Shown here: piece after piece, positions 1 through 64,000 of the stretch
Numbering within the stretch: the stretch's first letter is position 1
How the letters are laid out: every line of letters starts with the position of its first letter
Assembly: GCA_964604275.1 (NCBI GenBank)
Contig: CAZRYH010000002.1
Location: 2,413 to 66,412, forward strand
Length of the DNA: 64,000 nucleotides
Source: an uncultured Gammaproteobacteria bacterium
Lineage (GTDB): Bacteria > Patescibacteriota > Patescibacteriia > 2-12-FULL-60-25
Direction of reading: 5' to 3'
Notes under the pieces: generated by a model
The model's database searches: none
What the model saw: the letters and a program-made list of their open reading frames with translations, nothing else
Told to the model about the DNA's origin: nothing
Program-made: the position numbers and the translations under genes

Positions 1-8
1 CGGAGCGT

Positions 9-542
9 TCAAATGAGCAGTTGGCCGTTGTACGTGCTTTCCCACACGGGTTGGTCGAGGTAGAACAGTGTTTCTTTGCCGTTGAAGCGGACAAAGTTTC
101 CTTTATGCTCCACCATGTAGAGCCAATCGCCGCGTTCGTAGGCCGTGGGCCCGCGCAACATCTCAGGGTCCTCGTTTTTACTAAACGCCTCGTTCAGGAA
201 TGTCTCCAACTTCATGACCAAGTCCACGCGTTCCGCCGGACCGAGCCCGCCGAAGATCATTTGGTTTTCGATGGTATGGCCGTTGTACATCATTTCCCAG
301 ATGGCTTCTTCCAAACTGGGATTGGTTTCCGTGTTGCCGAAAACCAGCTCCGTAAAAATGATGCGATACGGAGCCATGGCTTCGCTCGTACCCATGCGCT
401 TTTGCATCATTTGACGATTGTCTTCCAGAAAGCGCCGTATCATCCAGCCTGGGCTGGTTCCGGGTTCGGGTTGCCCGGGTTCGAGCAGCGCCTTATGTGC
501 TTTGAGCAGAAAAAGTTCGAATTTGATGCGTTCGCGTGACAT
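9..542 (-). CDS. hypothetical protein; C-terminus resembles a DUF5680-type domain
   Basis: Track ORF 9..590; first ATG is at 542 (590 is TTG). The C-terminal GDWLYMVEHKGNFVRFNGKE..PVWESTYNG pattern recalls DUF5680. No other motif seen. Confidence 0.45.
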   Translation of the reverse strand: MSRERIKFELFLLKAHKALLEPGQPEPGTSPGWMIRRFLEDNRQMMQKRMGTSEAMAPYRIIFTELVFGNTETNPSLEEAIWEMMYNGHTIENQMIFGGLGPAERVDLVMKLETFLNEAFSKNEDPEMLRGPTAYERGDWLYMVEHKGNFVRFNGKETLFYLDQPVWESTYNGQLLI

Positions 543-786
543 GTTTTGACTCGCTTTTTTGATTGGCAAAGGATCGCGCAACGCCTCCAAACTAGTGGCA
601 AAAGCTCAAAAAGTCAAGAGTCGCGGTATACCAAAAACCGTCCAACGAATCATCGCGGGACGGTTTCTGCAATGCATTGCCAAAAAGGGGAAAGCGGTTT
701 TCTTGGCTCTGCCTGAAGAGTCAAAATGTTTTGACTGCTCGGGTAGGGACGCGATAGGGATCGCGTCTTTTGAGGAGGGTAGGACG

Positions 787-1233
787 TTACGGCTGGAGGT
801 CGAGCATGGAGCGGACGTAATCGGGATCGAGGTTGACTCCGAGCCACAGTCCGTCCGTGAGATCGCCGCCACCACAGCCGCCATCGTAGTGTCCGCTTTC
901 GGATTGCATCTCCAGGATGAAATCCTCATCGGCACCGTAGGAGCGCATTCGTTCGATTGCGGCCTCTGGGCTGTGGGCGAGTGCCGTCGCGCCGTCTTCT
1001 TCGTTGCTTGCCCATTCGCGGCCATCGATCTCGTGTAGGAGGTCGAAGATTCGCGCGTTGGGTCCGACCAGAGCTAGGGGAACGGTCAGATAAATCTGTC
1101 CGCCCCAATCGCCTTCGAGCACCAGCCAATAGCCGGTGGCATCTTCGATGGCGAAGCGCTCGCGGTCGGAAAGGGTGGTGTCGCTGGACGGGTAGAAGCA
1201 GACCGGCTTGGCGGTCTTTTCAGAATCGGTCAT
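787..1233 (-). CDS. hypothetical acidic protein
   Basis: Track ORF 787..1281; internal ATG at 1233 (MTDSEK) is preceded by AAGGA. No motif recognised. Confidence 0.45.
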   Translation of the reverse strand: MTDSEKTAKPVCFYPSSDTTLSDRERFAIEDATGYWLVLEGDWGGQIYLTVPLALVGPNARIFDLLHEIDGREWASNEEDGATALAHSPEAAIERMRSYGADEDFILEMQSESGHYDGGCGGGDLTDGLWLGVNLDPDYVRSMLDLQP

Positions 1234-1337
1234 GCCGACATCCTTGTAAGGTGGGGAGGATTCCCCGCAACGAAAGTCCAAATTTCGACTTCCGTTGCGG
1301 GCAACCGAGTTACCTCGGTTTCCGTCTGATGAATCGG

Positions 1338-1901
1338 TTAGGATAGACCGACCATCATCGCGGCTCCGCGCAAATAATCGTTGGCTTTTTTGTAGCCGCT
1401 TTCGACATCCGCATTTTCAGAAAAACGCAGGATGTCAGAATGTTTGCCGATTTTATTTTTAAGATTCACGGTCTGATCCAAGTCGCGTTTGCCGGTTTGC
1501 ATGAGTTCCGTGCATTTTTGCCCCAGTTCGCACGCTTCCTGCGTGGCTTGGTCCAAAATATTTTTTACGGTTTGGGTGGGGATGGCTTGCATCCAGGTTT
1601 TGGCGTAACCCGGAACTCGATCGCTGATTTTTCCGACGGCCGCCAATTTGCAGGTCGGGTCATCGCTGCCTAAATAATCGAGTATTTCGGCGTAAGCGTC
1701 GAACCAGTTTTCCGTCTCGTCCGGCACCGCCACCTCTGGCAATTCAGTCTGTGTCATCCGCACCTCGGGTTTTGTGTCCTCGGTTTTGAGCGGCACGACG
1801 AAGCCTTGGTTTTGTTCCGTGACCTTTTCGGTCTTCGGGGTTTGGTTGCGGCGAACGGTTTCCGATGTGGAAGGACGTTCGAATGATTTGAAGAAATTCA
1901 T
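1338..1901 (-). CDS. hypothetical protein
   Basis: 187-aa ORF, same strand and close spacing with its neighbours. No motif recognised. Confidence 0.45.
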   Translation of the reverse strand: MNFFKSFERPSTSETVRRNQTPKTEKVTEQNQGFVVPLKTEDTKPEVRMTQTELPEVAVPDETENWFDAYAEILDYLGSDDPTCKLAAVGKISDRVPGYAKTWMQAIPTQTVKNILDQATQEACELGQKCTELMQTGKRDLDQTVNLKNKIGKHSDILRFSENADVESGYKKANDYLRGAAMMVGLS

Positions 1902-1911
1902 ATGGGATTGA

Positions 1912-2970
1912 TTACCATCCGCTGACTATTCGCGTCTCGAGAAGATCTTCGTCGCGTAGGTTTTTGATCAGGCTTTCGGCTTCTGCGTGTCCCAAGCGGA
2001 CCACGTTGGAACCCACGTGTATGACTACTGTTTCAATATTATCTTCGATGTGTTTGTTGATTTGTCCGATAAATCCGTTGCGCAGTTCTTCAGGAGTGAG
2101 ATTGGATGCAGATTCAATGTTCTCATCCTGCCAGGGGGTGTCGTCGGATGGATTTTCCTCAAATTCCTTTTTGTAAGCCTCCAAATCTCCGTGGCCGGCC
2201 AAAATACACAAGCCGCCTGTTCCCGAATCCGAAAGTTTGTCGTCGATGGAATAGTTGCGGTAACGCTCCTTGATTTTCCCGGCGGACATGACCCACAGGT
2301 TGGGATAGTTGCCGTATGAGACTATCAGCTCTTGTTCGTCGATGAATGAATCCAGTTCTTTGAGTCGGGCTTGTGCGTAATGCTGCAGCCGGGCATCCGT
2401 CTCGAGAGCGTCCGAGACCATGACCACGTCCTCGTGAGGAACGTCATTCCCGGCCAACAGCTCGGCATAATGCGAACGGATGGAAGCGGCGGCTTTTTCC
2501 GCCGTGGTTTTGACCGCATGCGAATCAGAGGTGTACAGATACACTTCGCGTTGGCCGTCTTTGGAAGTCAGATCAACCAGCAAATCCTGTATGTGCGATC
2601 TGGTGAATTCGGCTATATGCGCGTGGTTGGATACGTATTTATGGTCCGTAGCAGTGGCGTTTTCCAGATGCGCCAAATAATTCGTGATGCCATCCTGGAT
2701 GCGCAACTCTTCCGGGGTCTGCAAATCGCGATCCTCCACGCGTTGGGCCCATGCGCGCCAATTCTGCCACTGCGCGGTTTGTTCCTGGTTCATTCCGCCC
2801 TCGGATTCAAAACGCGTTGATGTGTTTTCAGGTTTATTTTCATGGACCGCTTGGTCCTTGGATTGGTCGGCGACGATCGTCGCGCAGTCGAATTTGTTGG
2901 TCATATTCGTCTTCGGCACACCATGACAAGCTCGATGTGCTGAAGACGAAGGACGGCTAGATTCAGCCAT
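1912..2970 (-). CDS. hypothetical protein
   Basis: 352-aa ORF (alternative ATG at 2904). Acidic, no motif recognised. Confidence 0.5.
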   Translation of the reverse strand: MAESSRPSSSAHRACHGVPKTNMTNKFDCATIVADQSKDQAVHENKPENTSTRFESEGGMNQEQTAQWQNWRAWAQRVEDRDLQTPEELRIQDGITNYLAHLENATATDHKYVSNHAHIAEFTRSHIQDLLVDLTSKDGQREVYLYTSDSHAVKTTAEKAAASIRSHYAELLAGNDVPHEDVVMVSDALETDARLQHYAQARLKELDSFIDEQELIVSYGNYPNLWVMSAGKIKERYRNYSIDDKLSDSGTGGLCILAGHGDLEAYKKEFEENPSDDTPWQDENIESASNLTPEELRNGFIGQINKHIEDNIETVVIHVGSNVVRLGHAEAESLIKNLRDEDLLETRIVSGW

Positions 2971-3096
2971 CCGAGGTCAGGGCTCTGCTTCCCTAGACTC
3001 ACCACTTCGCAGGTGACTCGCCCGTGCTTTTACGGCCATGGATTTTGGCCAACCGCGTTTAACGCGGGGTTTTGGGTTGGAAAGCGAGAGTGCGAT

Positions 3097-3300
3097 CTAG
3101 CGACGGCGCTGGCCTCCGGTGGGAGTCAGCACGGCCAGTGGATTCCTTCCGCAGCAGACCTTGCGGGCCTCGCGACCCAGGTTGTGCATCCGGTTCCTAT
3201 CCAGGCCTAGGATTCCGAGCGCTTCGATATAGCGTTCGTCTTCCCTTTGCCGCCCGTTCCATACCGCCAACACCACCAACTGCGCATCAGACTTGCTCAT
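3097..3300 (-). CDS. small hypothetical protein
   Basis: ATG at 3300 (MSKSDAQ) is preceded by AAGGGAGGACGG, a Shine-Dalgarno-like sequence. 67 aa, no motif. Confidence 0.3.
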   Translation of the reverse strand: MSKSDAQLVVLAVWNGRQREDERYIEALGILGLDRNRMHNLGREARKVCCGRNPLAVLTPTGGQRRR

Positions 3301-3864
3301 CCGTCCTCCCTTGCGGCTCACCATCTCTCCTCGATGACGAGCCATACGGGAGACCCGAACTTTTGGTTCGGCTCCTCCTGTCCTCCCCCATGTAGGCTTT
3401 TGGCCTGATGGGAACGAATGTCGCAGTCCGTGTCAGAATGCGGCGTTCGTTTTGCCAATGACGATGCTTATCTTCATTGTCCGACGCGACGTGTTCGCTT
3501 TTCTGGGGGCGGAAACCGCCCGCTTTTTGGCCCGAATGAACGGGACGAAAGGCTACAGACGTTGGCATCAGAAGTCCGCCTGAGGCGAACCGCTAAATTG
3601 AATTGATTTGAATGAACTGCGTCTCATCCGGACAAGCACGTCGGACGATTCGCGCCTTTTTTGGCATTCGGCTTTTCAACCGAATGATGGACGATAACAC
3701 AACTTTAAGATTCTGTCAAGAGTGGCTGGACAGTTTTAGGGCCCGTTTTTCTAAGGGCTTAATTTAGCCAAAAACCCGCTTTTTACCTGTCAAAACCCAC
3801 TTTCCATGCAAAAGTACGTTGTACGCGGTACGTGGTACGAACCCACTGTCCGTCAACCGCACCG

Positions 3865-3893
3865 TTGACAAAACCCCAAAAAAGTGTTATAGT
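3865..3893 (+). promoter_or_regulatory. sigma70-like promoter (TTGACA-17-TATAGT)
   Basis: TTGACA at 3865..3870, 17-nt spacer, TATAGT at 3888..3893. It lies about 105 nt upstream of the ATG at 4000. Confidence 0.45.
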
Positions 3894-3999
3894 CGAACGT
3901 ATTTTGCTCGAAGTGTCGGGCAGATACCGTGCGTTCCGGCGAGGCATGTTGCCAAACCCAAGGATGCACGTCCGCCGCAAAAGGAAAGGAAAAATCAAA

Positions 4000-5043
4000 A
4001 TGGCGGAAGCACTGTTCAGGAAGGAAAAGATCGATCGTACGTTCGACAGTCAGTTCAAACGAAAAGGAAGTTTGATTTCAGATGTGGGCACTGGTATCGG
4101 TGCCGTGGCCATGGGCGCAGCTGCCCATTGTTCGATGCTCGTGTTGTCGCGTTACGGCTTCGTCGCCATCAGCGACCTGACGGCGGTGATCGGAGAAGCG
4201 GTATCGGTACTCCTGGCATTGGGTGGTTTCGGAATCATCTGCGCAAGCGAAGCACGACCTCCACGCCAGTCCGGTGATTTTCACTGCGGCTCCGGCGGGG
4301 GTGGCTCGTGCGGCGGCTCAGGAAAGTCGACTTGCCACAAGGAACGTAGGCGCCCTGAATGGATCGGGGTCAATTGCTTCCTGGCGAGCGGTATCGTTTC
4401 CATGTTCGGCGCTTTCGCGATGATGTGCAGCGCGTCGTCTACGTGGATGGCCATGGGTATCGTGTTGTATACGTGCAGTGCCATCCTCTTCGGACTCGCT
4501 GGGTTCTTCGGCCTCTGGGGCATGTTCGAACCCGTCATCTCATGCGACAAGCGCAGCGGCGGACCAGACAGCGGCTCGTCATGCAGCGGCAGCGACAAGC
4601 GCGGCGCAAAATACTGCTCCGCGACCTCGGACGTGGTCGAGTGTGTGTCTATCGATAGCCGCACCGACAACGTCTACACCTGCAGCCGCAACAGGCTCGC
4701 GCCCGCCAGCGGCGGATGCGCGTGCAAGAAGCCCTGCGAGGTCTGCAGGTGCGAGCTCGAGCGCAACTCTTCGCATTCTGACAGCGGGACCGCCAAGGCG
4801 GATTCCGCTCTCGGAAGCGACACCGAAGGCACCGGCGCTACGGATCGCATCATGCAGTCCGTGGACGGCCTTGTGGCCAAGCTCGCGCAGCTCATGTTCC
4901 CGACGGAGAACACCCGCGAATTCGCATTCGCTTCCGACGGCGGCCCCTACGGACGTGGCGGACCGTTCGGCGGCAAGTTGAACTGCGACGGCGGACCGTT
5001 CGGACGCGGTGGCCCCTTTGGCCGCGGCGGACCGTTCGGCTGA
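4000..5043 (+). CDS. Cys-rich multi-pass membrane protein with C-terminal GGPFGR repeats
   Basis: ATG at 4000 follows AAGGAAAGGA. About four hydrophobic helices, Gly/Ser/Cys-rich loops, and a C-terminus of GGPYGRGGPFGG..GGPFGRGGPFGRGGPFG. Confidence 0.6.
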   Translation: MAEALFRKEKIDRTFDSQFKRKGSLISDVGTGIGAVAMGAAAHCSMLVLSRYGFVAISDLTAVIGEAVSVLLALGGFGIICASEARPPRQSGDFHCGSGGGGSCGGSGKSTCHKERRRPEWIGVNCFLASGIVSMFGAFAMMCSASSTWMAMGIVLYTCSAILFGLAGFFGLWGMFEPVISCDKRSGGPDSGSSCSGSDKRGAKYCSATSDVVECVSIDSRTDNVYTCSRNRLAPASGGCACKKPCEVCRCELERNSSHSDSGTAKADSALGSDTEGTGATDRIMQSVDGLVAKLAQLMFPTENTREFAFASDGGPYGRGGPFGGKLNCDGGPFGRGGPFGRGGPFG

Positions 5044-5073
5044 TCGATGGATTGACAGAGCCCGTTTCCTGAC

Positions 5074-5103
5074 AAAAAAATGACGCCGAGTTGAATCGGC
5101 GCC
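5074..5103 (-). terminator. rho-independent terminator downstream of the TrmB-like gene
   Basis: Minus-strand hairpin GGCGCCGA..TCGGCGTC followed by a T7 run. Confidence 0.4.
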
Positions 5104-5157
5104 ACGCATCTCATAGAGGCTCGGTGACTACGCCGGGCCTCTTCTAATTGCCGATTT

Positions 5158-5895
5158 TTACGTTTGGTCCCAGGCCATCTGGAACATGCAGCGTATGGCT
5201 TGGGCGATTTCTTGGTTTTCTATCAGCACGCCCATGATTTTATTGCCTTTATAAGACGCCAAGCTGACCTTGTCGCCAAAGACCGTAATCTCGCCTTCGA
5301 AGTCGATGTCTTTGCGCGTGATGTTTTTGATCCTGGTGCTTTTGCGTGTAGGAACCGTTTTGTCCCGCGTCAGCACCAAGGCCCGCGTCTGGACGTTGTG
5401 TTTATCCAAGTTCGCTTTTATGGGCAAGAGATCCTCGTCCGTGAAGACTCTGGAAACCGCGTCATCGTTTACGAAATCGTCGACTTTTTTGGTTTGCGAT
5501 TTGGCCATCTCTTCGGACATAGCCAAGATGCCTTCTTTGCCTTCAAACATCTTCACCACTGGTTTTTCGCCGCGCTGCAAGAGCTTGAGTTCGTCGGCCG
5601 CGGTTTTGATTTCCTTGACCGTGGCTTCCATCATCTTGAGTTTGGCTTCGGCCACGGAGCGCAAACGTTCCGGGGATTCGGCCGCGTACAATTGTTTCTT
5701 GCCCTTTTCAACCGAACTCATCAAACCTTGTTTGACCAGTGAATCGATGGCCGTATAGATGGCTTGCCGCGAGAGCTTGGTCTTGTTGCCGATCTCTATG
5801 ACCGTGCTGGGGCCGAGCTCCAAGGCCGCGATGTACGTTTTGATTTCACTATCCAAGAAACCCAATGAACGCAGGGTGGGGGAAATGTCTCGCAT
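5158..5895 (-). CDS. TrmB-family transcriptional regulator
   Basis: N-terminal wHTH LGFLDSEIKTYIAALELGPSTVIEIGNKTKLSRQAIYTAIDSLVKQG plus a TrmB-like C-terminal domain. ATG at 5895 (track ORF extends to 6024). Confidence 0.7.
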   Translation of the reverse strand: MRDISPTLRSLGFLDSEIKTYIAALELGPSTVIEIGNKTKLSRQAIYTAIDSLVKQGLMSSVEKGKKQLYAAESPERLRSVAEAKLKMMEATVKEIKTAADELKLLQRGEKPVVKMFEGKEGILAMSEEMAKSQTKKVDDFVNDDAVSRVFTDEDLLPIKANLDKHNVQTRALVLTRDKTVPTRKSTRIKNITRKDIDFEGEITVFGDKVSLASYKGNKIMGVLIENQEIAQAIRCMFQMAWDQT

Positions 5896-5931
5896 ATGGC
5901 GAACATTATAAACAATTAGCAGATGAAGGTC

Positions 5932-6052
5932 CACAGCGAGTCGCAGTTCACAGTCGCAGTATGGAGACGTGAGCAGCAAACAAAAATCCCCCGAAGGGGA
6001 CTTTGAATCTTTCAACCTACCCACTGTGACTGCGAACTAAGCACTGCGACTG
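5932..6052. repeat. inverted AGTCGCAGT/ACTGCGACT repeat pairs flanking the rny terminator hairpin
   Basis: AGTCGCAGT occurs twice at 5938..5960 and ACTGCGA(C/A)T twice at 6026..6051. The hairpin TCCCC-cgaa-GGGGA at 5987..6000 has a T-run on the minus strand. Confidence 0.5.
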
Positions 6053-6053
6053 T

Positions 6054-7586
6054 TTATCTCGCGTATTCGATGATCCTGGTTTCCCTGATGAGAGTGACGC
6101 GGATTTCGCCGGGGTATTTGAGTTCGGCTTCGATTTTAGCCGCAACTTCGCGGGCCATGCTCAAGGCGGTGAAATCATCCACGACCTTGGGGTTCACGAA
6201 CACGCGGATTTCGCGGCCGGCTTGGATGGCATAGACCTTGTCCACGCCTTCGAAGGAAGAAGCCACGGCTTCGAGCTCTTCCAAGCGTTTGACGTATTGC
6301 TCCAAGGAGTCCTTGCGCGCTCCGGGACGAGCGCCGGAAATTGCGTCCGCAGCTTTGACGATGACGCCTTCCAAAGTGTGCGGTTTGTCTTCGTGGTGCG
6401 CTATGCATTGGTACCAGACTTCTTCTGGGAAACCGAATTTTTTGAGGATTTGCACGCCCAATTCCGGGTGTCCGCCTTGCATGTCGTGGTCGACCGCCTT
6501 ACCGATGTCGTGGAACAAGCCGCCCTTCTTACAGACCGCCACGTTGGCGCCCAATTCCTCGGCCAATAGGGACGCGATCAAAGCCACTTCGATGGAGTGC
6601 TGCAAGGCGCTCTGGCCGTATGAGGTGCGGTATTTCAAGCGGCCCAGGATTTGTACGAGTTTGGGATCGATACCAGCCATTGAAATGCCCAATTGGAACA
6701 GGGCGTCTTCGCCGGCCTTTTTGATGTCCAACGACAATTCCTTTTTGGCCTCGTCCACGGATTCTTCGATGCGTCCCGGGTGAATGCGTCCGTCTGAGAT
6801 GAGCTTGTCCAAAGCGCGCTTGGCCACTTGGCGGCGGATGGGGGAGAAGCCCGAAACTGTGATCATGTTCGGGGTGTCGTCGATGATGAGTTCGCAACCG
6901 GTCAGCAGTTCCAAAGTCTTGATGTTGCGCCCTTCGCGACCGATGATGCGGCCTTTCATCTCATCGCCAGGCAACTCCACGTGAGTGGTCGTGGTTTCCA
7001 CCACATGCGAAGCCGCGATGCGTTGCACGGCCACGCCCAGGATGTTGCGCGCGCGGCGCTCGATTTCGTCGGCTTCCTGCTGTTCGAGCTTGCGCACCCG
7101 GCTCATGATCGTGTCTTGGGATTGTTCCTCGACCAACGACAAAATGCGCTCCACGGCTTGGTCTCGGGTCAGACCCGCGACCTCTTCGAGCTTGGTGATC
7201 TCTTGGGCTTTGAGTTCTTCAACGCTTTGGATCTTATCTTTGAGTTCTTTTGATTGGTCTTCCAGTTTCTGCTTGATGGAATCCACCTCCAGCATCTTGG
7301 AGCCGAAAGCGGTTTCGCGTTCCACGAGTGATGCCTGTTGTTTCTTCAGTTCCTCGTTCATGCGCTTCTCTTCCAGACGCGCTTCCTCGAGGATTTTGAT
7401 GGCCTTATCCTTGGCCTTGACCATCACTTCCTGTTCCTTGTTCTCTGCCGCCTTGACCATCTGCTCGGCTTTGGATTTGGCGTCCTCAAGCGTGGCTTTG
7501 GCCTTTTTGGCTTTGGAGTCGGCCATGTACCAAACGGCTCCGCCGCCCAGTCCCAGGCCCACGACTAACGCAATAAGTTCGTACAT
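6054..7586 (-). CDS. rny: ribonuclease Y
   Basis: N-terminal TM helix, long coiled coil, KH (GREGRNIKTLE) and HD (LFHDIGK, HHEDKPH) domains. Confidence 0.95.
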   Translation of the reverse strand: MYELIALVVGLGLGGGAVWYMADSKAKKAKATLEDAKSKAEQMVKAAENKEQEVMVKAKDKAIKILEEARLEEKRMNEELKKQQASLVERETAFGSKMLEVDSIKQKLEDQSKELKDKIQSVEELKAQEITKLEEVAGLTRDQAVERILSLVEEQSQDTIMSRVRKLEQQEADEIERRARNILGVAVQRIAASHVVETTTTHVELPGDEMKGRIIGREGRNIKTLELLTGCELIIDDTPNMITVSGFSPIRRQVAKRALDKLISDGRIHPGRIEESVDEAKKELSLDIKKAGEDALFQLGISMAGIDPKLVQILGRLKYRTSYGQSALQHSIEVALIASLLAEELGANVAVCKKGGLFHDIGKAVDHDMQGGHPELGVQILKKFGFPEEVWYQCIAHHEDKPHTLEGVIVKAADAISGARPGARKDSLEQYVKRLEELEAVASSFEGVDKVYAIQAGREIRVFVNPKVVDDFTALSMAREVAAKIEAELKYPGEIRVTLIRETRIIEYAR

Positions 7587-7867
7587 AATTGGTACGCTCG
7601 GCAGACCGGTCGCATCTTTAGCCTAAGACAAACGTCGGAACACCCATTCCATGTGACACTTGTGATTCTGTGTTTTTCCCGCTAATTAAGCCTATTTCTT
7701 TGGGAATCCACTAATATCGTCGGAAGGCGAAAAGTTGCTATGCGACCGCAGATGCTTTACCGGTTCAGCCGAGACGGATTATTGAAATTGAATGCACGGC
7801 CAGAATACCAAAGGCAGGGGGTTTTGGCAACCAGGGGTTTTGGATAAAAAAAGAAGCCCGTAGGGCT

Positions 7868-8104
7868 TTAGGAGTTGTCGAGCTTGTAGCGAGCCCGACC
7901 TATGGACATGAGTACCCGTTGGTATTCTTCGAGCAAACGTTGGCTCTCCCGGTCGTCCAGGGGTTTGGGTCCTGGCGATGTTGGGTCAGCGCGGTACGCC
8001 GCCGCTGACTCCTTGTGGAATGAGAGTCGTCTGGAGATTCTGGTCTTGCGCGACTCCAGCCACACGAGCTTTAGCGTTAGCCAAAAACGGGTCAGCCAGT
8101 TCAC
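7868..8104 (-). CDS. hypothetical small protein
   Basis: 78-aa ORF. GTG start overlaps the upstream stop codon (GTGA). Terminator-like hairpin at 7845..7868. Confidence 0.35.
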   Translation of the reverse strand: MNWLTRFWLTLKLVWLESRKTRISRRLSFHKESAAAYRADPTSPGPKPLDDRESQRLLEEYQRVLMSIGRARYKLDNS

Positions 8105-8388
8105 ATCCGGGTCCGGCTTCGTGGGGCTTTGGCCTCAGCGCGAGCGAGATATCGGAGTTCGAGCTTGTCCATGAAGTCGAACAGCAGAGGTACGGACAAT
8201 CCGTACAGCACTACCTCGGCCAGTACGATGGGCGCCAGGAGGCTGGGGAAGAGGAGGATCGGAACCAGGAACGACAGGGCTACGACGATTCCGACGCCAG
8301 TGGCCATGGCCAGGACGGTCAATTCCCTCCGAATCGTAGTCGGGGAAGCGAGTTTGCTTTGGTCGGGCGTCAAAGGTCTTTCGTGCAT
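8101..8388 (-). CDS. hypothetical membrane protein
   Basis: ATG at 8388 (MHERPL). Two hydrophobic helices. Confidence 0.4.
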   Translation of the reverse strand: MHERPLTPDQSKLASPTTIRRELTVLAMATGVGIVVALSFLVPILLFPSLLAPIVLAEVVLYGLSVPLLFDFMDKLELRYLARAEAKAPRSRTRM

Positions 8389-8477
8389 CTTTTCACCATG
8401 CGTCTTTGGTTTTGGACAGCTCGGGTATATCACATTTTTCGTGATTGGTCAATGGGGCTGTCCCATGTTTGAACCTT

Positions 8478-8663
8478 TCACTGGTTTGCCGTCCGGGCTT
8501 TTTCTTGAACCTCGTTGGCATGCCCCCAAATTTCCATGAGTATCTTTCGGTCGTGCCGTTTGGCGACACGTTTGAGGGCAAGGATCCAAACGACGTACGT
8601 GATGAGGAACGCCACTGATCCTGTCAGCACTAGAACCGAAAAGCTTGCGACCACATTGTCCAT
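8478..8663 (-). CDS. small single-pass membrane protein
   Basis: ATG at 8663 (MDNVVASFSVLVL..) after AAAGG. One TM helix. Confidence 0.35.
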   Translation of the reverse strand: MDNVVASFSVLVLTGSVAFLITYVVWILALKRVAKRHDRKILMEIWGHANEVQEKARTANQ

Positions 8664-8801
8664 GTCGGCGCCTTTGTTGTTGGTGGAAGGGGCGTGCGGA
8701 TGCCAATTTATATTCCAAAATTGATGCTGGGTCAATCACTATTCCATAAAAAAAGCCCTGGTGGGCTCGGTAGTATTTGTGGATTCGAAGTCGTCGAAGG
8801 T

Positions 8802-9176
8802 TCAGTGGCCGACCAGCCTGAGGAGATCCTCGAGATCGCCTTGAATCGAGAACGGGGACATACCGGATTCTTCGCGGTAGAACGACGACTTTATCGGCAA
8901 CTTGTCCAAGTCGATGCCGATCCTTTGGCTCAACAAGGTCAGACGACGTTTCTCGGTGTCATCGGGCGGATTGTGTTCGAGGAACACGAGTTCCAGCGTC
9001 TCGCCAGATTCGAAGTCCTGACACATGGCAAGCACGCGTTGCGACTGTTCCGCCACCCACCGTTCGTCTTCCTGGGCTTGTTGGCTCAGGATTTCCGCAT
9101 GGGCTTTTTCCGCGCTTTGCTTGAGGGCATCGCGGATCTGGTCTTTGATGCTAGGCTGCGATTTGGTTTCGGTCAT
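8802..9176 (-). CDS. hypothetical acidic protein
   Basis: ATG at 9176 preceded by GGAGG. 124 aa, no motif. Confidence 0.45.
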   Translation of the reverse strand: MTETKSQPSIKDQIRDALKQSAEKAHAEILSQQAQEDERWVAEQSQRVLAMCQDFESGETLELVFLEHNPPDDTEKRRLTLLSQRIGIDLDKLPIKSSFYREESGMSPFSIQGDLEDLLRLVGH

Positions 9177-9300
9177 GCCTGCCTCCGTGTCGGTTTTCAG
9201 GTCCAAGGATCGTATTGTTACGGTTAAAATAACTATCATTCTTTAGTCTAAATGTCAATCCTTGGCCAATACAAAAAACCCTTTTTACAAGGGTTTTGAT

Positions 9301-10230
9301 TTATGCCGCCTGGAGTGAGGCATAGAGTCTGATTGTCTTGCGCGCGTTGGGCTCGAGCGGCAAATCGCGCAACGCCGCGTCTGCTGGCATCCAGACGAAT
9401 TCTTGAGCTTCGTAGTTGAGAGTCACACGACGGTGCGGGGCGTGGGCCACGAAATCCACGAACAGGTGCGTGGTCGCTGGATCGTAGTAGCCGGAGCGGC
9501 GAATCTGATCGAAGGTACAGAGATGGGTTCCCACACGCGCGTCCAATCCCGTCTCTTCCTTGATCTCGCGCGCATACGCTTGCCGCACGCGTTCCCCGCG
9601 TTTGACCTTGCCACCCACCACGGAAAATTTGTCGTGCCATTTGTGCGTGCGCACCAGCAGTATGTCCGGCGGTCCGCGTCGTCGTTCGTGGGCGATGATG
9701 CCACCCGCGGCCACGACCGCATTAGGTGCGAGCAAATCTCGCCACTGTCCGTACATCCCGTGTTCATTGTGTCGCGCCCGGACTCTGGGCAATCCACCGT
9801 TCGCGACAATGAAGTCGTCCAACTCTTCGGCGGACCGAATGGCTTGTGGTGGGATGTAAGCCGGTAGGTCCGCGACTTTCGTGGAGAAGAAACACGGTAC
9901 GCCCAAGGAGTGCGCCACGCCGAGCTCATAAGCCGCGCTGCGTCCCAGCAGGCCGTCAGGATTAACGAAGTAGGCGAAACCACGTTTGCTGCACGCCTTG
10001 AGCAGATGCAGAAAATCCAGCTCCACAGCGCGTGGGTCCAAGTCGAGTTGTCCGTCCAGAAATACGAAACCGTCACGTTCGCCCGTGCGTTTGGTTTCGA
10101 TCGGATACAGCACGAAAATGCCACGCGATTCGAATTCGCGTTTTGCTTGGACGATGTCCGCAAAATGTCGGCGGTAAGAACCCAAGATGACGCAACGGAA
10201 ACCCGCATCGTCGTTCTTTGAAAGGTGCAT
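9301..10230 (-). CDS. NUDIX hydrolase fused to an N-terminal nucleoside 2-deoxyribosyltransferase-like domain
   Basis: Nudix box GGKVKRGERVRQAYAREIKEETGL in the C-terminal half. The N-terminal half (GRSAAYELGVAHSLGVPCF) looks like an NDT/Rossmann-like fold. Confidence 0.7.
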   Translation of the reverse strand: MHLSKNDDAGFRCVILGSYRRHFADIVQAKREFESRGIFVLYPIETKRTGERDGFVFLDGQLDLDPRAVELDFLHLLKACSKRGFAYFVNPDGLLGRSAAYELGVAHSLGVPCFFSTKVADLPAYIPPQAIRSAEELDDFIVANGGLPRVRARHNEHGMYGQWRDLLAPNAVVAAGGIIAHERRRGPPDILLVRTHKWHDKFSVVGGKVKRGERVRQAYAREIKEETGLDARVGTHLCTFDQIRRSGYYDPATTHLFVDFVAHAPHRRVTLNYEAQEFVWMPADAALRDLPLEPNARKTIRLYASLQAA

Positions 10231-10334
10231 GCGATCCTCCGGTCAAACTTTCTGTCTCGTGTGACGTTTTGTCAACGGGTCGTCACAGGTCGTCATGGGC
10301 CGTGATCGTCCTTCGTTGGTTTAAGACCTTCCCC

Positions 10335-10456
10335 GTAGAGACGCCATCGGATGGCGTCTCCTCCCCGCGTATCCATGGTCGTGGTTTGCTGGAACCGACG
10401 CAAGACAAAACAAAAACATAAACTAAACGTAGAGACGCAAGATTTTGCGTCTCTAC
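10335..10456. repeat. two palindromic GTAGAGACGC hairpin elements (REP-like)
   Basis: GAGACGCCATC-g-GATGGCGTCTC at 10338..10360 and GTAGAGACGCAA-gatt-TTGCGTCTCTAC at 10429..10456. Confidence 0.6.
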
Positions 10457-10602
10457 CTGATTGCGAATTGCGGACTCCGCATTTGTTTGTTGCGGCTTGG
10501 TCGGATCCGCCTTCGCTGAAGCTACGGCGGATTGTCGCGCCTCATTTTGAATGATGCGGCGCAACAAAAAAAGCCCCTGATGGGCTGAGATGGGAGTGTC
10601 TG

Positions 10603-11274
10603 TCAGAGTGCGGCGGCGCGGATGTCTTCGGCCGGGGCTGGCGTTTCGTCATAACGCATGAATACGGCGTCTTCCTCGTGGATGGGCGCGGCGTATGTGA
10701 CGGTGCGCTTGAGACTGCTGCGCGGTATGCACAATCGATCTTCGAGCTGATCAACGTGCTGGCAGATGTTGATGTAGTCCTGGATTATATGCCCCAGGGG
10801 AGTCGGGAATTTACCCTTTTCGAGATGTTCGCTGAGCATGCCTACATTGCCGGGCAGAATCATGGGCAGATTCTGGGGCACGTCGGGCGTTTTTCGTAAG
10901 GCCAGCGTTAGCTCGTCCATGAGACGGGCGCGTTCACGGCGCAGCTTGGGCAAGTCGATTTCCGCCTCCCGCAAACTGTTTCGATGCTCGACGTAACTGT
11001 GGAGCGCACGTAACAGCGTCGCGGCAAAGCGCGTGCTCGAATACATGGCGAGTATCAAAGTTGAGGCCAGACCAACCACGACCGAGGTGTTCGCCAGGAC
11101 CGTGTTGTCCTGATGGAAACCGGCTTTGTCGCCCGTGGCCAAAAGGATCAGGAACGAAGACGCGATTAGCGCGGTCATCAACGACATGACGAAGTTGAAG
11201 TCCCGTCTTGATTCTTCGTCCCCACGATTCTGTTTCCAGAAGTCCGACCAGCTTCTTCCCCCCACGTTACTCAT
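10603..11274 (-). CDS. hypothetical membrane protein
   Basis: ATG at 11274 preceded by AAGGAG. Two or three TM helices, then a soluble C-terminus. Confidence 0.5.
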   Translation of the reverse strand: MSNVGGRSWSDFWKQNRGDEESRRDFNFVMSLMTALIASSFLILLATGDKAGFHQDNTVLANTSVVVGLASTLILAMYSSTRFAATLLRALHSYVEHRNSLREAEIDLPKLRRERARLMDELTLALRKTPDVPQNLPMILPGNVGMLSEHLEKGKFPTPLGHIIQDYINICQHVDQLEDRLCIPRSSLKRTVTYAAPIHEEDAVFMRYDETPAPAEDIRAAAL

Positions 11275-11356
11275 GAATATCTCCTTTCGAGGAACAATAC
11301 GCAGACTAGTCAAAACATAGCCATTTGTCAAGGCTCTTAGGAGGCTTCATGTCGGC

Positions 11357-12040
11357 TTATGCTAGGGAGACTTCCTCCAGTTTTTTCGCGTCCTGGATTG
11401 AGTGTTCACCGATTCTGGTCCGGCGCAATTCGGTCAGGTACGCGCCGCAACCCAATTTCTCTCCCAGGTCGTGGGCCAATGATCTTATATATGTGCCAGA
11501 AGAGCAGGAGACGCGGAACTTTAAATCCGGCCAGGCGTAATCCAACAATTCGATTTCGCTAATGTCTACTTTTTTAGTCGGCCTCAGTGCCTCCACGTCT
11601 TTGCCAGCGCGCGCCAATTCATACAATTTTTGTCCTTTAACTTTTTTGGCAGAAAACGCCGGCGCTTTTTGTTCATACCCACCCAAGAAGCTCTTTAGAG
11701 CTTCGTCGCATGTCGCACGTCCCAGTATCTCAAGTTCTGCGACGCGGGACGCGGGACGTGCGACGATCTTTCCCGTCAGATCATACGTATCGCTTGTGAC
11801 TCCGAGCCTCGCTGTGGCTTCGTAGGTTTTGTCTAAGCCGACGTAGGTTTGGAGTTTTTTGGTGGCTTTGCCCACACCCAATATAAGGAGGCCCGTGGCG
11901 AACGGGTCGAGCGTGCCGGCGTGGCCCACCGCTCTGGTCTTGAAGATGCGACGTACGCGGTCCACCACGTCGTGACTGGTCATACCCGCGGGCTTGTCGA
12001 TCAACAGAATGGCCTCAAGGGGATTTTGATTATCTTCCAT
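11357..12040 (-). CDS. truB: tRNA pseudouridine(55) synthase TruB
   Basis: GMTSHDVV..GHAGTLDPFATGLLILGVG catalytic-Asp motif, 227 aa. Confidence 0.9.
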   Translation of the reverse strand: MEDNQNPLEAILLIDKPAGMTSHDVVDRVRRIFKTRAVGHAGTLDPFATGLLILGVGKATKKLQTYVGLDKTYEATARLGVTSDTYDLTGKIVARPASRVAELEILGRATCDEALKSFLGGYEQKAPAFSAKKVKGQKLYELARAGKDVEALRPTKKVDISEIELLDYAWPDLKFRVSCSSGTYIRSLAHDLGEKLGCGAYLTELRRTRIGEHSIQDAKKLEEVSLA

Positions 12041-12141
12041 AATATATGTGGGTAGAATGTAGCATGAAAATATGGGGGTGCGTAAAGTTTCACGGTTTTA
12101 CGATTGACTTTGTCCGTATTCATGGGTATTTTGGCAGGGTT

Positions 12142-13536
12142 ATGAAAACGGTTAAACCTTCCTTGCCCGCCGGCGTGCGCGATTATCTGCCGGCCGAAAT
12201 GTTGTTTCGCGACAAGGTGCTCTCTAAGATTCGCGAGACGTATGAAATCTTCGGATTCTCCCCGATAGAAACGCCGGCCATCGAACGCGAGGAGGTGCTC
12301 ACGGGAGGCAAGCCGTTGGATACCATAATTTGGCGCACCTCCACCAGCTCGCTGAAAGAAGGCGACGATGGTTTGGCTTTGCACTTCGATCTGACGGTTC
12401 CGCTTTCGCGCGTAGTCGCCGCCAACCCAGAGTTGCCGCGACCTTTCCGCAGATATCAATGTCAAAAGGTGTGGCGCGGCGAAAAGCCCCAGTCCGGGCG
12501 TTACCGTGAGTTCATGCAATTCGACGCGGATATAGTTGGCGCGTCGAGCGTACTAGCGGATGCGGAAATTGTGTGGCTCATGGTCACTACACTGAGGAAT
12601 TTGGGTTTCAACCGTTTCAAGGTCAGATTTTCCACGCGCAAAGTCTTGAACGCTTTGGCCGGAATGTTGGGTTTGGAACCGGGCAGCGATCAGGCGCGCG
12701 ATTTGTTTAGAATTTTGGACAAGCAGGACAAGATCGGTCGTGATGGTGTGGCGGCTTTGCTGGCCAAGTCGTTCGTGGATCAATCAGAACGTGACCCTAA
12801 CGATCCGGACGCCACGGAAAGCGGCTTAAGTTTTGACGCCGAGAAGTTGGAATTGGTGCGCGGTTTTTTGGGGATCTCTGGAGAAACGGAATCTGTTCTG
12901 GAGAATCTTGGTAATTTTTTCCGCGGCCGCAGCGAGTTGGGCGAGGAGGCGGTCCGGGATTTGACGGACATGAATCGTGGTTTGAATGATTTGAACGTCC
13001 CGGCCGAGAATTGGGCCGTGGATATTTCCGTGGCGCGCGGCCTTTCGTACTACACGGGTCCGGTGTTTGAGACCTCGTTGCTGGATTTGCCAGAAATCGG
13101 TTCCGTGATGAGCGGCGGACGTTACGACGATTTGGTCAAACGCTTCACTGGCGAGTCTTTGCCTGCCACAGGCGCTTCCATCGGCGTGGATCGGTTGTTC
13201 GCGGCTATGGAAAAATTGGGCATGGTGGAAACGTCAAAGACCAAAACCCGCGCCTTGGTTACGGTCATGGATCAGGAATTGGTCGGTGCGTGTCTGGGCG
13301 TCTTGCATTCGTTGCGCGATGCCCAAGTGGCTTCTGAGATTTATATGGGTGCGGATTTGGCACTCAAGGCGCAGATAGCGTATGCGTTGAACCAGGGGAT
13401 TCGTTTCATTGTGTTTTTGGGAAAATCAGAAGTGGCCAACGGCACGGTGCAGCTCAAGGACACTGTCAAACGCGAACAAATCGAAGTACCGCTTGAAAAA
13501 TTGGCAGACAAGATACAAGAGCTGTCCCTGGCTTGA
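12142..13536 (+). CDS. hisS: histidine--tRNA ligase
   Basis: Class II motifs (GVRDYLP, FRRYQCQKVWRGEKPQSGRYREFMQFDADIVG) and a C-terminal anticodon-binding-like domain. ATG at 12142 (track ORF starts at 12046). Confidence 0.85.
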   Translation: MKTVKPSLPAGVRDYLPAEMLFRDKVLSKIRETYEIFGFSPIETPAIEREEVLTGGKPLDTIIWRTSTSSLKEGDDGLALHFDLTVPLSRVVAANPELPRPFRRYQCQKVWRGEKPQSGRYREFMQFDADIVGASSVLADAEIVWLMVTTLRNLGFNRFKVRFSTRKVLNALAGMLGLEPGSDQARDLFRILDKQDKIGRDGVAALLAKSFVDQSERDPNDPDATESGLSFDAEKLELVRGFLGISGETESVLENLGNFFRGRSELGEEAVRDLTDMNRGLNDLNVPAENWAVDISVARGLSYYTGPVFETSLLDLPEIGSVMSGGRYDDLVKRFTGESLPATGASIGVDRLFAAMEKLGMVETSKTKTRALVTVMDQELVGACLGVLHSLRDAQVASEIYMGADLALKAQIAYALNQGIRFIVFLGKSEVANGTVQLKDTVKREQIEVPLEKLADKIQELSLA

Positions 13537-13678
13537 ACCACTTTACGGAGTGCTGAATGACCGCCGGTTAGCAGGCGGTCTTTTTTTGGTGTTGGCTATT
13601 GACCCAAGCGACAATCCATGATATTAAACGGTTCTCGATTTACGCGCTCGCATTATTTTTTGCGCAGAAGGAGGAGGC

Positions 13679-14323
13679 GTGAAAACGAAGTGTTATTTTC
13701 CGGCTTTGATGGGTTTGAATTCACCCCACACGGAACGCAGCGGGACCATCGTGTTGCTGAGTTACAACGCGAGCTACAGGCCCAGGTACGAATGCGGTCA
13801 CATCTCTGATGCCGCCCGCGTCTATCGCTGTCCTCCGGAGTTGGTGGAGCAAGCCAAACGACTGCAGTTGCTGGCCAGTACCGACGGCATGGGAGACGTC
13901 CTTCTGTTCGACCAGAATGGCCGGGGAAGTCGGGGGACCGGGACGGGTTACCGCATTACGCAAACTTGTCCCGCCTGCACCTTTGAGATGTTGTTGCGCA
14001 CGCGTCCGGCTTGCGCCTTGTGCAACAGCCAACTGTTGCCTGGTCGTGTCGTGTACCTCGTGCATGAGGAGAGCATCCGCAAGATCCATGTGAACGGCAA
14101 GACCCAGATGCCCGCAGGGGCGTTGCGCTTGAGCGGCAGAAAGCCGCATCTCCTGTGTTGCGATGCGCCCAAATGTAGGCGACTGGCGCGCGGATGCGAA
14201 TCCCTGGAGTTCGACCCTAGGATCATCGAAAGCCGCATTGAGCGCGCCCAGCGCAAGACCAAAGACGACCAAGAGGCCGCCAAGCCTCGGCGCCGCTGCA
14301 CCATCAGTTCCTACGGCATGTGA
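13679..14323 (+). CDS. hypothetical Cys-rich protein (strand uncertain)
   Basis: 214-aa ORF with CPAC and CALC pairs. A similarly long antisense ORF (13721..14344) exists in this GC-rich stretch. Confidence 0.3.
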   Translation: MKTKCYFPALMGLNSPHTERSGTIVLLSYNASYRPRYECGHISDAARVYRCPPELVEQAKRLQLLASTDGMGDVLLFDQNGRGSRGTGTGYRITQTCPACTFEMLLRTRPACALCNSQLLPGRVVYLVHEESIRKIHVNGKTQMPAGALRLSGRKPHLLCCDAPKCRRLARGCESLEFDPRIIESRIERAQRKTKDDQEAAKPRRRCTISSYGM

Positions 14324-14395
14324 CCGCGTGCCGAATCTCCACACCGTCTCAGACTGAGGCGGTTTTTCAATATAAAAAAATAGACCTTTAGGGGT

Positions 14396-14644
14396 CTAAG
14401 AGTTGGGCGGCAGTTTGCCTTTGGCGCGTAGGTCCTTTTCCAGTTGCAGGTAGACCTTGGCCGCGTTGTCTTCGTCCAACATGAGCAGTTGGACCACGTC
14501 CTTGGCCGCGACCAGTTGTTTGATCTGGAATTCGCGATCCTCCCGCTTTTCGATGCGTTTGGCGCGGGTGCGCAGTGCGGTCGTGATGGTCCAGACCACG
14601 GCGCTGAGGATACCCAGAACGACTAACGCGTCGACGATGAGCAT
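14396..14644 (-). CDS. small single-pass membrane protein downstream of the SPFH gene
   Basis: ATG at 14644 lies 1 nt after the SPFH stop codon. One TM helix. A terminator hairpin overlaps the stop codon (about 14376..14400). Confidence 0.45.
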   Translation of the reverse strand: MLIVDALVVLGILSAVVWTITTALRTRAKRIEKREDREFQIKQLVAAKDVVQLLMLDEDNAAKVYLQLEKDLRAKGKLPPNS

Positions 14645-14645
14645 G

Positions 14646-15455
14646 TCATTTCCCCTGTGCGGGCGGCGGGGCCGGGGGCATGGGTTTGGCGCCACCCTGG
14701 CCGGGTGCCACCATCAGATTGGGCACGGGCGCCGCGATCACCAGATTGCCGTGTTCGCCGGCTTCCTTGTAGATGCCGGGCATCATGCTCTGCATGTTGT
14801 ACTGCAGATACTCCGGATTGCGTCGCAGGGCCGCGCCGATGCGATCGATGCGCGCGGCTTCGTTGTCGCCTTCGGATTCCGCGAGCTTGCGCCGCATGCC
14901 CGTGGTTTCGATTTCGGCGGTCACGCGGTCGCGTTCCGCGATGGCCTTGTCCTTGAAGATGCCCTGAACGGCCCGTTCGGTATTGGCCTTGATCATGGCA
15001 TCCGGGAACATCATGTTGTTCAGGCTCAGTTCGTAAATCGTGACCAGCTTGGGGTTCTGTTTGTTCACGATCTCATGGAAGCGCTTGTCGATGGATGCGT
15101 AAATCTCTTCGCGCTTGTTGTTGATGTCGTTGGCGTTGTGAGGCGAGACAGAGACGCGTACGGCTTCGCCCAAGGCCGGACGTACGTACAGCTCGTAGAT
15201 TTGCTGCGAGGTGATGACGAGCTTGTTCTCGGTCGGGGCCACCTTGGAGAGCAGGGCCGTGACCGAGGCGTCGTCTTCGCAGTTGGCGCTGTAACGCACG
15301 TACACGTCCATGCCAAACTGCACGCCATCTTTGGTCAGGGCCGAGAGTTGCTCCTTAGGGTTCTGCTGGGAGCAGTCGACCATGCGGACTTCCGGATAGA
15401 TGCCCGTATAATAGGTGCCTGGTCCAAGGATCGGGGCCTTCAAAGCCCTTGCCAC
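14646..15455 (-). CDS. SPFH/band-7 (prohibitin-like) domain protein, main frame
   Basis: SPFH-like core (LTKDGVQFGMDVYVRYS..), coiled C-terminus, Pro-rich tail. Lacks its own N-terminus (see 15355..15603). Confidence 0.7.
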   Translation of the reverse strand: MARALKAPILGPGTYYTGIYPEVRMVDCSQQNPKEQLSALTKDGVQFGMDVYVRYSANCEDDASVTALLSKVAPTENKLVITSQQIYELYVRPALGEAVRVSVSPHNANDINNKREEIYASIDKRFHEIVNKQNPKLVTIYELSLNNMMFPDAMIKANTERAVQGIFKDKAIAERDRVTAEIETTGMRRKLAESEGDNEAARIDRIGAALRRNPEYLQYNMQSMMPGIYKEAGEHGNLVIAAPVPNLMVAPGQGGAKPMPPAPPPAQGK

Positions 15456-15603
15456 CGGACCACAAGGCCATGGCCCCGGTCTTGTCGAACATGCGTCCCT
15501 TGTGTGCCTGAGGCACGTCTTGGCTATTGCAGCCCAGGGACAAGGCGGAGAAGACGATTGCTGATGCGCAAACGAGGAAACGGGATGTGAAAGTGCTCTT
15601 CAT
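15355..15603 (-). CDS. lipoprotein signal peptide fragment, probable frame-shifted N-terminus of the SPFH gene
   Basis: MKSTFTSRFLVCASAIVFSALSLGC lipobox. The frame overlaps 14646..15455 and joins it if one base of the G4 run at 15433..15436 is removed. Confidence 0.5.
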   Translation of the reverse strand: MKSTFTSRFLVCASAIVFSALSLGCNSQDVPQAHKGRMFDKTGAMALWSGGKGFEGPDPWTRHLLYGHLSGSPHGRLLPAEP

Positions 15604-15764
15604 GTCAGACTCCCTGTGTTGTTCCGGACTTCGACGTGGCCAGATGTAAGCAGTGAAAAGCTATTTTGTCAATGGCGCCACATCGTTCATTCTGAGGCGC
15701 CCCGTCACCTGCATCACATTCCGATTTCTTGACGGTTGGGCCAAAAAAGCCTATAGTGCACCGC

Positions 15765-17798
15765 ATGAATGTAAGCGATTTGGCCCGACGCCTGCGCGTC
15801 ACCCCACAAGAGTTGCTGGATAAATTGCCGCTACTCGGTTTTGACATTGGCGCTCGCGCCATCAAATTGGATAACCAGATGGCGGAAAAGATTTTCCGCA
15901 AATGGGTTGAGAAGGAACGTCGCGAAAGGTTGCGCGGCCAACTGCTCGCTTCCAGCAAAAAGATGCACGACGTGGGCGGCGAAGCCATACCCAAAAAGTC
16001 CATAACCTTGCCCTCCATCATCGTGGTGCGCGAACTGGCCGGAAAGCTGAACCTCCCGGTCACTCGCGTGATTCAGGAACTGATGCGCGCCGGTATTTTG
16101 GCATCGCAGAATGAACGTTTGGATTTTGAGACCGCGGCCATCATCGCGGACGAGTTGGGTTTTGAAGCCAAACAGGAAACCGAGACCGCGGAAATAACGG
16201 CTTCACTTTCGGACCAGGACAGGTTGCGCGAGGTTTTGGATCAAGAGAAAACAGTCGAAGCCACCCTCAAGCCGCGCCCTCCAGTCGTGGTTGTCATGGG
16301 TCACGTGGACCACGGCAAGACGCGTACGCTCGACGCCATCCGACGTACCAACGTCATGGAAGGCGAAGCCGGCGGCATCACGCAGCATATCGGCGCCTAT
16401 CAGGTCACGCGCAAAGGCCGTCTTCTGACCTTCATCGACACTCCGGGCCACGAGGCCTTCACTGTCATGCGTTCGCGTGGCGCCAAAGTCGCGGATATCG
16501 CCATTTTGGTAGTGGCTGCGGACGACGGCGTGCAACCCCAAACCAAAGAAGTCATCGACATCATACATGCGGCCAAGTTGCCCTTTGTGGTGGCCATGAA
16601 CAAAATCGATAAACCAGAAGCCGACCCAGACCGCGTTTTGGCCCAATTGGGAGAAGCGGGAGTGACTACAGAAGCCTGGGGAGGCAGCGTGCCCATGATT
16701 AAGATTTCAGCCAAGAAAGGTGAGGGTATCGACGACCTTCTGGAGACCTTGCTGTTGGTGGCTGATTTGAATGCCGAGCAGATTCGGGCCAACCCAGACC
16801 GCCGCGCCATCGGTACGATCATCGAATCGCACGTGGACAAGGGCGAAGGTCCGGTGGCTACGGTTTTGGTGCAAAGCGGCACGCTACATCGCAACGATCC
16901 CATCGGCATCCGCAGCGAGTTCTATGGGCGCGTACGTGCCATGCGCGATTGGAAAGGTGAGGCAGTGGATGCTGTGCCTCCTGGCATGCCGGTCAAAATT
17001 TTAGGCTTCCGCGTCGCGCCGTCCGTCGGCGACATTATGGAAGTCCCGGAAAGCGCCAATGCGCTCGAGAAGGTTAAACCCAAAACTGTGTCCCAACTCG
17101 GTACGCAGTTTACGGCCGTCAAAACTCAAAGCTCCAACGATCAAACCGAAGACAAGAAGGCCACCCTGAACGTCGTTATCAAAGCCGACGTGCTCGGTTC
17201 ATTGGAAGCCATTTTGGGCATGTTCGAAAAAATCCAACACGAAGCCGTGGCCGTGGATGTGATCAAAAAGGGTCTGGGCAATGTGGTGGAAACGGATATT
17301 GATGCGGCCTACAACGCCCCGCCTTCCGTGGTATACGGCTTCAATACGGTCGCGACTCCGGCAGCTAACATATTGGGCCGCGACAAAGGGGTCGAGATCA
17401 AGCAGTTTAAAATCATTTACGAATTGATGGACGACGTGGTTGCCAGACTGAACAAGTTGTTGCCACCTGAAGTCATACGCACTTCGTTGGGCGAGGCCGA
17501 TGTGGCTGCCATCTTCCGCACCGAACGCGACCGCATGGTCGTGGGTTGCAAGGTCAAAAAGGGGAGTGTGGCCAAAGGCGCCAAGGTCATCGTGTGGCGC
17601 AAAGAAGGAGAAACCGAACAACCCATGGGCGAAGGTACGGTGGATTCGGTGCAGGTCGGCAAAGAACAGGTGCGCGACGTGTACCAAGGCCAGGAGTGCG
17701 GCATCTCGTACCATGGCAAGGAGAAACTGCAGGTAGGCGACCGACTGGAAGTCTTCCACGAGGAAACCAAGGTCAGGCGTGTGGAAATACAACGATAA
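15765..17798 (+). CDS. infB: translation initiation factor IF-2
   Basis: G domain VVVMGHVDHGKTRTLD, DTPGHEAF, NKID, plus IF2 C-terminal domains. ATG at 15765 (track ORF starts at TTG 15729). Confidence 0.95.
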   Translation: MNVSDLARRLRVTPQELLDKLPLLGFDIGARAIKLDNQMAEKIFRKWVEKERRERLRGQLLASSKKMHDVGGEAIPKKSITLPSIIVVRELAGKLNLPVTRVIQELMRAGILASQNERLDFETAAIIADELGFEAKQETETAEITASLSDQDRLREVLDQEKTVEATLKPRPPVVVVMGHVDHGKTRTLDAIRRTNVMEGEAGGITQHIGAYQVTRKGRLLTFIDTPGHEAFTVMRSRGAKVADIAILVVAADDGVQPQTKEVIDIIHAAKLPFVVAMNKIDKPEADPDRVLAQLGEAGVTTEAWGGSVPMIKISAKKGEGIDDLLETLLLVADLNAEQIRANPDRRAIGTIIESHVDKGEGPVATVLVQSGTLHRNDPIGIRSEFYGRVRAMRDWKGEAVDAVPPGMPVKILGFRVAPSVGDIMEVPESANALEKVKPKTVSQLGTQFTAVKTQSSNDQTEDKKATLNVVIKADVLGSLEAILGMFEKIQHEAVAVDVIKKGLGNVVETDIDAAYNAPPSVVYGFNTVATPAANILGRDKGVEIKQFKIIYELMDDVVARLNKLLPPEVIRTSLGEADVAAIFRTERDRMVVGCKVKKGSVAKGAKVIVWRKEGETEQPMGEGTVDSVQVGKEQVRDVYQGQECGISYHGKEKLQVGDRLEVFHEETKVRRVEIQR

Positions 17799-17808
17799 AA
17801 CAACGAAG

Positions 17809-17840
17809 CTCCCCTGGAAAAAACACCAGGGGAGTTTTTT
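17809..17840 (+). terminator. rho-independent terminator after infB
   Basis: CTCCCCTGG-7nt-CCAGGGGAG followed by T7. Confidence 0.7.
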
Positions 17841-17867
17841 TGACTTAACTTTTTCCGGGGCGTATAA
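17839..17867 (+). promoter_or_regulatory. sigma70-like promoter for trxA (TTGACT-17-TATAAC)
   Basis: Hexamers at 17839..17844 and 17862..17867 with a 17-nt spacer. Confidence 0.45.
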
Positions 17868-17959
17868 CAGCCGTAAAGTGGATTGGGACGCATGCACCGG
17901 CATGTGAATAGGGTGGTGGACGCGAATAATTCACTTTCTTTTATTCCTAAAGAAATCTT

Positions 17960-18277
17960 ATGGAACATACTTTCACCGACGCGAATTTTGACGCCGAAGT
18001 TCTCAAATCTGATGTGCCCGTAATGGTGGATTTTTGGGCTCCGTGGTGCGGACCTTGCCGCATGATGGCTCCCATCATTGAAGAGTTGGCTGACGAGATG
18101 GAAGGCAAGGTCAAGGTCGGAAAATTGAACGTGGATGAAAACGCCAACGTAGCCGGCCAATTCGGCATCATGTCCATCCCCACCTTTTTGGTTTTTAAAA
18201 ACGGCATGGTGGCAGAACAGATCGTCGGCGGCTTGACCAAGGATGCTTTGAAGGAAAAGCTGAACAAAGTGGTTTAA
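17960..18277 (+). CDS. trxA: thioredoxin
   Basis: 105 aa, [10 protein letters not shown] active site. Confidence 0.95.
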
Positions 18278-18297
18278 AAATATTTTGCGGAAAAATG

Positions 18298-18320
18298 AAC
18301 GGCGCGGCAACGCGCCGTTT
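18298..18320 (+). terminator. terminator hairpin after trxA
   Basis: AACGGCGCG-gcaa-CGCGCCGTT. The T tract is weak. Confidence 0.5.
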
Positions 18321-18394
18321 GTGATAAATATGGAGGCGGATCCCTCCCTTCAGGGCTGCGGTCTATGTCCCGGCGGGCAAGACCCCTCCCGGCC

Positions 18395-18423
18395 TTGACT
18401 TTAGGCTTGGATTGGCCTATATT
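18395..18423 (+). promoter_or_regulatory. sigma70-like promoter upstream of rpsP (TTGACT-17-TATATT)
   Basis: Hexamers at 18395..18400 and 18418..18423. Implies a leader of about 195 nt. Confidence 0.45.
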
Positions 18424-18513
18424 GTGGCCATCGTCAAGCTTTGGTTTAGTAGGCCAAAGACAAGCTCTCACGGCTCCGGGTCTGGTAGCCCAAAGCCCAA
18501 AGCATGGGAATCT

Positions 18514-18623
18514 CGAATTGCGAATTACGAATCACAAGGATCAGAAATGACCTGATTCGTAACAGTAAGACGTCCGATTTCCGTGTATCTCGTAATTCGT
18601 AATTCCCTTCGTAATTCGTAATT
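18514..18623. repeat. inverted ATTACGAAT/ATTCGTAAT repeat arms in the rpsP leader
   Basis: CGAATTGCGAATTACGAAT at 18514..18532, opposed by CGTAATTCGTAATT at 18591..18604 and 18610..18623, ending at the rpsP ATG. Confidence 0.6.
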
Positions 18624-18935
18624 ATGTTATCCATTCGTTTGACCCGTATCGGTAAAAAGAAACAGCCAGAGTATCGTTTCGTCATCATGGAGAAAGCCCG
18701 CGACCCATGGGGTAAGGCTTTGGAAATTTTGGGAAACTACAACCCGCGCACCAATCCCGTGGCCTTCAACGTCAAAAAGGACCGCGTGGAATATTGGATC
18801 AAGAACGGCGCCCAATGCACGGATACGGTCTGGAACCTGTTTTTGGACAATGGTTTGGTCAAAGGCGACAAGCGCAAGAAGATGGGTATCTCCAAGAAGC
18901 GCAAAGAAAAGTTGGCCAAGAAACAAGCCGCGTAA
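18624..18935 (+). CDS. rpsP: 30S ribosomal protein S16 (bS16)
   Basis: MLSIRLTRIGKKKQPEYRFV.. is a typical bS16 N-terminus. Confidence 0.95.
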   Translation: MLSIRLTRIGKKKQPEYRFVIMEKARDPWGKALEILGNYNPRTNPVAFNVKKDRVEYWIKNGAQCTDTVWNLFLDNGLVKGDKRKKMGISKKRKEKLAKKQAA

Positions 18936-18943
18936 AAAATTTA

Positions 18944-18965
18944 AAAGGCCTTCGGGCCTTTTTGG
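18944..18965 (+). terminator. terminator after rpsP
   Basis: AAAGGCC-ttcg-GGCCTTT plus a T-run. Confidence 0.6.
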
Positions 18966-19255
18966 TTTGAGGTGTTGGCATTTGGGCGCTTAACGTCTTG
19001 GAATTTACGTATAATAAATTCTATAATTTCGCTGGGTTAAGATAAAAAAATCAGCATGTTGATTGACTATCGAGGTTCGTGGTGCTATGCTTTATGCGCT
19101 TTGGATTGAAGATGCCGTTCTAAGGCTCATTACCTCAGCATAAATCCAAGCTTGGCTCTGCATCTTGGGGCAAGCTATCAGCAGGTTCCGCACCCACGCA
19201 TCGCCGCTTTGCAAACCCAAAGAGCGAGCGCGGACGGAACGTTCCGAAAGCCGCT

Positions 19256-19609
19256 ATGGCGGAAAAGGACCAACAGTTCATAGAGTTCCTGGTGAAGTCC
19301 ATTGTCAATCACCCGGAAGACGTCCGGACCGAACGGACCGTTGACGAACGCGGCGTGCTCATCACGCTTTATATCAATCAGGACGACATGGGTTACGTGA
19401 TCGGTCGCCAAGGCCAGACTGCACGTGCCCTACGCATCCTATTGAAGACCGTGGGCGCTAAGGATAATGCCCGCGTGAACCTCAAGATTTACGAACCCGA
19501 TGAGGCCCGCAAAGCTCATCAGGATTCCAAAGGCCCGGCCCCCGTGGCCGCCGCCCCAGCCAAGAGCTCGGCTGTGACGGACGACGATTTGGCGGACTTG
19601 GGAATCTAA
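19256..19609 (+). CDS. KH-domain RNA-binding protein (YlqC/KhpA-like)
   Basis: DDMGYVIGRQGQTARALRILLKTV (GxxG loop). In the usual position after rpsP. Confidence 0.85.
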   Translation: MAEKDQQFIEFLVKSIVNHPEDVRTERTVDERGVLITLYINQDDMGYVIGRQGQTARALRILLKTVGAKDNARVNLKIYEPDEARKAHQDSKGPAPVAAAPAKSSAVTDDDLADLGI

Positions 19610-19747
19610 GTCCAAAGACTAAAGATCAAAGACAATGACCGCTCGGAGCAATCCGGGCGGTTTTGAATTTAATTACTACCTTGAATCCTAGCATCGTCTT
19701 CGCCAGGACCCGACTAAAGCATCCGTCAGATTGAAAAAGCCCCGATT

Positions 19748-20482
19748 TTAGGCGGGGCGGGCAAGAGGGGCGCGGCGTAGAACTTTTTCCAGAAAGTTCT
19801 TAACCTTGAGTTGCTCGGAAAGCGGGTTGCTCAGCTCGATGGCAGCGTATTTGCCGTAGAGCGCAGCGGGGTAGTCGCGCAGGTAGTCGAAATCCTCAAG
19901 TGACACATACGTGTGGCGGTCCGGACGGATGGCCGTGCCCACGTAAGCTTTGACGTAAGCGCTGACATGGTTGGCGCGGATGGCATGTCTGCCCAACACC
20001 CGCAACAAGTTCTCGTAATCTTCCGCCTTGTCTTGGCGTACGGCTTCGAGATGCGACAGGTCCAGGCAGATGCCCGAGAAACCTTCCATGTCTTCGTCGT
20101 CCAGGTACCACGCGTTTTCGATGCAGATCCTGCTTTTCAGTTCAGGTGGCAAGCTGTACTGCAAAGGCTTGTCCTTGGTTCGATGCAGGTTGAACAGTTC
20201 GGTGCCGAAATCGTTCATGAGCAGCCGATATTCATCGGGCCGCATGTCGTTGCGCGCGTGTACGAAGGGTATGGTCATGCGCGGCGCGTGTTTATGGAAC
20301 AGGCCGTAACATTCCTGGCGTTCCTCTGGTCCGAGGCCCGTCAGGAACAGTCCTATGCGACGCTGACCCAGCCTTGGGGCCACGCGGATGGCCATGCGCC
20401 AATCCATGGGTCTGTCTCCGTGCGTGGCCGCGGTGGTAACCGAACACAAAACTTCGCAATCCGGCTTTTTCCCAAAGAACAT
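19748..20482 (-). CDS. hypothetical protein
   Basis: Track ORF 19748..20521 (TTG); first ATG at 20482. Has its own terminator hairpin. No motif assigned. Confidence 0.45.
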   Translation of the reverse strand: MFFGKKPDCEVLCSVTTAATHGDRPMDWRMAIRVAPRLGQRRIGLFLTGLGPEERQECYGLFHKHAPRMTIPFVHARNDMRPDEYRLLMNDFGTELFNLHRTKDKPLQYSLPPELKSRICIENAWYLDDEDMEGFSGICLDLSHLEAVRQDKAEDYENLLRVLGRHAIRANHVSAYVKAYVGTAIRPDRHTYVSLEDFDYLRDYPAALYGKYAAIELSNPLSEQLKVKNFLEKVLRRAPLARPA

Positions 20483-20553
20483 GCCGGCGAAAATACCACC
20501 ACTTGAGTTGCAAGTCAACAATTTGCGTAAGAAAAAAACCCGCTATCCGGGTT

Positions 20554-21234
20554 TTAGATGGCCAAGGCCGGAGACGACCCTTCGAGCCAAGGGGTGCAGC
20601 ACTCTTTTTCGACCAGCGTCAGGTGCCGGCGTGGGCTGATGCCATACACGGTAACGGAAGCGTTGTCCGCGATCTTGCCACGATAGCGGTCCACGGCTTC
20701 CTGGATGGAGAAGTGGTGGATCAACCGCTGGAACAGGATGAGCCAGTGGCCATGGACCACGATGAGCACGCTGTCGTTGTCTCCATAATCGCGGGCCAAG
20801 GTGCCCAGGAACGAATGGATGCGCAGCTCCATGTCCGGCCAGTTTTCCCCGCCATACGGCCGGTAATGGTAGAGGCCGTCACGCTCTTTGCGAATGAGCT
20901 CGTTGGGGTAGGTCCGTTCCACTTCTGCGCGGGTCATCATGTGCCAGATGCCACGTTCACCTTCGCGCAAACGCGGGTCCTCGTACACCTTGGCGCCAGG
21001 ATACATGATTCGCATGGTCTCTTTGGCGCGCTCGTAATACGAAGTGTAATAGGTGTCGAAGGGACCGTATTTGTCGCGCAAGTATTGGCCCGTGATTTTG
21101 GCCTGCTCGCGCCCGCGCTCCGTGAGGGCGTAGTCCTTGGTCGATTTTTCAAAGGCCGCACGATCGTCCACGGAAAGAACGTTGCCCTCGGATTCCGCAT
21201 GCCGCACCAGCACCAACAGTCTCGGCCAACTCAT
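20554..21234 (-). CDS. histidine phosphatase family protein (phosphoglycerate mutase-like)
   Basis: LVLVRHAESEGN catalytic RH motif and a later VVHGHW. ATG at 21234. Terminator at about 20535..20552. Confidence 0.7.
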   Translation of the reverse strand: MSWPRLLVLVRHAESEGNVLSVDDRAAFEKSTKDYALTERGREQAKITGQYLRDKYGPFDTYYTSYYERAKETMRIMYPGAKVYEDPRLREGERGIWHMMTRAEVERTYPNELIRKERDGLYHYRPYGGENWPDMELRIHSFLGTLARDYGDNDSVLIVVHGHWLILFQRLIHHFSIQEAVDRYRGKIADNASVTVYGISPRRHLTLVEKECCTPWLEGSSPALAI

Positions 21235-21462
21235 GTCTCGCGTCCTTGGTGCCCGAACCTTAGTCGAATCATCAGGTCTGGTCAAGGATGGACGGAGGCC
21301 ACGAAATGTGTCAGAATCCGATGAGAAAATATGACATTGAAATCGCGGAAATCCTCTAAATCCCCTTTGGCAAGGGGACTTAAGAGTCATAAAAATTCCC
21401 TGAATAACAAGGGTGGCGAAGTTGTCGTCACCTCCCTTGTCAAAGGGAGGAGGGGAGGGATT

Positions 21463-22203
21463 TTGAATATTGATGTTTTGACTCTGTTCCCTGAGATGAT
21501 TGACGCGTATTGCGGGACCGCGATTTTGGGACGTGCCCAAAAATCAGGTTTGCTCAAGGTTAAAGCCCATCAGCTTCGCGAGTGGGCTATCGACAAACAC
21601 GGCCACGTGGACGACCGTCCGTTTGGCGGCGGGGCGGGCATGGTCATGCGGGTCGAACCTTTCTTTAACGCGCTGCGCGCATTGAAGGTACGAAGTACCA
21701 GGTACAAGGTTCTGGCCGCTAAAAACACCAGCACCAAGCACCAAACACCAAGTACTCGGGTGATACTTACCTCGGCCAAAGGCAAAATGTTCACTCAGGC
21801 TGACGCTAAGCGGTTGAGCAAATACGACCGTCTCGTGTTTTTATGCGGTCGGTACGAAGGCGTGGATGAGCGCGTAGCCTCCAAACTTGCGGACGAGGAG
21901 ATGTGCATCGGCCCGTACGTCATGACCGGCGGTGAGATAGCGTCTTTGGCCATGATCGACGCGATTGCGCGCCTGCGTCCCGGAGTGCTCGGCCAAGCCG
22001 CATCACTGGATGAAGAGTCATGGAACGATGGCGTGAAAAAAGAATATCCGCAATACACGCGCCCCGAAGTTTTTTTCCCCAAAGGTGAATCCGCGTCAGG
22101 CGGAAACAAATGGAAAGTGCCGAAAGTCCTATTATCCGGAGATCATGCGGAGATTAAAAAATGGAGGGAAGGGGAGAGGACGGAAGTCGGAGGTAAGGAC
22201 TAA
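21463..22203 (+). CDS. trmD: tRNA (guanine37-N1)-methyltransferase TrmD
   Basis: LTLFPEM, VDDRPFGGGAGMVM, CGRYEGVDERV. Likely TTG start at 21463 behind GGAGGGGAGGGA (track ORF starts at 21331). Confidence 0.85.
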   Translation: MNIDVLTLFPEMIDAYCGTAILGRAQKSGLLKVKAHQLREWAIDKHGHVDDRPFGGGAGMVMRVEPFFNALRALKVRSTRYKVLAAKNTSTKHQTPSTRVILTSAKGKMFTQADAKRLSKYDRLVFLCGRYEGVDERVASKLADEEMCIGPYVMTGGEIASLAMIDAIARLRPGVLGQAASLDEESWNDGVKKEYPQYTRPEVFFPKGESASGGNKWKVPKVLLSGDHAEIKKWREGERTEVGGKD

Positions 22204-22392
22204 GGACTTAAATGAGTCGTCGGTCGACAGTCGTCGGTCGACAGTGGACTGCGGGCACGAGGGAGTGCGTCCGAGGGGGAGTCCGAAGTCCGGAGTTCGA
22301 GTTAAGCATTAGGCAACCATTCGAATTTGAATATTTCTTGATTTTTGGTCATTCGAATTTGGTTATTTCACGAGACGTGTTTTTTCCCATTT

Positions 22393-22424
22393 AAAAAACG
22401 AGTGATTTTCTCACTCGTTTTTTG
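22393..22424. terminator. bidirectional terminator
   Basis: CGAGTGA-ttttc-TCACTCG flanked by A6 and T7. Sits between trmD (+) and the MFS genes (-). Confidence 0.65.
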
Positions 22425-22437
22425 TTGAATTGTGTGT

Positions 22438-23010
22438 TTACTCTTTTACCGCAAAAACCGCGAAAGCACTCACTCCCGTGGCGCTGACTCCGAGCAGGAA
22501 CATCATCCAAAGCAGACGATCAAAGCCGAATTGAGCGGCCACTAAGCCACCCAAAGCCGCGGCTGCGGCCATTATCATGACGTTTGAGAACTGGCGCATT
22601 TTGCGGACCGTGCGGCGATGTTTTTCTTCTGTGATGTGCCGCATGATGTGGCTCCAAGAGGACTTGCCCATGCCTAAACCCACGCCCAGACAAATCTGCG
22701 CCGCATAAATCAAAGTCATGTCTTTGGCGTAGATGTAAAACAGCGGTACGAGCGCGGTGAAAATTGAGCCGGCGACAAGGCCTCCGCGGGCGCGGTCCGT
22801 GGGTTTGCCGTGTTGCAGGTAGGCGGCGAAAATCCAATCGAACATGGCGTATGAAAACAACCATAAAGCCGCGGATGCGGATATGGCTTGGATGCTCGCA
22901 TCTGGCAGGCGCTCGGTAAGGAATAACGCGAAGAGCGGCAACAACAATCCATAGGATCCGACCAGCAACAGATCCGCGGCGAACAGGTTTTTAAGCACGT
23001 TTATTTTCAT
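22438..23010 (-). CDS. 6-TM MFS-like half-transporter (C-terminal-half equivalent)
   Basis: 190 aa, six hydrophobic helices. Paralogous to the adjacent ORF. Confidence 0.55.
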   Translation of the reverse strand: MKINVLKNLFAADLLLVGSYGLLLPLFALFLTERLPDASIQAISASAALWLFSYAMFDWIFAAYLQHGKPTDRARGGLVAGSIFTALVPLFYIYAKDMTLIYAAQICLGVGLGMGKSSWSHIMRHITEEKHRRTVRKMRQFSNVMIMAAAAALGGLVAAQFGFDRLLWMMFLLGVSATGVSAFAVFAVKE

Positions 23011-23017
23011 AAAAATC

Positions 23018-23596
23018 CTAAGCTCGGTTCAGGGCCAAGCGGTTATAGGCCACGACCACCAGAGAAGATGCCAAAAACAAGGTTGTGCCAAAGAAGGCCA
23101 GCAGCGCGGTCATGCCTTGATCTTGGGCTATCATGCCACCCAAAAGGGCCAAACCGGCGCCCAGCAAGGCCCCGAACGCGTCCAATCGGAACCATACCGG
23201 TCCGCTGGCCAAATGGCACGTCTTTTGCTCCATGCGGTCCCAAGCCGGTTCGGAAAAAGCCAATCCCACGCCGTACAGGGCTTGGATGACGTAGATATCG
23301 ATCATGTCACGCGCCATCATGTACAGGAAGGGCGTGGCGATGGCGAACGCGCTGCCGAACCACAGCATTTTTTCCGCGCGATGGCCGCGGAAATCGTTTT
23401 TGCATGACAGTTCGGCAAAGGGACGGATCAGGCCAAGCGACAGCAGGAAAATGGCTTCGGCTAAACCCACGGAAACCAACGTGGATCCGGGTATCTGCTC
23501 CTTAAGGAACAGCGAAAAAATCGGGCCCAACAAACCGAAGGCCATCAGGTAGACCATATTGCCCATGGCGAGCAAACGCATCCATCGGGGAAACAT
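23018..23596 (-). CDS. 6-TM MFS-like half-transporter (N-terminal-half equivalent)
   Basis: 192 aa, six hydrophobic helices. Ends in TAG 7 nt before the next ATG. Confidence 0.55.
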   Translation of the reverse strand: MFPRWMRLLAMGNMVYLMAFGLLGPIFSLFLKEQIPGSTLVSVGLAEAIFLLSLGLIRPFAELSCKNDFRGHRAEKMLWFGSAFAIATPFLYMMARDMIDIYVIQALYGVGLAFSEPAWDRMEQKTCHLASGPVWFRLDAFGALLGAGLALLGGMIAQDQGMTALLAFFGTTLFLASSLVVVAYNRLALNRA

Positions 23597-23705
23597 GCAG
23601 GCATTATATCACAAACGTGTTTGTGGGTGTGGCCACGATTGACAAAACCGAAAATGGATGATAACCAATTACCGCACCGTCACACCAAAAACGAAAGGAT
23701 ATCTG

Positions 23706-24395
23706 ATGAGTTTTTCCATGGAACAAGGCCATGAGGTCAGCCAGACCGTCACGCATAAAAAGACCATGAGTCAGAGGCAGGATGTGGCCATCCAACAGAC
23801 CATGCTGCAACGCCAACGCGAGTTGGTCGAGGCCGTATGCGGCATTCGGTACCAACCGCATGGCGATTGCGGCCAGTGCGGGCATCGTTTGACCGACCTC
23901 GAAATCCTCAAGGGCTTTCGTGACGATCCTAGGGATTACACCACGGAATGCCCCCTGTGCCACTGGCGTTTCGAGCCGCGGCTCCATGCCTCGACCCAGT
24001 TCACGAGTCTGCAAATCATGTACCTCTGTCCGACCCAGACGTTGGACAAGCTTGCATCCCTGCAGAATACGCCTTTGGATGAAATCAAGTCCCTGCACGC
24101 GACCGCATACCACTCGGCGCTCACGCACTTCGGTGGTCTGAAGCAGGCTTTCGCGCAACTGGGCATGGAATACGCCTTTGAGGCCGATCTGGACTGGCGC
24201 AAAAAAGTGGTTCCATTCCTGGGTAAGCTGCCGGACACGGTCATCGCCAAGTTACTTGGGGCTAGCGTGTGGCAGGTGAGGCGTTTGCGCGCCGCCAAGA
24301 GCATCGCGCCGTTCAGGGTTCGCGACTTGCCCGGCCAAGAGCCCGGCATTCTCGAACATCACGTTGACGAAGAGAGGAAGGGCGGCGAAGGCTGA
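23706..24395 (+). CDS. hypothetical Zn-ribbon protein with HTH-like tail, paralog 1
   Basis: ATG at 23706 after AAAGGA. Motifs QRELVEAVCG, CGQCGH..CPLCHW, HFGGLKQAFAQLG, LPDTVIAKLLG..RRLR. Confidence 0.55.
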   Translation: MSFSMEQGHEVSQTVTHKKTMSQRQDVAIQQTMLQRQRELVEAVCGIRYQPHGDCGQCGHRLTDLEILKGFRDDPRDYTTECPLCHWRFEPRLHASTQFTSLQIMYLCPTQTLDKLASLQNTPLDEIKSLHATAYHSALTHFGGLKQAFAQLGMEYAFEADLDWRKKVVPFLGKLPDTVIAKLLGASVWQVRRLRAAKSIAPFRVRDLPGQEPGILEHHVDEERKGGEG

Positions 24396-24423
24396 GCTCG
24401 GCCGACCGGAAAGGTGGTGCTCG

Positions 24424-25071
24424 ATGGTTTATCCGCGCGATCCGTTGAAGGGCGTGGGCATGGGCTGCTGCTCCAAACGAAATCCTGAATTCAAGAAAAT
24501 CGTTTGGCGTAGGCAGCGCGAGTTGGTGGAGGCTATCACTGGCAAGAAGTTCACGATTTCTTGCGTCTGCCGCAACACCACTTGCGCCCATAGTTACACG
24601 GAATGGGAAATCGTGAATTGGTTCGACGTGGACGGCTTCACGGTCGAATGTCCCAAGTGCGGTTGGCATTCCGAGCCGCGGCTGACAGTGGATTTCGGTG
24701 ACGGCGGCAACCGCAAGCGCATCGAGTGCCAGTTATACGGTCCTGGTTTGGTTCTGGAGCGCTTGCCGGTGGTGCTCAAATCGCCGCCTTGGGATTTCGC
24801 TGAATATTCGGCTATCTGCAACTCGGCGGTCGTACACTTCGGTGGCCTGAAGCAGGCCTGCGCGCAGTTGGGCATCGAACGTTCTTTCGGTCCGGGTCCT
24901 GACTGGCGCGATCGGATCGATCCGTTCCTGGGCAGACTGCCAGACACGGTCATGGCCCGGTTGCTCGACACTAGTCCACGGTTCATGAGACGGTGGCGCC
25001 GCAATCAGCGCATCGCGCCTTTCGATCCTGGTCGGGTTCTTTTGTCCGGAAAAGAGGTCCGGACAGTTTGA
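24424..25071 (+). CDS. hypothetical Zn-ribbon protein with HTH-like tail, paralog 2
   Basis: ATG at 24424 after GAAAGGTGG. Motifs QRELVEAITG, CPKCGW, HFGGLKQACAQLG, LPDTVMARLL. Confidence 0.55.
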   Translation: MVYPRDPLKGVGMGCCSKRNPEFKKIVWRRQRELVEAITGKKFTISCVCRNTTCAHSYTEWEIVNWFDVDGFTVECPKCGWHSEPRLTVDFGDGGNRKRIECQLYGPGLVLERLPVVLKSPPWDFAEYSAICNSAVVHFGGLKQACAQLGIERSFGPGPDWRDRIDPFLGRLPDTVMARLLDTSPRFMRRWRRNQRIAPFDPGRVLLSGKEVRTV

Positions 25072-25080
25072 CTCAACTTG

Positions 25081-25101
25081 AACGCCCAAGGGCGTTTTTT
25101 T
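25081..25101 (+). terminator. terminator after paralog 2
   Basis: AACGCCC-aa-GGGCGTT followed by T7. Confidence 0.65.
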
Positions 25102-25104
25102 CAT

Positions 25105-25128
25105 ACAAAAAATCCCTTTGCAGGGATT
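25105..25128 (-). terminator. terminator ending the minus-strand radical-SAM operon
   Basis: AATCCCT-gcaa-AGGGATT followed by T6, read on the minus strand. Confidence 0.6.
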
Positions 25129-25137
25129 GTTTTCGCA

Positions 25138-26115
25138 TCACATCAAATCCTTATAGCACATCGGATCCGCACCGGTCAGTTCTCCGGTCAGCCTGTACGC
25201 TCGGTTGCGGCAACCGCCGCAGTGGGCCAGGCGTTCGCAGTTGCGGCAGGGTTCGTCAAAGTCTTGCCGCTGTCTGATTTTATTGAACAGTTCGCTGTCT
25301 GACCAAATTTTTTCCAAAGGTGTTTCAAAAATATTGCCAGCGCTGACTCGGAAGAACGGACAGGGATAACATTCGCCAGATGGACCTATGACGCACGCGC
25401 CCACGCCAGCCGTGCAACCACCGTGGATGCCATCGAAGTCGCCTTTTTTGGATTCGTCCAACAAAGATACGAGCGGACTGGTGTAGCGGAGTATGTCGCC
25501 TTTCAGGAACAGCTCGTTGAGATGCTTTTCCGTGTCCATGAATTCCTCGCGCGTCATCAGGAAAGAAGGGTCGAGACGTTCGACCGGAATGCAGATGTTG
25601 AATCCGATCGGCACGTTGGCGCTTTTTGCGGCTTCAACCATCTGGTCGATCAAGTGACGGTTTTTGCGGTGGATAGTGGAAAAGACGTAGTTGTTGATGC
25701 CCGCGCGCCGCATGTCCTCCGCCAATTTGAGGTTGGCCGAACCGTGCAAACGCACGTCCTCGACCGGATCGAAACTCAGATGCACCAAATCGAAAATACG
25801 CAGTTTGTCCCACAGCCTCTCTTTGAGAAGCGTGCCGTTGCTCTGCAAAACCAGCCTGAATTTATGCGGCGTGTTGGTTATGAAATCGACCAATTTGTCG
25901 AATTCGCTGTGCAGGATGGCCTCGCCTCCTGAAATGGTGAATGTCCAAACGTCGTTGCGGTCCGCGAATCGATAAAGATCTTTAATTGTTTCGAGCGGCA
26001 AATCCACGGGTTTGAAATTCCGGTTGTAGCAATGTTTGCAGTTGAGATTGCATTTGGTGGTTATCTCAACTTCCAATATATGCATGCCCAAATTGGCATC
26101 TGATGTCTGGTCCAT
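25138..26115 (-). CDS. radical SAM/SPASM-domain protein (maturase 3 of the precursor operon)
   Basis: CNLNCKHC (CxxxCxxC) near the N-terminus. C-terminal Cys clusters GGCTAGVGAC..CYPC..CRNCERLAHCGGC. Confidence 0.8.
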   Translation of the reverse strand: MDQTSDANLGMHILEVEITTKCNLNCKHCYNRNFKPVDLPLETIKDLYRFADRNDVWTFTISGGEAILHSEFDKLVDFITNTPHKFRLVLQSNGTLLKERLWDKLRIFDLVHLSFDPVEDVRLHGSANLKLAEDMRRAGINNYVFSTIHRKNRHLIDQMVEAAKSANVPIGFNICIPVERLDPSFLMTREEFMDTEKHLNELFLKGDILRYTSPLVSLLDESKKGDFDGIHGGCTAGVGACVIGPSGECYPCPFFRVSAGNIFETPLEKIWSDSELFNKIRQRQDFDEPCRNCERLAHCGGCRNRAYRLTGELTGADPMCYKDLM

Positions 26116-27145
26116 AGTTGGTATTTGAATCCGTTAAACGCCACGCTAAGCAACCTCCGCGGCACTTGCCCCACTTCATGCAACCCGAACATGCTCCGGG
26201 CTTGGGCTTTTCCAGAATCTGCTTGCGGAAAAATTCGAAACCTTTGCCGTGGTTCCAAATTTCCGAGGGGTCTTCATCGAAGATATTGCCGCAAAGGTAT
26301 TCCTCGCTCTGGAAATAGCGGCAAGGGAACACGTCGCCTCGATAATCCACCACCAGCTTGTATTTTCCTCCGGCGCAATGGGGTAGGGGGACAGCGCTTT
26401 GGAAAACTTCGGGTTGATCGCAGAATACGTTCTGCATTCCGTGTCGCAATTTTCGTCGATTGTCCGGTATGGTCCGGAGGAATTCCAGATATTTGGGTAC
26501 TGCGGTTTCGTACATTGATTGCCTTTGAGTTAGGGTGCCGCGATCTATCGCCAAGTTGAAGGCGTGGTAGGCTAAATCCAAATTCGCGAACCGGGCATAA
26601 ATTGCTGGCATTTTCTCGATGCGATCCGCATCCACAACCGTGTTGATGGCCACATTCAAGCCGCGGTCCAGGGCCATGGCCAGAGACGCGGTGACGCGCG
26701 CGAACGAGCCTGGGACGCCGGTCAGGGCATCGTGGTCTTGGTCCAGAGCATGGATGGAAAACACTAACTCGTCGATATCTCCAAGTTCAAATTTGGACAA
26801 ATCCATGATGCCGTTGGTGTTGACCGTAATCCGCGTCATGCCGATTTTTTTCGCGAAAGAGAACAGGCGCGGGACGTCGCGATACATGAAGATTTCTCCG
26901 CCGCTGAAATTGAGCTGCCGCACACCGATGGCGTGGAGCTTGGTCAACGCGTTTTCCCAGTCGGCCAAGGGCTTGTCCTCAAAACGACGATCCGGCGCGC
27001 AGGCCCTAAAGCAAAACACGCACCGCTGGTTGCAGTTCCGCGTCACTTCAAGCTGGGCCATGGCCGGCTTTTGGATGGCCAGGCCGAACAGCTCGGGGTA
27101 TGAGAAACCGGCCAAATCAGCCGTTGATGAGGATGCGCCTGTCAT
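26066..27145 (-). CDS. radical SAM/SPASM-domain protein (maturase 2)
   Basis: CNQRCVFC cluster. C-terminal CAGGKYK..FPCRYF..CSGCMKWGKCRGGC. Overlaps the downstream gene by 50 nt. Confidence 0.8.
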   Translation of the reverse strand: MTGASSSTADLAGFSYPELFGLAIQKPAMAQLEVTRNCNQRCVFCFRACAPDRRFEDKPLADWENALTKLHAIGVRQLNFSGGEIFMYRDVPRLFSFAKKIGMTRITVNTNGIMDLSKFELGDIDELVFSIHALDQDHDALTGVPGSFARVTASLAMALDRGLNVAINTVVDADRIEKMPAIYARFANLDLAYHAFNLAIDRGTLTQRQSMYETAVPKYLEFLRTIPDNRRKLRHGMQNVFCDQPEVFQSAVPLPHCAGGKYKLVVDYRGDVFPCRYFQSEEYLCGNIFDEDPSEIWNHGKGFEFFRKQILEKPKPGACSGCMKWGKCRGGCLAWRLTDSNTNYGPDIRCQFGHAYIGS

Positions 27146-27362
27146 GTAGGTGTTCGATAAATGCGGCCGGGATGCGGCCGCATTGGTTGGTTGTACCGTT
27201 CTTCAAAATCACCGAAATCCATTCGGCGGTCTGGTCTTCGAAAAAATAAAAGTCAAAGTCCAGGCACACCGCCACGCGCCCCCCTTTTTCCATCCAAGCG
27301 ACCCGCGGATTGACGCGTTGGCCGTCTTGGATGGAATTCATGTCCGACGGGGGATTAGGCAT
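27117..27362 (-). CDS. PqqD-like peptide-binding (RRE) protein candidate
   Basis: 81 aa from ATG 27362 (track ORF starts at TTG 27386). Size and position between a small ORF and a rSAM gene fit. GGRVAVCLDFDFYFFEDQTAEWISVILKNG loosely resembles PqqD. Confidence 0.45.
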   Translation of the reverse strand: MPNPPSDMNSIQDGQRVNPRVAWMEKGGRVAVCLDFDFYFFEDQTAEWISVILKNGTTNQCGRIPAAFIEHLHDRRILING

Positions 27363-27364
27363 GG

Positions 27365-27505
27365 TTAGTCGCCGTTTATCAGACAACCGTTGTTCTTGAA
27401 ATCTTTGACGCTCATTTTCCAGGTCGTCGAGCTCTTGGGGGCTTGTACGGTCTTGGCCTTGTCAGCTGTTTTCTTAGCTTTCTTGGCTGGCGCGAGGTTC
27501 TTCAT
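27365..27505 (-). CDS. candidate RiPP precursor peptide (46 aa, below the ORF-track cutoff)
   Basis: Hand translation gives MKNLAPAKKAKKTADKAKTVQAPKSSTTWKMSVKDFKNNGCLINGD. The stop codon lies 2 nt before the PqqD-like ATG. Has its own promoter. No clear Shine-Dalgarno sequence. Confidence 0.45.
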   Translation of the reverse strand: MKNLAPAKKAKKTADKAKTVQAPKSSTTWKMSVKDFKNNGCLINGD

Positions 27506-27541
27506 AAAATGAAGATAGATTAATGAAAAATTGACGCCTCC

Positions 27542-27570
27542 AACATAGACCCGTGGGCTTGGGATGTCAA
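27542..27570 (-). promoter_or_regulatory. near-consensus sigma70 promoter (TTGACA-17-TATGTT) for the small ORF operon
   Basis: On the minus strand, TTGACA at 27570..27565, 17-nt spacer, TATGTT at 27547..27542. Confidence 0.5.
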
Positions 27571-27579
27571 TTCCCTGGG

Positions 27580-27608
27580 AAAAATAAAAAACCCGACTTG
27601 TCGCCGGG
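27580..27608 (-). terminator. rho-independent terminator after the methyltransferase gene
   Basis: Minus strand reads CCCGGC-gacaa-GTCGGG, then TTTTTTATTTT. Confidence 0.6.
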
Positions 27609-27622
27609 TTGGGTTTGAGGGA

Positions 27623-28375
27623 TTAGGCAGCTCGGGCCGTGAAATAGAGACGACTCGGATGCTCGAGACCGTCTTCATAGACCTTGGTCTCAAGCTTTGT
27701 CTCCAAATTCATGAAGCCCGCCGTTTCCAACATCGGAAGGATGTCGGTTTCGTCGTAGCCGCGCTCGGTGTGGAGCTCGTGGTCGTGGGCGAAGGCGCCA
27801 TCCGGACGCCGCAGAAACATGTCCACGTCCATGGTCCAGACGCGATCCTGCCCTCCAAAGCGGAACGTCACGAAGGAAGCTTCATCCTCGAAAATCCTGG
27901 GCTTGTTCTTCTGCGAAGCCGCGATGTGGTCGCGGGTATTCATGTCGAAGAGGAAGATGCCACCCGGCTTCATGTTCCGCCTCACGCTCCTGAACGCGGA
28001 CAGCATGTCCTCATCGGTCAGGAGATAGTTGAGTGAATCGTAGAAGCAGACGGCCAAATCCACGGCGCCGTATTCCGAGAGGTCAAAGTCGCGCATGTCG
28101 GCCAAGACGTAGACTCCAGAAGGTGATTTGCCTCGCGCCTTCTCGAGCATTGGCCCTGAGAGGTCGATGCCCAAGGGCGAAAAACCCATGCCCTCAAGCA
28201 TGCGCGAGATGGTCCCGGTGCCGCAGGCCACATCTAGAGCGCGACCGCGGGGTACGGCGTAGCGCTCAACGGTTTCCGCGATCAGGGATTCCCAGGCCGC
28301 GTATTTTTTGCCGCTCATGAGGCGGTCGTATTGGGCGGCGAAATTGTCGCCGTATTGCGTTTGATCGTGGTTCAT
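27623..28375 (-). CDS. class I SAM-dependent methyltransferase
   Basis: Motif I ALDVACGTGTISRML. ATG at 28375 overlaps the upstream TGA (ATGA). Confidence 0.8.
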   Translation of the reverse strand: MNHDQTQYGDNFAAQYDRLMSGKKYAAWESLIAETVERYAVPRGRALDVACGTGTISRMLEGMGFSPLGIDLSGPMLEKARGKSPSGVYVLADMRDFDLSEYGAVDLAVCFYDSLNYLLTDEDMLSAFRSVRRNMKPGGIFLFDMNTRDHIAASQKNKPRIFEDEASFVTFRFGGQDRVWTMDVDMFLRRPDGAFAHDHELHTERGYDETDILPMLETAGFMNLETKLETKVYEDGLEHPSRLYFTARAA

Positions 28376-29628
28376 AGCCTTATTCCTTGTTCGTAAGCGC
28401 ATGAGAAGCGGCAGAAACCGCCACAAGCCGCGCATGATTCCGTGGAATTGTGCGTGCAAGTCGCGCAGGTCTTGTGCCGCGAGAGGAAGCGTTTGGTTTC
28501 TGCTTCAAGCGCCGCGACCAAGCCCGGCCCGTCATACGTCTCGATGTCATCCAGGGCGCGCGTGCGGTCCATGACGCATGGATAGAGCTTGCCGATGGCG
28601 CTCACGGAGATGCGCTTTCTGATGCCGCATCCGTAGTACGCGGCCTTGGGTATGGATTTCTTGCTCGCCAACATACCGTTACGCACGTTACCGTTGCCCA
28701 AATGTGTGGCTATGGCCGACAGTTCGGCTTTGGCCAAGGCGTTGTGAACCGCATTGCCGGTCCGTATCGCTGGACGCAGGTGCACAGTTGTCTGATGGTC
28801 GTGCGCCACTCGGATGAGCCCGTCGATTTGATCCAGATTGTTGGCGTGGATCGTGGCGATGAAGTAGGGCTTGATGCCCACCTCGTGTATCCGTTTCAAT
28901 CCGGTCATCAGATTATCATACAGCCCGGAAAGCCGTCGAATGCTGTCATGGACCGGACCCACGCCATCCAAGCTGATGGCTACGCCCAATCCGCGGCCGA
29001 GAGACTCCAGCAGTGCGCTTGATGCGCCCGCCAGTCCGCCACCGTTGGTCACCACGTAGTAATGCCTTCCCAAGCCGTGGATGTGGTCCAGGATGAGCGG
29101 CAGGTCTTGGCGTAAGGTCGGTTCTCCGCCCGTGACCTCAAACAGGCACGTACCCAGATGCGCCAACCAATCGATGCGGCGCAAGACGTCATGGAGCGTG
29201 GGCTGAGGGCCATGCAAATCGTCGATGTGATAACACGCCTCGCAGGCGCAATCACACGCGCTCGTCACGTCCAACAGAGTTTGGGGCGGCAATCCGACGC
29301 AGTCCACCTTGCAATCCAAGCGTTGGGATGAGGTGGAGCGCGATTCCAGCAGGACCGCGTTCTCCGTCAGCAGGGCGACCGTATCGCGGTCCAGTTGCGA
29401 TTCACGGATTGGTTCTTGACCTTGCAACGCATCGGCCAAGTCTTGATCCGCGTGGATGAATGCGGCGTAGAGGTGGGGCGGGGTGATGACCGCGCCACCG
29501 GGTTCGCGGCGGATGATGGCTAGGGGATTGCGATGCAGAATGCGCGAGCCTGTCGCGGGCGTCCTGTCGGTTTCGCGGATTTTGACCACGCAAGGCGCCC
29601 CCAGATGGTGCAGCGATGTAGCGAACAT
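28372..29628 (-). CDS. radical SAM/SPASM-domain protein with an N-terminal extension of about 110 aa (maturase 1)
   Basis: CDCACEAC cluster at about residue 125. C-terminal YYGCG..YPCVMD..CATC..CAACGGFC. AAGGAG precedes the ATG at 29628. Confidence 0.8.
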   Translation of the reverse strand: MFATSLHHLGAPCVVKIRETDRTPATGSRILHRNPLAIIRREPGGAVITPPHLYAAFIHADQDLADALQGQEPIRESQLDRDTVALLTENAVLLESRSTSSQRLDCKVDCVGLPPQTLLDVTSACDCACEACYHIDDLHGPQPTLHDVLRRIDWLAHLGTCLFEVTGGEPTLRQDLPLILDHIHGLGRHYYVVTNGGGLAGASSALLESLGRGLGVAISLDGVGPVHDSIRRLSGLYDNLMTGLKRIHEVGIKPYFIATIHANNLDQIDGLIRVAHDHQTTVHLRPAIRTGNAVHNALAKAELSAIATHLGNGNVRNGMLASKKSIPKAAYYGCGIRKRISVSAIGKLYPCVMDRTRALDDIETYDGPGLVAALEAETKRFLSRHKTCATCTHNSTESCAACGGFCRFSCAYEQGIRL

Positions 29629-29637
29629 GTCGGCTCC

Positions 29638-30648
29638 TTATTTCGTGGTTTCAGTGAATAGTCGTCCGTATTCCAGCAGCGCGTCCTCGGCAGGCACATC
29701 CAGACGCGTCAGGGCATCCAAGCCGGCCGTGCGATCGATGATTCCGAACCGAACACGTTCGGCTAAGTACTCGAGGACCACCGGACATTTTTCGATCACT
29801 TCTTCCAATGGCAGGCGTTTGCGACCTTGCGTCAGGTCCGCGAAATATGCGCCCGGCATCAGGCAGTCCGTGTCGTAGCCACCACACAACGGATCGGCCC
29901 ACGGGAGGTTGAGCTCCGAGACCAGATTGCGGTTACGCGTTTTGCTCAGCCCGAAGGCGAAGCCGCCGCGTACGATGGTGATACCCGACGGTTTTTTCCA
30001 ATGGATGGAAAAGTTGCCGTCCTGTTTCTGTTTGGGCGTGTCGCCCCCTGTCATGAGCGTTTCGTATCCCGTCGCCCGCATGGTCTCCAAATATGCACGG
30101 TCGATCATGCGATTGCAGAGCTTGCCGCAGGGCAGGGTCCGCGTCGCGTGGCAATGGCGATACACGTCGAACGTGTCCAAGGTCTTTCCCGTGATGGCGA
30201 TGACCGCGGGGTCGTCTTGTATGGCGTGGGTGATGTCCACGGTGAGATGGGCTTCCCCCAGCCCGAGGTTACTGATGACGTCGCGCACGTTCTTGTCCGC
30301 AACGTTGCCTTTGACTCCCGTGGCCACCGTAAAAACGTCGAGCTTTATTCCGCGCTTGCGGCATTCGTCGCGCATGAGCGCGAGCACGATGGTGCTGTCC
30401 AATCCGCCCGAATAGGCGAAGAGCACGCTGCGAGTCGAACCAAGGAACTCCTGGAATTCGCGGTCGCAGGTTTCTCGGATGTTGGCCAAACCCAGGTCGT
30501 GGACCGCGGCGCAGCATTCGCATAGCGGTTGACCAGCGCGCATTTCGAAGTCGAGGGGTTTCCCCGTGGCCGGATTGTTCACCCGCAGACCCATGGGAAA
30601 TACGCACGAGGAACAGAAAACGAAATCCTGATCTTTTGAATCGCACAT
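29638..30648 (-). CDS. PP-loop ATP pyrophosphatase with N-terminal 4-Cys ribbon (amidotransferase-like)
   Basis: CSSC..CECC ribbon followed by AYSGGLDST (SGGxDS PP-loop). This order recalls WbpG/PseA-type N-acetyl-sugar amidotransferases. Confidence 0.65.
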   Translation of the reverse strand: MCDSKDQDFVFCSSCVFPMGLRVNNPATGKPLDFEMRAGQPLCECCAAVHDLGLANIRETCDREFQEFLGSTRSVLFAYSGGLDSTIVLALMRDECRKRGIKLDVFTVATGVKGNVADKNVRDVISNLGLGEAHLTVDITHAIQDDPAVIAITGKTLDTFDVYRHCHATRTLPCGKLCNRMIDRAYLETMRATGYETLMTGGDTPKQKQDGNFSIHWKKPSGITIVRGGFAFGLSKTRNRNLVSELNLPWADPLCGGYDTDCLMPGAYFADLTQGRKRLPLEEVIEKCPVVLEYLAERVRFGIIDRTAGLDALTRLDVPAEDALLEYGRLFTETTK

Positions 30649-30765
30649 GTTTGGCCTCTGCTGCCTATGGGTTGTCCAAGGGGCGAACGCGTTTCGCGTT
30701 GCGGTTAGTTAAGCCGTATAAATAGACAAAAGTCAAGCCCTCAAGAATCAAAAAAAAAGCCCCGG

Positions 30766-31632
30766 TCATTTGAACGGGACCTCAGGAAGAGAATCCAACA
30801 ATCTCTGCAGGGTGACGAGCGCCTCCACGTGCTGGAAATTTTCATTCAGGTTGCGTTTGAGGTCACGGATGAGGCCTTCGTCGCCGGCCGCGACATGGAT
30901 CGCATCGTGCCAAGCGCTGACCTTGCCGTACACCATCAAACACCTGTCCCTGAATTCTACTGATGGTTCGTTGGTGGGGGCATTCTCCGTGGCCGCAGAC
31001 ATCTCGAGCATAACTGCGCACTCCAAGGCCGCTTCCATGAAAACCGATCCGTCGCGTTTGTACGCTTCGAATTTCGCGTTCAGCTCGCGGCAGTGCATGA
31101 TGGCCGAAAGCATTTCCGACCGAGCCTCCGTGTCACCGCTTTCTCCCAACTGCATCTGCTTGTTGGAGGCCGACTGCTGGAATGAATCGAAGGGCTTGCC
31201 CAGAATGTTGGGACCCAAGACGCCTTGGTCGCTGAGCAGGCAGTCCTGTGCCATCTCCAAATACGTCAGCAACGCGGAAGCCATGCGCATGGCTTGGCTT
31301 TTGCGGCGGTTGAGTTCCGCATGGGCGTGGATCCTGGCTCTGGTCTCCACTTTTTGCCAGGCCAACAAGGCGGTGATGGACATGAAAATCAGAGTGGAGA
31401 GGGAGGCTTTGACCGCGGATTCGGAATTGTCAGCCATAAGTACGAACCCGGATCCGAACGCCGCCCCACCTAACGCGAACATGCTTACGAGCCAGAATGT
31501 CGCCTTCCTTGAAAGGTGAGATCCGCAGGTGTTGCAGACCACGCAGTCCGTCCTCTTGAGCTCCAGGGCTTTGGCTGAGTCGGCGAACGAGAGCAGTTCA
31601 TGCAAACTGGGTTGGGCATCGGATTTTTGCAT
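30766..31632 (-). CDS. hypothetical membrane protein with N-terminal CxxC..C motif
   Basis: CVVCNTCGSHL, two TM helices, helical C-terminal domain. No family recognised. Confidence 0.45.
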   Translation of the reverse strand: MQKSDAQPSLHELLSFADSAKALELKRTDCVVCNTCGSHLSRKATFWLVSMFALGGAAFGSGFVLMADNSESAVKASLSTLIFMSITALLAWQKVETRARIHAHAELNRRKSQAMRMASALLTYLEMAQDCLLSDQGVLGPNILGKPFDSFQQSASNKQMQLGESGDTEARSEMLSAIMHCRELNAKFEAYKRDGSVFMEAALECAVMLEMSAATENAPTNEPSVEFRDRCLMVYGKVSAWHDAIHVAAGDEGLIRDLKRNLNENFQHVEALVTLQRLLDSLPEVPFK

Positions 31633-31642
31633 GGGCTTCCTT

Positions 31643-32539
31643 TCATCCGCAGGCGAGCTTGGCCAAGCGTATCGCGCCTTCGCGGCTTTTGGCCGTGACG
31701 ATGAAGCGTTTGACGTGGCAGAAGATGGCGTCTGATACAGAGGTAGCCGCGATCAATGATGCTTGTGTTTTTCCGGCCCATGCCTCCGGCAAAGGATGCA
31801 ACGGGTCTGGCGAACCGGGCGCGATGGGAACCGCGCGCACGCTCCAATAGTTGCCGTCGTCGTAGATGACGTACCGCACTTCCGGGAATTCGTCTGCGAC
31901 CGCATTCTGCCAAGGCAGTTTGCGGCCCAGGACCATGATGCGCGGATCTTCGCGTACGGCGGCGGCTTCTCGAATCAAACCGCGCGCGGCTACGACGGTT
32001 TTGGCTTGGGCGATGTTGCGATCAAGAATCAGCTCGGCCACGCGCACCATTTGATGGAAGGCATGGTCCTCGGTCAAGCCCTGTTCCAACCATGTTGGGT
32101 TGAAAGTCTCGAGCATGCACGCCACGGTATAGGGAATGGGATCGCGGACATGTTTCCAGGGCGTTTCGCCGTTGTCCGCCGCGTCGCCGTGCTGGATGAG
32201 CGTGTCGTCTACCAAATTGGCCACATCAGCGCCACCGCAAATCCTAGATCCGTATTCCAGCCACAGCAGTCCCGCGGCCGCGTATTTAACTCCGTTGGCA
32301 CGGCGGGGGACGTCCGGTTGATGGTGGTCGAAATCTCCGGTCGCCGGGTTGTGCTTTCCGCCCACGTCGGCCCTAAAGTCCGCGTCCGCGAGCGTTTGCG
32401 GTTCGCGCGTGCGCACGATTTTGACGTTGAACAGCTTGTTGAGAATGGCCACGGACAAAGCGTCGTCCCAGTGGGCCGTGCCGTCATGCACCGCAACGAT
32501 CTTTGAAGTTGTTTGGCGGATTGATTGCTCGCGTGTCAC
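31643..32539 (-). CDS. MYG1/UPF0160-family metal-dependent hydrolase
   Basis: VHDGTAHWDDALSVAIL, VRTREP, DVGG..DFDHHQ motifs. Confidence 0.7.
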   Translation of the reverse strand: MTREQSIRQTTSKIVAVHDGTAHWDDALSVAILNKLFNVKIVRTREPQTLADADFRADVGGKHNPATGDFDHHQPDVPRRANGVKYAAAGLLWLEYGSRICGGADVANLVDDTLIQHGDAADNGETPWKHVRDPIPYTVACMLETFNPTWLEQGLTEDHAFHQMVRVAELILDRNIAQAKTVVAARGLIREAAAVREDPRIMVLGRKLPWQNAVADEFPEVRYVIYDDGNYWSVRAVPIAPGSPDPLHPLPEAWAGKTQASLIAATSVSDAIFCHVKRFIVTAKSREGAIRLAKLACG

Positions 32540-32657
32540 TCGTCACCTCTTTTGTGTGCGATGTGAAATAACGATGAAACAGGGCTGAGTTTAGCATAAA
32601 ATCATGATAAGGTCAACTCCCTGAACTAAAAAACAGCCTTAGGGCTGTTGGAGTGTT

Positions 32658-33437
32658 TCAGTCTTGAGCCAAGCGTGCGAGGAGGCTTGAAAACTTTGAG
32701 TATTTTTCGTATTCAGCGAGCGTATTGGCCAAGTGCGCTTTGAAGTCTCGGTGGTCCATGGCGGCGTATGCGCGGCAGACGTGGTTGAGATTGGCGCTAT
32801 CGATTTCCATAGCCAAGGCGCACTCGGCGGCATACGCCTCAACTTCCATCGGAAAGATGGTGCGCATATCGTCTTCCGTGAGAGGTTGGGGAGCGAAACG
32901 CAAGGGTTCACGCGGAAAGCGTCCTTCCAATTGTTGTTTGGCGTGGATCCATTCGTGGTACAGGACAAGTTCCTTTTCGCGCCTGCTCCTGGTGTCCGAG
33001 ATTAGGAGCCTGGGGTTGATGCTCAACACCAATCGGTCTACGCCATCTACCTCGGCCCAGCCTATGCCTGCCAAACTATCCGTACCCGTCACGTTCTCTT
33101 GGAAATTGAGAGAGATTCGTCCCGAATCTATTAATGGAAAAAATCTTTCTCTCACTTCCGCGTGCGGATGGTGCGACAGCAGGTCGTGCAAGACCATTTC
33201 GCATTCTTCGCGCCTTTGGTTTTGTCCCGAGGACTCCTTAATCCGTAAAACGCTGTATCCCAACCCCCAATCCTTTCCCGAAGGCAGGGGAGAGGGGCGT
33301 GCGAGAGTCTCGAATGAAGCCCGCACCATCAGGAGCGCTAAACCCAACCAAAGATAGACTCGGATTGACTTGCGGCTCAAGACCGCAAAACTGTGGTTGT
33401 CAGGTCTGAACATTCCAACCCCCTCCAGAAAAGTCAC
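32658..33437 (-). CDS. putative secreted HExxH metalloprotease-like protein
   Basis: N-terminal hydrophobic signal-like segment and a LVLYHEWIHAKQ (HExxH) motif. Terminator at about 32627..32650. Confidence 0.45.
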   Translation of the reverse strand: MTFLEGVGMFRPDNHSFAVLSRKSIRVYLWLGLALLMVRASFETLARPSPLPSGKDWGLGYSVLRIKESSGQNQRREECEMVLHDLLSHHPHAEVRERFFPLIDSGRISLNFQENVTGTDSLAGIGWAEVDGVDRLVLSINPRLLISDTRSRREKELVLYHEWIHAKQQLEGRFPREPLRFAPQPLTEDDMRTIFPMEVEAYAAECALAMEIDSANLNHVCRAYAAMDHRDFKAHLANTLAEYEKYSKFSSLLARLAQD

Positions 33438-33473
33438 ATAGGCTTGTACGTTCGAGACGCCTCTGGGATTGCG

Positions 33474-34808
33474 TCATTCCTCGGTTACGTATTCAACATC
33501 CGGGAGCTTGGGGCCTGGTATTTGCACTTGTTTCAAAAAATCCACGATGGTGGCATCGAGTTTGATTTGGGAGAAAGTCACGGGTTTGACCAGTTGTAGA
33601 CCTTCGAGCGAAGTGCAACGACTGAGGGCCACGTAAACCTGGCCAGCCGCGAATGCCCCGCTACCCAAATCCAACGCTACCTTTTCAAAGGTCTTGCCTT
33701 GGCTTTTGTGAATGGTCACAGCCCATGCCAGACGCAGCGGCAGTTGTTTGAAACTGCCGATTTGTTGGCGTTCCAAAGTGTCCGAGCTTTTTACGTATTT
33801 TGTCCGGAACATGTTCCACGTGTACGACTCGATGGTGATGGGTTCCTTTTTTCCGTCCAGCAACACGGTGGCCGAAGCGTGCGTCTCGTCCAAACCCGTG
33901 ACCCAACCCAAGCTGCCGTTAACGAATCTACCGGCTTGGTCGTTGGCCACGCACATCACGCGCGCCCCGATTTTCAAATCCAGATTTTCATCCGTGGGTA
34001 GATCGCGTTCCGAGAATTTGCCTTGCAGTGTGCCGTTGAAACTTCGCGTTTCGGCTTTGAGCTGGCGCATGCGCGATTGGTTGATGGCGTCGGCCGCGGC
34101 GTTGGTGGGCGTGAGCACTATCGAGTCGGGCGGCAATTCGCCTGTGGTGCGACGGGCGTTCAATGTGATGAGTTCGCTAGCCGAAACCGTGCGGTCGCGT
34201 ATGGCGTTGAGGATGCGGATGAAGTCTTTGTCTTTTTGGCGATAGATTTTTTCCAGTTCCGCAAAATCCACCATGCCTAATTCTGCCAGCATGCGGTAGA
34301 CTTTGGCCGAGAAGAAATAAGGTGAGGAATAGAACCTGGAAAAAGCTTGGTTTTCGTCTTGTCTGATGACAGGTGGAAGCTGGTAAAGATCTCCGATGCC
34401 GATAAGGCGCACCCCGCCGAACGGCAGATGGTTTTTGCGTACGGTTTTTAAGAACGCATCCATGCTGTCCAGCAGGTCGGCGCGTACCATGGATATTTCA
34501 TCGATGACCAGGGCGTTGATCTTTCGATATATGCCGGCGTTCTTGCGTTCCAAGGCTTCCTGTCTGGCGATGTCGGGCGTGACGGCTGGCGGGAGCTTGA
34601 AAAAGCGGTGGATGGTTTCCCCGTCCACGTTCAACGCGGCCACCCCGGTGGGCGCCAGCACAGGCACGTTGAACTTACTGTTTTGAACGAAATGCTTGAG
34701 CAATGTGCTTTTGCCCGTGCCCGCACGTCCGGTTACGAAAACGAAGGCTTTGCCATTCTCCATTTTGGCCAAAGCGTTTTCGAATTGCGGGGTAAAATCC
34801 AGTAGCAT
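33474..34808 (-). CDS. PIF1/RecD-like SF1 helicase
   Basis: GRAGTGKSTLLK (Walker A), LVIDEISMV, VTIHKSQGKTF, YVALSRCTS. Confidence 0.8.
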   Translation of the reverse strand: MLLDFTPQFENALAKMENGKAFVFVTGRAGTGKSTLLKHFVQNSKFNVPVLAPTGVAALNVDGETIHRFFKLPPAVTPDIARQEALERKNAGIYRKINALVIDEISMVRADLLDSMDAFLKTVRKNHLPFGGVRLIGIGDLYQLPPVIRQDENQAFSRFYSSPYFFSAKVYRMLAELGMVDFAELEKIYRQKDKDFIRILNAIRDRTVSASELITLNARRTTGELPPDSIVLTPTNAAADAINQSRMRQLKAETRSFNGTLQGKFSERDLPTDENLDLKIGARVMCVANDQAGRFVNGSLGWVTGLDETHASATVLLDGKKEPITIESYTWNMFRTKYVKSSDTLERQQIGSFKQLPLRLAWAVTIHKSQGKTFEKVALDLGSGAFAAGQVYVALSRCTSLEGLQLVKPVTFSQIKLDATIVDFLKQVQIPGPKLPDVEYVTEE

Positions 34809-34930
34809 GTCGGATTATTAAACCTGACCGTACGTCTTGCCGCAAGACCGAAATTTTAACCGAAATAAATCCTAATAAAACAATACGCCACCGATATTGG
34901 GTGGCGAAGAGGGATGAAAGGGCTGGAAAA

Positions 34931-35380
34931 TTAGGCGCACAATCCGTATTGCACGGCGTGGCTGTACATGTCCGGGCGGTATTGGCGCACGCGTATCCAA
35001 CGGGTCAGATGGGCAAAACCGTTATTCAGATCCTCGTGAGTCATCAACTTGATGGCTGGATATGGTTTGGAATCACGCGCCACCACGAAACCCACGGTCC
35101 ATTGTCCGGGAGCCCCGATGCACCACGGCCTAAGCCCGAGCCCATGTTCCACCAATTCCAAAACTAGATCCTCATAGTCCACGCGGTCCGGCACCGGGAT
35201 GATGCAGCCGGTCTCGATTTGCCAACCGTGGGATTTGTCATGTGGCTTTCTGACCCAATGTCTCCGATCCCATAATTCACAGATCGGACAGTAGCGTTCT
35301 TGGAACGCATAACTGGGTTTGGTCTTTTTCGGTTCCCAGGCGTGTTCAATGAACTGCGTCAAAATCGAAAGGGTCGACAT
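34931..35380 (-). CDS. hypothetical protein
   Basis: ATG at 35380 after GGGAG (track ORF extends to 35512). No motif. Confidence 0.4.
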   Translation of the reverse strand: MSTLSILTQFIEHAWEPKKTKPSYAFQERYCPICELWDRRHWVRKPHDKSHGWQIETGCIIPVPDRVDYEDLVLELVEHGLGLRPWCIGAPGQWTVGFVVARDSKPYPAIKLMTHEDLNNGFAHLTRWIRVRQYRPDMYSHAVQYGLCA

Positions 35381-35574
35381 TTGATAGTTACTCCCTGACG
35401 AAAAGGCACAGCTGTGGCGATTGGGCAAAAAACGCGACAATCTAGCATATGCCATGTATGAACATACGACACGTGCTCTTTCCCTCTTTCTGATATTCTG
35501 CGTTTTAGCCAAAAAATGGGGCAGGTATGAAGAGAATGTGAAAATGACAATTTTTACATGGCGTATATTTTGAT

Positions 35575-35811
35575 ATGGCCATTAATTCATTGATAGCACA
35601 GTCTATGAACAGATTGAGTGCATTGGATTGGGTAGCGGTCGTGATTTTGGTGATCGGGGGATTGAATTGGGGCTTGGTCGGATTGTTCGGGTTCGATCTG
35701 GTGGCCGCCATTTTTGGCGACATGTCCGTGCTCACCAGGATTATTTATGTGCTGGTCGGCGTGTCGGCCGTGTACGTAGCGGTGGTGGTCCAGACTTTCA
35801 AACGGCCTTAA
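35575..35811 (+). CDS. DUF378-family small membrane protein
   Basis: LDWVAVVILVIGGLNWGLVGLFGFDLVAAIFG is the typical DUF378 pattern. Confidence 0.7.
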   Translation: MAINSLIAQSMNRLSALDWVAVVILVIGGLNWGLVGLFGFDLVAAIFGDMSVLTRIIYVLVGVSAVYVAVVVQTFKRP

Positions 35812-35913
35812 CGAAAAACTCCCGAAAGGGAGTTTTTCGTAACTGTTTGGACGTGGAGAGATTTGTCAGGGTCGCCTTTCCGTTGTAGTATCCGTGCGAA
35901 TCAGGAGGTGGCC

Positions 35914-36435
35914 ATGTCGCATCAGATTGAGCCGCGCAAGATTTGCGTCACGTTCGATGAGTACTTTGAACTTCTGGGCCGACTGGTGCGGAACATCCGC
36001 GGTTCCGGTTTCAGCCCCCAACAGATCGTATGCATCGCGCGTGGCGGCCTCATGCCGGGTGAAATAGCATCCCGCGCGTTCGGCGTGCCGTTGGCCGTGA
36101 TGTCTGTGGCCAGTTACCCGGAGCAGGGTACGCAACAGGAAAGGATGTGTTTCAGCCGCGACCTGACCTCGGCCAAACCTTTGCGCCGCCATTCCATCCT
36201 GGTCTTGGACGACCTGACGGAAACCGGCTTGACCTTGGCCAAGACGGTCGAGTGGCTCAACTGGTGGTATAGCATCCCACTGGAAGAGATTAGGACTGCC
36301 ACGGTATGGCACAAGGCTTGGTCCGAATTCGTCCCGGATTTTTACGTCCAAATCGTGGAGCCGGATCCCGACGGTTCGCGTCCGTGGATTGTGCAGCCGC
36401 AAGAACGGTTTTGCCAAAGTCTCATTGAGCCCTAA
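35914..36435 (+). CDS. phosphoribosyltransferase-family protein
   Basis: PRPP-binding motif ILVLDDLTETGLTL. ATG at 35914 after AGGAGGTGG. Confidence 0.7.
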   Translation: MSHQIEPRKICVTFDEYFELLGRLVRNIRGSGFSPQQIVCIARGGLMPGEIASRAFGVPLAVMSVASYPEQGTQQERMCFSRDLTSAKPLRRHSILVLDDLTETGLTLAKTVEWLNWWYSIPLEEIRTATVWHKAWSEFVPDFYVQIVEPDPDGSRPWIVQPQERFCQSLIEP

Positions 36436-36547
36436 GTCACGAACTCCGGGCTTTTTATTTTTACGCGACATCAATTCTCGAGCGTCGTGTAGGGCTTGAC
36501 TTTTTGACCAAAATGGGGTTAATTCAAGCCCGCAAAGGAGGGTTTGG

Positions 36548-36949
36548 ATGGCCATCATAGACATGCGCAACGGCGACCCTGTCGAGCTCGATCCAACCAC
36601 CAGAACAGTGGTCTTTCTGCTGCCAACACAGGGCTTTGGTCGTGGATACGCGGCCAAGGAATCGGCGCGCTTCACTGACGAGTCTCGGGTCTTGGGGAAG
36701 GCGTACTCCATGGCGCAACAGGACCGCGTATATCTTGCGGTCACCGTACATACGGACGACGACTACTCGCAGGCGCCCAAAATCATTGAGGATTTCCTGA
36801 ATCATCTGGACGAGACGCACAGCCGGAGGGTGCCCATTGCCATGGTCATCAGTGGCCGCGACATCCCAGTGGAAGTGCGGTTCGAGTTCATGGCCACCTT
36901 AGCCCGCTCCAAGCAACGCATCAAACTCTTTGACTTCTCGAGTTCTTGA
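36548..36949 (+). CDS. hypothetical protein
   Basis: ATG after AAAGGAGGG. A terminator hairpin follows at 36949..36975. Confidence 0.5.
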   Translation: MAIIDMRNGDPVELDPTTRTVVFLLPTQGFGRGYAAKESARFTDESRVLGKAYSMAQQDRVYLAVTVHTDDDYSQAPKIIEDFLNHLDETHSRRVPIAMVISGRDIPVEVRFEFMATLARSKQRIKLFDFSSS

Positions 36950-37134
36950 CCTCGACCATCGAGGTTTTTTATTTGCATCATCCCACGCAGACTCTCGACA
37001 GCGGTTCATATAGGAAGATCCCTCGTCACTCCCCTCCAGAGGCGGGCAGGCGTTTTCCCTCGGGATGACATTTTTTCGGTTTGCGTTTTAAAAACCGGGA
37101 TTTGCGATCCCGGTTGTTGGTTTAAATTTTTTGC

Positions 37135-38064
37135 TTAAGACTTGATGCCAGCCTGAAGGGTTTTGATTTTTTCAGCGGCCGACTTGAGAGCCTCCCTTTC
37201 CTGTTCAGATAAATCCAATTCAATTATTTTTTGCACGCCTTGGCGCGAGAGGACGGCGGGCACGCCCATGAACACGTCTTGTTGTCCGTATTCGCCTTGG
37301 AGCAGGCACGAGCAGGGGAGCGTGGTCTGGCGATCGTTCAAGATGGCGTCAGCCATTTCCGCGATGGAAAAGCCAGGGGCGTAATAGGCGCTGCCCGTCT
37401 TGAGCAATCCAACGATTTCCGCGCCACCGTTTTGCGTGCGCGCCACCAGTGCTTGGATTTTTTCAGCGTCCAACGCGTGGGTCAAAGGCTTGCCGTCCAC
37501 CGTGGCCGCGGAAATCACTGGCACCATCTCGTCGCCGTGACTGCCCAACACCATGGCTTGGATTTTTTCCGGCGCCACGCCAAGTTCGCGCCCCGCGAAC
37601 AACCGGAAGCGCGAAGTGTCTAAAACGCCGGCCATGCCTACGACTCGTTGCTTGGGGAATCCGGATTGCTTCCAAGCCGCGTAGCACATGGCATCTAAAG
37701 GATTGGTCACGACCATCAAAATGGCGTTGGGCGAGTGTTGAGATACGCGTTTTGCGACAGGACCCACGATGCCCGCGTTCACGTCCAGCAGTTGTTCGCG
37801 TGTCATGCCGGGTTTGCGCGGCAGTCCGGCCGTTATGATGACTAAATCCGAACCCGCCAAATCATCTTCGCTGTTCGTGCCCGTGACCGTACCTTGGAAT
37901 CCGGCCAAAGCCGAGCATTGGCTGATGTCCAAAGCCACGCCCTGCGGACGGCCTTCCACGATATCGAACAGCACGATGTCACCCAAATTCAATTCCGCGA
38001 TCCTGAGCGCCGCGGTGGCGCCCACATTGCCCGCGCCGATGATGCTGATCTTATTTTTTGGCAT
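37135..38064 (-). CDS. mdh: malate dehydrogenase (LDH-like family)
   Basis: KISIIGAGNVGATAA, GLPRKPGMTREQLL, GSHGDEMVP. Confidence 0.85.
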   Translation of the reverse strand: MPKNKISIIGAGNVGATAALRIAELNLGDIVLFDIVEGRPQGVALDISQCSALAGFQGTVTGTNSEDDLAGSDLVIITAGLPRKPGMTREQLLDVNAGIVGPVAKRVSQHSPNAILMVVTNPLDAMCYAAWKQSGFPKQRVVGMAGVLDTSRFRLFAGRELGVAPEKIQAMVLGSHGDEMVPVISAATVDGKPLTHALDAEKIQALVARTQNGGAEIVGLLKTGSAYYAPGFSIAEMADAILNDRQTTLPCSCLLQGEYGQQDVFMGVPAVLSRQGVQKIIELDLSEQEREALKSAAEKIKTLQAGIKS

Positions 38065-39259
38065 AGTTTTTGAATTCTTTTAGTCCCTCCAACAGATGGT
38101 ACAAAGCCTTCTCCAGTTTCGGCGCTTCAAGCACGAAAGCGATGCGGGCTTGGGTCAGGCCTTGCCCTGGGGTTTTGTAAAAATTGGCGGCTGGCGTGAC
38201 CATGGCCGTTTCCTTATCTTTTTCGATACCCGAATAGTCGGTGAGCATGAAGCGCGTGAATTCCTCTGCGTCCACGCCCAAATCAACCATGAGATACAAG
38301 GCGCCTTGTGGGTAGCCACATTTGAGTCCGGCCTGCGTCAACATCTTGTGCGCGAGTTGGCGGCGCGCGTCGTATTCCTGTTTGGCGCGTTCGATGTCTT
38401 CCTGCCCCTTGTCGATGATTTGCGCGGCCGCGATTTGTTCCAGCGTAGCCACGCACAACCTGGCTTGCGCGTATTTGAGGGCCGCGGACATAACCTCTGG
38501 ATTGCGGCTCACCAGCCAACCCACGCGCGCGCCGCACACCGAATAGCGTTTGGAAACGCTGTCCACCACGATGGCCAAATTTTTCATCTCGGGTTTGGAG
38601 AGCAAACTGGTGGATTTGAGGCCTTCGTACGCGAATTCGCGATAGACTTCGTCGGAAATGACGAACAAACCGTGCTTGAGGGCGATGGCACACACCTGAT
38701 TCAGCTCTTCCGCGCTCATCACGGCCCCGGTCGGGTTGTTGGGACTGCAGATGAGGATGGCTTTGGTTTTAGGCGTGACCAGGGATTCCAGTTTTTGGAT
38801 GTCATGAATCGCGAAATTGTCTTCCAGTTTGGTCTGAAGCGGCACGATCTCCACCTGGTTTTGCATGGCGAACGTGTTGTAGTTGGTGTAGTAGGGTTCC
38901 GGGATGATGATTTGGTCGCCCGGATCGCAAACCAAGGAAATGGCCATGATCAAAGCTTCGCTCCCGCCGGATGTGACGATGCATTGCTCCGGGGCCACCT
39001 CCAATTCCAGCTTGGCGTAATAATCCGAAATGGCTTTTTTCAGCAACGGGTTGCCCGCGCTGTTTTCATACGCCACCACGGGCTCGTGGAAAGCGCGGAT
39101 GGCGTCGAAGAACAGATGCGACGTGGCCACGTCCGGTTGGCCTATGTTCAAATGGTAGACCGAAACACCGGTTTTCTTCAGGGCGTCAGACAGGGGAACG
39201 TACTTGCGGATGGCCGAGGCGGGCAAAGACTGAGCGCGTTGGGAAATCGTTAGTTCCAT
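38051..39259 (-). CDS. class I/II pyridoxal-phosphate aminotransferase (aspartate aminotransferase-like)
   Basis: SVSKRYSVCGARVGW PLP-Lys motif. ATG at 39259 (track ORF extends to 39388). Confidence 0.8.
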   Translation of the reverse strand: MELTISQRAQSLPASAIRKYVPLSDALKKTGVSVYHLNIGQPDVATSHLFFDAIRAFHEPVVAYENSAGNPLLKKAISDYYAKLELEVAPEQCIVTSGGSEALIMAISLVCDPGDQIIIPEPYYTNYNTFAMQNQVEIVPLQTKLEDNFAIHDIQKLESLVTPKTKAILICSPNNPTGAVMSAEELNQVCAIALKHGLFVISDEVYREFAYEGLKSTSLLSKPEMKNLAIVVDSVSKRYSVCGARVGWLVSRNPEVMSAALKYAQARLCVATLEQIAAAQIIDKGQEDIERAKQEYDARRQLAHKMLTQAGLKCGYPQGALYLMVDLGVDAEEFTRFMLTDYSGIEKDKETAMVTPAANFYKTPGQGLTQARIAFVLEAPKLEKALYHLLEGLKEFKNYAKK

Positions 39260-39365
39260 ATTCGATATATTTTTAGTCTGGGCCCATATAATAGGATTGT
39301 CGCGCGGTTTGTGCAAGATGTGGGTAGATGTGCCGCTTATCTGATTAGACCGCGGTTTGAGGCGC

Positions 39366-40169
39366 ATGTATTCTTTCTTCGAAGCCATTATGCCTTTTAA
39401 AAATTACACGACCCTAAAACTCATCCAGGATTATCCTTTTTCCGGTGTGGAGATCGTGGAGCGGAACCGTAAAAAATTCATACTCAAATCGGTTCCGGAA
39501 TTTTTTGGCGAGCAACCTTTTAGGCAAAGATATTTAGTTCAGAGGTGTAAAAGGACGCGCATACCAAAAATCCATTGGATAAAGAAGCTCGGAGGTCGGT
39601 ATTATTTTCTCATGGATTATATCGAGAAGGCCGAAACTCCGGTCGCGACTAAAAAGTACATCCAGACTTTGAATGTTTTTCAACGCGAGACCACCAATTG
39701 TAAGGCGCGGATTTTTCCGCTATATGATTATGGCGTTTTCCGCGATGAATTCGTCAAAGCCAAAAACCTCATGCCCAAGTCGCTGTACGCTCGGCTGGAA
39801 CGCAATTTGAGCATCTTGAAGACCGTTTTCGATCTACCAAAATCCGTGGTGCATGGCGATTGGGTTCCGGCCCAGCTTATTTCGCATAAGGGAAAAAGTT
39901 ACATCATCGACTTCGAGATGTCGTTTTACGGTCCTTCTATTTTGGACCACGCGCATTTTTTCTATAAGCAAGAATCGGTTATCGACGAAACGCTCAAGCT
40001 TATTGGCACGGATCGGAAGACGTTCGTCAGGGCCTGCGCGGTCGAAGCTTTGCGCAAACTCGGTTGGGTTGTCGGTATGCTCCACGGTGGCCACACGACT
40101 TACAAATTCAAACCAGAAATTAAAGAATACGTGGGGATCCTGAAACGGTTGGTCAAAGATTTGCGCTGA
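39366..40169 (+). CDS. aminoglycoside/choline-kinase-like phosphotransferase family protein
   Basis: VVHGDWVPAQLI..YIIDFEMS resembles the APH catalytic and DFG-like segment. Lower GC than the upstream genes. Confidence 0.5.
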   Translation: MYSFFEAIMPFKNYTTLKLIQDYPFSGVEIVERNRKKFILKSVPEFFGEQPFRQRYLVQRCKRTRIPKIHWIKKLGGRYYFLMDYIEKAETPVATKKYIQTLNVFQRETTNCKARIFPLYDYGVFRDEFVKAKNLMPKSLYARLERNLSILKTVFDLPKSVVHGDWVPAQLISHKGKSYIIDFEMSFYGPSILDHAHFFYKQESVIDETLKLIGTDRKTFVRACAVEALRKLGWVVGMLHGGHTTYKFKPEIKEYVGILKRLVKDLR

Positions 40170-40176
40170 TGATCTT

Positions 40177-40662
40177 TCAATAGCCGAGGCTGACGCCCAC
40201 GAGCAATATCTGCAAGGTCATCCAAAGGGAATACAATCCGGCGATTACAAAATTGATTCCAAAATACACAGTGATGATATTTATCGACTTCTTTGTCTTG
40301 GTTGTCAGCGCCCATCTCATTAGCACATAATCAATAAATGAAAAGACCGAAGCGCAGGCCACTAAAATGTAAAATCTGATATCAGCCGCGTCTTTACGAA
40401 AGTTCCAAAAGTTCATTGCTGTACCCGGGAAGAAAACCTTGATACCAACCCTGTATGCGATTGTTGCCAGCAGGGTCGGCACCCCAAAAAGCATATAACC
40501 ACCCACATTTACTACTGACTCGGATAATAACGACAGGATTTTAACAAAATTACCTGTCGATAAACCCAGTTTTAAAATGGCCGCTGCAAGAATGGGCGAG
40601 AACAATATGAGGACCGCCCAACCCAACAGTTTCAACCAATTTTTGGCTTTATATAAATCCAT
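40177..40662 (-). CDS. hypothetical multi-pass membrane protein
   Basis: ATG at 40662 (MDLYKAKNW). About 5 TM helices. TATAAT lies 11 nt upstream. Confidence 0.45.
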   Translation of the reverse strand: MDLYKAKNWLKLLGWAVLILFSPILAAAILKLGLSTGNFVKILSLLSESVVNVGGYMLFGVPTLLATIAYRVGIKVFFPGTAMNFWNFRKDAADIRFYILVACASVFSFIDYVLMRWALTTKTKKSINIITVYFGINFVIAGLYSLWMTLQILLVGVSLGY

Positions 40663-40710
40663 AGCTTTTTCAATTATAGCATAGGTCGGGGATCCTAATT
40701 GTCTCAAAAA

Positions 40711-40737
40711 CAGAAAACCACCCGAAGGTGGTTTCTG
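40711..40737 (-). terminator. strong terminator downstream of the AAA ATPase gene
   Basis: CAGAAACCACC-ttcg-GGTGGTTTTCTG followed by a T-run on the minus strand. Confidence 0.7.
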
Positions 40738-40846
40738 TTTGGTCGCTGTTTGACGCTTGTTGCGTTCAACGTGATGGTAGCCCAAGTTAGAGCGAATTGG
40801 AACCAATTATTGGTGGAAATGAAGGGATGGGAGAGGCTGGCAAAGG

Positions 40847-43477
40847 CTACTGCCTGATTTTATCGTTCGTCAGTGTAGCCATGGGCATTTGATTAGTCCT
40901 CCGTCGCATTCGTACCTGCTGAACCCACTTTTCAAGTTTTTCAATATCGTTTTTCACCTCACTTGGAATAGGAAAAGGTTCATACGCTGCAAGAGGCTGA
41001 TCATGACCGCCCTCCCATTTTGAAGATTTACGTATACCTTCACGAATAGTTGAGATGTCTGCTTCAGTTATATCATGAAGGTTCTTCATGAGCTTCGTGT
41101 CGACATTACGCCTGTAGCGCACTACTGCATTTTCAAAAAGAACTTCTTCCACGGCTCTTTCCCATGTTTGACGAAGGCGCGCATAGATACGAGTTACCAT
41201 TGGTTCGTATTCATTTTCTCCGCGCTCTTTATATATACGTTCGGCGCGGCTAAGTTCCTGTTGGAGAATATCAATCCTCTCCTTTGTGCCCTTCCCCTCC
41301 CAAGGGAGTCCTGCGTTGATATGACCAGCCAAAGAATCTCCACCTCGACTGATTGTCTGGGTGTCGCATAATACATCCAAAGTTTTCGCCTCCTCAATGA
41401 GAGCAGCAACAAAAACTATTTCATGTGTAAAAACTATCACCTGACGCTTTTTTGCCTCTTCGACTAATCTTTTTGCCACGTTGGTACGCCAGCGATGGTC
41501 TAAGGACGATACGGGGTCATCGAAGATGATTGCCGACGCATGAGTAGCGCCACGAACCTCTGCTAAAAATGCAGCCAAAGCGATACACCTGCTCTCGCCC
41601 TCACTGACAACCTTACCCAGTTCTGCCTTTGTTGCGTGCTTCAAAAACACCTGGTGATAAAGAACGCCTTTCTGACCTCCTGCAGGTCTTAGCTCTAGTT
41701 CCGGTGCGTTGAATCCCAACAGTCGCAATTCATCATCGAAGGCTACTGTTAGAGTGTCTGTCACGTATTTTTTGGTTAAGTTGGTACTAAAAGTTGTCAG
41801 TGCTCGAGTATTTGTAGATTTCAAACATTGTTCGTACGCATTCATACGACCCTTGCGATCAATTTCTGCGTTTATCTGTGGAAGGACCGCCTCGAGCATG
41901 GAGCGTGACTTCAATTCCAACAGCCGCTCTTCCGATCGTTTTCGCTCAACTGGATTTGATGCCTTTAATATTTCGGTTGCCCGCTCTTCAATGCTTGTCG
42001 CTAAATTTTCCAAAATTGTTGTTGGTGGTGCCAGAGAAATTGAAGTTGGGACAAGACTATCTCCGAATAGACTAGTGCGCGCTGATTCTGCAGCCTCTAA
42101 GAACCGCTTTGTGGCTTCGTAGCCGTCGGGATCAAGTACAGCTAAGTCATCGAGTGCATCTTTCACATTCCCCGGAACAAAAGCACGGCATTTCAAAGAG
42201 AATTCTTCAAAAATCTTCTGCTTTGCCACAGCATCTGCCTGAGCGGTGCCCTGCACAAACTCTTCGAGCTTCGTCAAACGCTCCTTCGTAGACGATTCCA
42301 TCTCTTGTTGACATAAAACGCATTTAGCGCCTTCTTCAATGTGCGGGAAGGCAAGACTAGGATAAGCGTTTTCTTTCGAATATACACGTGCAGACTCCCA
42401 CAATCCTCGCCATGCAGACGATTCAAGACCGGCGAGTGTGACCTGTCCACTAAATTTCTCGGCAGCGTTACGAGCGACCCTAGCTGCATTGGATGCCTCA
42501 TCGCGGAGTCTGACGAACTGCGCAACCGACGCATCTCCTAACGATACGCTTTGCTTTTTAAGTTCTTCCGTCAGGCGACGTAATCGCGACCCCTTAATTC
42601 TGTGGTCTGCTGCCTTTTTTTCCGGATTCTCCGATTTTGCAGTAGCAATCACTTCCGTCAATTTCTCAAGCTCAAGTTGTTCATCATGAGTCAACCTAGC
42701 TACGAGATCGACGTCTTCACGCTTTGTCAAAGCTGTCAGGTTGTTCAGAAATTGGCTTGCCTGAGTATTCTGAGGGATTGCTGGCCAAGTTACGACCTGA
42801 GTTTGGAGTAAATGGAGCTCATTGTTAAGACGCGACTCTATACGCGCACAGACCCCAGCGAGTCTGTCCATCACATCGAGGCCAAAAGGTCTGAAACGCA
42901 CTTCGGTTTTATCAGATACGTACACCTGCGCAGCAGATGAGTCGAACACGCTTACTGCTCCGAGATTAGCGGGTCCAGCTATACCATCCTTCCAGATATA
43001 TTCATCTTCGTCCCCAGCGACATCAACTATGAACTTAGCGGTTGGCGGTCCGGCAGGTTTCTCAGAGAGTGCGTTTGCGAGGATAGCGTCGTTGCTTCCG
43101 CGAGCTCTACAGGCTCTCTTTAGTATCCTTCCGTAACCCGACTTACCAGCACCATTATCTCCATAGACAATGGTGAGACCTGTTTTTCCAAACTTAATCG
43201 ACTCATTTGGTGCAAGCGCATTGACGTCAGAGACATGTGTGAGGGCAACAAGATTAACAGATCCTTTTTCTTGACCGGTTGGTAGATGGTCAATGATCAA
43301 CGGTGAAATCTCGATTGTAGTCGCGCTAAGACCTTGTGGTTTCTTGCAAAGTTCCGTCAACTCCTCGATATCAGTTTCTGTAATGTCAGTTTGGACAATA
43401 ATTCGTCGCAACGCATCGCGTATCCAATGATTCTCGAGAGAATTTGACCAGGCGAGTATTTCTTCTAGGACAGACAT
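40847..43477 (-). CDS. ABC/SMC-type AAA ATPase, PrrC/RloC-like (AAA_13-like) with coiled-coil insert
   Basis: Walker A GDNGAGKSG. Long helical insert carrying CVLC. Signature SEGESRC, Walker B IIFDDPVSSLD, H-loop VFTHE. About 190-aa C-terminal domain with RLRQTWERAVEE..GGHD. Confidence 0.65.
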   Translation of the reverse strand: MSVLEEILAWSNSLENHWIRDALRRIIVQTDITETDIEELTELCKKPQGLSATTIEISPLIIDHLPTGQEKGSVNLVALTHVSDVNALAPNESIKFGKTGLTIVYGDNGAGKSGYGRILKRACRARGSNDAILANALSEKPAGPPTAKFIVDVAGDEDEYIWKDGIAGPANLGAVSVFDSSAAQVYVSDKTEVRFRPFGLDVMDRLAGVCARIESRLNNELHLLQTQVVTWPAIPQNTQASQFLNNLTALTKREDVDLVARLTHDEQLELEKLTEVIATAKSENPEKKAADHRIKGSRLRRLTEELKKQSVSLGDASVAQFVRLRDEASNAARVARNAAEKFSGQVTLAGLESSAWRGLWESARVYSKENAYPSLAFPHIEEGAKCVLCQQEMESSTKERLTKLEEFVQGTAQADAVAKQKIFEEFSLKCRAFVPGNVKDALDDLAVLDPDGYEATKRFLEAAESARTSLFGDSLVPTSISLAPPTTILENLATSIEERATEILKASNPVERKRSEERLLELKSRSMLEAVLPQINAEIDRKGRMNAYEQCLKSTNTRALTTFSTNLTKKYVTDTLTVAFDDELRLLGFNAPELELRPAGGQKGVLYHQVFLKHATKAELGKVVSEGESRCIALAAFLAEVRGATHASAIIFDDPVSSLDHRWRTNVAKRLVEEAKKRQVIVFTHEIVFVAALIEEAKTLDVLCDTQTISRGGDSLAGHINAGLPWEGKGTKERIDILQQELSRAERIYKERGENEYEPMVTRIYARLRQTWERAVEEVLFENAVVRYRRNVDTKLMKNLHDITEADISTIREGIRKSSKWEGGHDQPLAAYEPFPIPSEVKNDIEKLEKWVQQVRMRRRTNQMPMATLTNDKIRQ

Positions 43478-43639
43478 AGTGACGAAAAATATTCAAAAGC
43501 AGCTCTTTATCCAAGCCATTCTGCCGCCTAGCTCCCCACTTGGCAAGTGTAGACAAAAACTGCATAAAATGGCACTATTAAGGCCATAAAGTTCGGCAAA
43601 ACGGTCGGCAACATCCGACGTTGATACGAAAACTAATGT

Positions 43640-46600
43640 ATGGAAAAAATCTTGGATAACAAAAAGGCAAAAGTAGTCGATGTGCTGCAAGATAGGATAC
43701 AGGCAGGTTCTAAGTTATCTGTCATTTCGGCGTATTTCACTATCTACGCGTTCGACAAGTTGCGGGAACAGCTTGAGCGCGTTGATAGCCTACGCTTCCT
43801 TTTTGTAGAGCCGACCTTCACTAAACAAAAAGAAGAGAAGCGTGAGTTCGTGATCAATCGCAACGAGCGTGAACGGTTCCTGTCAGGCACGGAGTTTGAA
43901 ATAAAACTAAGAAACGAATTAACCCAATCAAAGATCGCGAAGGAATGTGCGGAATGGATTCGTAACAAAGTTGAGTTTCGTTCGATGATGAAATCCGACG
44001 CTTCACAGACGCGCGCTATACATGTCAGTAATCCAAAAGAAGAATTTGTAGTTCAAGGGTCTATTGATTTCACAGCGACAGGTATCGGCGCGGTTCCGTC
44101 GCGGAAGCTCGATCTCAACATGTTCTCCAATGATCCGCAGGCGACAAGAGAGGTCCTGACTTGGTTTGATGAGATTTGGGACAACCCTGCTCTTGCAGAA
44201 GACGTAAAGGATCAGGTTCTCCAAAATATCCAGAACATCTACAAAGAAAACAGTCCGGAGTTCTTGTATTTTGTTACGCTATACAACGTCTTCCGGGAAT
44301 ATCTCGAAGAACTGACAGAGGAAAACATCCTTAAACCACGAACAGGCATCAAGGACACTACTGTATGGAACAAGCTCTACAAGTTTCAAAAAGACGGTGT
44401 CATGGGAGCGATTGCTAAACTGGAGAAGCACAACGGCTGCATCATCGCTGATAGTGTCGGGTTGGGGAAGACATTCGAAGGACTCGCTATCATAAAATAC
44501 TACGAGCTACGCAACTGCCGTGTGCTTGTTCTTGCCCCAAAAAAACTTCGTGATAACTGGACGCTCTATCGAGTGAACGACAGCAGGAACATCTTGGCGC
44601 AGGATCGTTTTGGCTATGATGTTTTGAACCATACCGATCTCAGCCGAACGAGTGGCACATCGGGCGACATCAATCTAGAGACGGTCAATTGGGGAAACTA
44701 CGACCTTGTCGTCATCGACGAATCTCATAACTTTCGTAATAACGATCCACGCAAAGACCGCAAAACACGCTATCGGAAGCTCATGGAGGATATCATTCGC
44801 AGCGGCGTGAAGACAAAAGTCTTGATGTTGTCTGCGACACCCGTAAACAATCGTTTGAATGACCTTAAAAACCAGATTGCCTTTATTACAGAAGGCGACG
44901 ACAACGCACTCAAAGAAGATGGTATACGTAGCATCAGCGATACGCTTCGTTCCGCGCAGCTCGCGTTCAACACGTGGCTCAAGCTCCCAACAGAAGGAAG
45001 AAAGATGGGCAACCTATTGTCGTCTTTGAACATCGACTATTTTAAGCTTTTGGACGCATTAACAATCGCACGTTCGCGAAAGCACATAGAGAAGTACTAC
45101 GATTTGACGGATGTCGGCAAGTTTCCTGTTAGGCGTAAGCCGATAAACCAAAAAACAGATATTGACACAGAGGGTAATTTTCCGACGTTTGACGACATCA
45201 ACGATTCGATAAGGCGTCTGAAGCTCGCTCTCTATTCTCCCTTTACATACGTGCGGCCAGACAGAATCGCCTACTATGAGAAAAAATATGATATTCAAGT
45301 ACAGGGCGGACGCTCTGTCTTTCGTCAGGAGGATCGCGAGCGCAACCTTGTGAACCTGATGCGCGTGAATATCTTGAAGCGTCTTGAAAGTTCCGTCTAT
45401 TCCTATGACTTGACCCTACAACGCATCCACGGACGTATTGTAGGAGTTCTCAAGCAAATTGATGATATCGAGCGTACCGGTGAAGACGAAGAACAATTCA
45501 ATCTCGATAATGTAACGCAAGAAGAGGCTGTAGACGACGAAAACCTAGAGCCAGAAGATTTGATGATCGGCACGACCGTGAAAGTTGCCTTCAAAGACCT
45601 GGATCTCGTTCGTTGGCGACAGGATCTCGTTGACGATGAAAAACGTCTGTCAGGTTTGATTACTGACTCCAAACAGGTTAAACCCAAACGCGACGCCAAG
45701 CTAGAAAGACTGAAGCAAGTCATTCAAGAGAAAATGGTGCATCCGATCAACCCAGGCAATCGAAAGGTCGTTATTTTTAGTGCGTTCGCAGATACAACAA
45801 ATTACCTGTACGAGCACATAGCCAAGTGGGCAAAGAATGAGTTTGGTGTTGAAAGCGCCCTGGTTACCGGTAGTGGACCGAACTTAAGCACGGCAAGTGA
45901 CATTCCTCACCAGTTCGGAGCCATTTTGACCAACTTCTCACCATTGTCAAAAGAACGAGACAAAGTCTACCCGAACATAAAAACGAATATCGACATACTG
46001 ATCGCAACCGATTGCGTATCTGAGGGCCAAAACCTTCAGGACTGTGATTGTTTGGTGAATTATGACATCCACTGGAACCCAGTGCGAATCATCCAACGAT
46101 TTGGTCGTATTGACCGTATCGGGTCAAAAAATGACAGTATCCAATTGATAAACTTTTGGCCAAACTTAGAGCTTGATGCGTACATCCGTCTGGAATCGCG
46201 CGTACGTGGCCGTATGATGCTCTTAAACTCATCCGCGACTGGTGAAGACGACATCATCAATGAAACGGAGACGGACATAATGAACGATATTGAATATCGA
46301 AAAAACCAGCTCATGAAACTTCAAGAAGAGGTGGTGGATCTGGAGGATATCTCCGGCAATCTGTCTATCACGGACCTGACCATGAACGATTTCAAAATGG
46401 ACTTGATGGAGTACATGAAAGACCACAAACAAGAGTTGGAAAACGCCCCCCTTGGTATGTACGCCGTTGCCGATCGCACGCGCATGACAGATAGCGAGCT
46501 TAAGCCCGGCGCGATTTTCGTGCTGAAGCAGGCAGCGTTCTCGGGGTTAGAGAGTAAGGAAGTTAACGCTCTCCACCCCTACTACCTCATCTGCATCGAA

Positions 46601-46909
46601 GAAGGCGGCATTATCCGGCATGGATACACGCAGGCAAAGTACATTCTGGATATGTACAAGAAGCTTTGCCGTGGCGTGGAAGGCGTAAATGCGGATTTGG
46701 TCGCTGCGTTTGATCGCACGACAAATGAAGCCAGTGATATGCGCCTCTACTCCTCCCTGCTCGAGACGGCCATCGCGAATATCATCGGTAAAAAACAAGA
46801 AAATGTTCTTACGTCGTTATTTTCCCTAGGTAGATCACTCATTGCGGAACAAGGCCGTTTATCTGGACTGGATGATTTTGAGCTCGTTTCCTTTCTCGTG
46901 ATTAAATGA
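43640..46909 (+). CDS. SNF2-family helicase with N-terminal PLD-like domain
   Basis: ADSVGLGKTFEG, VVIDESHNFRN, ATDCVSEGQNLQD, HWNPVRIIQRFGRIDRIGS. N-terminal SVISAYFTIYAF..LRFLF segment. Confidence 0.85.
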   Translation: MEKILDNKKAKVVDVLQDRIQAGSKLSVISAYFTIYAFDKLREQLERVDSLRFLFVEPTFTKQKEEKREFVINRNERERFLSGTEFEIKLRNELTQSKIAKECAEWIRNKVEFRSMMKSDASQTRAIHVSNPKEEFVVQGSIDFTATGIGAVPSRKLDLNMFSNDPQATREVLTWFDEIWDNPALAEDVKDQVLQNIQNIYKENSPEFLYFVTLYNVFREYLEELTEENILKPRTGIKDTTVWNKLYKFQKDGVMGAIAKLEKHNGCIIADSVGLGKTFEGLAIIKYYELRNCRVLVLAPKKLRDNWTLYRVNDSRNILAQDRFGYDVLNHTDLSRTSGTSGDINLETVNWGNYDLVVIDESHNFRNNDPRKDRKTRYRKLMEDIIRSGVKTKVLMLSATPVNNRLNDLKNQIAFITEGDDNALKEDGIRSISDTLRSAQLAFNTWLKLPTEGRKMGNLLSSLNIDYFKLLDALTIARSRKHIEKYYDLTDVGKFPVRRKPINQKTDIDTEGNFPTFDDINDSIRRLKLALYSPFTYVRPDRIAYYEKKYDIQVQGGRSVFRQEDRERNLVNLMRVNILKRLESSVYSYDLTLQRIHGRIVGVLKQIDDIERTGEDEEQFNLDNVTQEEAVDDENLEPEDLMIGTTVKVAFKDLDLVRWRQDLVDDEKRLSGLITDSKQVKPKRDAKLERLKQVIQEKMVHPINPGNRKVVIFSAFADTTNYLYEHIAKWAKNEFGVESALVTGSGPNLSTASDIPHQFGAILTNFSPLSKERDKVYPNIKTNIDILIATDCVSEGQNLQDCDCLVNYDIHWNPVRIIQRFGRIDRIGSKNDSIQLINFWPNLELDAYIRLESRVRGRMMLLNSSATGEDDIINETETDIMNDIEYRKNQLMKLQEEVVDLEDISGNLSITDLTMNDFKMDLMEYMKDHKQELENAPLGMYAVADRTRMTDSELKPGAIFVLKQAAFSGLESKEVNALHPYYLICIEEGGIIRHGYTQAKYILDMYKKLCRGVEGVNADLVAAFDRTTNEASDMRLYSSLLETAIANIIGKKQENVLTSLFSLGRSLIAEQGRLSGLDDFELVSFLVIK

Positions 46910-46910
46910 T

Positions 46911-47690
46911 ATGCGCAATCTTGTCATTGAAGCCCTTGGTCTCACGAAACATCCTGCTCTTCAAAATAGTCGTGTTCCAAAAGCAGCTTTTTTTGAGCAG
47001 GAAAGCTGTGACGCACAAGATCGAAGACTTCTGACGGCTGAGGTTGATGGTTTAACTTTACTTGCAGTCTTCAATGCTACAACGACCAACCTCGCCTCCT
47101 ACCAAGATGAAGATCACAATTACGAGGAGTTGTATCTGTTCTACGTTGAACTTCGGAGCGATACGCACGTACATCATATCGCCGAGTTGCTTCATGCGAT
47201 CATCCCCAATCCTTTACTGGTCGTGTTTGCTTATGAGGGGAAAATAGCCTTGTCTGCAGCCGAGAAACGACTGAACAAAAATGAACATGGCAAGACAATC
47301 GTCGAGGGTGTTATGACGAGCCCTTGGACGTCCTTAAAGCCAACCAATGACCAAGAACGTGCATTCCTCACTTCGATAGCCATAACAAACTGGTCTCACC
47401 ACGACATACTTTCATTTCTGCGTGATGCAGAACGCCTGATCTTAGCCTCCAATCTTGCGCTGATTGCCGGGCAGTTCACCTCTAGCCGCAAGTTGGATGT
47501 AATGGACGCAACCAGACTATTGCAAGAGCATGCTATGTGCACAGAAAGGATTAACGCTTTGGAAAGAGAAGAAAAAAACACCTCCCATTTTGGGGAACGA
47601 ATGCAAATCCACCTCACCGCGAATAACGAGCGTAAAAAACTAGAGTCGTGCAGACAAACCATTAAAACCCTCGTCCAATCCCTTACTTAA
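46911..47690 (+). CDS. DUF4391-like protein
   Basis: 259 aa, sits between a helicase and a methylase. IPNPLLVVFAYEGKIALSAAEKRLNK resembles the DUF4391 core. Called from memory, not from a search. Confidence 0.55.
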   Translation: MRNLVIEALGLTKHPALQNSRVPKAAFFEQESCDAQDRRLLTAEVDGLTLLAVFNATTTNLASYQDEDHNYEELYLFYVELRSDTHVHHIAELLHAIIPNPLLVVFAYEGKIALSAAEKRLNKNEHGKTIVEGVMTSPWTSLKPTNDQERAFLTSIAITNWSHHDILSFLRDAERLILASNLALIAGQFTSSRKLDVMDATRLLQEHAMCTERINALEREEKNTSHFGERMQIHLTANNERKKLESCRQTIKTLVQSLT

Positions 47691-47695
47691 AAACT

Positions 47696-49474
47696 ATGCA
47701 AAAACTCACTCTAAATACGCATGACCTTATTGCGGACAATATCGAACAACTGAAGTCATTGTTTCCAGAGGCATTCGTCGAGGGAAAAGTGGACTTTGAC
47801 ATGCTGCGGACACTGCTTGGAGATGCGGTGGAGAAGGACAAGGAACGATTTGGCTTGTCGTGGCCAGGAAAGCAAGATGCAATCAAGATGGCACTGGTGC
47901 AAAATAGCGGTACCCTGCGACCGAAGAAGGAGGAGAGCAAAGACTGGGACACAACAGGTAATCTTTTTATCGAAGGAGATAATCTTGAGGTCTTACGCGT
48001 ATTACTCGAGACGTATCGTGGAAAGGTGAAGATGATTTATATCGACCCGCCGTATAACACGGGCAATGATTTTGTGTATAAGGACGACTTTGCGGACAAT
48101 GTGGCAAGCTATAAAGAGAAAGCCGGTGAAAACATGAAATCCAATGCGGCGACTGCAGGACGCTATCACTCTAACTGGTTGTCCATGATGTATCCGAGGT
48201 TGAAGTTAGCGAAGGAGTTTTTGAAGGATGACGGTGCAATTTTTGTGAGTATTGATGACAATGAATGTAAAAATTTGCGAAGTATGATGGATGAAATTTT
48301 TGGTGAAGAGAACTGGGCAGCTACATTCGCATGGAGAAAGACGGATAACCAACCTAATATTGGAAACGTCGCCAGAGTAAAGGAATACATTGTTTGTTAT
48401 TCTCACTCAATTAAATGTTTGAGATTGAACAAGATGCGTCTCACGGATCGCGCGAAGAGAGAATATAGATATGAAGATACAAACGGAATATTTAGAAGGA
48501 CGATACTTTTAGATAAAACCAGGGGCAGGCATTACTACGACCTCAAAACACCAACCGGCAAAATATTAGGGGGTCCTTGGATGATAAGGCTTGAGGAGTT
48601 TCTAGAACTCGAAAAAGATAATCAAATATATTGGACAAGAGGTGGAGAAGAGCAACCTTACGGGAAATTGCACTTATCTAATAGTGAGGGTCAAATAACA
48701 AACGATTTTCTTGGTATTGAATACGGCACAAATCAACAAGGTAGTTTGGAATGTGAAGAGTTGTTCGGGAGCAGGGTATTTGATTTTCCCAAGCCGGTTT
48801 CATTAATCAAACATTTCGCAACAGTTGCTACGTCAGATAATGACATCATTCTAGACTTTTTTGCTGGATCTGGAACCACGGCACAAGCGACTTTGGAGCT
48901 AAATATCGAAGACAGCGCTAATCGTAAGTTTATTCTTATTCAACTACCAGAAATAACTCCAGAAGCAGGTGAAGCACGAAAGGCCGGATTTAAGACTATC
49001 GCTGATATTACAAAAGAACGCATCAGGCGTGCAGGCGAGAAGATTAAAAAGGAGAATACAGAGAAACCGCTTGATGTCGGCTTCAAAGTCTTCACCCTCG
49101 ATACCTCAAACCTCGCTCAATGGGACGAAAAAACACGCGACCTCCAAAATAGTCTTCTAAACTATACTCAAGGCATCAAGACGGATCGAGCACCGGAAGA
49201 CGTGTTGTATGAAGTCTTGCTCAAATACGGCATTGATCTGACGACACCTATTGCCACGGAATCAATCAACGGGAAACAAGTCTACAATGTCGGAGAAGGT
49301 TATCTGCTTGTTTGCTTGGAGAAAGATGTTGATCTGGCCACAATTGAGGCCATTGCCGCAAAGAAGCCATCCCGTGTCGTTTTTTTGGACAAAGGTTTTG
49401 CTGACGACGTCGTAAAACTGAATGCCGAGCAGACGCTTAAGAAAGCGGGGGTTGAGGACCTGCGTGTTTTGTAG
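47696..49474 (+). CDS. N6-adenine DNA methyltransferase (type III Mod-like, beta class)
   Basis: IYIDPPYNTGNDF (motif IV) comes before DFFAGSGTTAQA (motif I). Confidence 0.9.
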   Translation: MQKLTLNTHDLIADNIEQLKSLFPEAFVEGKVDFDMLRTLLGDAVEKDKERFGLSWPGKQDAIKMALVQNSGTLRPKKEESKDWDTTGNLFIEGDNLEVLRVLLETYRGKVKMIYIDPPYNTGNDFVYKDDFADNVASYKEKAGENMKSNAATAGRYHSNWLSMMYPRLKLAKEFLKDDGAIFVSIDDNECKNLRSMMDEIFGEENWAATFAWRKTDNQPNIGNVARVKEYIVCYSHSIKCLRLNKMRLTDRAKREYRYEDTNGIFRRTILLDKTRGRHYYDLKTPTGKILGGPWMIRLEEFLELEKDNQIYWTRGGEEQPYGKLHLSNSEGQITNDFLGIEYGTNQQGSLECEELFGSRVFDFPKPVSLIKHFATVATSDNDIILDFFAGSGTTAQATLELNIEDSANRKFILIQLPEITPEAGEARKAGFKTIADITKERIRRAGEKIKKENTEKPLDVGFKVFTLDTSNLAQWDEKTRDLQNSLLNYTQGIKTDRAPEDVLYEVLLKYGIDLTTPIATESINGKQVYNVGEGYLLVCLEKDVDLATIEAIAAKKPSRVVFLDKGFADDVVKLNAEQTLKKAGVEDLRVL

Positions 49475-49477
49475 CGT

Positions 49478-52471
49478 ATGTTGAAACTAAAATTTGACGC
49501 GCATCAAAAGTTCCAGCAGGACGCAGTCGAAGCGATTGCGGATATTTTTGACGGCCAATCGCTACGCCATTCCGCCTTCACAGCCACAAAAGGTCGTGGC
49601 CTCTTTGGAGTCATGACTGAGCTCGGCTACGGCAACAAGCTAGACCTCATTGAAGAAGATCTATTGAAGAACGTTATACGCATTCAGGATCGTAACAAAC
49701 TTAAACGCAGCATGCGTATCGTAGATGATCTCTATGGCGTTCCAAACTTCGCTGTGGAGATGGAGACAGGGACGGGCAAGACGTATGCCTACACGCGTAC
49801 GATATTTGAATTGAACCGACGTTATGGATTCTCCAAGTTCATCATCGTCGTTCCGAGCGTCGCCATTCGTGAAGGCGTAAAAAAGTCACTTGAGATTACA
49901 GAAACGCATTTTCGTGAACTTTTTCCAGACCAAGCCTATGACCACTTCGTCTATGACTCGACCAAGCTGAGTCGTGTGCGAGACTTCGCCACGAACAGCG
50001 CGATCCAAATCATGATTATCAACATCGACGCATTTCGCAAGGGATTCACCGGCGACGAGGGCGACACCAAGGCAAACGTAATCCACAAGGAGCAAGATGC
50101 TCTAAGCGGACGTAGGCCGATCGAGTTCATTCAAGCGACAAACCCAATCGTTATCATCGACGAGCCACAATCTGTCGACAACACAGACAAGGCAAAAGAG
50201 TCCATCAAGTCGCTCAATCCGCTTTGCATTTTGCGCTACTCTGCAACACATCGCGATGCGTATAATCTGATGTACAAACTCGGCCCAGTAGACGCCTGCG
50301 AACAAAAGCTCGTGAAGAGAATAGAAGTCCTTGCCATGGGGAGCGCTCCAGCCGGACCGGATATGCAGCTGGTGAGCGTCTCTGAAAAAGCTGGAAACTA
50401 CACCGCAAAGCTTGAGATTGGATGTGTAAATAAAGGCGACGGCGGTATTACTGCCAAGGCTATCACGGTCAATGCAGGAAAAAAGAGCGACCTTTTTCTT
50501 CTCTCAGGTGAAAACCCCGCCTTCAAGGGCTATCGTGTTTCAAGCGTATCTATTGCACCCGGGAATGAATACGTTGAAGTCAATGACACGATCGTCGTCA
50601 AACTCCAACAAGCGACAAATGACGACGAGCTTAAACGCGCGCAGATACGCTCGACTATCGAAGCTCATCTTGAAAAAGAAGTGCACTTGCTCGATAAAGG
50701 CATCAAGGTCCTATCGTTGTTTTTCATTGATCGCGTTGCAAACTATCGTAATCATGAAGCGGCTAATCTCAAAGGGAAGTATGCGCGTATATTTGAAGAA
50801 GAATATCTTAAAGTTGTAGCCATCCCCAAATATCAAACCCTTTTTACCACTGACTTTGTTCGTCAGTATGCTTTGACTCATGATGTCGAAAAAGCGCACG
50901 ATGGTTATTTCTCCAAGGACAAAAAAGGGAAGGTGAAAGATACTTCCGAAGGGAGAACGACTCAGGACGACCAGTCGATATACGACCTGATCATGAAAAA
51001 TAAAGAACTATTGCTAAGCTTTGACTCGCCTCTGCGTTTTATCTTCTCCCACTCTGCCCTGCGAGAGGGTTGGGATAATCCGAACGTATTTCAAATTTGT
51101 ACGCTTGTCGAAACGCAAGATGCCATGACGAAGCGACAAAAAATTGGTCGTGGATTACGTCTTCCGGTAAACCAACTGGGGGACAGGATCGTGGACGATC
51201 AAATCAATATCCTGACCGTTGTAGCCAATGAAAGCTATGAGCAGTTCGCGGAGACCTTGCAACACGAGATCGAGAGCGAAACGAACACCCGATTCGGCGT
51301 CATCACCGAGCGACTGTTCGAAGATATTCTGGTTGGTACCGAAGACACCGCGCATAGACTCGGCTATGACGCTTCAAAACGCATCCACGATCACCTACTC
51401 CAACAAGGACTTCTAGATCGTCATGATAAGGCGACAAAGGAGCTTAAGGATGCTATCGCAAGAAATGACCTCCCTGTGCCGCAAGAGTTCGTACCGCTGA
51501 AAATGGCCATTCTAGAAGAGATTGAGAAGACAACGAAACGTTTGCAGATTTTTAACGCTGGAGACAAAGAGCATGTATCTGTACACAAACAGGTTCTGCT
51601 CGATCCAAACTTCCGCGAGCTGTGGGATCGCATCAAGTGGAAGACGGTTTTTCGTTTGGATTTTGACGTGGACGGCCTAATCCAAGACTGCATCGACTCC
51701 TTAAAAGATCGCGGGAACATGCCGGAACTGACACCGAATCCCATTATCGCAAAGTGGGTCAACATCAATATCACCAATCAGGGCATTACAGCGTCCGAGC
51801 CGCATCGCATACGGACATTCGTACGCGATAACTACGAGAATCAAAACCTGCCAAATCTTCTTGAATACATTGAACGTTTCACGCGCATCAAAAAGGATAC
51901 GATTGCCAAGATTTTGGTCGGATCCGGACGTCTTGAGGAGTGTTATGTGAATCCACAGGTCTTTATGGAGACGGTCATTTCGATAATCAACAGAAACAAG
52001 ACCAAGCGCATCACAGACGGCATTCGTTACGAACGCATCGGAGATGAGTCTTTTTTTGCCCAAGAACTCTTTGAGGACGAAGAATTGCTTGGCTACCTAA
52101 AGATGAATGCCCTATCTGTCGACAAGAGCGTCTATTCTCACGTCTTGTACGACTCTGATATTGAAAGACAGTTCGCTCAACGCCTCAATGATGACGATGA
52201 TGTAAAGATGTTCATAAAGCTCCCAAGTTGGTTCAAAGTTGAAACACCACTTGGTACATACAATCCTGATTGGGCTGTCGTTCTAGAAAAGAATGGTATC
52301 GAAAAACTCTATTTTATCCTTGAAACAAAGGGTAGTATCATCGCAGAAGATCTTCGCTTCTTCGAACAAAAGAAGATCGAATGTGGCCGTAAACATTTTG
52401 CGGCTATCGGAGACGGCGTGACGTTTGATGTCGCCGAATCCTATACGCAGTGGCGAAGCAAATTGATGTAA
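49478..52471 (+). CDS. type III restriction enzyme Res-like helicase-nuclease
   Basis: METGTGKTY, IIDEPQS, helicase C-terminal motifs. C-terminal PD-(D/E)xK-like YNPDWAVV..YFILETKG. Confidence 0.85.
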   Translation: MLKLKFDAHQKFQQDAVEAIADIFDGQSLRHSAFTATKGRGLFGVMTELGYGNKLDLIEEDLLKNVIRIQDRNKLKRSMRIVDDLYGVPNFAVEMETGTGKTYAYTRTIFELNRRYGFSKFIIVVPSVAIREGVKKSLEITETHFRELFPDQAYDHFVYDSTKLSRVRDFATNSAIQIMIINIDAFRKGFTGDEGDTKANVIHKEQDALSGRRPIEFIQATNPIVIIDEPQSVDNTDKAKESIKSLNPLCILRYSATHRDAYNLMYKLGPVDACEQKLVKRIEVLAMGSAPAGPDMQLVSVSEKAGNYTAKLEIGCVNKGDGGITAKAITVNAGKKSDLFLLSGENPAFKGYRVSSVSIAPGNEYVEVNDTIVVKLQQATNDDELKRAQIRSTIEAHLEKEVHLLDKGIKVLSLFFIDRVANYRNHEAANLKGKYARIFEEEYLKVVAIPKYQTLFTTDFVRQYALTHDVEKAHDGYFSKDKKGKVKDTSEGRTTQDDQSIYDLIMKNKELLLSFDSPLRFIFSHSALREGWDNPNVFQICTLVETQDAMTKRQKIGRGLRLPVNQLGDRIVDDQINILTVVANESYEQFAETLQHEIESETNTRFGVITERLFEDILVGTEDTAHRLGYDASKRIHDHLLQQGLLDRHDKATKELKDAIARNDLPVPQEFVPLKMAILEEIEKTTKRLQIFNAGDKEHVSVHKQVLLDPNFRELWDRIKWKTVFRLDFDVDGLIQDCIDSLKDRGNMPELTPNPIIAKWVNINITNQGITASEPHRIRTFVRDNYENQNLPNLLEYIERFTRIKKDTIAKILVGSGRLEECYVNPQVFMETVISIINRNKTKRITDGIRYERIGDESFFAQELFEDEELLGYLKMNALSVDKSVYSHVLYDSDIERQFAQRLNDDDDVKMFIKLPSWFKVETPLGTYNPDWAVVLEKNGIEKLYFILETKGSIIAEDLRFFEQKKIECGRKHFAAIGDGVTFDVAESYTQWRSKLM

Positions 52472-53181
52472 GTCAAATAGGTCCTTCTATTCGCGGCAAG
52501 CACTCCTATCACTGACCGTCAGTTACAGAATAATCGTGTCCTTAGCGACTCCTTCAAACATGACCGTGTGGTCCCGAAGGACATTGAGGGGCTCTACATC
52601 TTCCACTCGTCCAATAGTTAGACATCCTGATAAAATTACAAATGGAAGGTGATTATAGAGTGAAAGGAAAGCTGTTCCTGGACGGACTACAGTGGCATTT
52701 CGAGAACCCCTGATTTGCTGGCCAAGCGATAATATTGAAAATATCGCATACATCTTGGAGCGCCATCCAGCATCGACGATGCGAATATTTGAACTCAAAG
52801 ATAAATTGAGCCACTAGCTACAATAGACTACCAAGACTTATCGAAAGCAGCACGTAAAGTCTTGGACGTACTGAACGCCAATATACCAGCACCTGTCGAA
52901 CCTACGTATTATTTCCGCAAAAGAGAGCAAGGACCTATTCTTGTTTTGCGTCTACTTATTGGCGACTGGCTCTACTGTTATCCATGGTCTTACGCTATCC
53001 ACCTAATGACGTTCGGGCTGACAGGATGGTTTCTAAGGGCAGTGGGGTTTTGGGTTTATTAACATCTTATACTTGATAGTTACGAGATATGCGTAGTTAA
53101 ATGGATAATCGTCTGTGTTCTAGCTCGTTCACTTACGGTGAGGAGGACCATAAATTCTAATAATACGATTACATCACTAAT

Positions 53182-53385
53182 ATGATAAAAGTTGACCAAG
53201 ACTCCATAGATCCGATTAACCGCGCGAGCAAAATAACCTGCAAATGTGAGCACTGCTCCTCAATAATAACAATCCATGTGACTAACGGATTCGACGTGGA
53301 CGACAAGGGTGAATGTATTGATGCAGGGGTAATCGAGGGCCTGATGAAGGACCTATCCTGCGAGGCCTGTGGGAGCAAATTCTAA
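53182..53385 (+). CDS. small Cys-containing protein (possible zinc ribbon)
   Basis: 67 aa with CKCEHC ... CEACG. The stop codon lies 7 nt before the next ATG. Confidence 0.4.
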   Translation: MIKVDQDSIDPINRASKITCKCEHCSSIITIHVTNGFDVDDKGECIDAGVIEGLMKDLSCEACGSKF

Positions 53386-53392
53386 CAAAAAT

Positions 53393-54301
53393 ATGCCTGA
53401 CAAAGCTTGTCCGTTATGTAAGAATGCCGCGATCATAGAGAATCAGTTTCCGAAGTCAACCATATTCGTGGAATGCGACCGATGTGGAAGATACGAAATA
53501 AGTACAATGTTGAATGCAAGCGAGGTACTTAATAAATACAGGACGGCGCTTTCTGGACTATGTCGTGAATTAACCGAGACGCATCAGGATCTTCCCGTCT
53601 TAACCACCTCTCTTGATGAGCTTGTTAAGAATTTTCCAGTACCGAATATGGATGATTTGGAGGCTAAGCTTGAAAAGCTACTGGCCGCCATCAAGCGTAA
53701 ATCAAAATACTTTGGATATCTTGTAGAGCTTGATTATGACAAGGATTATCCCTTAGCGTATGCCCAGAACGGCGACGAGCTCTTTGCTTTCATTAATCAG
53801 CTAAGAGCCATGGGGCTACTCGAGCTCAAGAGTGAAGATAGCCAAACGAAATTCGTATCCCTGTCAGGTGAGGGATGGAAGCAACTGTCTAGGCTAACAA
53901 AAACAATAAAACAGAAGCAGGGTTTCGTGGCCGCCTGGTTCGATCCAAGCACCGACGAAAGCATTTCAACCATAAAACAAGCAATTGAGTCCTGTGGCTT
54001 TGCTCCTATGTGCATAAAGACGGAGCACTTCAAAGAGACGATAATGGATAAGGCCTTAGGGGAACTACAAAACAGTAGGTTTGTCGTTGTGGACCTAACA
54101 GGCTCACGCCCTAGTGTATTTTTTGAGGCGGGTTACGCCCGAGCCCTCAACATCGAGACTATTTTTGTCTATAAGGAAGATGAAGCTGAAAAACAAAAAT
54201 TAGAATTTTACGTTAAGCATTACCAGTGCCACAAATACAATGATATGGACGAGTTAGGCGAGATTATTAAAAATGCGATCAGCTCAAGAATTAAAGATTA
54301 A
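53393..54301 (+). CDS. Zn-ribbon / winged-helix / NDT- or TIR-like Rossmann domain protein
   Basis: CPLCKN..CDRCGR. FINQLRAMGLLELK..SLSGEGW (wHTH-like). C-terminal GFVAAWFD..FVVVDLTGSRPSVFFEAGYARAL. Confidence 0.55.
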   Translation: MPDKACPLCKNAAIIENQFPKSTIFVECDRCGRYEISTMLNASEVLNKYRTALSGLCRELTETHQDLPVLTTSLDELVKNFPVPNMDDLEAKLEKLLAAIKRKSKYFGYLVELDYDKDYPLAYAQNGDELFAFINQLRAMGLLELKSEDSQTKFVSLSGEGWKQLSRLTKTIKQKQGFVAAWFDPSTDESISTIKQAIESCGFAPMCIKTEHFKETIMDKALGELQNSRFVVVDLTGSRPSVFFEAGYARALNIETIFVYKEDEAEKQKLEFYVKHYQCHKYNDMDELGEIIKNAISSRIKD

Positions 54302-54693
54302 GATTCTAGATACGCCGCTTTGCCCTTATAAAAAATAATCAGGTTGGCCAACGTGAATAACAGGCCGGTCATTTCGATTGCGGTTCTGTACCCGTAAAAG
54401 CCTGCCACGGAGATACTCAAAACAGACCTGAATACCCACATTCCGGAGACGAAGAACAGTAAGAATAGGCCCCACGATTTTCGTTTGATCAGACCCACAA
54501 TCATTATTGCCATTGTTAGACTTAGAATCCAGTAAGCGGGCGCGAAGATTCCCCTTATACCTGACACAACAGGGTCATTATAGTCAGACGATCCAATGCT
54601 CAACCCAAGGTTAGCTACAATCAGTGCTATTAGAAGTAATGAAGAAAAAAAATAAGTGAATATCTTACGCCACCAGTTGTAAAAATTTGTCAT
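54298..54693 (-). CDS. hypothetical 4-TM membrane protein
   Basis: 131 aa, four hydrophobic helices. Its 3' end overlaps the convergent gene by 4 nt. Confidence 0.5.
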   Translation of the reverse strand: MTNFYNWWRKIFTYFFSSLLLIALIVANLGLSIGSSDYNDPVVSGIRGIFAPAYWILSLTMAIMIVGLIKRKSWGLFLLFFVSGMWVFRSVLSISVAGFYGYRTAIEMTGLLFTLANLIIFYKGKAAYLES

Positions 54694-54709
54694 AGTTCAT
54701 TTGATCTAC

Positions 54710-54946
54710 TCACTTATAACCCGGCGAAAGTAGACGATAAAGAGAGTCAGTGATGCGCTCAAGGTCCCTTGCGGGAATAGAACGCCAGACTTCCTTGATC
54801 CAGCCAGTTGTTTGGTCGGTTAGGTCAACGCGGAAGTTGCCGTTTTTATACGGCGTAACTTTTAAGTCATAGCGAGTGTTGGGTACTCGTATATGCCAGA
54901 AGGGCGCGTCTTCACCCTTCCAGACGATGTCAGCGCAGGGGAGCAT
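54710..54946 (-). CDS. hypothetical small protein
   Basis: 78-aa ORF in the same operon-like string. No motif. Confidence 0.4.
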   Translation of the reverse strand: MLPCADIVWKGEDAPFWHIRVPNTRYDLKVTPYKNGNFRVDLTDQTTGWIKEVWRSIPARDLERITDSLYRLLSPGYK

Positions 54947-55040
54947 AGTTAGGTCTTAGCTTGAGGCACGCAAATGTGCCAAAAGAGCATTTCATTATTA
55001 TCATTATCCTGTATGTCCATAATCATTTTCTTGTTATGCG

Positions 55041-55667
55041 TCAAGAATTGCCGAGGTATGGGTTGGCTAAATTTGAAAATGACGACCAAGTACTAGAAAA
55101 TGATTTATAATCCGTTCCGCCCTTAATCATACCCGTTACCAGAAAACACGCCTTGTCATATTTGGCGCTACCTAAATAATTCTGGTCTTGAAAACCATCT
55201 GCATTGAAATTCGGCATCAGTCCAAGTGCTGCCCAATGAAAGAGAAAATTTTTGGTTAACAAGACCCATTTATAATTTTGATCAAGAAAAGCAAGACTTT
55301 GCTCATCCCCCTTGGCTGCACCATCTATCAATTCCCGAAAATCCTCGAAGGATGCAATGTCCTTTACCAATATTTCAGCTTCCCTTAAGCCTTGGATTCT
55401 TTGGTTAATCTTGCCCTGTAATTCACGGTATTCCTTCCATAGGAAATCTACATTTTTATTGATATCGGCATCGCCGTGAACATTTTCCTCAAAACAGGAA
55501 AGGAGTTTTGGGTAGAACGCTTCCATGCTTATTAGCTCATAAAAAATATTCATCACCAATTTACGTGGGTACTCTTCTTCCGAATAACGCTCTTTCCATT
55601 CTGTAATCTTAAAATCAGATCGGGTTAACGTATCTTTAACAATGTAATCCGCTATATTATTTTGCAT
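55041..55667 (-). CDS. hypothetical protein
   Basis: 208-aa ORF, no motif. Confidence 0.45.
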   Translation of the reverse strand: MQNNIADYIVKDTLTRSDFKITEWKERYSEEEYPRKLVMNIFYELISMEAFYPKLLSCFEENVHGDADINKNVDFLWKEYRELQGKINQRIQGLREAEILVKDIASFEDFRELIDGAAKGDEQSLAFLDQNYKWVLLTKNFLFHWAALGLMPNFNADGFQDQNYLGSAKYDKACFLVTGMIKGGTDYKSFSSTWSSFSNLANPYLGNS

Positions 55668-55689
55668 ATAGTATTCATTATCTACGCAG

Positions 55690-55959
55690 TCAGCTTATTG
55701 ATTGTTTTTCTGGATTAGCTAAAAAAGCAAAAAACACCAAAACTCCTGCGATAAAATACAGCGCCCATGCGGTCGGACCATCAGCATGAACGAACAATGA
55801 GAGGACCGGAACCGTAAAGCAGGCTAATGCTAATCTTAGCGACCTGTTTTTAATCAGCTTACGTAGCAATAAGTTGAGAATCCCCGCCACAAGAGCGGTG
55901 ATTAATCCGGCTCCAAGAAAAGACCCGACATACATTCCTATAACTTCATCTGAAGGCAT
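55690..55959 (-). CDS. hypothetical small membrane protein
   Basis: 89 aa, three hydrophobic helices. Confidence 0.45.
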   Translation of the reverse strand: MPSDEVIGMYVGSFLGAGLITALVAGILNLLLRKLIKNRSLRLALACFTVPVLSLFVHADGPTAWALYFIAGVLVFFAFLANPEKQSIS

Positions 55960-56212
55960 AAGTTTGATGAAAATAATATTTTATACAAAAAGGACACCCC
56001 ATCAGGTGTCTAGGCCCAAACAGCAGGAACGAGTCCTTACTGCTTGTTTTCAGGGGTGCCCGTTACGGCGCACTAAGGACCCCGAAAACAAAAGCTCACG
56101 CCTCTGTTTGATTCCAACTGTTCGAGCCTAGACGGAAACAATATAGCTTTTCCGGCCAAAATGGTCAAAATACCCCAATCCACGATGAACTGGGGTATCG
56201 ACAGCACTAGAG

Positions 56213-56668
56213 TCACTTCCAAAGCTCGAAATGGCGATACTCCACCGAAAGCATACCGGTACTTTCATCAAGCATCCCCTCAAGATCGCCTGGGTAGACA
56301 CCAGTCCAGCACGTACACTCGCCATCCCCATCAGGACAACTATCATCCTGGCATTTTCCGTATTCGTAGCACATCAGCTCATAGCCTTTTGGAATTCCGG
56401 TCTCGAGCAGTATCTGAGCCACTTCTCGTGAGACCGGTGTCCCACCATAGGATGGCGACTTTAGACTAATGAGATCAACTTTGAGCTTGTCCATCGCGTA
56501 TCTGATGCCATCGACAAAACCGAGCTCCCTTTCCCGTTCGCCATGAGCCAATCCATCCTCCTCCGCATCAGCTTCGAGGCTCTCGGCTAAATTTTCAGCT
56601 TCTTGCATATCTTGCATCAGACCCGCCACCACCTCGCGACCGAAGCGCGAATCAAAACGATCTTGCAT
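56213..56668 (-). CDS. hypothetical acidic protein with C-terminal Cys cluster
   Basis: 151 aa. CYEYGKCQDDSCPDGDGECTC. Confidence 0.45.
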   Translation of the reverse strand: MQDRFDSRFGREVVAGLMQDMQEAENLAESLEADAEEDGLAHGERERELGFVDGIRYAMDKLKVDLISLKSPSYGGTPVSREVAQILLETGIPKGYELMCYEYGKCQDDSCPDGDGECTCWTGVYPGDLEGMLDESTGMLSVEYRHFELWK

Positions 56669-56685
56669 ATAATGTAAGTTTAGGA

Positions 56686-58071
56686 TTATTGGACAACTAT
56701 CAAACGACTTCGCGCTCTTGTATGAGCGACGTAAGAGATTCTGCGCTCCTCCAGCTTGTCATCAGGAGCATCTAAGCCAAGTGAAACGTTGAGGCGACTT
56801 AGGACATCCTTCCTATAAGGTTGCTTGGCATACAGAACCGTATCTGCCTCCATACCTTTAGCCCGATGAACGGTCATGAAGTTGGCAAAGGGATATTCCT
56901 TCTCCCAAGAGGCTAAGTCTACGCCATAGAGGGAATTAGACCGCGACAATACCAAACATGGCCGCCCAAGGGAGGCCAGGAACTGACGGACGCAAACTCC
57001 CCCGAGGCCACCCTTAATAAACTCGACTTCACCGCCTGATTCGTTGGTTAAACCACCGGCTCCCATGCCTCGCATCTGCTTGTTCGCGTATTCGACTATC
57101 TCCCTTCCGCTACGATAGTTAGTGAGCAGGCTTACACGAGCAGAATCACCGAAACGTCCCTCGAAGTTGCGGAAGTAGTCCAAGTTCGATCCAGCAAAGC
57201 CATTGATGGCCTGCCAATCGTCGCCAACACAATACAAGCCCATGGAGGAGTTTCTGTCCCTAAGTTTCTGGACTAAGCGGAAGAATGGACTGGAGAAGTC
57301 TTGGAATTCGTCGATACACAGGAGCTTGATTGAGCCGAAACGGACTGATTGAGAGCCTAAGCGGATTATCTGGCCGTCTTTAATGCTATCGACACCCGTA
57401 AGTGCTGCTTCGATCAGGTCATCGAAATCAATCCGGCCACTGTCCGCAAGGGCCTGCTGGTATCGCTCAAAGACATCAACGGCTAGAGTAGCCAGATTTC
57501 CTTTGCCTTTAGCCCGTTCGTTGGCTTGCTCGGGGGTGAGATTCAGGTGCTTACACTTTGAGATTAAGGCCAAGATGGAATCTCTTAGTCCGTCCTCTTT
57601 GAAGCCATATGGTCTGAGGCAATCCTCTACGATACGTTCCCTTGCCTGCCCGAAGACTAAAGTCCCACGCGCAGGCTGCACGATCGAATGCGCCAAGGCG
57701 TGGAAGGTCGAAGATGGGATCAATTTGGCTCCATATCTATCCATTCTTCGGCCTAAGCCCAAGGCGGCATTACGATTAAACGAGAGTGCTAGGATGTCTG
57801 TCGCCTTAGTGCCTTTATCGAGCTCTAACGCTGCTCTCAAGGCGATGACGGCGGTCTTGCCGGCCCCAGCTCTCGCCGTTACCAGAACATTCTTGTTAGG
57901 GACGCTAAGAGCATCCAGCTTCTCCTTACTCGGGGAAAAACCTGTGATGGACTCAAGCCATATTCTTAAGCGATCGTTATAGGGACCAGTCGGGACCGGC
58001 TGCTCTTTGGCTCTCTTTTGCTCCGCCCACCCAAACGCAAGGACAATGAGGATGATGATTAAGATGGACAT
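56686..58071 (-). CDS. UvrD/Rep-like SF1 helicase with N-terminal hydrophobic anchor
   Basis: TARAGAGKTA, CIDEFQDFS, TVHRAKGMEAD, YVAHTRARS. The N-terminus MSILIIILIVLAFGW is TM-like. Confidence 0.7.
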   Translation of the reverse strand: MSILIIILIVLAFGWAEQKRAKEQPVPTGPYNDRLRIWLESITGFSPSKEKLDALSVPNKNVLVTARAGAGKTAVIALRAALELDKGTKATDILALSFNRNAALGLGRRMDRYGAKLIPSSTFHALAHSIVQPARGTLVFGQARERIVEDCLRPYGFKEDGLRDSILALISKCKHLNLTPEQANERAKGKGNLATLAVDVFERYQQALADSGRIDFDDLIEAALTGVDSIKDGQIIRLGSQSVRFGSIKLLCIDEFQDFSSPFFRLVQKLRDRNSSMGLYCVGDDWQAINGFAGSNLDYFRNFEGRFGDSARVSLLTNYRSGREIVEYANKQMRGMGAGGLTNESGGEVEFIKGGLGGVCVRQFLASLGRPCLVLSRSNSLYGVDLASWEKEYPFANFMTVHRAKGMEADTVLYAKQPYRKDVLSRLNVSLGLDAPDDKLEERRISYVAHTRARSRLIVVQ

Positions 58072-58120
58072 AAAGAAACCGGAGCGACACAGGAATCTGC
58101 ACCGCCCCGGGTCATATGAT

Positions 58121-58807
58121 TTAGTCGGCGTTCTGCTGCCGTATCATCTCACTGATAAACTGACTTGCATCGGCCTTGGATAAGCCTTCTATTACGCCCA
58201 AAGCCCTTTCTCGGTCTTCGGGATCGTCGTATCTTCGCGTTATAAGTTGGACGAGCAAGCCGCGCTGTCTTGGCGTCATACCAGTAGGATCTTCTGCAGG
58301 GGCAGGACTCGCTGTCTCGGGATACGCTTCGGCAGCGGCCATTCCGCCGTGCATAACCTCCTCAGCAGAAGGAGCCGACCAGCCGATCAGGTTGGCTATG
58401 GCCCGATTGGTAGCCCTCGTCTCGGCGATTGCCCTGACATCGCTCGCCTTGGTGAACTTGCGTTCATCCGAGTGGCACGAAGCAAGAGCCGTCATGAACC
58501 GTCCAGATGGTGAGATGGCACGCATGGTGACGAGGTAGGCCATACCATCTTTGAGTTCGATGCGGTCTTCATTGACCAGCTCCGTGCTAATGCCGAAAGC
58601 TAAAGCAAGCTTTCTAAAAGCGGATTTCTTAGCCAGCTTCTCCCCCTTAACCTCGGCGAAGTCGGATGGCTCGAGCAGCTTGACCTTGAGCTCTTGGAAA
58701 TTCTGCCAGGATTGAAGAATCTTTTCATTGGAGGCTACCGGCGAGACCAAAGGGAACTCCTGGTGAAGAGATGCTGTCGGTGGAGCTGTAACTACAGTGG
58801 GTAACAT
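58121..58807 (-). CDS. putative single-strand annealing protein (Rad52/ERF-like core)
   Basis: FRKLALAFGIS..AIAETRATNRAIANLIG resembles the conserved SSAP segment. Weak, called from memory. Confidence 0.35.
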   Translation of the reverse strand: MLPTVVTAPPTASLHQEFPLVSPVASNEKILQSWQNFQELKVKLLEPSDFAEVKGEKLAKKSAFRKLALAFGISTELVNEDRIELKDGMAYLVTMRAISPSGRFMTALASCHSDERKFTKASDVRAIAETRATNRAIANLIGWSAPSAEEVMHGGMAAAEAYPETASPAPAEDPTGMTPRQRGLLVQLITRRYDDPEDRERALGVIEGLSKADASQFISEMIRQQNAD

Positions 58808-58828
58808 ATATTTGGACTAATTAGTTGG

Positions 58829-59011
58829 TTAACTTTCAAAGCCACATTTGCGGCAAACGCAAACCTCCAGGACCCTGTCATGCTCGTTATCAAGCAACGG
58901 GATCCGCTCGAAGCGGTGTTTGCACTCCGACTGGCGCTGACGCCTGCGGGATTCCTGGTATTCGAAGAAATCCTTTTGAAGGAGCCGGACTGGAATTTTG
59001 ATGGACTCCAT
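58829..59011 (-). CDS. small Cys protein
   Basis: ATG at 59011 lies 1 nt after the upstream stop codon. 60 aa, ends in CVCRKCGFES. Confidence 0.35.
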   Translation of the reverse strand: MESIKIPVRLLQKDFFEYQESRRRQRQSECKHRFERIPLLDNEHDRVLEVCVCRKCGFES

Positions 59012-59012
59012 A

Positions 59013-59333
59013 TCAGGAGTTTTGAATCCTCTCGACCTGGCTCTGGTAGAACAGGAAGATCTTCTTGGGATAGCTCTCGATAACTTTTCCCGAGCTGTCC
59101 TTTCTGTCAATCATGGTGATTGATTCCAAAGCCTTCTCGCCCTTCTTAACGATAAATCCATTCTTAATCCAATTTTTGTACGTTCTAGCCGAGCGGCTCG
59201 GTTCATATGAATCGGCAGCCTCAGAGCCATAGCGTTCGCGTATCTGATCGCGGACCATCTTGGCGGTCTTGATACTGCCTCTGTAGCCGTTCGGCACATC
59301 GGCCAAAGCTACTGGCATGGTTTGTTCTGACAT
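59013..59333 (-). CDS. hypothetical protein, ArdC-N/ssDNA-binding-like motif
   Basis: ATG at 59333. RTYKNWIKNGFIVKKGEKA resembles the ArdC N-terminal domain motif. Weak. Confidence 0.35.
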   Translation of the reverse strand: MSEQTMPVALADVPNGYRGSIKTAKMVRDQIRERYGSEAADSYEPSRSARTYKNWIKNGFIVKKGEKALESITMIDRKDSSGKVIESYPKKIFLFYQSQVERIQNS

Positions 59334-59568
59334 ATTGTAATGGCGCAAAATAAATAAGCGGCCCATCCCGTACGCGGAGGGCCAATGGGGTACGCCAACC
59401 CTAGAGAAGAAAAATATGCAAAGCGGGTTATGACAGAGACAGACAAACAAATAGCGGACAACAAATAAGCCATGGGGGGTTCTTGGCTTACCTCCCCTGG
59501 GTTGGATTTAGATGGTGGGGATACCAACTCAGCCGCTCTTTTTCCTATTTTTAGTGTAAAATATAAGC

Positions 59569-60108
59569 ATGAACCACTTACATGAAGGCACTAAAAACGG
59601 TCAAAAAGCACTCCAAGATGAGTACCCTTATTTGAGCATTAATGACTTCAGTAGAGGCCTCCTCAGACATGATGGGGGTGGCGACAGGTGCCTGAAGCTT
59701 CCTGGTTTTGGCGGGCTTGAGATATCGTATGAGGTGAACTTAGACGAAAGCTATTTAGAGTTCTACGGAACGACCAAGCCCTTATACGGTTTTATCAGGC
59801 TCCGATCTTCCGAATCATCTTTCGGTATTCGACCATGGCTCGCTTGCCCAAGCTGTGGCAAACGCAGAGGAAAGCTATATAAATCAGGTAAAGGATTCAG
59901 TTGTCGCATCTGCCTCAACCTAACGTACGCCAGTACCAGATTCCCAAGGAACTGGCCTATTTTCAGCCTTTTCAGCAAGCAGATGCGACTAACCCAACTG
60001 GCAGAGAAAGTTAAGCGCATAACCTACGGCGGACAGCTGACTAGGCGAGCCAGACGCGTCATGACTTTGAGCAAAGCCCTTCAGGTGGATTTAGATGGGC
60101 AGAAATGA
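59569..60108 (+). CDS. hypothetical zinc-ribbon protein
   Basis: 179 aa with CPSCGKR..CRIC. Confidence 0.45.
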   Translation: MNHLHEGTKNGQKALQDEYPYLSINDFSRGLLRHDGGGDRCLKLPGFGGLEISYEVNLDESYLEFYGTTKPLYGFIRLRSSESSFGIRPWLACPSCGKRRGKLYKSGKGFSCRICLNLTYASTRFPRNWPIFSLFSKQMRLTQLAEKVKRITYGGQLTRRARRVMTLSKALQVDLDGQK

Positions 60109-60994
60109 TAGGATTCCACATGATTTAGGTTATTTAGGTCGGAAGGAGAAGGGGGCGGAGAAGCGCACAGAGCCTAGTTTCTATATGCCTACAGTACACA
60201 ACGATATCTATAAAGATTTAACATATCCCTTGTTGGATTTTTTAATTGATAGGCGTCTTGATACGGATTCTAAGGGCAGATACAAGCCAGTCGACATAGA
60301 AGTTGAGGAGCTTGGGCGTTTTTTGGATAGTACCTTTTATAACGTACCTGAAAGGTTAGAAATAAAATGGCAACTGCTTCAAAAGGAATTGGAGGATATA
60401 GCCCAAGATATTGATCCAGCTGGAAATAAGTGTTTGTTAAAAATTGAAACGCCCGACAAGCTCGTTATGCTGGCAAATGGCGATACAGACGGCGGGATAA
60501 TAAGGCTGAGATATTCCAGGGAGGATCTGGAAGAGTATAAAAAATACCTTAAACGCGGCGATATGTTGGCCGCCCAAAGGGACTATTTAGTTCTGGGCGC
60601 TGTTCCTGAGGTTATCGAAGGCCGCGTAATGTGGGGGTACGGGGACGATAAAATACACATTAAAGGACGGGCTGAAAAAAATTATGCGTCACGCCTGTGT
60701 CTGCTTTTGTACGGAAAACCTGCAAAAATTGATGGCGGAAGGGATATGACCATTAAAGAATTTGCGGCGGTTGATCAAGACGAGTTGGGGTACGACGACT
60801 ACGAACCAGGTAAGTCGATAGATATTGGTTACCTCACAAAAATACTGATTCCTGATCTATCAAATTCTGAAATAGCTGGATCGCGTCAAAAAATCAGAAC
60901 GGCAATCGAGGGTCTAAATAAGGCTTTTAAGAAACGGTGGCACAAGGTGCCTTTTAACATCAAAGATAACCAAGTAAAAATCGAGAAGTGGTAA
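60095..60994 (+). CDS. hypothetical protein
   Basis: 299-aa ORF. 14-nt overlap with the upstream gene. A terminator follows at about 61029..61052. Confidence 0.45.
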   Translation: MGRNDRIPHDLGYLGRKEKGAEKRTEPSFYMPTVHNDIYKDLTYPLLDFLIDRRLDTDSKGRYKPVDIEVEELGRFLDSTFYNVPERLEIKWQLLQKELEDIAQDIDPAGNKCLLKIETPDKLVMLANGDTDGGIIRLRYSREDLEEYKKYLKRGDMLAAQRDYLVLGAVPEVIEGRVMWGYGDDKIHIKGRAEKNYASRLCLLLYGKPAKIDGGRDMTIKEFAAVDQDELGYDDYEPGKSIDIGYLTKILIPDLSNSEIAGSRQKIRTAIEGLNKAFKKRWHKVPFNIKDNQVKIEKW

Positions 60995-61159
60995 TTCCGT
61001 AATAAGTTAAATCCTTGTGGACAAGAGCGGCCAAGGCCGTTTTTTTGTTTATACAGCCAAAATACTGCATAAGTTAACTTAACTCAGTTAAGTGAAGTGG
61101 AGAAAAATTATAATGCTCGTACTGATTCAGTAGCTAAATAATGCACTAACCAACTCAGT

Positions 61160-62020
61160 ATGGAAAAGAATCAAAACGCAGAGTGGGCAAAGCAATACTT
61201 AAATCATTATTGGCCGGCAATTCCTCTGGGACAAAAACCAGACCTTTCATGGAAGCAAGCGCTGGTTCCCTGGCAGTCTTACGAAAATATGTTGCCGACG
61301 GAAGCAGATATTGCGTCCTGGTGGAACCAGTGGCCATTTGCAAGGGTCGGCATAATCACGGGGAAGATATCAAAATTAGTGGTCGTCGACATCGACCCAA
61401 GGCATGGCGGAAACCCGAATGAGCTCGACTTACCTCCCACCCTTATCGCCTCAACTGGCGGTGGCGGCTGGCACTACTACTATCGCTATCCGGAGCATAT
61501 GCGTATCAAAAGCCAGTCCGACATCAAAAAAGGGGTTGATATCAGGGCCGAGGGTGGGTTGGTTGTGGCCCCACCGTCAGAACATATCTCTGGAAAGAAA
61601 TACGAATGGCAAGATGAGTTCGATCCATCAATGATCGCTCCATGTCCGGATTGGATTATCGAAATAAACAAAGACATGGCTATTGCGCCATCGAGGATCC
61701 AATCTGCTTCGCCTTTAATTTACGGACGAGATCCGCTAAGCAGGGCTCTAAACGCCCCAATCAATGAAGTCATATGTTATGCGGCAAAAGCAGTTGGCGT
61801 GAGCGTGTCGTTTCGGCAAAACGGCAACAGAACGTGCCAAATAATCGAGGACGGAAGGGTTACATCAGGTTTTATCTCATCGCAAGGGAACTACTGTTAT
61901 TCAGCATCCGGCAAACTGCGCCGTGGGAACCCGATAAATGTCGCTGAATATTACATAAATGTTGTGGGAGGACGTAAGTATAGCCGCTCACAAATAATAA
62001 AAACTATCAACAACTTATGA
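61160..62020 (+). CDS. bifunctional DNA primase/polymerase (PrimPol) domain protein
   Basis: LVVVDIDPRHGG, GGGGWHYYY, DIRAEGGLVVAPPS motifs. Confidence 0.85.
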   Translation: MEKNQNAEWAKQYLNHYWPAIPLGQKPDLSWKQALVPWQSYENMLPTEADIASWWNQWPFARVGIITGKISKLVVVDIDPRHGGNPNELDLPPTLIASTGGGGWHYYYRYPEHMRIKSQSDIKKGVDIRAEGGLVVAPPSEHISGKKYEWQDEFDPSMIAPCPDWIIEINKDMAIAPSRIQSASPLIYGRDPLSRALNAPINEVICYAAKAVGVSVSFRQNGNRTCQIIEDGRVTSGFISSQGNYCYSASGKLRRGNPINVAEYYINVVGGRKYSRSQIIKTINNL

Positions 62021-63021
62021 ATTCAGAGTGTGAATTTCCGATTATCAAGTATAAAGAGCTCTGTTCTATGAATTTGCCAAAAATCAATTATTTAGTGGAG
62101 GGGTTAATTCCAGAAATAGGTTTGACCATGTTTCAAGGTCACCCTGGCACGAACAAATCTTGGTTTGCCTACTATTTAGCCTATTGTGCGGCTAACGGAT
62201 TACCCTTATTGAATACATACAAGACAAAAAAGGCTTCTGTGTTACTAGTATGCCCCGATGACTACCTACCGACCATGCAAGAAAGATTGGCGATCTTAGG
62301 CCTTGATCCCAATGTCGATATTTCGGTGCTAAATCCTGAGAAAATCCTTGACGTAGGTTCGCCGGAATTCGACCGGTTTCTGGATTACATAGAAAAAGAA
62401 AAACACGAGGTCGTGATCATAGATACCTTACGAAACATTCATCGCGCTGATGAAAACGATTCAAGTCAAATGGATATTATCATGCAGAGACTCCGTCTAC
62501 TGGCCAAGAATCGGTGCGTAGTCCTCATCCACCACCTTAATAAAAATACTTTGGTCAACACAGTTGTTGCTTCAAGGGGCTCCACGGTTATACCCGCCGC
62601 CCTGATTTCAGGGTTCAATTTCAAAAAAAATGGAGAGTACCGCTTAAGCCTCACGCAGTTCAAGAATAAAATTGGCAGGCTTCATCCCGAATTACGGCTG
62701 GAATTCAATGAGCAGATGCGAGGCATCGACATATTTAATCTCGATCTATCAAGACCCAAAGAAGAAGTCCAAAGCTCTATCTTGAAAGTGATTAAGGAAG
62801 CCTATGAAGAAAACCCCACACCGGAGTTAACCAAAAATGAATTCAAAGATCTTCTTCATGGAAGTGGCAATGGTGCATATTCCAAGAATGAAATTGATAA
62901 GGCTTATTCAGAATTGATTAAACAGGGCTTCCTTTGCCCGGACGGCATCCGTAGACAGGCTAATCGCATCTGCTACATCAAGAACCCATGCACCAGGACG
63001 ACCGAAACGGAAGCCACTTAG
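62017..63021 (+). CDS. RecA-fold AAA_25/RepA-like ATPase
   Basis: GHPGTNKSWFA (Walker A), VVIIDTLRNIH (Walker B). ATGA overlap with the PrimPol gene. Confidence 0.7.
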   Translation: MNSECEFPIIKYKELCSMNLPKINYLVEGLIPEIGLTMFQGHPGTNKSWFAYYLAYCAANGLPLLNTYKTKKASVLLVCPDDYLPTMQERLAILGLDPNVDISVLNPEKILDVGSPEFDRFLDYIEKEKHEVVIIDTLRNIHRADENDSSQMDIIMQRLRLLAKNRCVVLIHHLNKNTLVNTVVASRGSTVIPAALISGFNFKKNGEYRLSLTQFKNKIGRLHPELRLEFNEQMRGIDIFNLDLSRPKEEVQSSILKVIKEAYEENPTPELTKNEFKDLLHGSGNGAYSKNEIDKAYSELIKQGFLCPDGIRRQANRICYIKNPCTRTTETEAT

Positions 63022-63040
63022 TGGATATGGTTAATAATGT

Positions 63041-63108
63041 AATTACCCAACTGAACCAACTGACGGGTAATACAATTACCCAATTACGAAAATATAGTAG
63101 TTGGTTAG
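63041..63108. repeat. cluster of short direct and inverted repeats (AATTACCCAA x2, CCAACTGA x2, GGGTAAT/ATTACCC)
   Basis: AATTACCCAA at 63041 and 63074. CCAACTGA at 63047 and 63056. GGGTAAT-aca-ATTACCC at 63065..63081. AGTTGG at 63099. Confidence 0.6.
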
Positions 63109-63214
63109 TCGTTAAATCACTTATTAGTCCTACCCCACCTACTCTATACCAACGCTCAATGTGAGTGGCTAGGTTGTAGAGAAAGAGAAGCAACTCAAAT
63201 TTACGCAATATCCC

Positions 63215-63397
63215 ATGCTCACCCTGGATCAATGCCGCAAGCTATTGCCCCCAGGACTCGCCAGCATTACTGACGAGGAGCTTTTGGAAATTCGCAAGCA
63301 GTTATACACAATGGGCAGGCTCGGGCTTGAATCCTTCCTTACGTTGAGCGGTTCGACGAGCTCCCCTTTGGTTATCTATAAAGAGGCCAACGAATGA
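63215..63397 (+). CDS. small hypothetical protein
   Basis: 60-aa ORF directly upstream of the recombinase gene. Confidence 0.3.
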   Translation: MLTLDQCRKLLPPGLASITDEELLEIRKQLYTMGRLGLESFLTLSGSTSSPLVIYKEANE

Positions 63398-63413
63398 GCT
63401 AACCTGTAATAAT

Positions 63414-64000
63414 ATGCCCGCCCAAACCAATATACGACCCAACACCTGCGTCATTTATGTCCGGGTATCCACGACTGAACAGACGGAGGGTACGAGCTTG
63501 GATGTCCAGGAACGCTCCTGTCGTGAATACGCTGACAGAATGGGCTGGGAAGTCTTACGCGTGTTTATTGAGCAAGGCGAGTCGGCCAAGACCGCAGATC
63601 GCACCGAATTTAACAGAGCTATTGCTTTCTGTGGCAATAAAAAACAGACGATCGGATATTTCGTGGTCAATAAGCTTGACCGGTTCGCTAGGTGCCAAGA
63701 CGATCATGTCGGAGTAAGAGGCGTTCTACGACGTTATGGCACGGTACTGCGGTCCGCAACAGAGAACATCGATGACACCCCGATGGGCAAGGTGGTCGAG
63801 GGCATCCTTTCTGTTATTGCTGAGTTTGATAACAATGTTCGCATGGAGCGCACTAAGGGCGGCATGCAGGCTCGGATAAAAGATGGCATTTGGTGCTGGC
63901 AACCGCCTATTGGTTACTTCAAACCCGTAAACGGCAAAGGAACGAACATCGCGCCCGACCCCGTAGCCGGACCGTTGGTGAGGCTGGGATTTGAGGAATA
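63414..64000 (+). CDS. large serine recombinase (partial, continues beyond the window)
   Basis: Hand translation gives MPAQTNIRPNTCVIYVRVSTTEQ..NKLDRFAR..AEFDNNVRMERTKGG. This is a resolvase catalytic domain with no stop codon before position 64000. Confidence 0.85.
   Translation, partial: MPAQTNIRPNTCVIYVRVSTTEQTEGTSLDVQERSCREYADRMGWEVLRVFIEQGESAKTADRTEFNRAIAFCGNKKQTIGYFVVNKLDRFARCQDDHVGVRGVLRRYGTVLRSATENIDDTPMGKVVEGILSVIAEFDNNVRMERTKGGMQARIKDGIWCWQPPIGYFKPVNGKGTNIAPDPVAGPLVRLGFEE

Follow-up and report, generated by a model that had tools for sequence, protein, structure and literature searches.

Type III restriction enzymes are two-subunit machines in which restriction is switched by ATP. 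The Mod subunit of EcoP15I methylates on its own, and a Mod-Res pair of the EcoP15I type functions alone. MANTIS (Gao_RL) comprises the AAA+ DUF499 protein MtsA, the DUF3870 protein MtsB, a PglX-like methylase and an active PLD+SF2 effector, such that an extra ATPase and a small co-factor control the methylase and the helicase-nuclease; methylation and restriction both need MtsA and MtsB, the sites are asymmetric and hemimethylated, and inverted sites are preferred (bioRxiv 10.64898/2026.09.23.753747). Class 1 DISARM, likewise methylation-based, includes DrmD, which is a SNF2 helicase, as well as a PLD protein. SauUSI and the enzymes of the NgoAVII and CglI class begin with a PLD fold, continue with an SF2 motor and end in a C-terminal domain. 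Lactococcal AbiRc has a restriction-endonuclease-like N-terminal domain and a Snf2-like ATPase, with a methylase checking toxicity. In Hma (HmaA-HmaB-HmaC) a SNF2 helicase stands in a methylase-containing defence operon, and HmaA carries a C-terminal PD-(D/E)xK nickase.

The locus described here lies in a 64-kb window, the whole stretch of DNA that was analysed, and consists of four ORFs preceded by an intergenic region:

43478-43639, plus strand: upstream intergenic region, putative operon promoter region with no small ORF
43640-46909, plus strand: ORF 1, SNF2-family ATPase, 1089 aa
46911-47690, plus strand: ORF 2, DUF4391 protein, 259 aa, with an N-terminal alpha/beta domain and then three long C-terminal helices
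47696-49474, plus strand: ORF 3, Type III Mod, beta-class N6-adenine methyltransferase, 592 aa (Pfam N6_N4_Mtase)
49478-52471, plus strand: ORF 4, Type III Res, SF2 ATPase plus C-terminal PD-(D/E)xK nuclease, 997 aa (Pfam ResIII and RE_endonuc)

All four ORFs start with ATG; together they occupy 43640-52471, and 1, 5 and 3 nt separate them. The earlier note on this DNA had described a four-gene operon with this spacing, and the ORF coordinates confirm it exactly. The operon promoter probably lies within 43478-43639, where one weak sigma-70-like match was found at 43621-50, such matches being no commoner in the region than in shuffled sequence. The same region holds no credible small ORF, so a small HTH regulator gene, which many relatives have, is missing from the window copy. 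Separate small HTH or RHH regulators are added at many loci. In blastn, DNA homology to the nearest relative (locus L004) extends over 43638-52469, that is, to the edges of the cassette, and the flanks are unrelated. These limits point to a self-contained and mobile unit. No phase-variable repeats, internal promoters or internal terminators were found above chance within the cassette, and the 64-kb window holds no tRNA genes.

The Type III core

Two regions within the core are referred to below:

48312-48854, plus strand: Mod target-recognition region, a gap in the blastn alignment with L004 between motif IV and motif I
52124-52438, plus strand: Res PD-(D/E)xK endonuclease domain (PF19778, E 4.7e-37), with PD at residues 930-931 and ExK at 949-951

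Mod matches PADLOC MTase_III (E 4e-207) and, over its N-terminal and catalytic regions, EcoP15I Mod (4zcf_A, E 2e-61). DPPY at residue 117 precedes FAGSG at 389, both motifs being conserved in 64 orthologues, and residues 203-366, between motifs IV and I, contain almost no conserved positions in the same set. Since 48312-48854 is the cassette's only stretch without DNA homology to L004, recognition specificity probably differs between the window Mod and the L004 Mod. Res matches PADLOC REase_III (E 1e-303) and EcoP15I Res (4zcf_C, E 4e-63). Its motifs include TGTGKT at 97, DEPQ at 228, SAT at 255 and GRGLR at 557, and the ATPase and nuclease motif residues, P930, D931, E949 and K951 among them, are at least 95% conserved in 59 orthologues. 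Judged by its motifs, Res is the operon's only intact nuclease.

As in the classical Type III enzymes EcoP15I and EcoP1I, mod precedes res, Mod is an m6A methylase of the beta class in which DPPY comes before FxGxG and the recognition domain lies between them, Res joins an SF2 ATPase to a C-terminal PD-(D/E)xK domain, and both proteins are homologous to 4zcf chains. It had been claimed from the letters alone that Mod (DPPY before FAGSGTT) and Res form a type III-like core, and Pfam, the motifs and the EcoP15I homology agree. The cassette differs from the classical enzymes in two respects. It adds two co-inherited genes, so it is not mod and res alone, and its Res scores below the NCBIfam equivalog cut-off (PRK15483, Type III endonuclease; 374.9 bits against 564) and falls in a clade separate from EcoPI-type Res, which it matches over the helicase region only, at ~31% identity.

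The SNF2 motor and its DUF4391 partner

The SNF2-family protein can be divided as follows:

43640-44239, plus strand: N-terminal domain of PLD fold (AF2 and Foldseek), residues ~1-200, with a degenerate HKD motif, IHVS...GSIDFT
44375-44899, plus strand: SNF2 ATPase lobe 1, with GLGKT at residue 274, DESH at 360 and SATP at 398
45752-46123, plus strand: SNF2 ATPase lobe 2 (Helicase_C), with QRFGR at residue 819
46337-46906, plus strand: C-terminal ~190 aa, with conserved columns within the family alignment

Pfam assigns SNF2-rel_dom and Helicase_C to this protein, RapA is the closest PDB entry by sequence (2e-12), and Walker A/B and motif VI show no variation among the 94 orthologues. Over its full length it matches PADLOC C3a139 (E 3e-143) and also phrog_26785. 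The C-terminal ~190 aa gave no library match, with none in Pfam at E<=10. Of the earlier description of the protein as a SNF2-PLD-like helicase, the SNF2 ATPase and the PLD fold stand, but the PLD catalytic His and Lys are lost. By sequence the N-domain is a weak PLDc_2 match in Pfam (E 0.011, 16 bits against a cut-off of 27), and its profile found no match among PDB sequences. The PLD fold is seen in an AF2 model (pLDDT 77; structure prediction was run with database proteins), for which the top Foldseek match was SauUSI (7clg, E 1.3e-7, TM 0.51), followed by Zucchini, NgoAVII R, BfiI and NucT. The window protein, whose residual His is H128, has HVS...GSIDFT instead of the catalytic HxK(x)4D...GSxN motif, and the HKD His is present in 35 of the 94 orthologues, His together with Lys in 2. 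We predict from these residues that the PLD-like N-domain is catalytically dead, which would make the SNF2 protein a motor and not a second nuclease. Distant relatives (24-28% identity) keep HAK...GSSNFT and adjoin a 1100-1200 aa N6-methylase, with neither DUF4391 nor Type III genes, and this suggests that they represent the ancestral state of the SNF2 protein. The family would then be a clear example of a nuclease-motor effector losing its nuclease after pairing with another nuclease.

The product of 46911-47690, earlier read as DUF4391-like, is indeed DUF4391: the Pfam match (E 8.7e-41) reaches 140.8 bits against a gathering cut-off of 29.9 and covers profile positions 10-231 of 232. An exhaustive search gave 723 clusters of homologues at 50% identity, compared with 2 matches from a word-indexed search, and mean pairwise identity is 0.28. 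The AF2 model is very confident (pLDDT 97.8); Foldseek found no structural match for it in PDB or BFVD at E<=1e-3, and the profile matched no PDB sequence. CorA, Brix and RecJ were weak candidates (TM <= 0.2) and were dismissed. The model and the searches thus point to a fast-evolving protein with an orphan fold. The "DUF4391" of a Goslar phage preprint is apparently a slip for DUF7941.

With SauUSI, the top structural match for its N-domain, and with the NgoAVII and CglI class, the SNF2 protein shares the order of PLD fold, SF2 motor and C-terminal domain; AbiRc is likened to it by description only. The parallel with SauUSI favours a reading in which SNF2 and DUF4391 are a separate two-gene system sharing the operon, whether a modification-dependent module like SauUSI or a back-up set off by anti-restriction proteins. 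HKD-intact relatives do act beside other methylases, fast evolution of DUF4391 would be expected of contact with a phage factor, and the operon often hosts unrelated defence. However, the PLD-helicase enzymes cut at their PLD site, whereas the cassette has lost the HKD motif and has a separate Res as its nuclease, leaving the pair with no nuclease or other effector (His+Lys in 2/94 orthologues). Furthermore, the pair never occurs without a Type III Mod among the 54 loci considered below (one has no detectable Res), it diverges in step with Res and the gene order is fixed. An independent second defence is, in our judgement, quite unlikely.

DrmD models from DISARM are the best named matches for the SNF2 motor lobe, although the DrmD equivalog, at 142.5 bits, falls short of its cut-off of 610 and extends over residues 563-843 only, and the PADLOC DrmA model matches the helicase C lobe only. 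Unlike DISARM, the cassette has neither DrmA nor DrmB (DUF1998), and its PLD domain is fused and predicted to be inactive. The earlier note had stated that the DUF1998 protein of DISARM and the PglZ and BrxC proteins of BREX were missing; Pfam found no DUF1998, and Pfam and PADLOC found no PglZ phosphatase or BrxC ATPase, in any of the four proteins. Membership of DISARM and of BREX was rejected, since their defining proteins are absent. Hma resembles the cassette in having a SNF2 helicase within a methylase-containing defence operon, but HmaA matches the helicase lobe only (E 6.6e-24, PADLOC) and Hma lacks DUF4391 and Type III Res. Neither Hma nor the system of the DndFGH paper nor those of the Makarova 2013 review are this cassette.

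In layout, MANTIS is the closest published analogue, both having an ATPase, a small co-factor, an m6A methylase and a helicase-nuclease, with two ATPases in each. Every protein family differs, the cassette having a SNF2 protein with a predicted dead PLD domain, DUF4391, a Type III Mod and a PD-(D/E)xK Res. Pfam found no DUF499 or DUF3870 match in the four proteins, and the NF042964 PLD anti-phage model scored 120 bits against a cut-off of 1100. MANTIS membership was rejected because the defining proteins are absent, a Type III Mod serves as the methylase and the SNF2 protein no longer has its HKD motif. It is nevertheless conceivable that Mod is loaded onto DNA or activated there by SNF2 and DUF4391, in which case methylation as well as restriction would require the second ATPase. 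Gene order and logic match those of MANTIS, in which MtsA and MtsB are needed for both activities, and losing such a module would be non-toxic, as fits the two-gene derivatives described below. Yet the Mod is closely homologous to EcoP15I Mod, which methylates unaided, SNF2 is a translocase and not an ORC/Cdc6-type loader, and the protein families are unrelated. We consider such a loader rather unlikely.

A PADLOC run had been suggested in the earlier note. With PADLOC 2.0 the cassette gave MTase_III, REase_III and an unnamed cluster, "C3a139 HKD+Snf2", only; Mod and Res were thus recognised, but no named system for the four genes. C3a139 was rejected as a named system, since it denotes only a CRISPR-neighbour cluster taken from a survey of Type III CRISPR. 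No NCBIfam or PADLOC model matched DUF4391, no library tested names a four-gene system, and the cassette is called plain Type III by these libraries or is half missed. Together with the Pfam markers, these results place it outside the characterised subtypes. A search of open-access papers and bioRxiv turned up no description of the four-gene system or of how the SNF2-DUF4391 pair works, in line with the earlier statement that the arrangement has no experimentally defined mechanism; the name DUF4391 came up there in two papers, neither of them relevant. The Type III Mod-Res pair itself is known; what sets the cassette apart is the co-inherited SNF2-DUF4391 extension.

Recurrence and co-inheritance

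The arrangement had been called recurrent, with co-conservation of the two additional genes proposed as a check, and both points hold. Independently sampled SNF2-anchored loci whose downstream DNA was long enough numbered 54 and came from archaea and many bacterial phyla. At 53 of these 54, DUF4391, Mod and Res follow in the same order; the exception lacks a detectable Res, and SNF2-DUF4391 is always accompanied by a Type III Mod. SNF2-DUF4391-Mod is also present at all eight DUF4391-anchored plasmid loci inspected, Res being shortened or IS-interrupted in two. The divergence of the four proteins is correlated (Spearman 0.72-0.85; none of 300 Mantel permutations gave a value as high as that observed), and SNF2 and Res track each other (0.85) no less closely than do Mod and Res (0.82). 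The four genes are therefore inherited and diverging together. The median SNF2-to-DUF4391 gap among the sampled loci is -4 nt, an overlap through which these two genes are usually translationally coupled in the relatives. An ordinary Type III system with chance neighbours would agree with the automated tools, which call Mod and Res only, and with a lactococcal survey that treats Type III as Mod plus Res. It is contradicted by the conserved order at 53 of 54 loci from different phyla and from archaea, by the co-divergence and by the overlapping stop and start codons, and we give it almost no credence.

Inserted genes are common, occurring in the DUF4391-Mod interval at 18 of 66 loci and in the Mod-Res interval at 26 of 59, so the tight spacing in the window is not universal. 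The operon often houses unrelated defence cargo. One variant is entirely without SNF2. Two-gene Mod-Res derivatives with annotated Mod and Res intact are nested within the four-gene clade: the two-gene Res of S. epidermidis is 78% identical to the four-gene Res of Listeria, and that of Aeromonas pK533 is 57% identical to its four-gene relatives. Since these derivatives persist, the SNF2-DUF4391 pair is dispensable for keeping Mod-Res.

Mobility and a proposed role for the SNF2-DUF4391 pair

The cassette is carried by plasmids, a Tn7-like element, ICE- or prophage-like elements and islands. Such carriers would suit a control or establishment module, in which the pair restrains or times Res so that a mobile cassette can enter an unmethylated host non-lethally, and the window copy has no controller gene of its own. 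As a brake, however, an ATPase module of 4 kb whose motor motifs do not vary would be costly, and many loci already have their separate small regulators. Loss of a pure brake should also be harmful, yet the two-gene derivatives persist. We find this explanation very doubtful.

We propose instead that the cassette, self-contained and horizontally mobile, is a Type III variant with two ATPases, in which SNF2-DUF4391 would be a co-inherited motor and adaptor module and Res the sole nuclease; we put the probability of this reading at roughly 55%. As in other Type III systems, Mod would hemimethylate an asymmetric site and so mark self, and Mod-Res would locate unmodified sites on incoming DNA. A putative complex of SNF2 and DUF4391, the latter being the likely adaptor, would dock onto Mod/Res. 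By ATP-driven double-strand translocation or remodelling, the pair may then load, license or boost cleavage by Res, possibly because it strips off bound proteins or makes the requirement for two inverted sites less strict. Res would be the only nuclease to act, and the dead PLD domain may be a dimerisation or DNA-holding module, a relic of an ancestral PLD-SNF2 restriction effector. Counting against this model are that EcoP15I-type Mod-Res works alone, the two-gene derivatives, the variant without SNF2 and the spacing that is not universal.

More tentatively, SNF2(dead PLD)-DUF4391 may mark an unrecognised class of motor-assisted Type III, in which restriction would require an ATPase of the remodeller type, brought in by an adaptor with a new fold, and this ATPase would change the classical rules. 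If this is true, the changes could include cleavage at single or same-orientation sites, stripping of protective proteins off phage DNA, or sensing of anti-restriction factors via the fast-evolving DUF4391. The cassette represents a large, ancient and highly mobile Type III lineage with a chromatin-remodeller-type second motor and a protein of unknown fold. Solving it would give a function for DUF4391, would show what a SNF2 motor adds to restriction and would carry the dual-ATPase theme of MANTIS into classical restriction families. The SNF2 protein has more than 8000 relatives; at least 594 species genomes contain a match, and near-full-length matches were found on 121 plasmids. The cassette is present in E. 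faecium, B. cereus, L. plantarum, Listeria (L. monocytogenes) and E. coli plasmids such as pHS30-1, and also in Lactococcus and archaea, and the copies on E. coli and lactic-acid-bacterial plasmids make it readily tractable.

The four proteins of the cassette

The earlier note described four adjoining genes, and re-reading of the window returned four plus-strand ORFs with the same spacers of 1, 5 and 3 nt.

43640-46909, +, SNF2 ORF (1089 aa)
46911-47690, +, DUF4391 ORF (259 aa)
47696-49474, +, Mod ORF (592 aa)
49478-52471, +, Res ORF (997 aa)

No promoter-like or terminator-like plus-strand sites were found above shuffled expectation inside the four-gene block, which slightly favours a single transcription unit. 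Simple-sequence repeats were also not found within the block.

The proposal that Mod (DPPY before FAGSG) and Res (helicase and PD-(D/E)xK) form a Type III core was borne out by Pfam, PADLOC and EcoP15I matches together with the motifs. Mod matched Pfam N6_N4_Mtase, gave a full-length match to the Type III methylase model of PADLOC (E 4e-207) and, among PDB entries, matched EcoP15I Mod (E 2e-61). Across 64 orthologues its DPPY (residue 117) and FAGSG (389) are conserved; the interval between them has almost no conserved residues, as expected of the recognition domain that this stretch is predicted to be. Res matched Pfam ResIII and RE_endonuc, the Type III endonuclease model of PADLOC over its whole length (E 1e-303) and, at E 4e-63, EcoP15I Res; its ATPase motif and PD...ExK residues are at least 95% conserved across 59 orthologues. 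Res scored 375 bits against the NCBI equivalog, below the cut-off of 564, and its plasmid relatives form two groups. In one the match is full-length at 32-48% identity and the sole annotation is 'DEAD/DEAH box helicase'; in the other, of EcoPI type, the match is confined to the helicase region (~31%). On the basis of this score and two-way split, we assign the window Res to a distinct Type III clade.

In the SNF2 protein both SNF2/helicase lobes were found by Pfam, the best solved relatives by sequence being RapA and ISWI/SNF2 remodellers, and none of the 94 full-length orthologues departs from the Walker A, Walker B and motif VI residues. The first ~200 residues gave only a sub-threshold PLDc_2 match (E 0.011). 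Residues 1-235 as modelled by AlphaFold (pLDDT 77) matched PLD-fold nucleases with probability 1.0, namely SauUSI (E 1.3e-7, TM 0.51), Zucchini, NgoAVII R, BfiI and NucT, so that as modelled the PLD fold holds. The window protein has HVS...GSIDFT where HxK...GSxN would be canonical; the catalytic His is present in 35/94 orthologues and His with Lys in 2/94. As read from these motifs, the cassette combines a catalytically complete Type III core with a second motor whose motifs are intact, and a second nuclease is absent.

The canonical motif (HAK...GSSNFT) is retained in plasmid relatives of SNF2 at 24-28% identity, from Microcystis and Halorubrum. There the PLD-SNF2 gene directly follows an N6-methylase gene of 1100-1200 aa (homologous loci L103 3937-12267 and L104 5354-12768), and neither DUF4391 nor Type III genes lie beside it. 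The arrangement resembles a two-gene system of methylase and nuclease-motor, and the SNF2 gene may have arisen in such a context. The lineage that came to be linked to Type III Res presumably descends from a PLD-SNF2 effector, at once nuclease and motor, whose nuclease was lost.

The assignment of the 46911-47690 protein to DUF4391 was unambiguous (Pfam, E 8.7e-41). The family comprises 723 clusters at 50% identity, and the listed members are nearly all single-domain proteins of ~250 aa. A structure model built from an 86-sequence alignment (pLDDT 97.8) predicts three long helices C-terminal to an alpha/beta domain. Foldseek against PDB and BFVD gave no match at E <= 1e-3 (best TM ~0.2-0.25), and PDB sequences searched with the family profile gave none. 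Conserved residues are K24, Y71/E73, HxxIPNP around 96-101, K119-R120 and Y170. PADLOC and NCBIfam hold no model matching DUF4391; PHROGs has one, labelled function unknown. GenBank labels it 'methyl-accepting chemotaxis protein' or 'chemotaxis protein' in Erysipelothrix phage phi1605 (L105 12255-12968) and a Vibrio alginolyticus plasmid (AP026557.1), which is probably mis-annotation.

We propose that SNF2 and DUF4391 would form a motor/adaptor module alongside Mod-Res, by which Res is loaded, licensed or boosted. An independent defence carried by the pair is unlikely, since no effector domain remains in it.

Recurrence, transfer and reduced forms

An SNF2-anchored scan matched at least 594 species genomes, from which the best 80 loci were kept and scanned with our own HMMs. 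They span Firmicutes, Proteobacteria, Bacteroidota, Planctomycetota, Verrucomicrobiota, Vampirovibrionia, Saccharibacteria and methanogens. Downstream DNA of at least 9 kb was available at 54 of these 80 loci, and in 53 of them DUF4391, Mod and Res followed in that order on the same strand, so the co-conservation of the extra genes with Mod-Res anticipated in the earlier note is upheld. DUF4391 lay downstream of SNF2 in 73/80, the other seven having <3 kb of downstream DNA; the gap had a median of -4 nt and was within 60 nt in 62/73. All four genes are co-inherited across these loci, with SNF2 closely coupled to DUF4391. The four proteins also diverge in parallel: among 56 complete loci their pairwise identities are correlated at Spearman 0.72-0.85 (0/300 permutations reached the observed values), with mean identities of 0.52 for SNF2, 0.47 for Res, 0.44 for Mod and 0.28 for DUF4391.

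Among eight DUF4391-anchored plasmid loci inspected, including one archaeon and one Tn7-like transposon cargo region, all had SNF2-DUF4391-Mod and six a full-length Res; Res is a fragment in Desulforapulum and IS-interrupted in Acetobacter. Res-anchored searching placed the system on E. faecium, B. cereus, L. plantarum and Listeria plasmids, and further copies occur on an E. coli plasmid and an Erysipelothrix prophage-like element. In phi1605, mef(A)/msr(D) adjoin the cassette.

Between the window and L004, its closest relative, DNA homology extends from 43638 to 52469 and the flanks are unrelated; the unit of transfer is the four-gene set. The sole break in this homology is the Mod recognition region (48312-48854), the remainder being 74% identical, which suggests that specificity was exchanged while the rest of the cassette was kept.

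Extra genes occur at the DUF4391-Mod junction in 18/66 loci and at the Mod-Res junction in 26/59. At these two junctions (L010-L089) they include AlbA_2-like genes of ~555 aa (6 loci), DinD-like (5) and RhuM (4), as well as Fic, Doc, DUF262/GmrSD-like, DarT-like, SIR2, a CBASS-like pair, zeta toxin and IS elements, all named from reading the sequences and not from a library scan. This recurrent insertion of unrelated defence/toxin genes resembles the pattern known from Type I hsd operons.

A small ORF ends just upstream of SNF2 in ~30/78 loci; those recognisable are mutually unrelated regulators of at least three kinds (excisionase/MerR-type HTH, XRE-type HTH and RHH). None was found upstream of SNF2 in the window copy. 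These regulators may act like C proteins or MtsR.

L006, L008, L032, L042, L049, L055, L056, L064, L081, L094, upstream: small regulator genes 5' of SNF2

An S. epidermidis plasmid (L108 6048-11096) carries Mod-Res only, its Res being 78% identical to that of a Listeria four-gene locus (L098) in which DUF4391 is itself truncated, to 185 aa, and scarcely identifiable (E 2.7e-4), a possible sign that this lineage is losing the accessory pair by decay. In Aeromonas pK533, Mod-Res lies behind IS630 with a Res 57% identical to four-gene relatives. Two-gene systems of L. crispatus and Rhodococcus fall outside the four-gene group (31-37% identity). As the S. epidermidis and Aeromonas loci indicate, Mod-Res can persist once the pair is lost. 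If SNF2-DUF4391 did no more than restrain Res, such viable two-gene derivatives would hardly be expected.

A metagenomic variant without SNF2 (L099 9001-10410; L100 6734-8143) has DUF4391 fused to a 233-aa N-terminal domain, with Mod and Res after it, and directly follows a CBASS operon (SAVED-HNH effector, CD-NTase). The 233-aa domain has no Pfam match; by eye it shows an E2-like 'HVN...FCLG' motif.

Comparison with described systems

The catalytic features of the cassette are those of a Type III restriction-modification system, but such a system has two genes and the cassette four; in a methylome survey of lactococci, Type III systems were taken as Mod and Res. The proteins that define DISARM and BREX, which the earlier note reported as lacking, are indeed absent from the cassette by Pfam, NCBIfam and PADLOC, as are those of MANTIS and Hma. 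The system maps to no characterised subtype in the PADLOC-DB of 2023, NCBIfam or the open-access and bioRxiv literature. In that literature, searches for SNF2, Type III, PLD, DrmD and accessions found no description of an SNF2-DUF4391-Mod-Res system, and 'DUF4391' occurred in two papers only, both irrelevant.

The four-gene defence system MANTIS has the same layout, and there both the methylase and the helicase-nuclease depend on an AAA+ ATPase together with a small co-factor (bioRxiv 10.64898/2026.09.23.753747). The main rival to a module acting on Res is that SNF2-DUF4391 serves as a MANTIS-like loader in methylation, as the identical layout would favour. The window Mod, however, is closely related to EcoP15I Mod, which methylates on its own, and this counts against such a loader.

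The low-GC island

The cassette lies in a low-GC island at 39300-64000, whose right end is beyond the window; GC is ~0.45 in this stretch vs ~0.54 upstream of 40 kb. Neighbouring genes are as follows.

40177-40806, -, hydrophobic protein, 209 aa, no family match, adjoining the 876-aa ATPase
within 40177-43477, -, ABC/AAA_13-type ATPase, 876 aa, full-length PADLOC PDC-S06 match (E 6e-219)
53369-54301, +, 310-aa protein with N-terminal Lar-like zinc ribbon, just downstream of Res
56686-58071, -, UvrD/GajB-like helicase, same island
61160-63021, +, Prim-Pol + AAA_25 replication module, same island

Low GC together with the helicase and replication module suggests that the island is an integrated mobile element; no tRNA or integrase was found within the 64-kb window. 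The ATPase, of a PADLOC candidate defence family (PDC-S06), and the 209-aa protein are oriented divergently from the four-gene operon. The C-terminal domain of the 310-aa protein has a weak nucleoside 2-deoxyribosyltransferase/TIR-effector-like match (PADLOC TIR effector, E 2.8e-8), and this protein is possibly a further defence gene product.

Follow-up and report, generated by a model that had tools for sequence, protein, structure and literature searches.

The 302-aa protein encoded at 53393-54301 of a 64,000-nt stretch of bacterial DNA (hereafter the window) joins an N-terminal zinc ribbon and a winged-helix-like middle part to a C-terminal domain with the fold of nucleoside 2-deoxyribosyltransferases (NDT) and DNPH1, and it is one member of a large family that is as yet uncharacterised. 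With a probability of about one half, we regard it as a self-contained module of the anti-phage or abortive-infection (Abi) type, in which a sensor and an N-glycosidase are carried by one and the same protein. We infer this role in defence from the genomic context and from the logic of the domains: a sensor-type head, a conserved enzyme domain, and recurrence beside restriction-modification (R-M) genes, in prophages and in mobile islands together make the protein a candidate one-gene anti-phage system.

The locus and its surrounding element

The features of the locus are collected in Table 1, where both genes and the gap between them lie exactly as placed in the preliminary description of this DNA, made from the letters alone. 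The open reading frame of the large gene (53369-54301, plus strand) would give 310 aa from a GTG, while the ATG at 53393 gives the 302 aa considered here, and it is at this ATG that the homologues begin. The small upstream gene has the same orientation, with 7 nt from its stop to the ATG of the large gene. Both genes reside inside a low-GC mobile element, a serine-recombinase island, 3' of a block of PLD-SNF2, DUF4391 and type III R-M genes. The R-M and low-GC setting described earlier is thus borne out, with type III Mod and Res upstream and a GC content that falls from 0.52-0.61 to 0.39-0.50 past about 39 kb of the window. About 920 nt separate res from the large gene, and both the small gene and the remnant of another gene lie in this interval. 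The remnant, derived from a membrane-protein gene, forms the left edge of the block common to related elements, with homology from 52933 on. At the position of the upstream cargo these related elements carry other R-M systems, and the large gene sits at a hot spot of R-M cargo swapping; the R-M types adjoining it differ among them (I and III), and GmrSD type IV enzymes adjoin it as well.

Table 1. Features of the locus, in positions of the window
Feature	Position	Strand	Basis or remark
AAA_13 ATPase	40847-43477		
Upstream defence cargo	43640..52471	+	Pfam and PADLOC
HKD(PLD)-SNF2 gene	43640-46909	+	Pfam/PADLOC; part of upstream cargo
DUF4391 gene	46911-47690	+	Pfam/PADLOC; part of upstream cargo
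Type III Mod	47696-49474	+	Pfam/PADLOC; part of upstream cargo
Type III Res	49478-52471	+	Pfam/PADLOC; part of upstream cargo
3' remnant of 127-aa membrane-protein gene	52862..53062	+	tblastn and blastn against locus L006, where the gene is intact
Small zinc-ribbon-like Cys protein, 67 aa	53182..53385	+	lineage-specific upstream neighbour
Divergent mosaic block: 3' two-thirds of small gene and codons 1-85 of large gene	53233..53640	+	sliding identity against L006
302-aa ZnR-wHTH-NDT-like protein, core of the finding	53393..54301	+	ATG start, stop 54299-54301
N-terminal four-Cys zinc ribbon, aa 1-42	53393..53518	+	C6xxC9...C28xxC31
Helical linker, aa 43-88	53519..53656	+	helices 44-62 and 74-80 (AF2 model)
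Winged-helix-like domain, aa 89-170	53657..53902	+	AF2 topology and weak profile matches
NDT/DNPH1-like (flavodoxin-like) N-glycosidase-type domain, aa 171-302	53903..54298	+	Foldseek, HMM alignment, conservation
D234	codon 54092-54094	+	conservation in 77 members
Putative nucleophile E245	codon 54125-54127	+	HMM alignment with Rcl
Convergent 131-aa multi-TM protein gene, backbone neighbour	54298..54693	-	ORF; 88% nt identity to L095

Compared with L006, a related element (loci bearing homologues are numbered with the prefix L), the gene pair is a mosaic, where a divergent block spanning the gene boundary is 72-82% identical and its flanks are 95-100% identical. Segment by segment, residues 1-85 of the large protein give a dS of 0.65 and a dN of 0.18, while residues 86-302 give a dS of 0.17 and a dN of 0.002, and the dN/dS of 0.011 for the latter segment indicates purifying selection. 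The small gene, with a dN/dS of 0.22 against L006, is under purifying selection too. Both the gene pair and the domain features are far beyond what chance would give. Scans for promoters and terminators around the pair did no better than on shuffled sequence, no direct repeats are visible at the edges of the indel that separates the window from L095 at the large gene, and a tRNA scan of the whole window found none.

Architecture of the 302-aa protein

The three-domain architecture proposed in the preliminary description is upheld by the conservation of the ribbon cysteines, by a winged-helix topology in the AF2 model (pLDDT 88.7) and by the fold of the C-terminus. The ribbon is three-stranded in the model; C28 and C31 do not vary among 43 relatives, and the four ribbon cysteines are each conserved at 89-94% in 77 diverse relatives. 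Its profile matches are weak and of the Lar_restr_allev/Elf1 type. After the helical linker, residues 89-157 follow the order H-S-H-H-S-S (H89-103, S111-114, H119-122, H127-139, S143-148 and S152-157), and a profile search gives weak MarR/MepR matches over residues 126-202 at E 0.2-0.4.

The N-terminal parts vary far more than the C-terminal one. Across the family, the mean pairwise identity is 46% in the NDT domain vs 19-26% in the N-terminal parts, with the helical linker at the lowest value of 19%. Among close relatives it is the zinc ribbon that becomes the most variable domain: in family pairs that are 60-80% identical overall, the ribbon is 47% identical vs 76% for the NDT domain.

The C-terminal domain and its putative active site

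The motifs FVAAWFD, VVVDLTG and VFFEAGYARAL, from which an NDT- or TIR-type domain had been suggested, are indeed present in the C-terminal part, and Foldseek on the AF2 model confirms a fold of this type, nearer to NDT/DNPH1 than to TIR. In the model, residues 176-299 form beta-alpha repeats, in agreement with the flavodoxin-like alpha/beta fold of this superfamily and its five-stranded parallel sheet. Chains of DNPH1/Rcl stand first among the PDB matches (probability 1.0, TM(target) 0.64-0.78, at sequence identities of 11-18%), followed by the CMP N-glycosidase BcmB and TIRs; the structural matches in BFVD include a viral CMP/hmCMP hydrolase, NDTs and a viral protein with a Cap12/PycTIR domain. 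The preference for NDT/DNPH1 over TIR is drawn from four results together. PF05014 is matched by 21 of 43 members at E<=0.01 (best E 2.3e-7), with no other enzyme family of Pfam matched; TIR families of Pfam are matched by none of the 43; DNPH1 is the top Foldseek match, at a TM(target) of about 0.7 vs about 0.53 for the TIR structures TcpB and BtTir; and the match to the PADLOC profile PDLC00733 'Effector TIR' (E 2.7e-8) is partial, as it covers 67 of 388 profile positions over the D234-E245 core. The window protein itself scores 21.8 bits against PF05014, below the gathering threshold of 28.8; it is a divergent branch of the NDT/DNPH1 superfamily and not a canonical member.

In the HMM alignment, E245 (in VFFEAGYA) falls on the nucleophile Glu of Rcl, in 'GVGYELGRA'; in the NDT/DNPH1 superfamily this Glu, in a '..YE.G.A' motif, opens the helix that follows the third strand. 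Among 77 diverse members with identities of 25-45%, E245 and G247 are conserved at 100% and D234 at 97%, and the whole set of F178, A180, F183, D234, E245, G247 and A249 ranges from 96% to 100%. D219, conserved at 78%, lies two residues off the column of the general-acid Asp, D69 of Rcl, in the single alignment obtained. The active site of DNPH1 also has Ser residues that bind the 5'-phosphate and is completed by a dimer partner; of its residues, the Glu is the one that the alignment places reliably.

A large family with patchy distribution

Besides 50 close homologues of the 302-aa protein, the search returned 19,462 clusters at 50% identity with E<=1e-3, 9,241 at 1e-10 and 3,820 at 1e-30, and the members are nearly all of about 300-330 aa. 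At least 490 matches were found among contigs of one genome per species, in many phyla and with a patchy distribution across them. Moreover, the gene occurs on 72 viral contigs of IMG/VR and on plasmids, for example on megaplasmids of Bacillus mycoides and on a Leptospira plasmid, where it lies beside a SEFIR protein. The family has no curated name: its phage group, PHROG 16139, is annotated as of function unknown, while PGAP labels some members 'nucleoside 2-deoxyribosyltransferase'. Against PADLOC v2 the large protein has no full-length match to any system protein, the only hits being the partial one to the TIR effector and a marginal one to CARF. A search of the literature for named systems with this architecture yielded only the retron NDT-like effectors, ThsI and a prediction of 2013 on AbiJ-NTD1-NDT fusions.

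Gene neighbourhoods

Clustering all ORFs against all in 82 genome or metagenome loci and 41 non-redundant viral loci revealed no conserved partner gene. The commonest neighbour families are the type I HsdM, HsdS and HsdR; integrases, Abi-like AAA_21/AAA_15 ATPases, Mrr, PIN, SLFN_AlbA_2, HNH, MmeI-type enzymes and PLD-SNF2/IIG methylases also recur. In four loci (L009, L010, L011, L060) the large gene is embedded inside the hsd operon, in four others (L003, L033, L056, L090) it lies directly 3' of hsdR, and in L059, L075 and L086 it follows PLD-SNF2 and an Eco57I/MmeI methylase; phage-borne hsd genes accompany it in L101, L104, L108 and L131. Of the 13 loci with hsd genes, 9 have the large gene directly adjacent to them, where 2.9 would be expected (P ~2e-4), and in 12 it points the same way as they do. 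ATPases of the AAA_13 family share the locus in the window, L003 and L011, and the ATPase of L075 matches mainly SMC_N/AAA_23.

About 85-90% of the loci have no R-M neighbour, which leaves R-M linkage at about 10-15%, and many have neighbours of housekeeping appearance such as ArgJ, a chorismate-binding enzyme, glycosyltransferases and MraZ/RsmH; the defence-island signal is therefore that of a clear minority and is not universal. A setting of defence and mobile genes is supported all the same, in the window as well as across the homologues, by the hsd adjacency above expectation, the PLD-SNF2/IIG systems, the integrases, the Abi-like ATPases, the prophages and the plasmids.

The small upstream gene

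The 67-aa protein has seven cysteines, and five of them (C22, C25, C45, C60 and C63) are kept in all of its four known homologues. These (P0058/L095, P0059/L006, L094) all come from close relatives of the window's element, three of the four from a database of 5.8 billion clusters. In this lineage of elements it is a genuine gene. Its AF2 model reaches a pLDDT of 88, and a Foldseek search of the PDB with it gave nothing below E 0.7 and no meaningful structural match. By sequence it matches nothing in NCBIfam or PADLOC, only weak CpXC/zinc-ribbon families in Pfam, and, marginally (E 8.6e-4), a PHROGs family of function unknown.

The two genes had been taken for a two-gene unit, and as an obligate unit this does not survive. 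They stand together only in the window, L006 and L094. The large gene is exactly missing from L095, which does have the small gene, with the 131-aa multi-TM gene directly abutting it. In the other direction, the small gene is absent beside large genes of 55-58% identity (L003, L090, L091), in 80 genome loci and in 72 viral loci; the large gene stands without it in L003, L090, L091 and about 150 other loci, and the small gene is known from only four related elements. It is hence a local neighbour and not a family-wide partner, and the family has no need of it.

The small protein may still modulate the large one locally. That the two form a module in this lineage, with the 67-aa protein as antitoxin, regulator or co-sensor, would fit the 7-nt spacing in one orientation, the purifying selection on the small gene, the joint divergence of the pair in three elements (the small protein of L094 is 55% and its large protein 64% identical) and the single divergent block which, against L006, takes in the 3' part of the small gene together with the ribbon-coding part of the large one. 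We nevertheless give this little credence, as either gene occurs without the other, only four homologues of the small protein are known, and homology between it and the ribbon of the large protein is undetectable. At an hhalign probability of 3.6%, we also reject the idea that the small protein duplicates that ribbon or serves as its decoy.

Proposed function in the light of known systems

In the mechanism that we propose, the fast-evolving ribbon and winged-helix part would sense an infection cue, which may be a nucleic acid or a protein of the phage or of an R-M system, and this sensing would release the C-terminal N-glycosidase. The enzyme would then break the bond between base and sugar, either in NAD(P)+ or in (deoxy)nucleotides, perhaps modified ones specific to the phage, and the loss of these compounds would starve the phage or the infected cell. 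Such a logic is modelled on two known effectors. The NDT-like effector of Retron-Eco1 (Ec86), a protein of about 300 aa with a catalytic E106 and a nucleic-acid-contacting part, is an N-glycosidase that responds to the sensing of a phage by hydrolysing NAD(P)+ or by depleting adenine nucleotides (PMC12673091; bioRxiv 10.1101/2023.08.16.553469), and ThsI of type VIII Thoeris has an effector domain of the CMP-hydrolase type, used or proposed as an immune effector on nucleotide pools (bioRxiv 10.64898/2025.12.03.692087).

The window protein resembles the retron effector in its length of about 300 aa and in combining an NDT-like catalytic domain and its Glu with a part of nucleic-acid-contacting type, but the domain order is reversed, as Ec86 has its NDT-like domain in the N-lobe and the window protein has it at the C-terminus, and Ec86 lacks the zinc ribbon. 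Profiles run against the PDB up to an E-value of 10 did not match the retron effector, nor was it among the top 50 Foldseek matches. Type II retrons have a reverse transcriptase and an msr/msd ncRNA beside the effector; since no RT domain occurs near the gene in the window, nor in the neighbour families that recur over 122 loci, membership in a retron was rejected. With ThsI, BcmB and MilB it has in common an N-glycosidase-type domain of the NDT superfamily, BcmB and a viral CMP/hmCMP hydrolase being among its structural matches; ThsI, in contrast, has TPR-type parts and relies on a second protein, a TIR signal producer, whereas the family here has other N-terminal domains. Thoeris membership was likewise rejected, there being no conserved partner and no TIR (ThsB) family among the recurrent neighbours. 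Abi-type proteins offer a further parallel, for Abi toxins have been predicted in which AbiJ-NTD1 is fused to an NDT domain (Anantharaman et al. 2013, PMC3710099). The design would be alike, with a sensing part that varies at the N-terminus and an enzymatic toxin that is conserved at the C-terminus, both in one polypeptide and in defence contexts, while the N-terminal module is AbiJ-NTD1 there and a zinc ribbon with a winged helix here. Cap12/PycTIR and other TIR effectors come near through the partial PADLOC match and the TIR folds among the structural matches, yet the window protein has neither a cyclic-nucleotide sensor domain nor a cyclase neighbour. As for DNPH1/Rcl and the NDTs of PF05014 themselves, they have the same C-terminal fold and the common succession of strand, acidic-T, loop and 'hhE.G.A..L' motif, but are without the 170-aa N-terminus of ribbon, linker and winged helix, and their context is metabolic where that of the window gene is mobile and R-M-linked.

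Other readings of the same protein have to be weighed against this one. The ribbon and the winged helix might bind DNA, perhaps modified phage DNA, from which the NDT-like domain would remove bases and leave abasic sites, so that the protein would be a restriction factor similar to type IV and would not deplete a pool. The junction of nucleic-acid-binding-type domains with an N-glycosidase fold, the R-M systems that adjoin the gene and the GmrSD enzymes in related elements are in favour of it, and DNA has been proposed as the target of NDT domains in Abi-like fusions by Anantharaman et al. (PMC3710099). Against it, the characterised relatives among the matches (DNPH1, NDT, the BcmB/MilB type, the Retron-Eco1 effector and TIRs) use free nucleotides or NAD(P)+ and not polymer DNA (PMC12673091), and the winged-helix call rests on the model and weak profile matches; on balance we consider a DNA glycosylase rather unlikely. 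The protein might also have no part in defence. A winged helix joined to a ligand-binding Rossmann-like domain is a common design of transcription factors too, and with such a layout, the PGAP name on some members and the housekeeping neighbours at many loci, one might think of a nucleotide-responsive regulator with an NDT-like ligand sensor, or of an accessory enzyme of salvage or house-cleaning on mobile elements. The invariant catalytic-type Glu and its motif favour catalysis over mere binding, salvage NDTs are stand-alone enzymes of about 120-160 aa with no ribbon or winged helix, and the patchy spread of HGT type, the carriage on prophages and plasmids and the embedding in R-M operons are atypical of salvage genes or dedicated regulators, so a role outside defence seems very unlikely to us.

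The placement beside hsd genes suggests still another possibility, a guard similar to PrrC/RloC which is held latent by the restriction complex, or monitors it, and fires when a phage anti-restriction protein disables the complex. As with PrrC and RloC, we see an extra co-oriented gene, tightly placed between hsdM, hsdS and hsdR or 3' of hsdR, a habit that recurs in prophages and across unrelated phyla, and AAA_13 ATPases are often in the same loci; RloC, an anticodon nuclease linked to R-M systems, presumably belongs to PF13166 (AAA_13) itself. The ribbon, moreover, is weakly similar to the restriction-alleviation protein Lar (five of the 43 members match, the best at E 1.6e-4), although this likeness may be a generic one between zinc ribbons. 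PrrC and RloC, on the other hand, are RNases of the HEPN type where the window protein has an N-glycosidase fold, most members have no R-M gene beside them, in the window itself the gene is separated from res, and related elements pair it with R-M systems of different types; a guard of this kind is thus distinctly unlikely. Equally doubtful is a more specific version of our preferred reading, namely that the head reads the state of the neighbouring R-M system, or else a nucleic acid or anti-restriction factor of the phage, that the DNPH1-like N-glycosidase then destroys NAD(P)+ or modified deoxynucleotides as a PrrC-like back-up, and that the 67-aa protein tunes the head.

Significance

If the one-protein defence reading is true, the known single-gene anti-phage systems would gain a large family found in many phyla, in prophages, on plasmids and in candidate-phyla bacteria, and N-glycosidase chemistry of the NDT/DNPH1 type, so far a matter of retrons and Thoeris, would extend to a sensor-effector that stands alone. 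Should the PrrC-like back-up hold as well, nucleotide-pool chemistry would be new for a stand-alone bacterial defence protein. The repeated insertion in type I R-M operons would then offer a concrete case of layered defence, with restriction followed by a second line at the nucleotide level. In humans, DNPH1 rids the nucleotide pool of 5-hydroxymethyl-dUMP; were a relative in bacterial immunity to hit modified nucleotides, this would be an interesting parallel.

Architecture of the 302-aa protein

The 302-aa protein was modelled with ColabFold from an alignment of 43 homologues, and the model (mean pLDDT 88.7) resolves a zinc ribbon, a helical linker, a winged-helix-type unit and a C-terminal beta-alpha domain, as listed in the table. 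The profile search against PDB gave weak matches only, each where expected: residues 4-36 resemble Elf1/ribosomal-type ribbons, residues 126-202 MarR/MepR, and residues 222-270 Rcl/DNPH1, the Glu of the Rcl motif GVGYELGRA being aligned with E245 of VFFEAGYA. In the Foldseek ranking against PDB, human and rat DNPH1/Rcl come best (probability 1.0, TM normalised to target 0.64-0.78), followed by BcmB, a CMP N-glycosidase, and, with lower TM, by two TIR domains, TcpB and BtTir; against viral models, the best structural matches are a CMP/hydroxymethyl-CMP hydrolase, several nucleoside 2-deoxyribosyltransferases (NDTs) and a Cap12/PycTIR-domain protein. The sole enzyme family at the sequence level is PF05014, which the window protein matches with 21.8 bits, under the 28.8 cut-off, and which 21 of the 43 relatives match at E<=0.01 (best E 2.3e-7). 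The PADLOC 'TIR effector' model matches partially, over the D234...E245 core (67 of 388 positions, E 2.7e-8). Moreover among 77 full-length relatives from many phyla (25-45% identity), no substitution occurs at E245, G247, A180 or A249, while D234, F178 and F272 are kept in 97-98%, F183 and T236 in 96%, and the four ribbon cysteines in 89-94%. Altogether the model, the profile and fold matches and the conservation bear out the domain reading of the preliminary description, namely a ribbon, a winged helix and an NDT- or TIR-like C-terminal domain, and the catalytic domain is closer to NDT/DNPH1 than to TIR.

Features of the window's element and of the 302-aa protein
Feature	Position	Strand	Remarks
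AAA_13/AAA_21 ATPase	40847-43477	-	
HKD(PLD)-SNF2 protein	43640-46909	+	
DUF4391 protein	46911-47690	+	
Type III Mod	47696-49474	+	
Type III Res	49478-52471	+	
3' remnant of truncated gene	52862-53062		127-aa multi-TM protein, intact in L006
Small ORF	53182-53385	+	67 aa
Divergent block	53233-53640		~400 nt, vs L006 7730-8140; 72-82% nt identity, flanks 95-100%
Long ORF	53369-54301	+	310 aa from GTG
UvrD-like helicase	56686-58071	-	
Prim-Pol	61160-62020		
AAA_25 ATPase	62017-63021		
Large serine recombinase	from 63414		runs past window end
Three-stranded zinc ribbon	aa 1-42		C6xxC9 and C28xxC31; ColabFold model
Helical linker	aa 43-88		ColabFold model
Winged-helix-type unit	H89-103, S111-114, H119-122, H127-139, S143-148, S152-157		ColabFold model
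Five-stranded beta-alpha domain	aa 171-302		ColabFold model

A widespread family

The word-indexed search found 50 relatives with 22-95% identity, nearly all of 300-340 aa and nearly all unnamed. When 1.84 billion cluster representatives were searched exhaustively with a profile, 19,462 proteins passed E<=1e-3, of which 9,241 also passed E<=1e-10 and 3,820 E<=1e-30; the matches listed run end to end. At least 490 relatives lie in one-genome-per-species contigs; the family occurs in Planctomycetota, Chloroflexota, Desulfobacterota, Bacteroidota, Bacillota and candidate phyla as well as in an archaeon, and 72 IMG/VR contigs carry a member. The nearest relatives of the window protein belong to candidate-phyla bacteria (Kerfeldbacteria, Peregrinibacteria). 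No curated family covers it: Pfam stays under threshold, NCBIfam has no model, PADLOC gives the partial TIR match, and the PHROGs entry of the family, phrog_16139, is of unknown function. The copies on Bacillus mycoides megaplasmids are named 'nucleoside 2-deoxyribosyltransferase' by PGAP. A copy on the Leptospira interrogans plasmid p4 (L089, 4126-6552) adjoins a SEFIR-domain gene, the order being SEFIR gene, 323-aa relative and 770-aa SAM-dependent methyltransferase, all co-oriented; this relative matches query residues 123-300 and phrog_16139 end to end. A shorter protein related to the C-terminal domain, phrog_3634 (function unknown), is represented by the 216-aa gp47 of Staphylococcus phage P630 (L088, 3851-4501), which has the D...E core in common and 38% identity over 77 aa, and is also present in 20 other Staphylococcus/Streptococcus phages. 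The P630 gene lies on the opposite strand within the replication module, a moron-like placement.

Genomic neighbourhoods of the homologues

Clustering of all ORFs in 82 genome and metagenome loci revealed no conserved partner gene. Among 272 immediate neighbours (up to two genes away, at least 100 aa), the top families are those of type I R-M systems (Methylase_S 7, N6_Mtase 6, HsdR 5-6), calls that PADLOC confirmed, together with AAA_21/AAA_15 ATPases (6) and phage integrases (5); Mrr, PIN, SLFN_AlbA_2, HNH, MmeI-type enzymes, NUDIX and conflict-type GT4 have lower counts. The gene is found within the hsd operon, as HsdM-(x)-target-HsdS-(x)-HsdR in Bacteroidota, Peregrinibacteria and Ignavibacteria (L009, L010, L011) and as HsdS-target-HsdR in Elusimicrobia (L060), or behind it, as HsdM-HsdS-HsdR-target (L003, L033, L056, L090). 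In three further loci (L059, L075, L086) it follows PLD-SNF2 and Eco57I/MmeI-type methylase genes, a SLFN/NB-ARC protein gene standing directly 3' of it in L059; the window's own arrangement is PLD-SNF2/DUF4391/type III R-M. Large AAA_13/SMC-type ATPases recur in the R-M loci of the family (L003 1-1209, L011 7332-9896, L075 7156-9837, and the window), the one of L011 being placed between hsdM and the target gene. The 41 non-redundant viral loci show two recurring arrangements: phage-borne hsdR and hsdM upstream of the target (L101, L104, L108, L131), and, in prophage-derived contigs, a small integrase-like gene, the target and HNH/terminase genes, the same integrase-like neighbour flanking the Bacillus mycoides plasmid copy. 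A within-locus control took the 13 loci whose fetched flanks contain hsd genes at any position: in 9 the target is immediately next to hsd, against 2.9 expected for random placement (P about 2e-4), and in 12 it is co-oriented. The defence and mobile-element signal around the family is real, but confined to a minority of loci, roughly 10-15%.

The gene pair in a cargo-swapping element

From ~39.4 kb to the window end (39400-64000) the sequence is a low-GC mosaic integrative element, where GC falls from 0.52-0.61 to 0.39-0.50 past about 39 kb and where small membrane protein genes accompany the genes of the table, the defence-laden island spanning at least 25 kb. Just before it, the malate dehydrogenase gene (37135-38064, minus strand) has its closest named relative, at 70% identity, in a Patescibacteria MAG; with the candidate-phyla relatives of the target, this makes an uncultured CPR-like bacterium the probable source of the window. 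The HKD(PLD)-SNF2, DUF4391 and type III Mod/Res genes lie upstream of the pair on the same strand. The R-M system and low-GC setting noted earlier are confirmed, as is the ORF pair itself: the 302-aa product starts at the ATG at 53393, the same Met at which the homologue alignments begin, 7 nt after the small-gene stop. No Shine-Dalgarno sequence at normal spacing is recognisable for either gene (53140-53181, 53386-53392), and promoter and terminator consensus scans around the pair stay at background level. Related elements (L003, L006, L090, L095) partly keep the backbone and carry different cargo at the same position: type I R-M in L003, type I R-M with GmrSD in L006 and L090, and a different type III R-M with AbiEii in L095. 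The DNA shared with L006 starts at 52933, within the membrane-protein gene remnant, which marks the recombination scar where the R-M cargo ends on the right; the target thus borders a hot spot of cargo exchange.

The small gene is genuine. Its dN/dS against L006 is 0.22, and C22, C25, C45, C60 and C63 are invariant in the window copy, P0058, P0059/L006 and the L094 protein (75 aa, 55% identical), while only three members, the window's own included, exist in the 5.8-billion-cluster database. Its model is confident and gave no informative structural match, and no relatedness to the ribbon of the large protein is detectable. The two genes had been proposed to form one unit, possibly a defence module; an obligate unit is not supported. 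In L095 the small gene (7619-7822), beginning 2 nt past the type III res stop, is kept, whereas precisely the large gene is lacking (window 53136-53389 and 54312-54913 correspond to L095 7575-7826 and 7852-8453); conversely, L003, L090 and L091 have large genes of 55-58% identity and no small gene in front of them, and the small gene was not found in any of 80 genome loci and 72 viral loci. They are thus two independent cassettes, neighbours in one lineage, and from the L095 layout the small protein might relate to the R-M system or the element backbone, not to the large gene. On the other side, the 3' two-thirds of the small gene and codons 1-85 of the large gene make up one divergent block against L006 (dS 0.65, dN 0.18), while residues 86-302 show one difference (dS 0.17, dN 0.002). 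This suggests an imported 'small protein plus ribbon' allele, exchanged as one unit, and hints that the two genes may be linked locally.

Possible function

Averaged over pairs, identity reaches 46% in the NDT domain, against 26% in the ribbon, 24% in the winged helix and 19% in the linker, and in pairs 60-80% identical overall the ribbon keeps 47% and the NDT domain 76%. The N-terminal parts have thus changed far more rapidly than the enzyme domain, a pattern typical of proteins in which a variable sensor is attached to a conserved effector. NDT-superfamily effectors in immunity provide precedents for such a domain: the N-glycosidase of Retron-Eco1, an enzyme hydrolysing NAD(P)+ and depleting adenine nucleotides (PMC12673091; bioRxiv 10.1101/2023.08.16.553469), the CMP-hydrolase-type effector ThsI of type VIII Thoeris (bioRxiv 10.64898/2025.12.03.692087), and the AbiJ-NTD1-NDT proteins, which are predicted Abi proteins (PMC3710099).

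Several rival readings should be weighed here. With a winged-helix-type unit beside its NDT/DNPH1-like domain, the protein could be a DNA-directed glycosylase; as a neighbour of R-M genes in a part of the loci, it could be a PrrC-like guard of the adjacent system; with the small protein, it could form a lineage-specific two-gene module; or it could be a non-defence regulator or salvage enzyme, ordinary metabolic genes being numerous among the 272 neighbours. Given the pattern of variable sensor and conserved effector, together with the immune precedents, our preferred reading is a defence protein that acts alone and combines a sensor with an N-glycosidase, with a probability of about 0.5; the steps from sensing to substrate are inferred. 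Literature searches found no published description of the ribbon-linker-wHTH-NDT architecture. A single polypeptide with sensor and nucleotide-cleaving effector is of a kind already known; what appears undescribed is this architecture and the habit of the family of riding in hsd operons.
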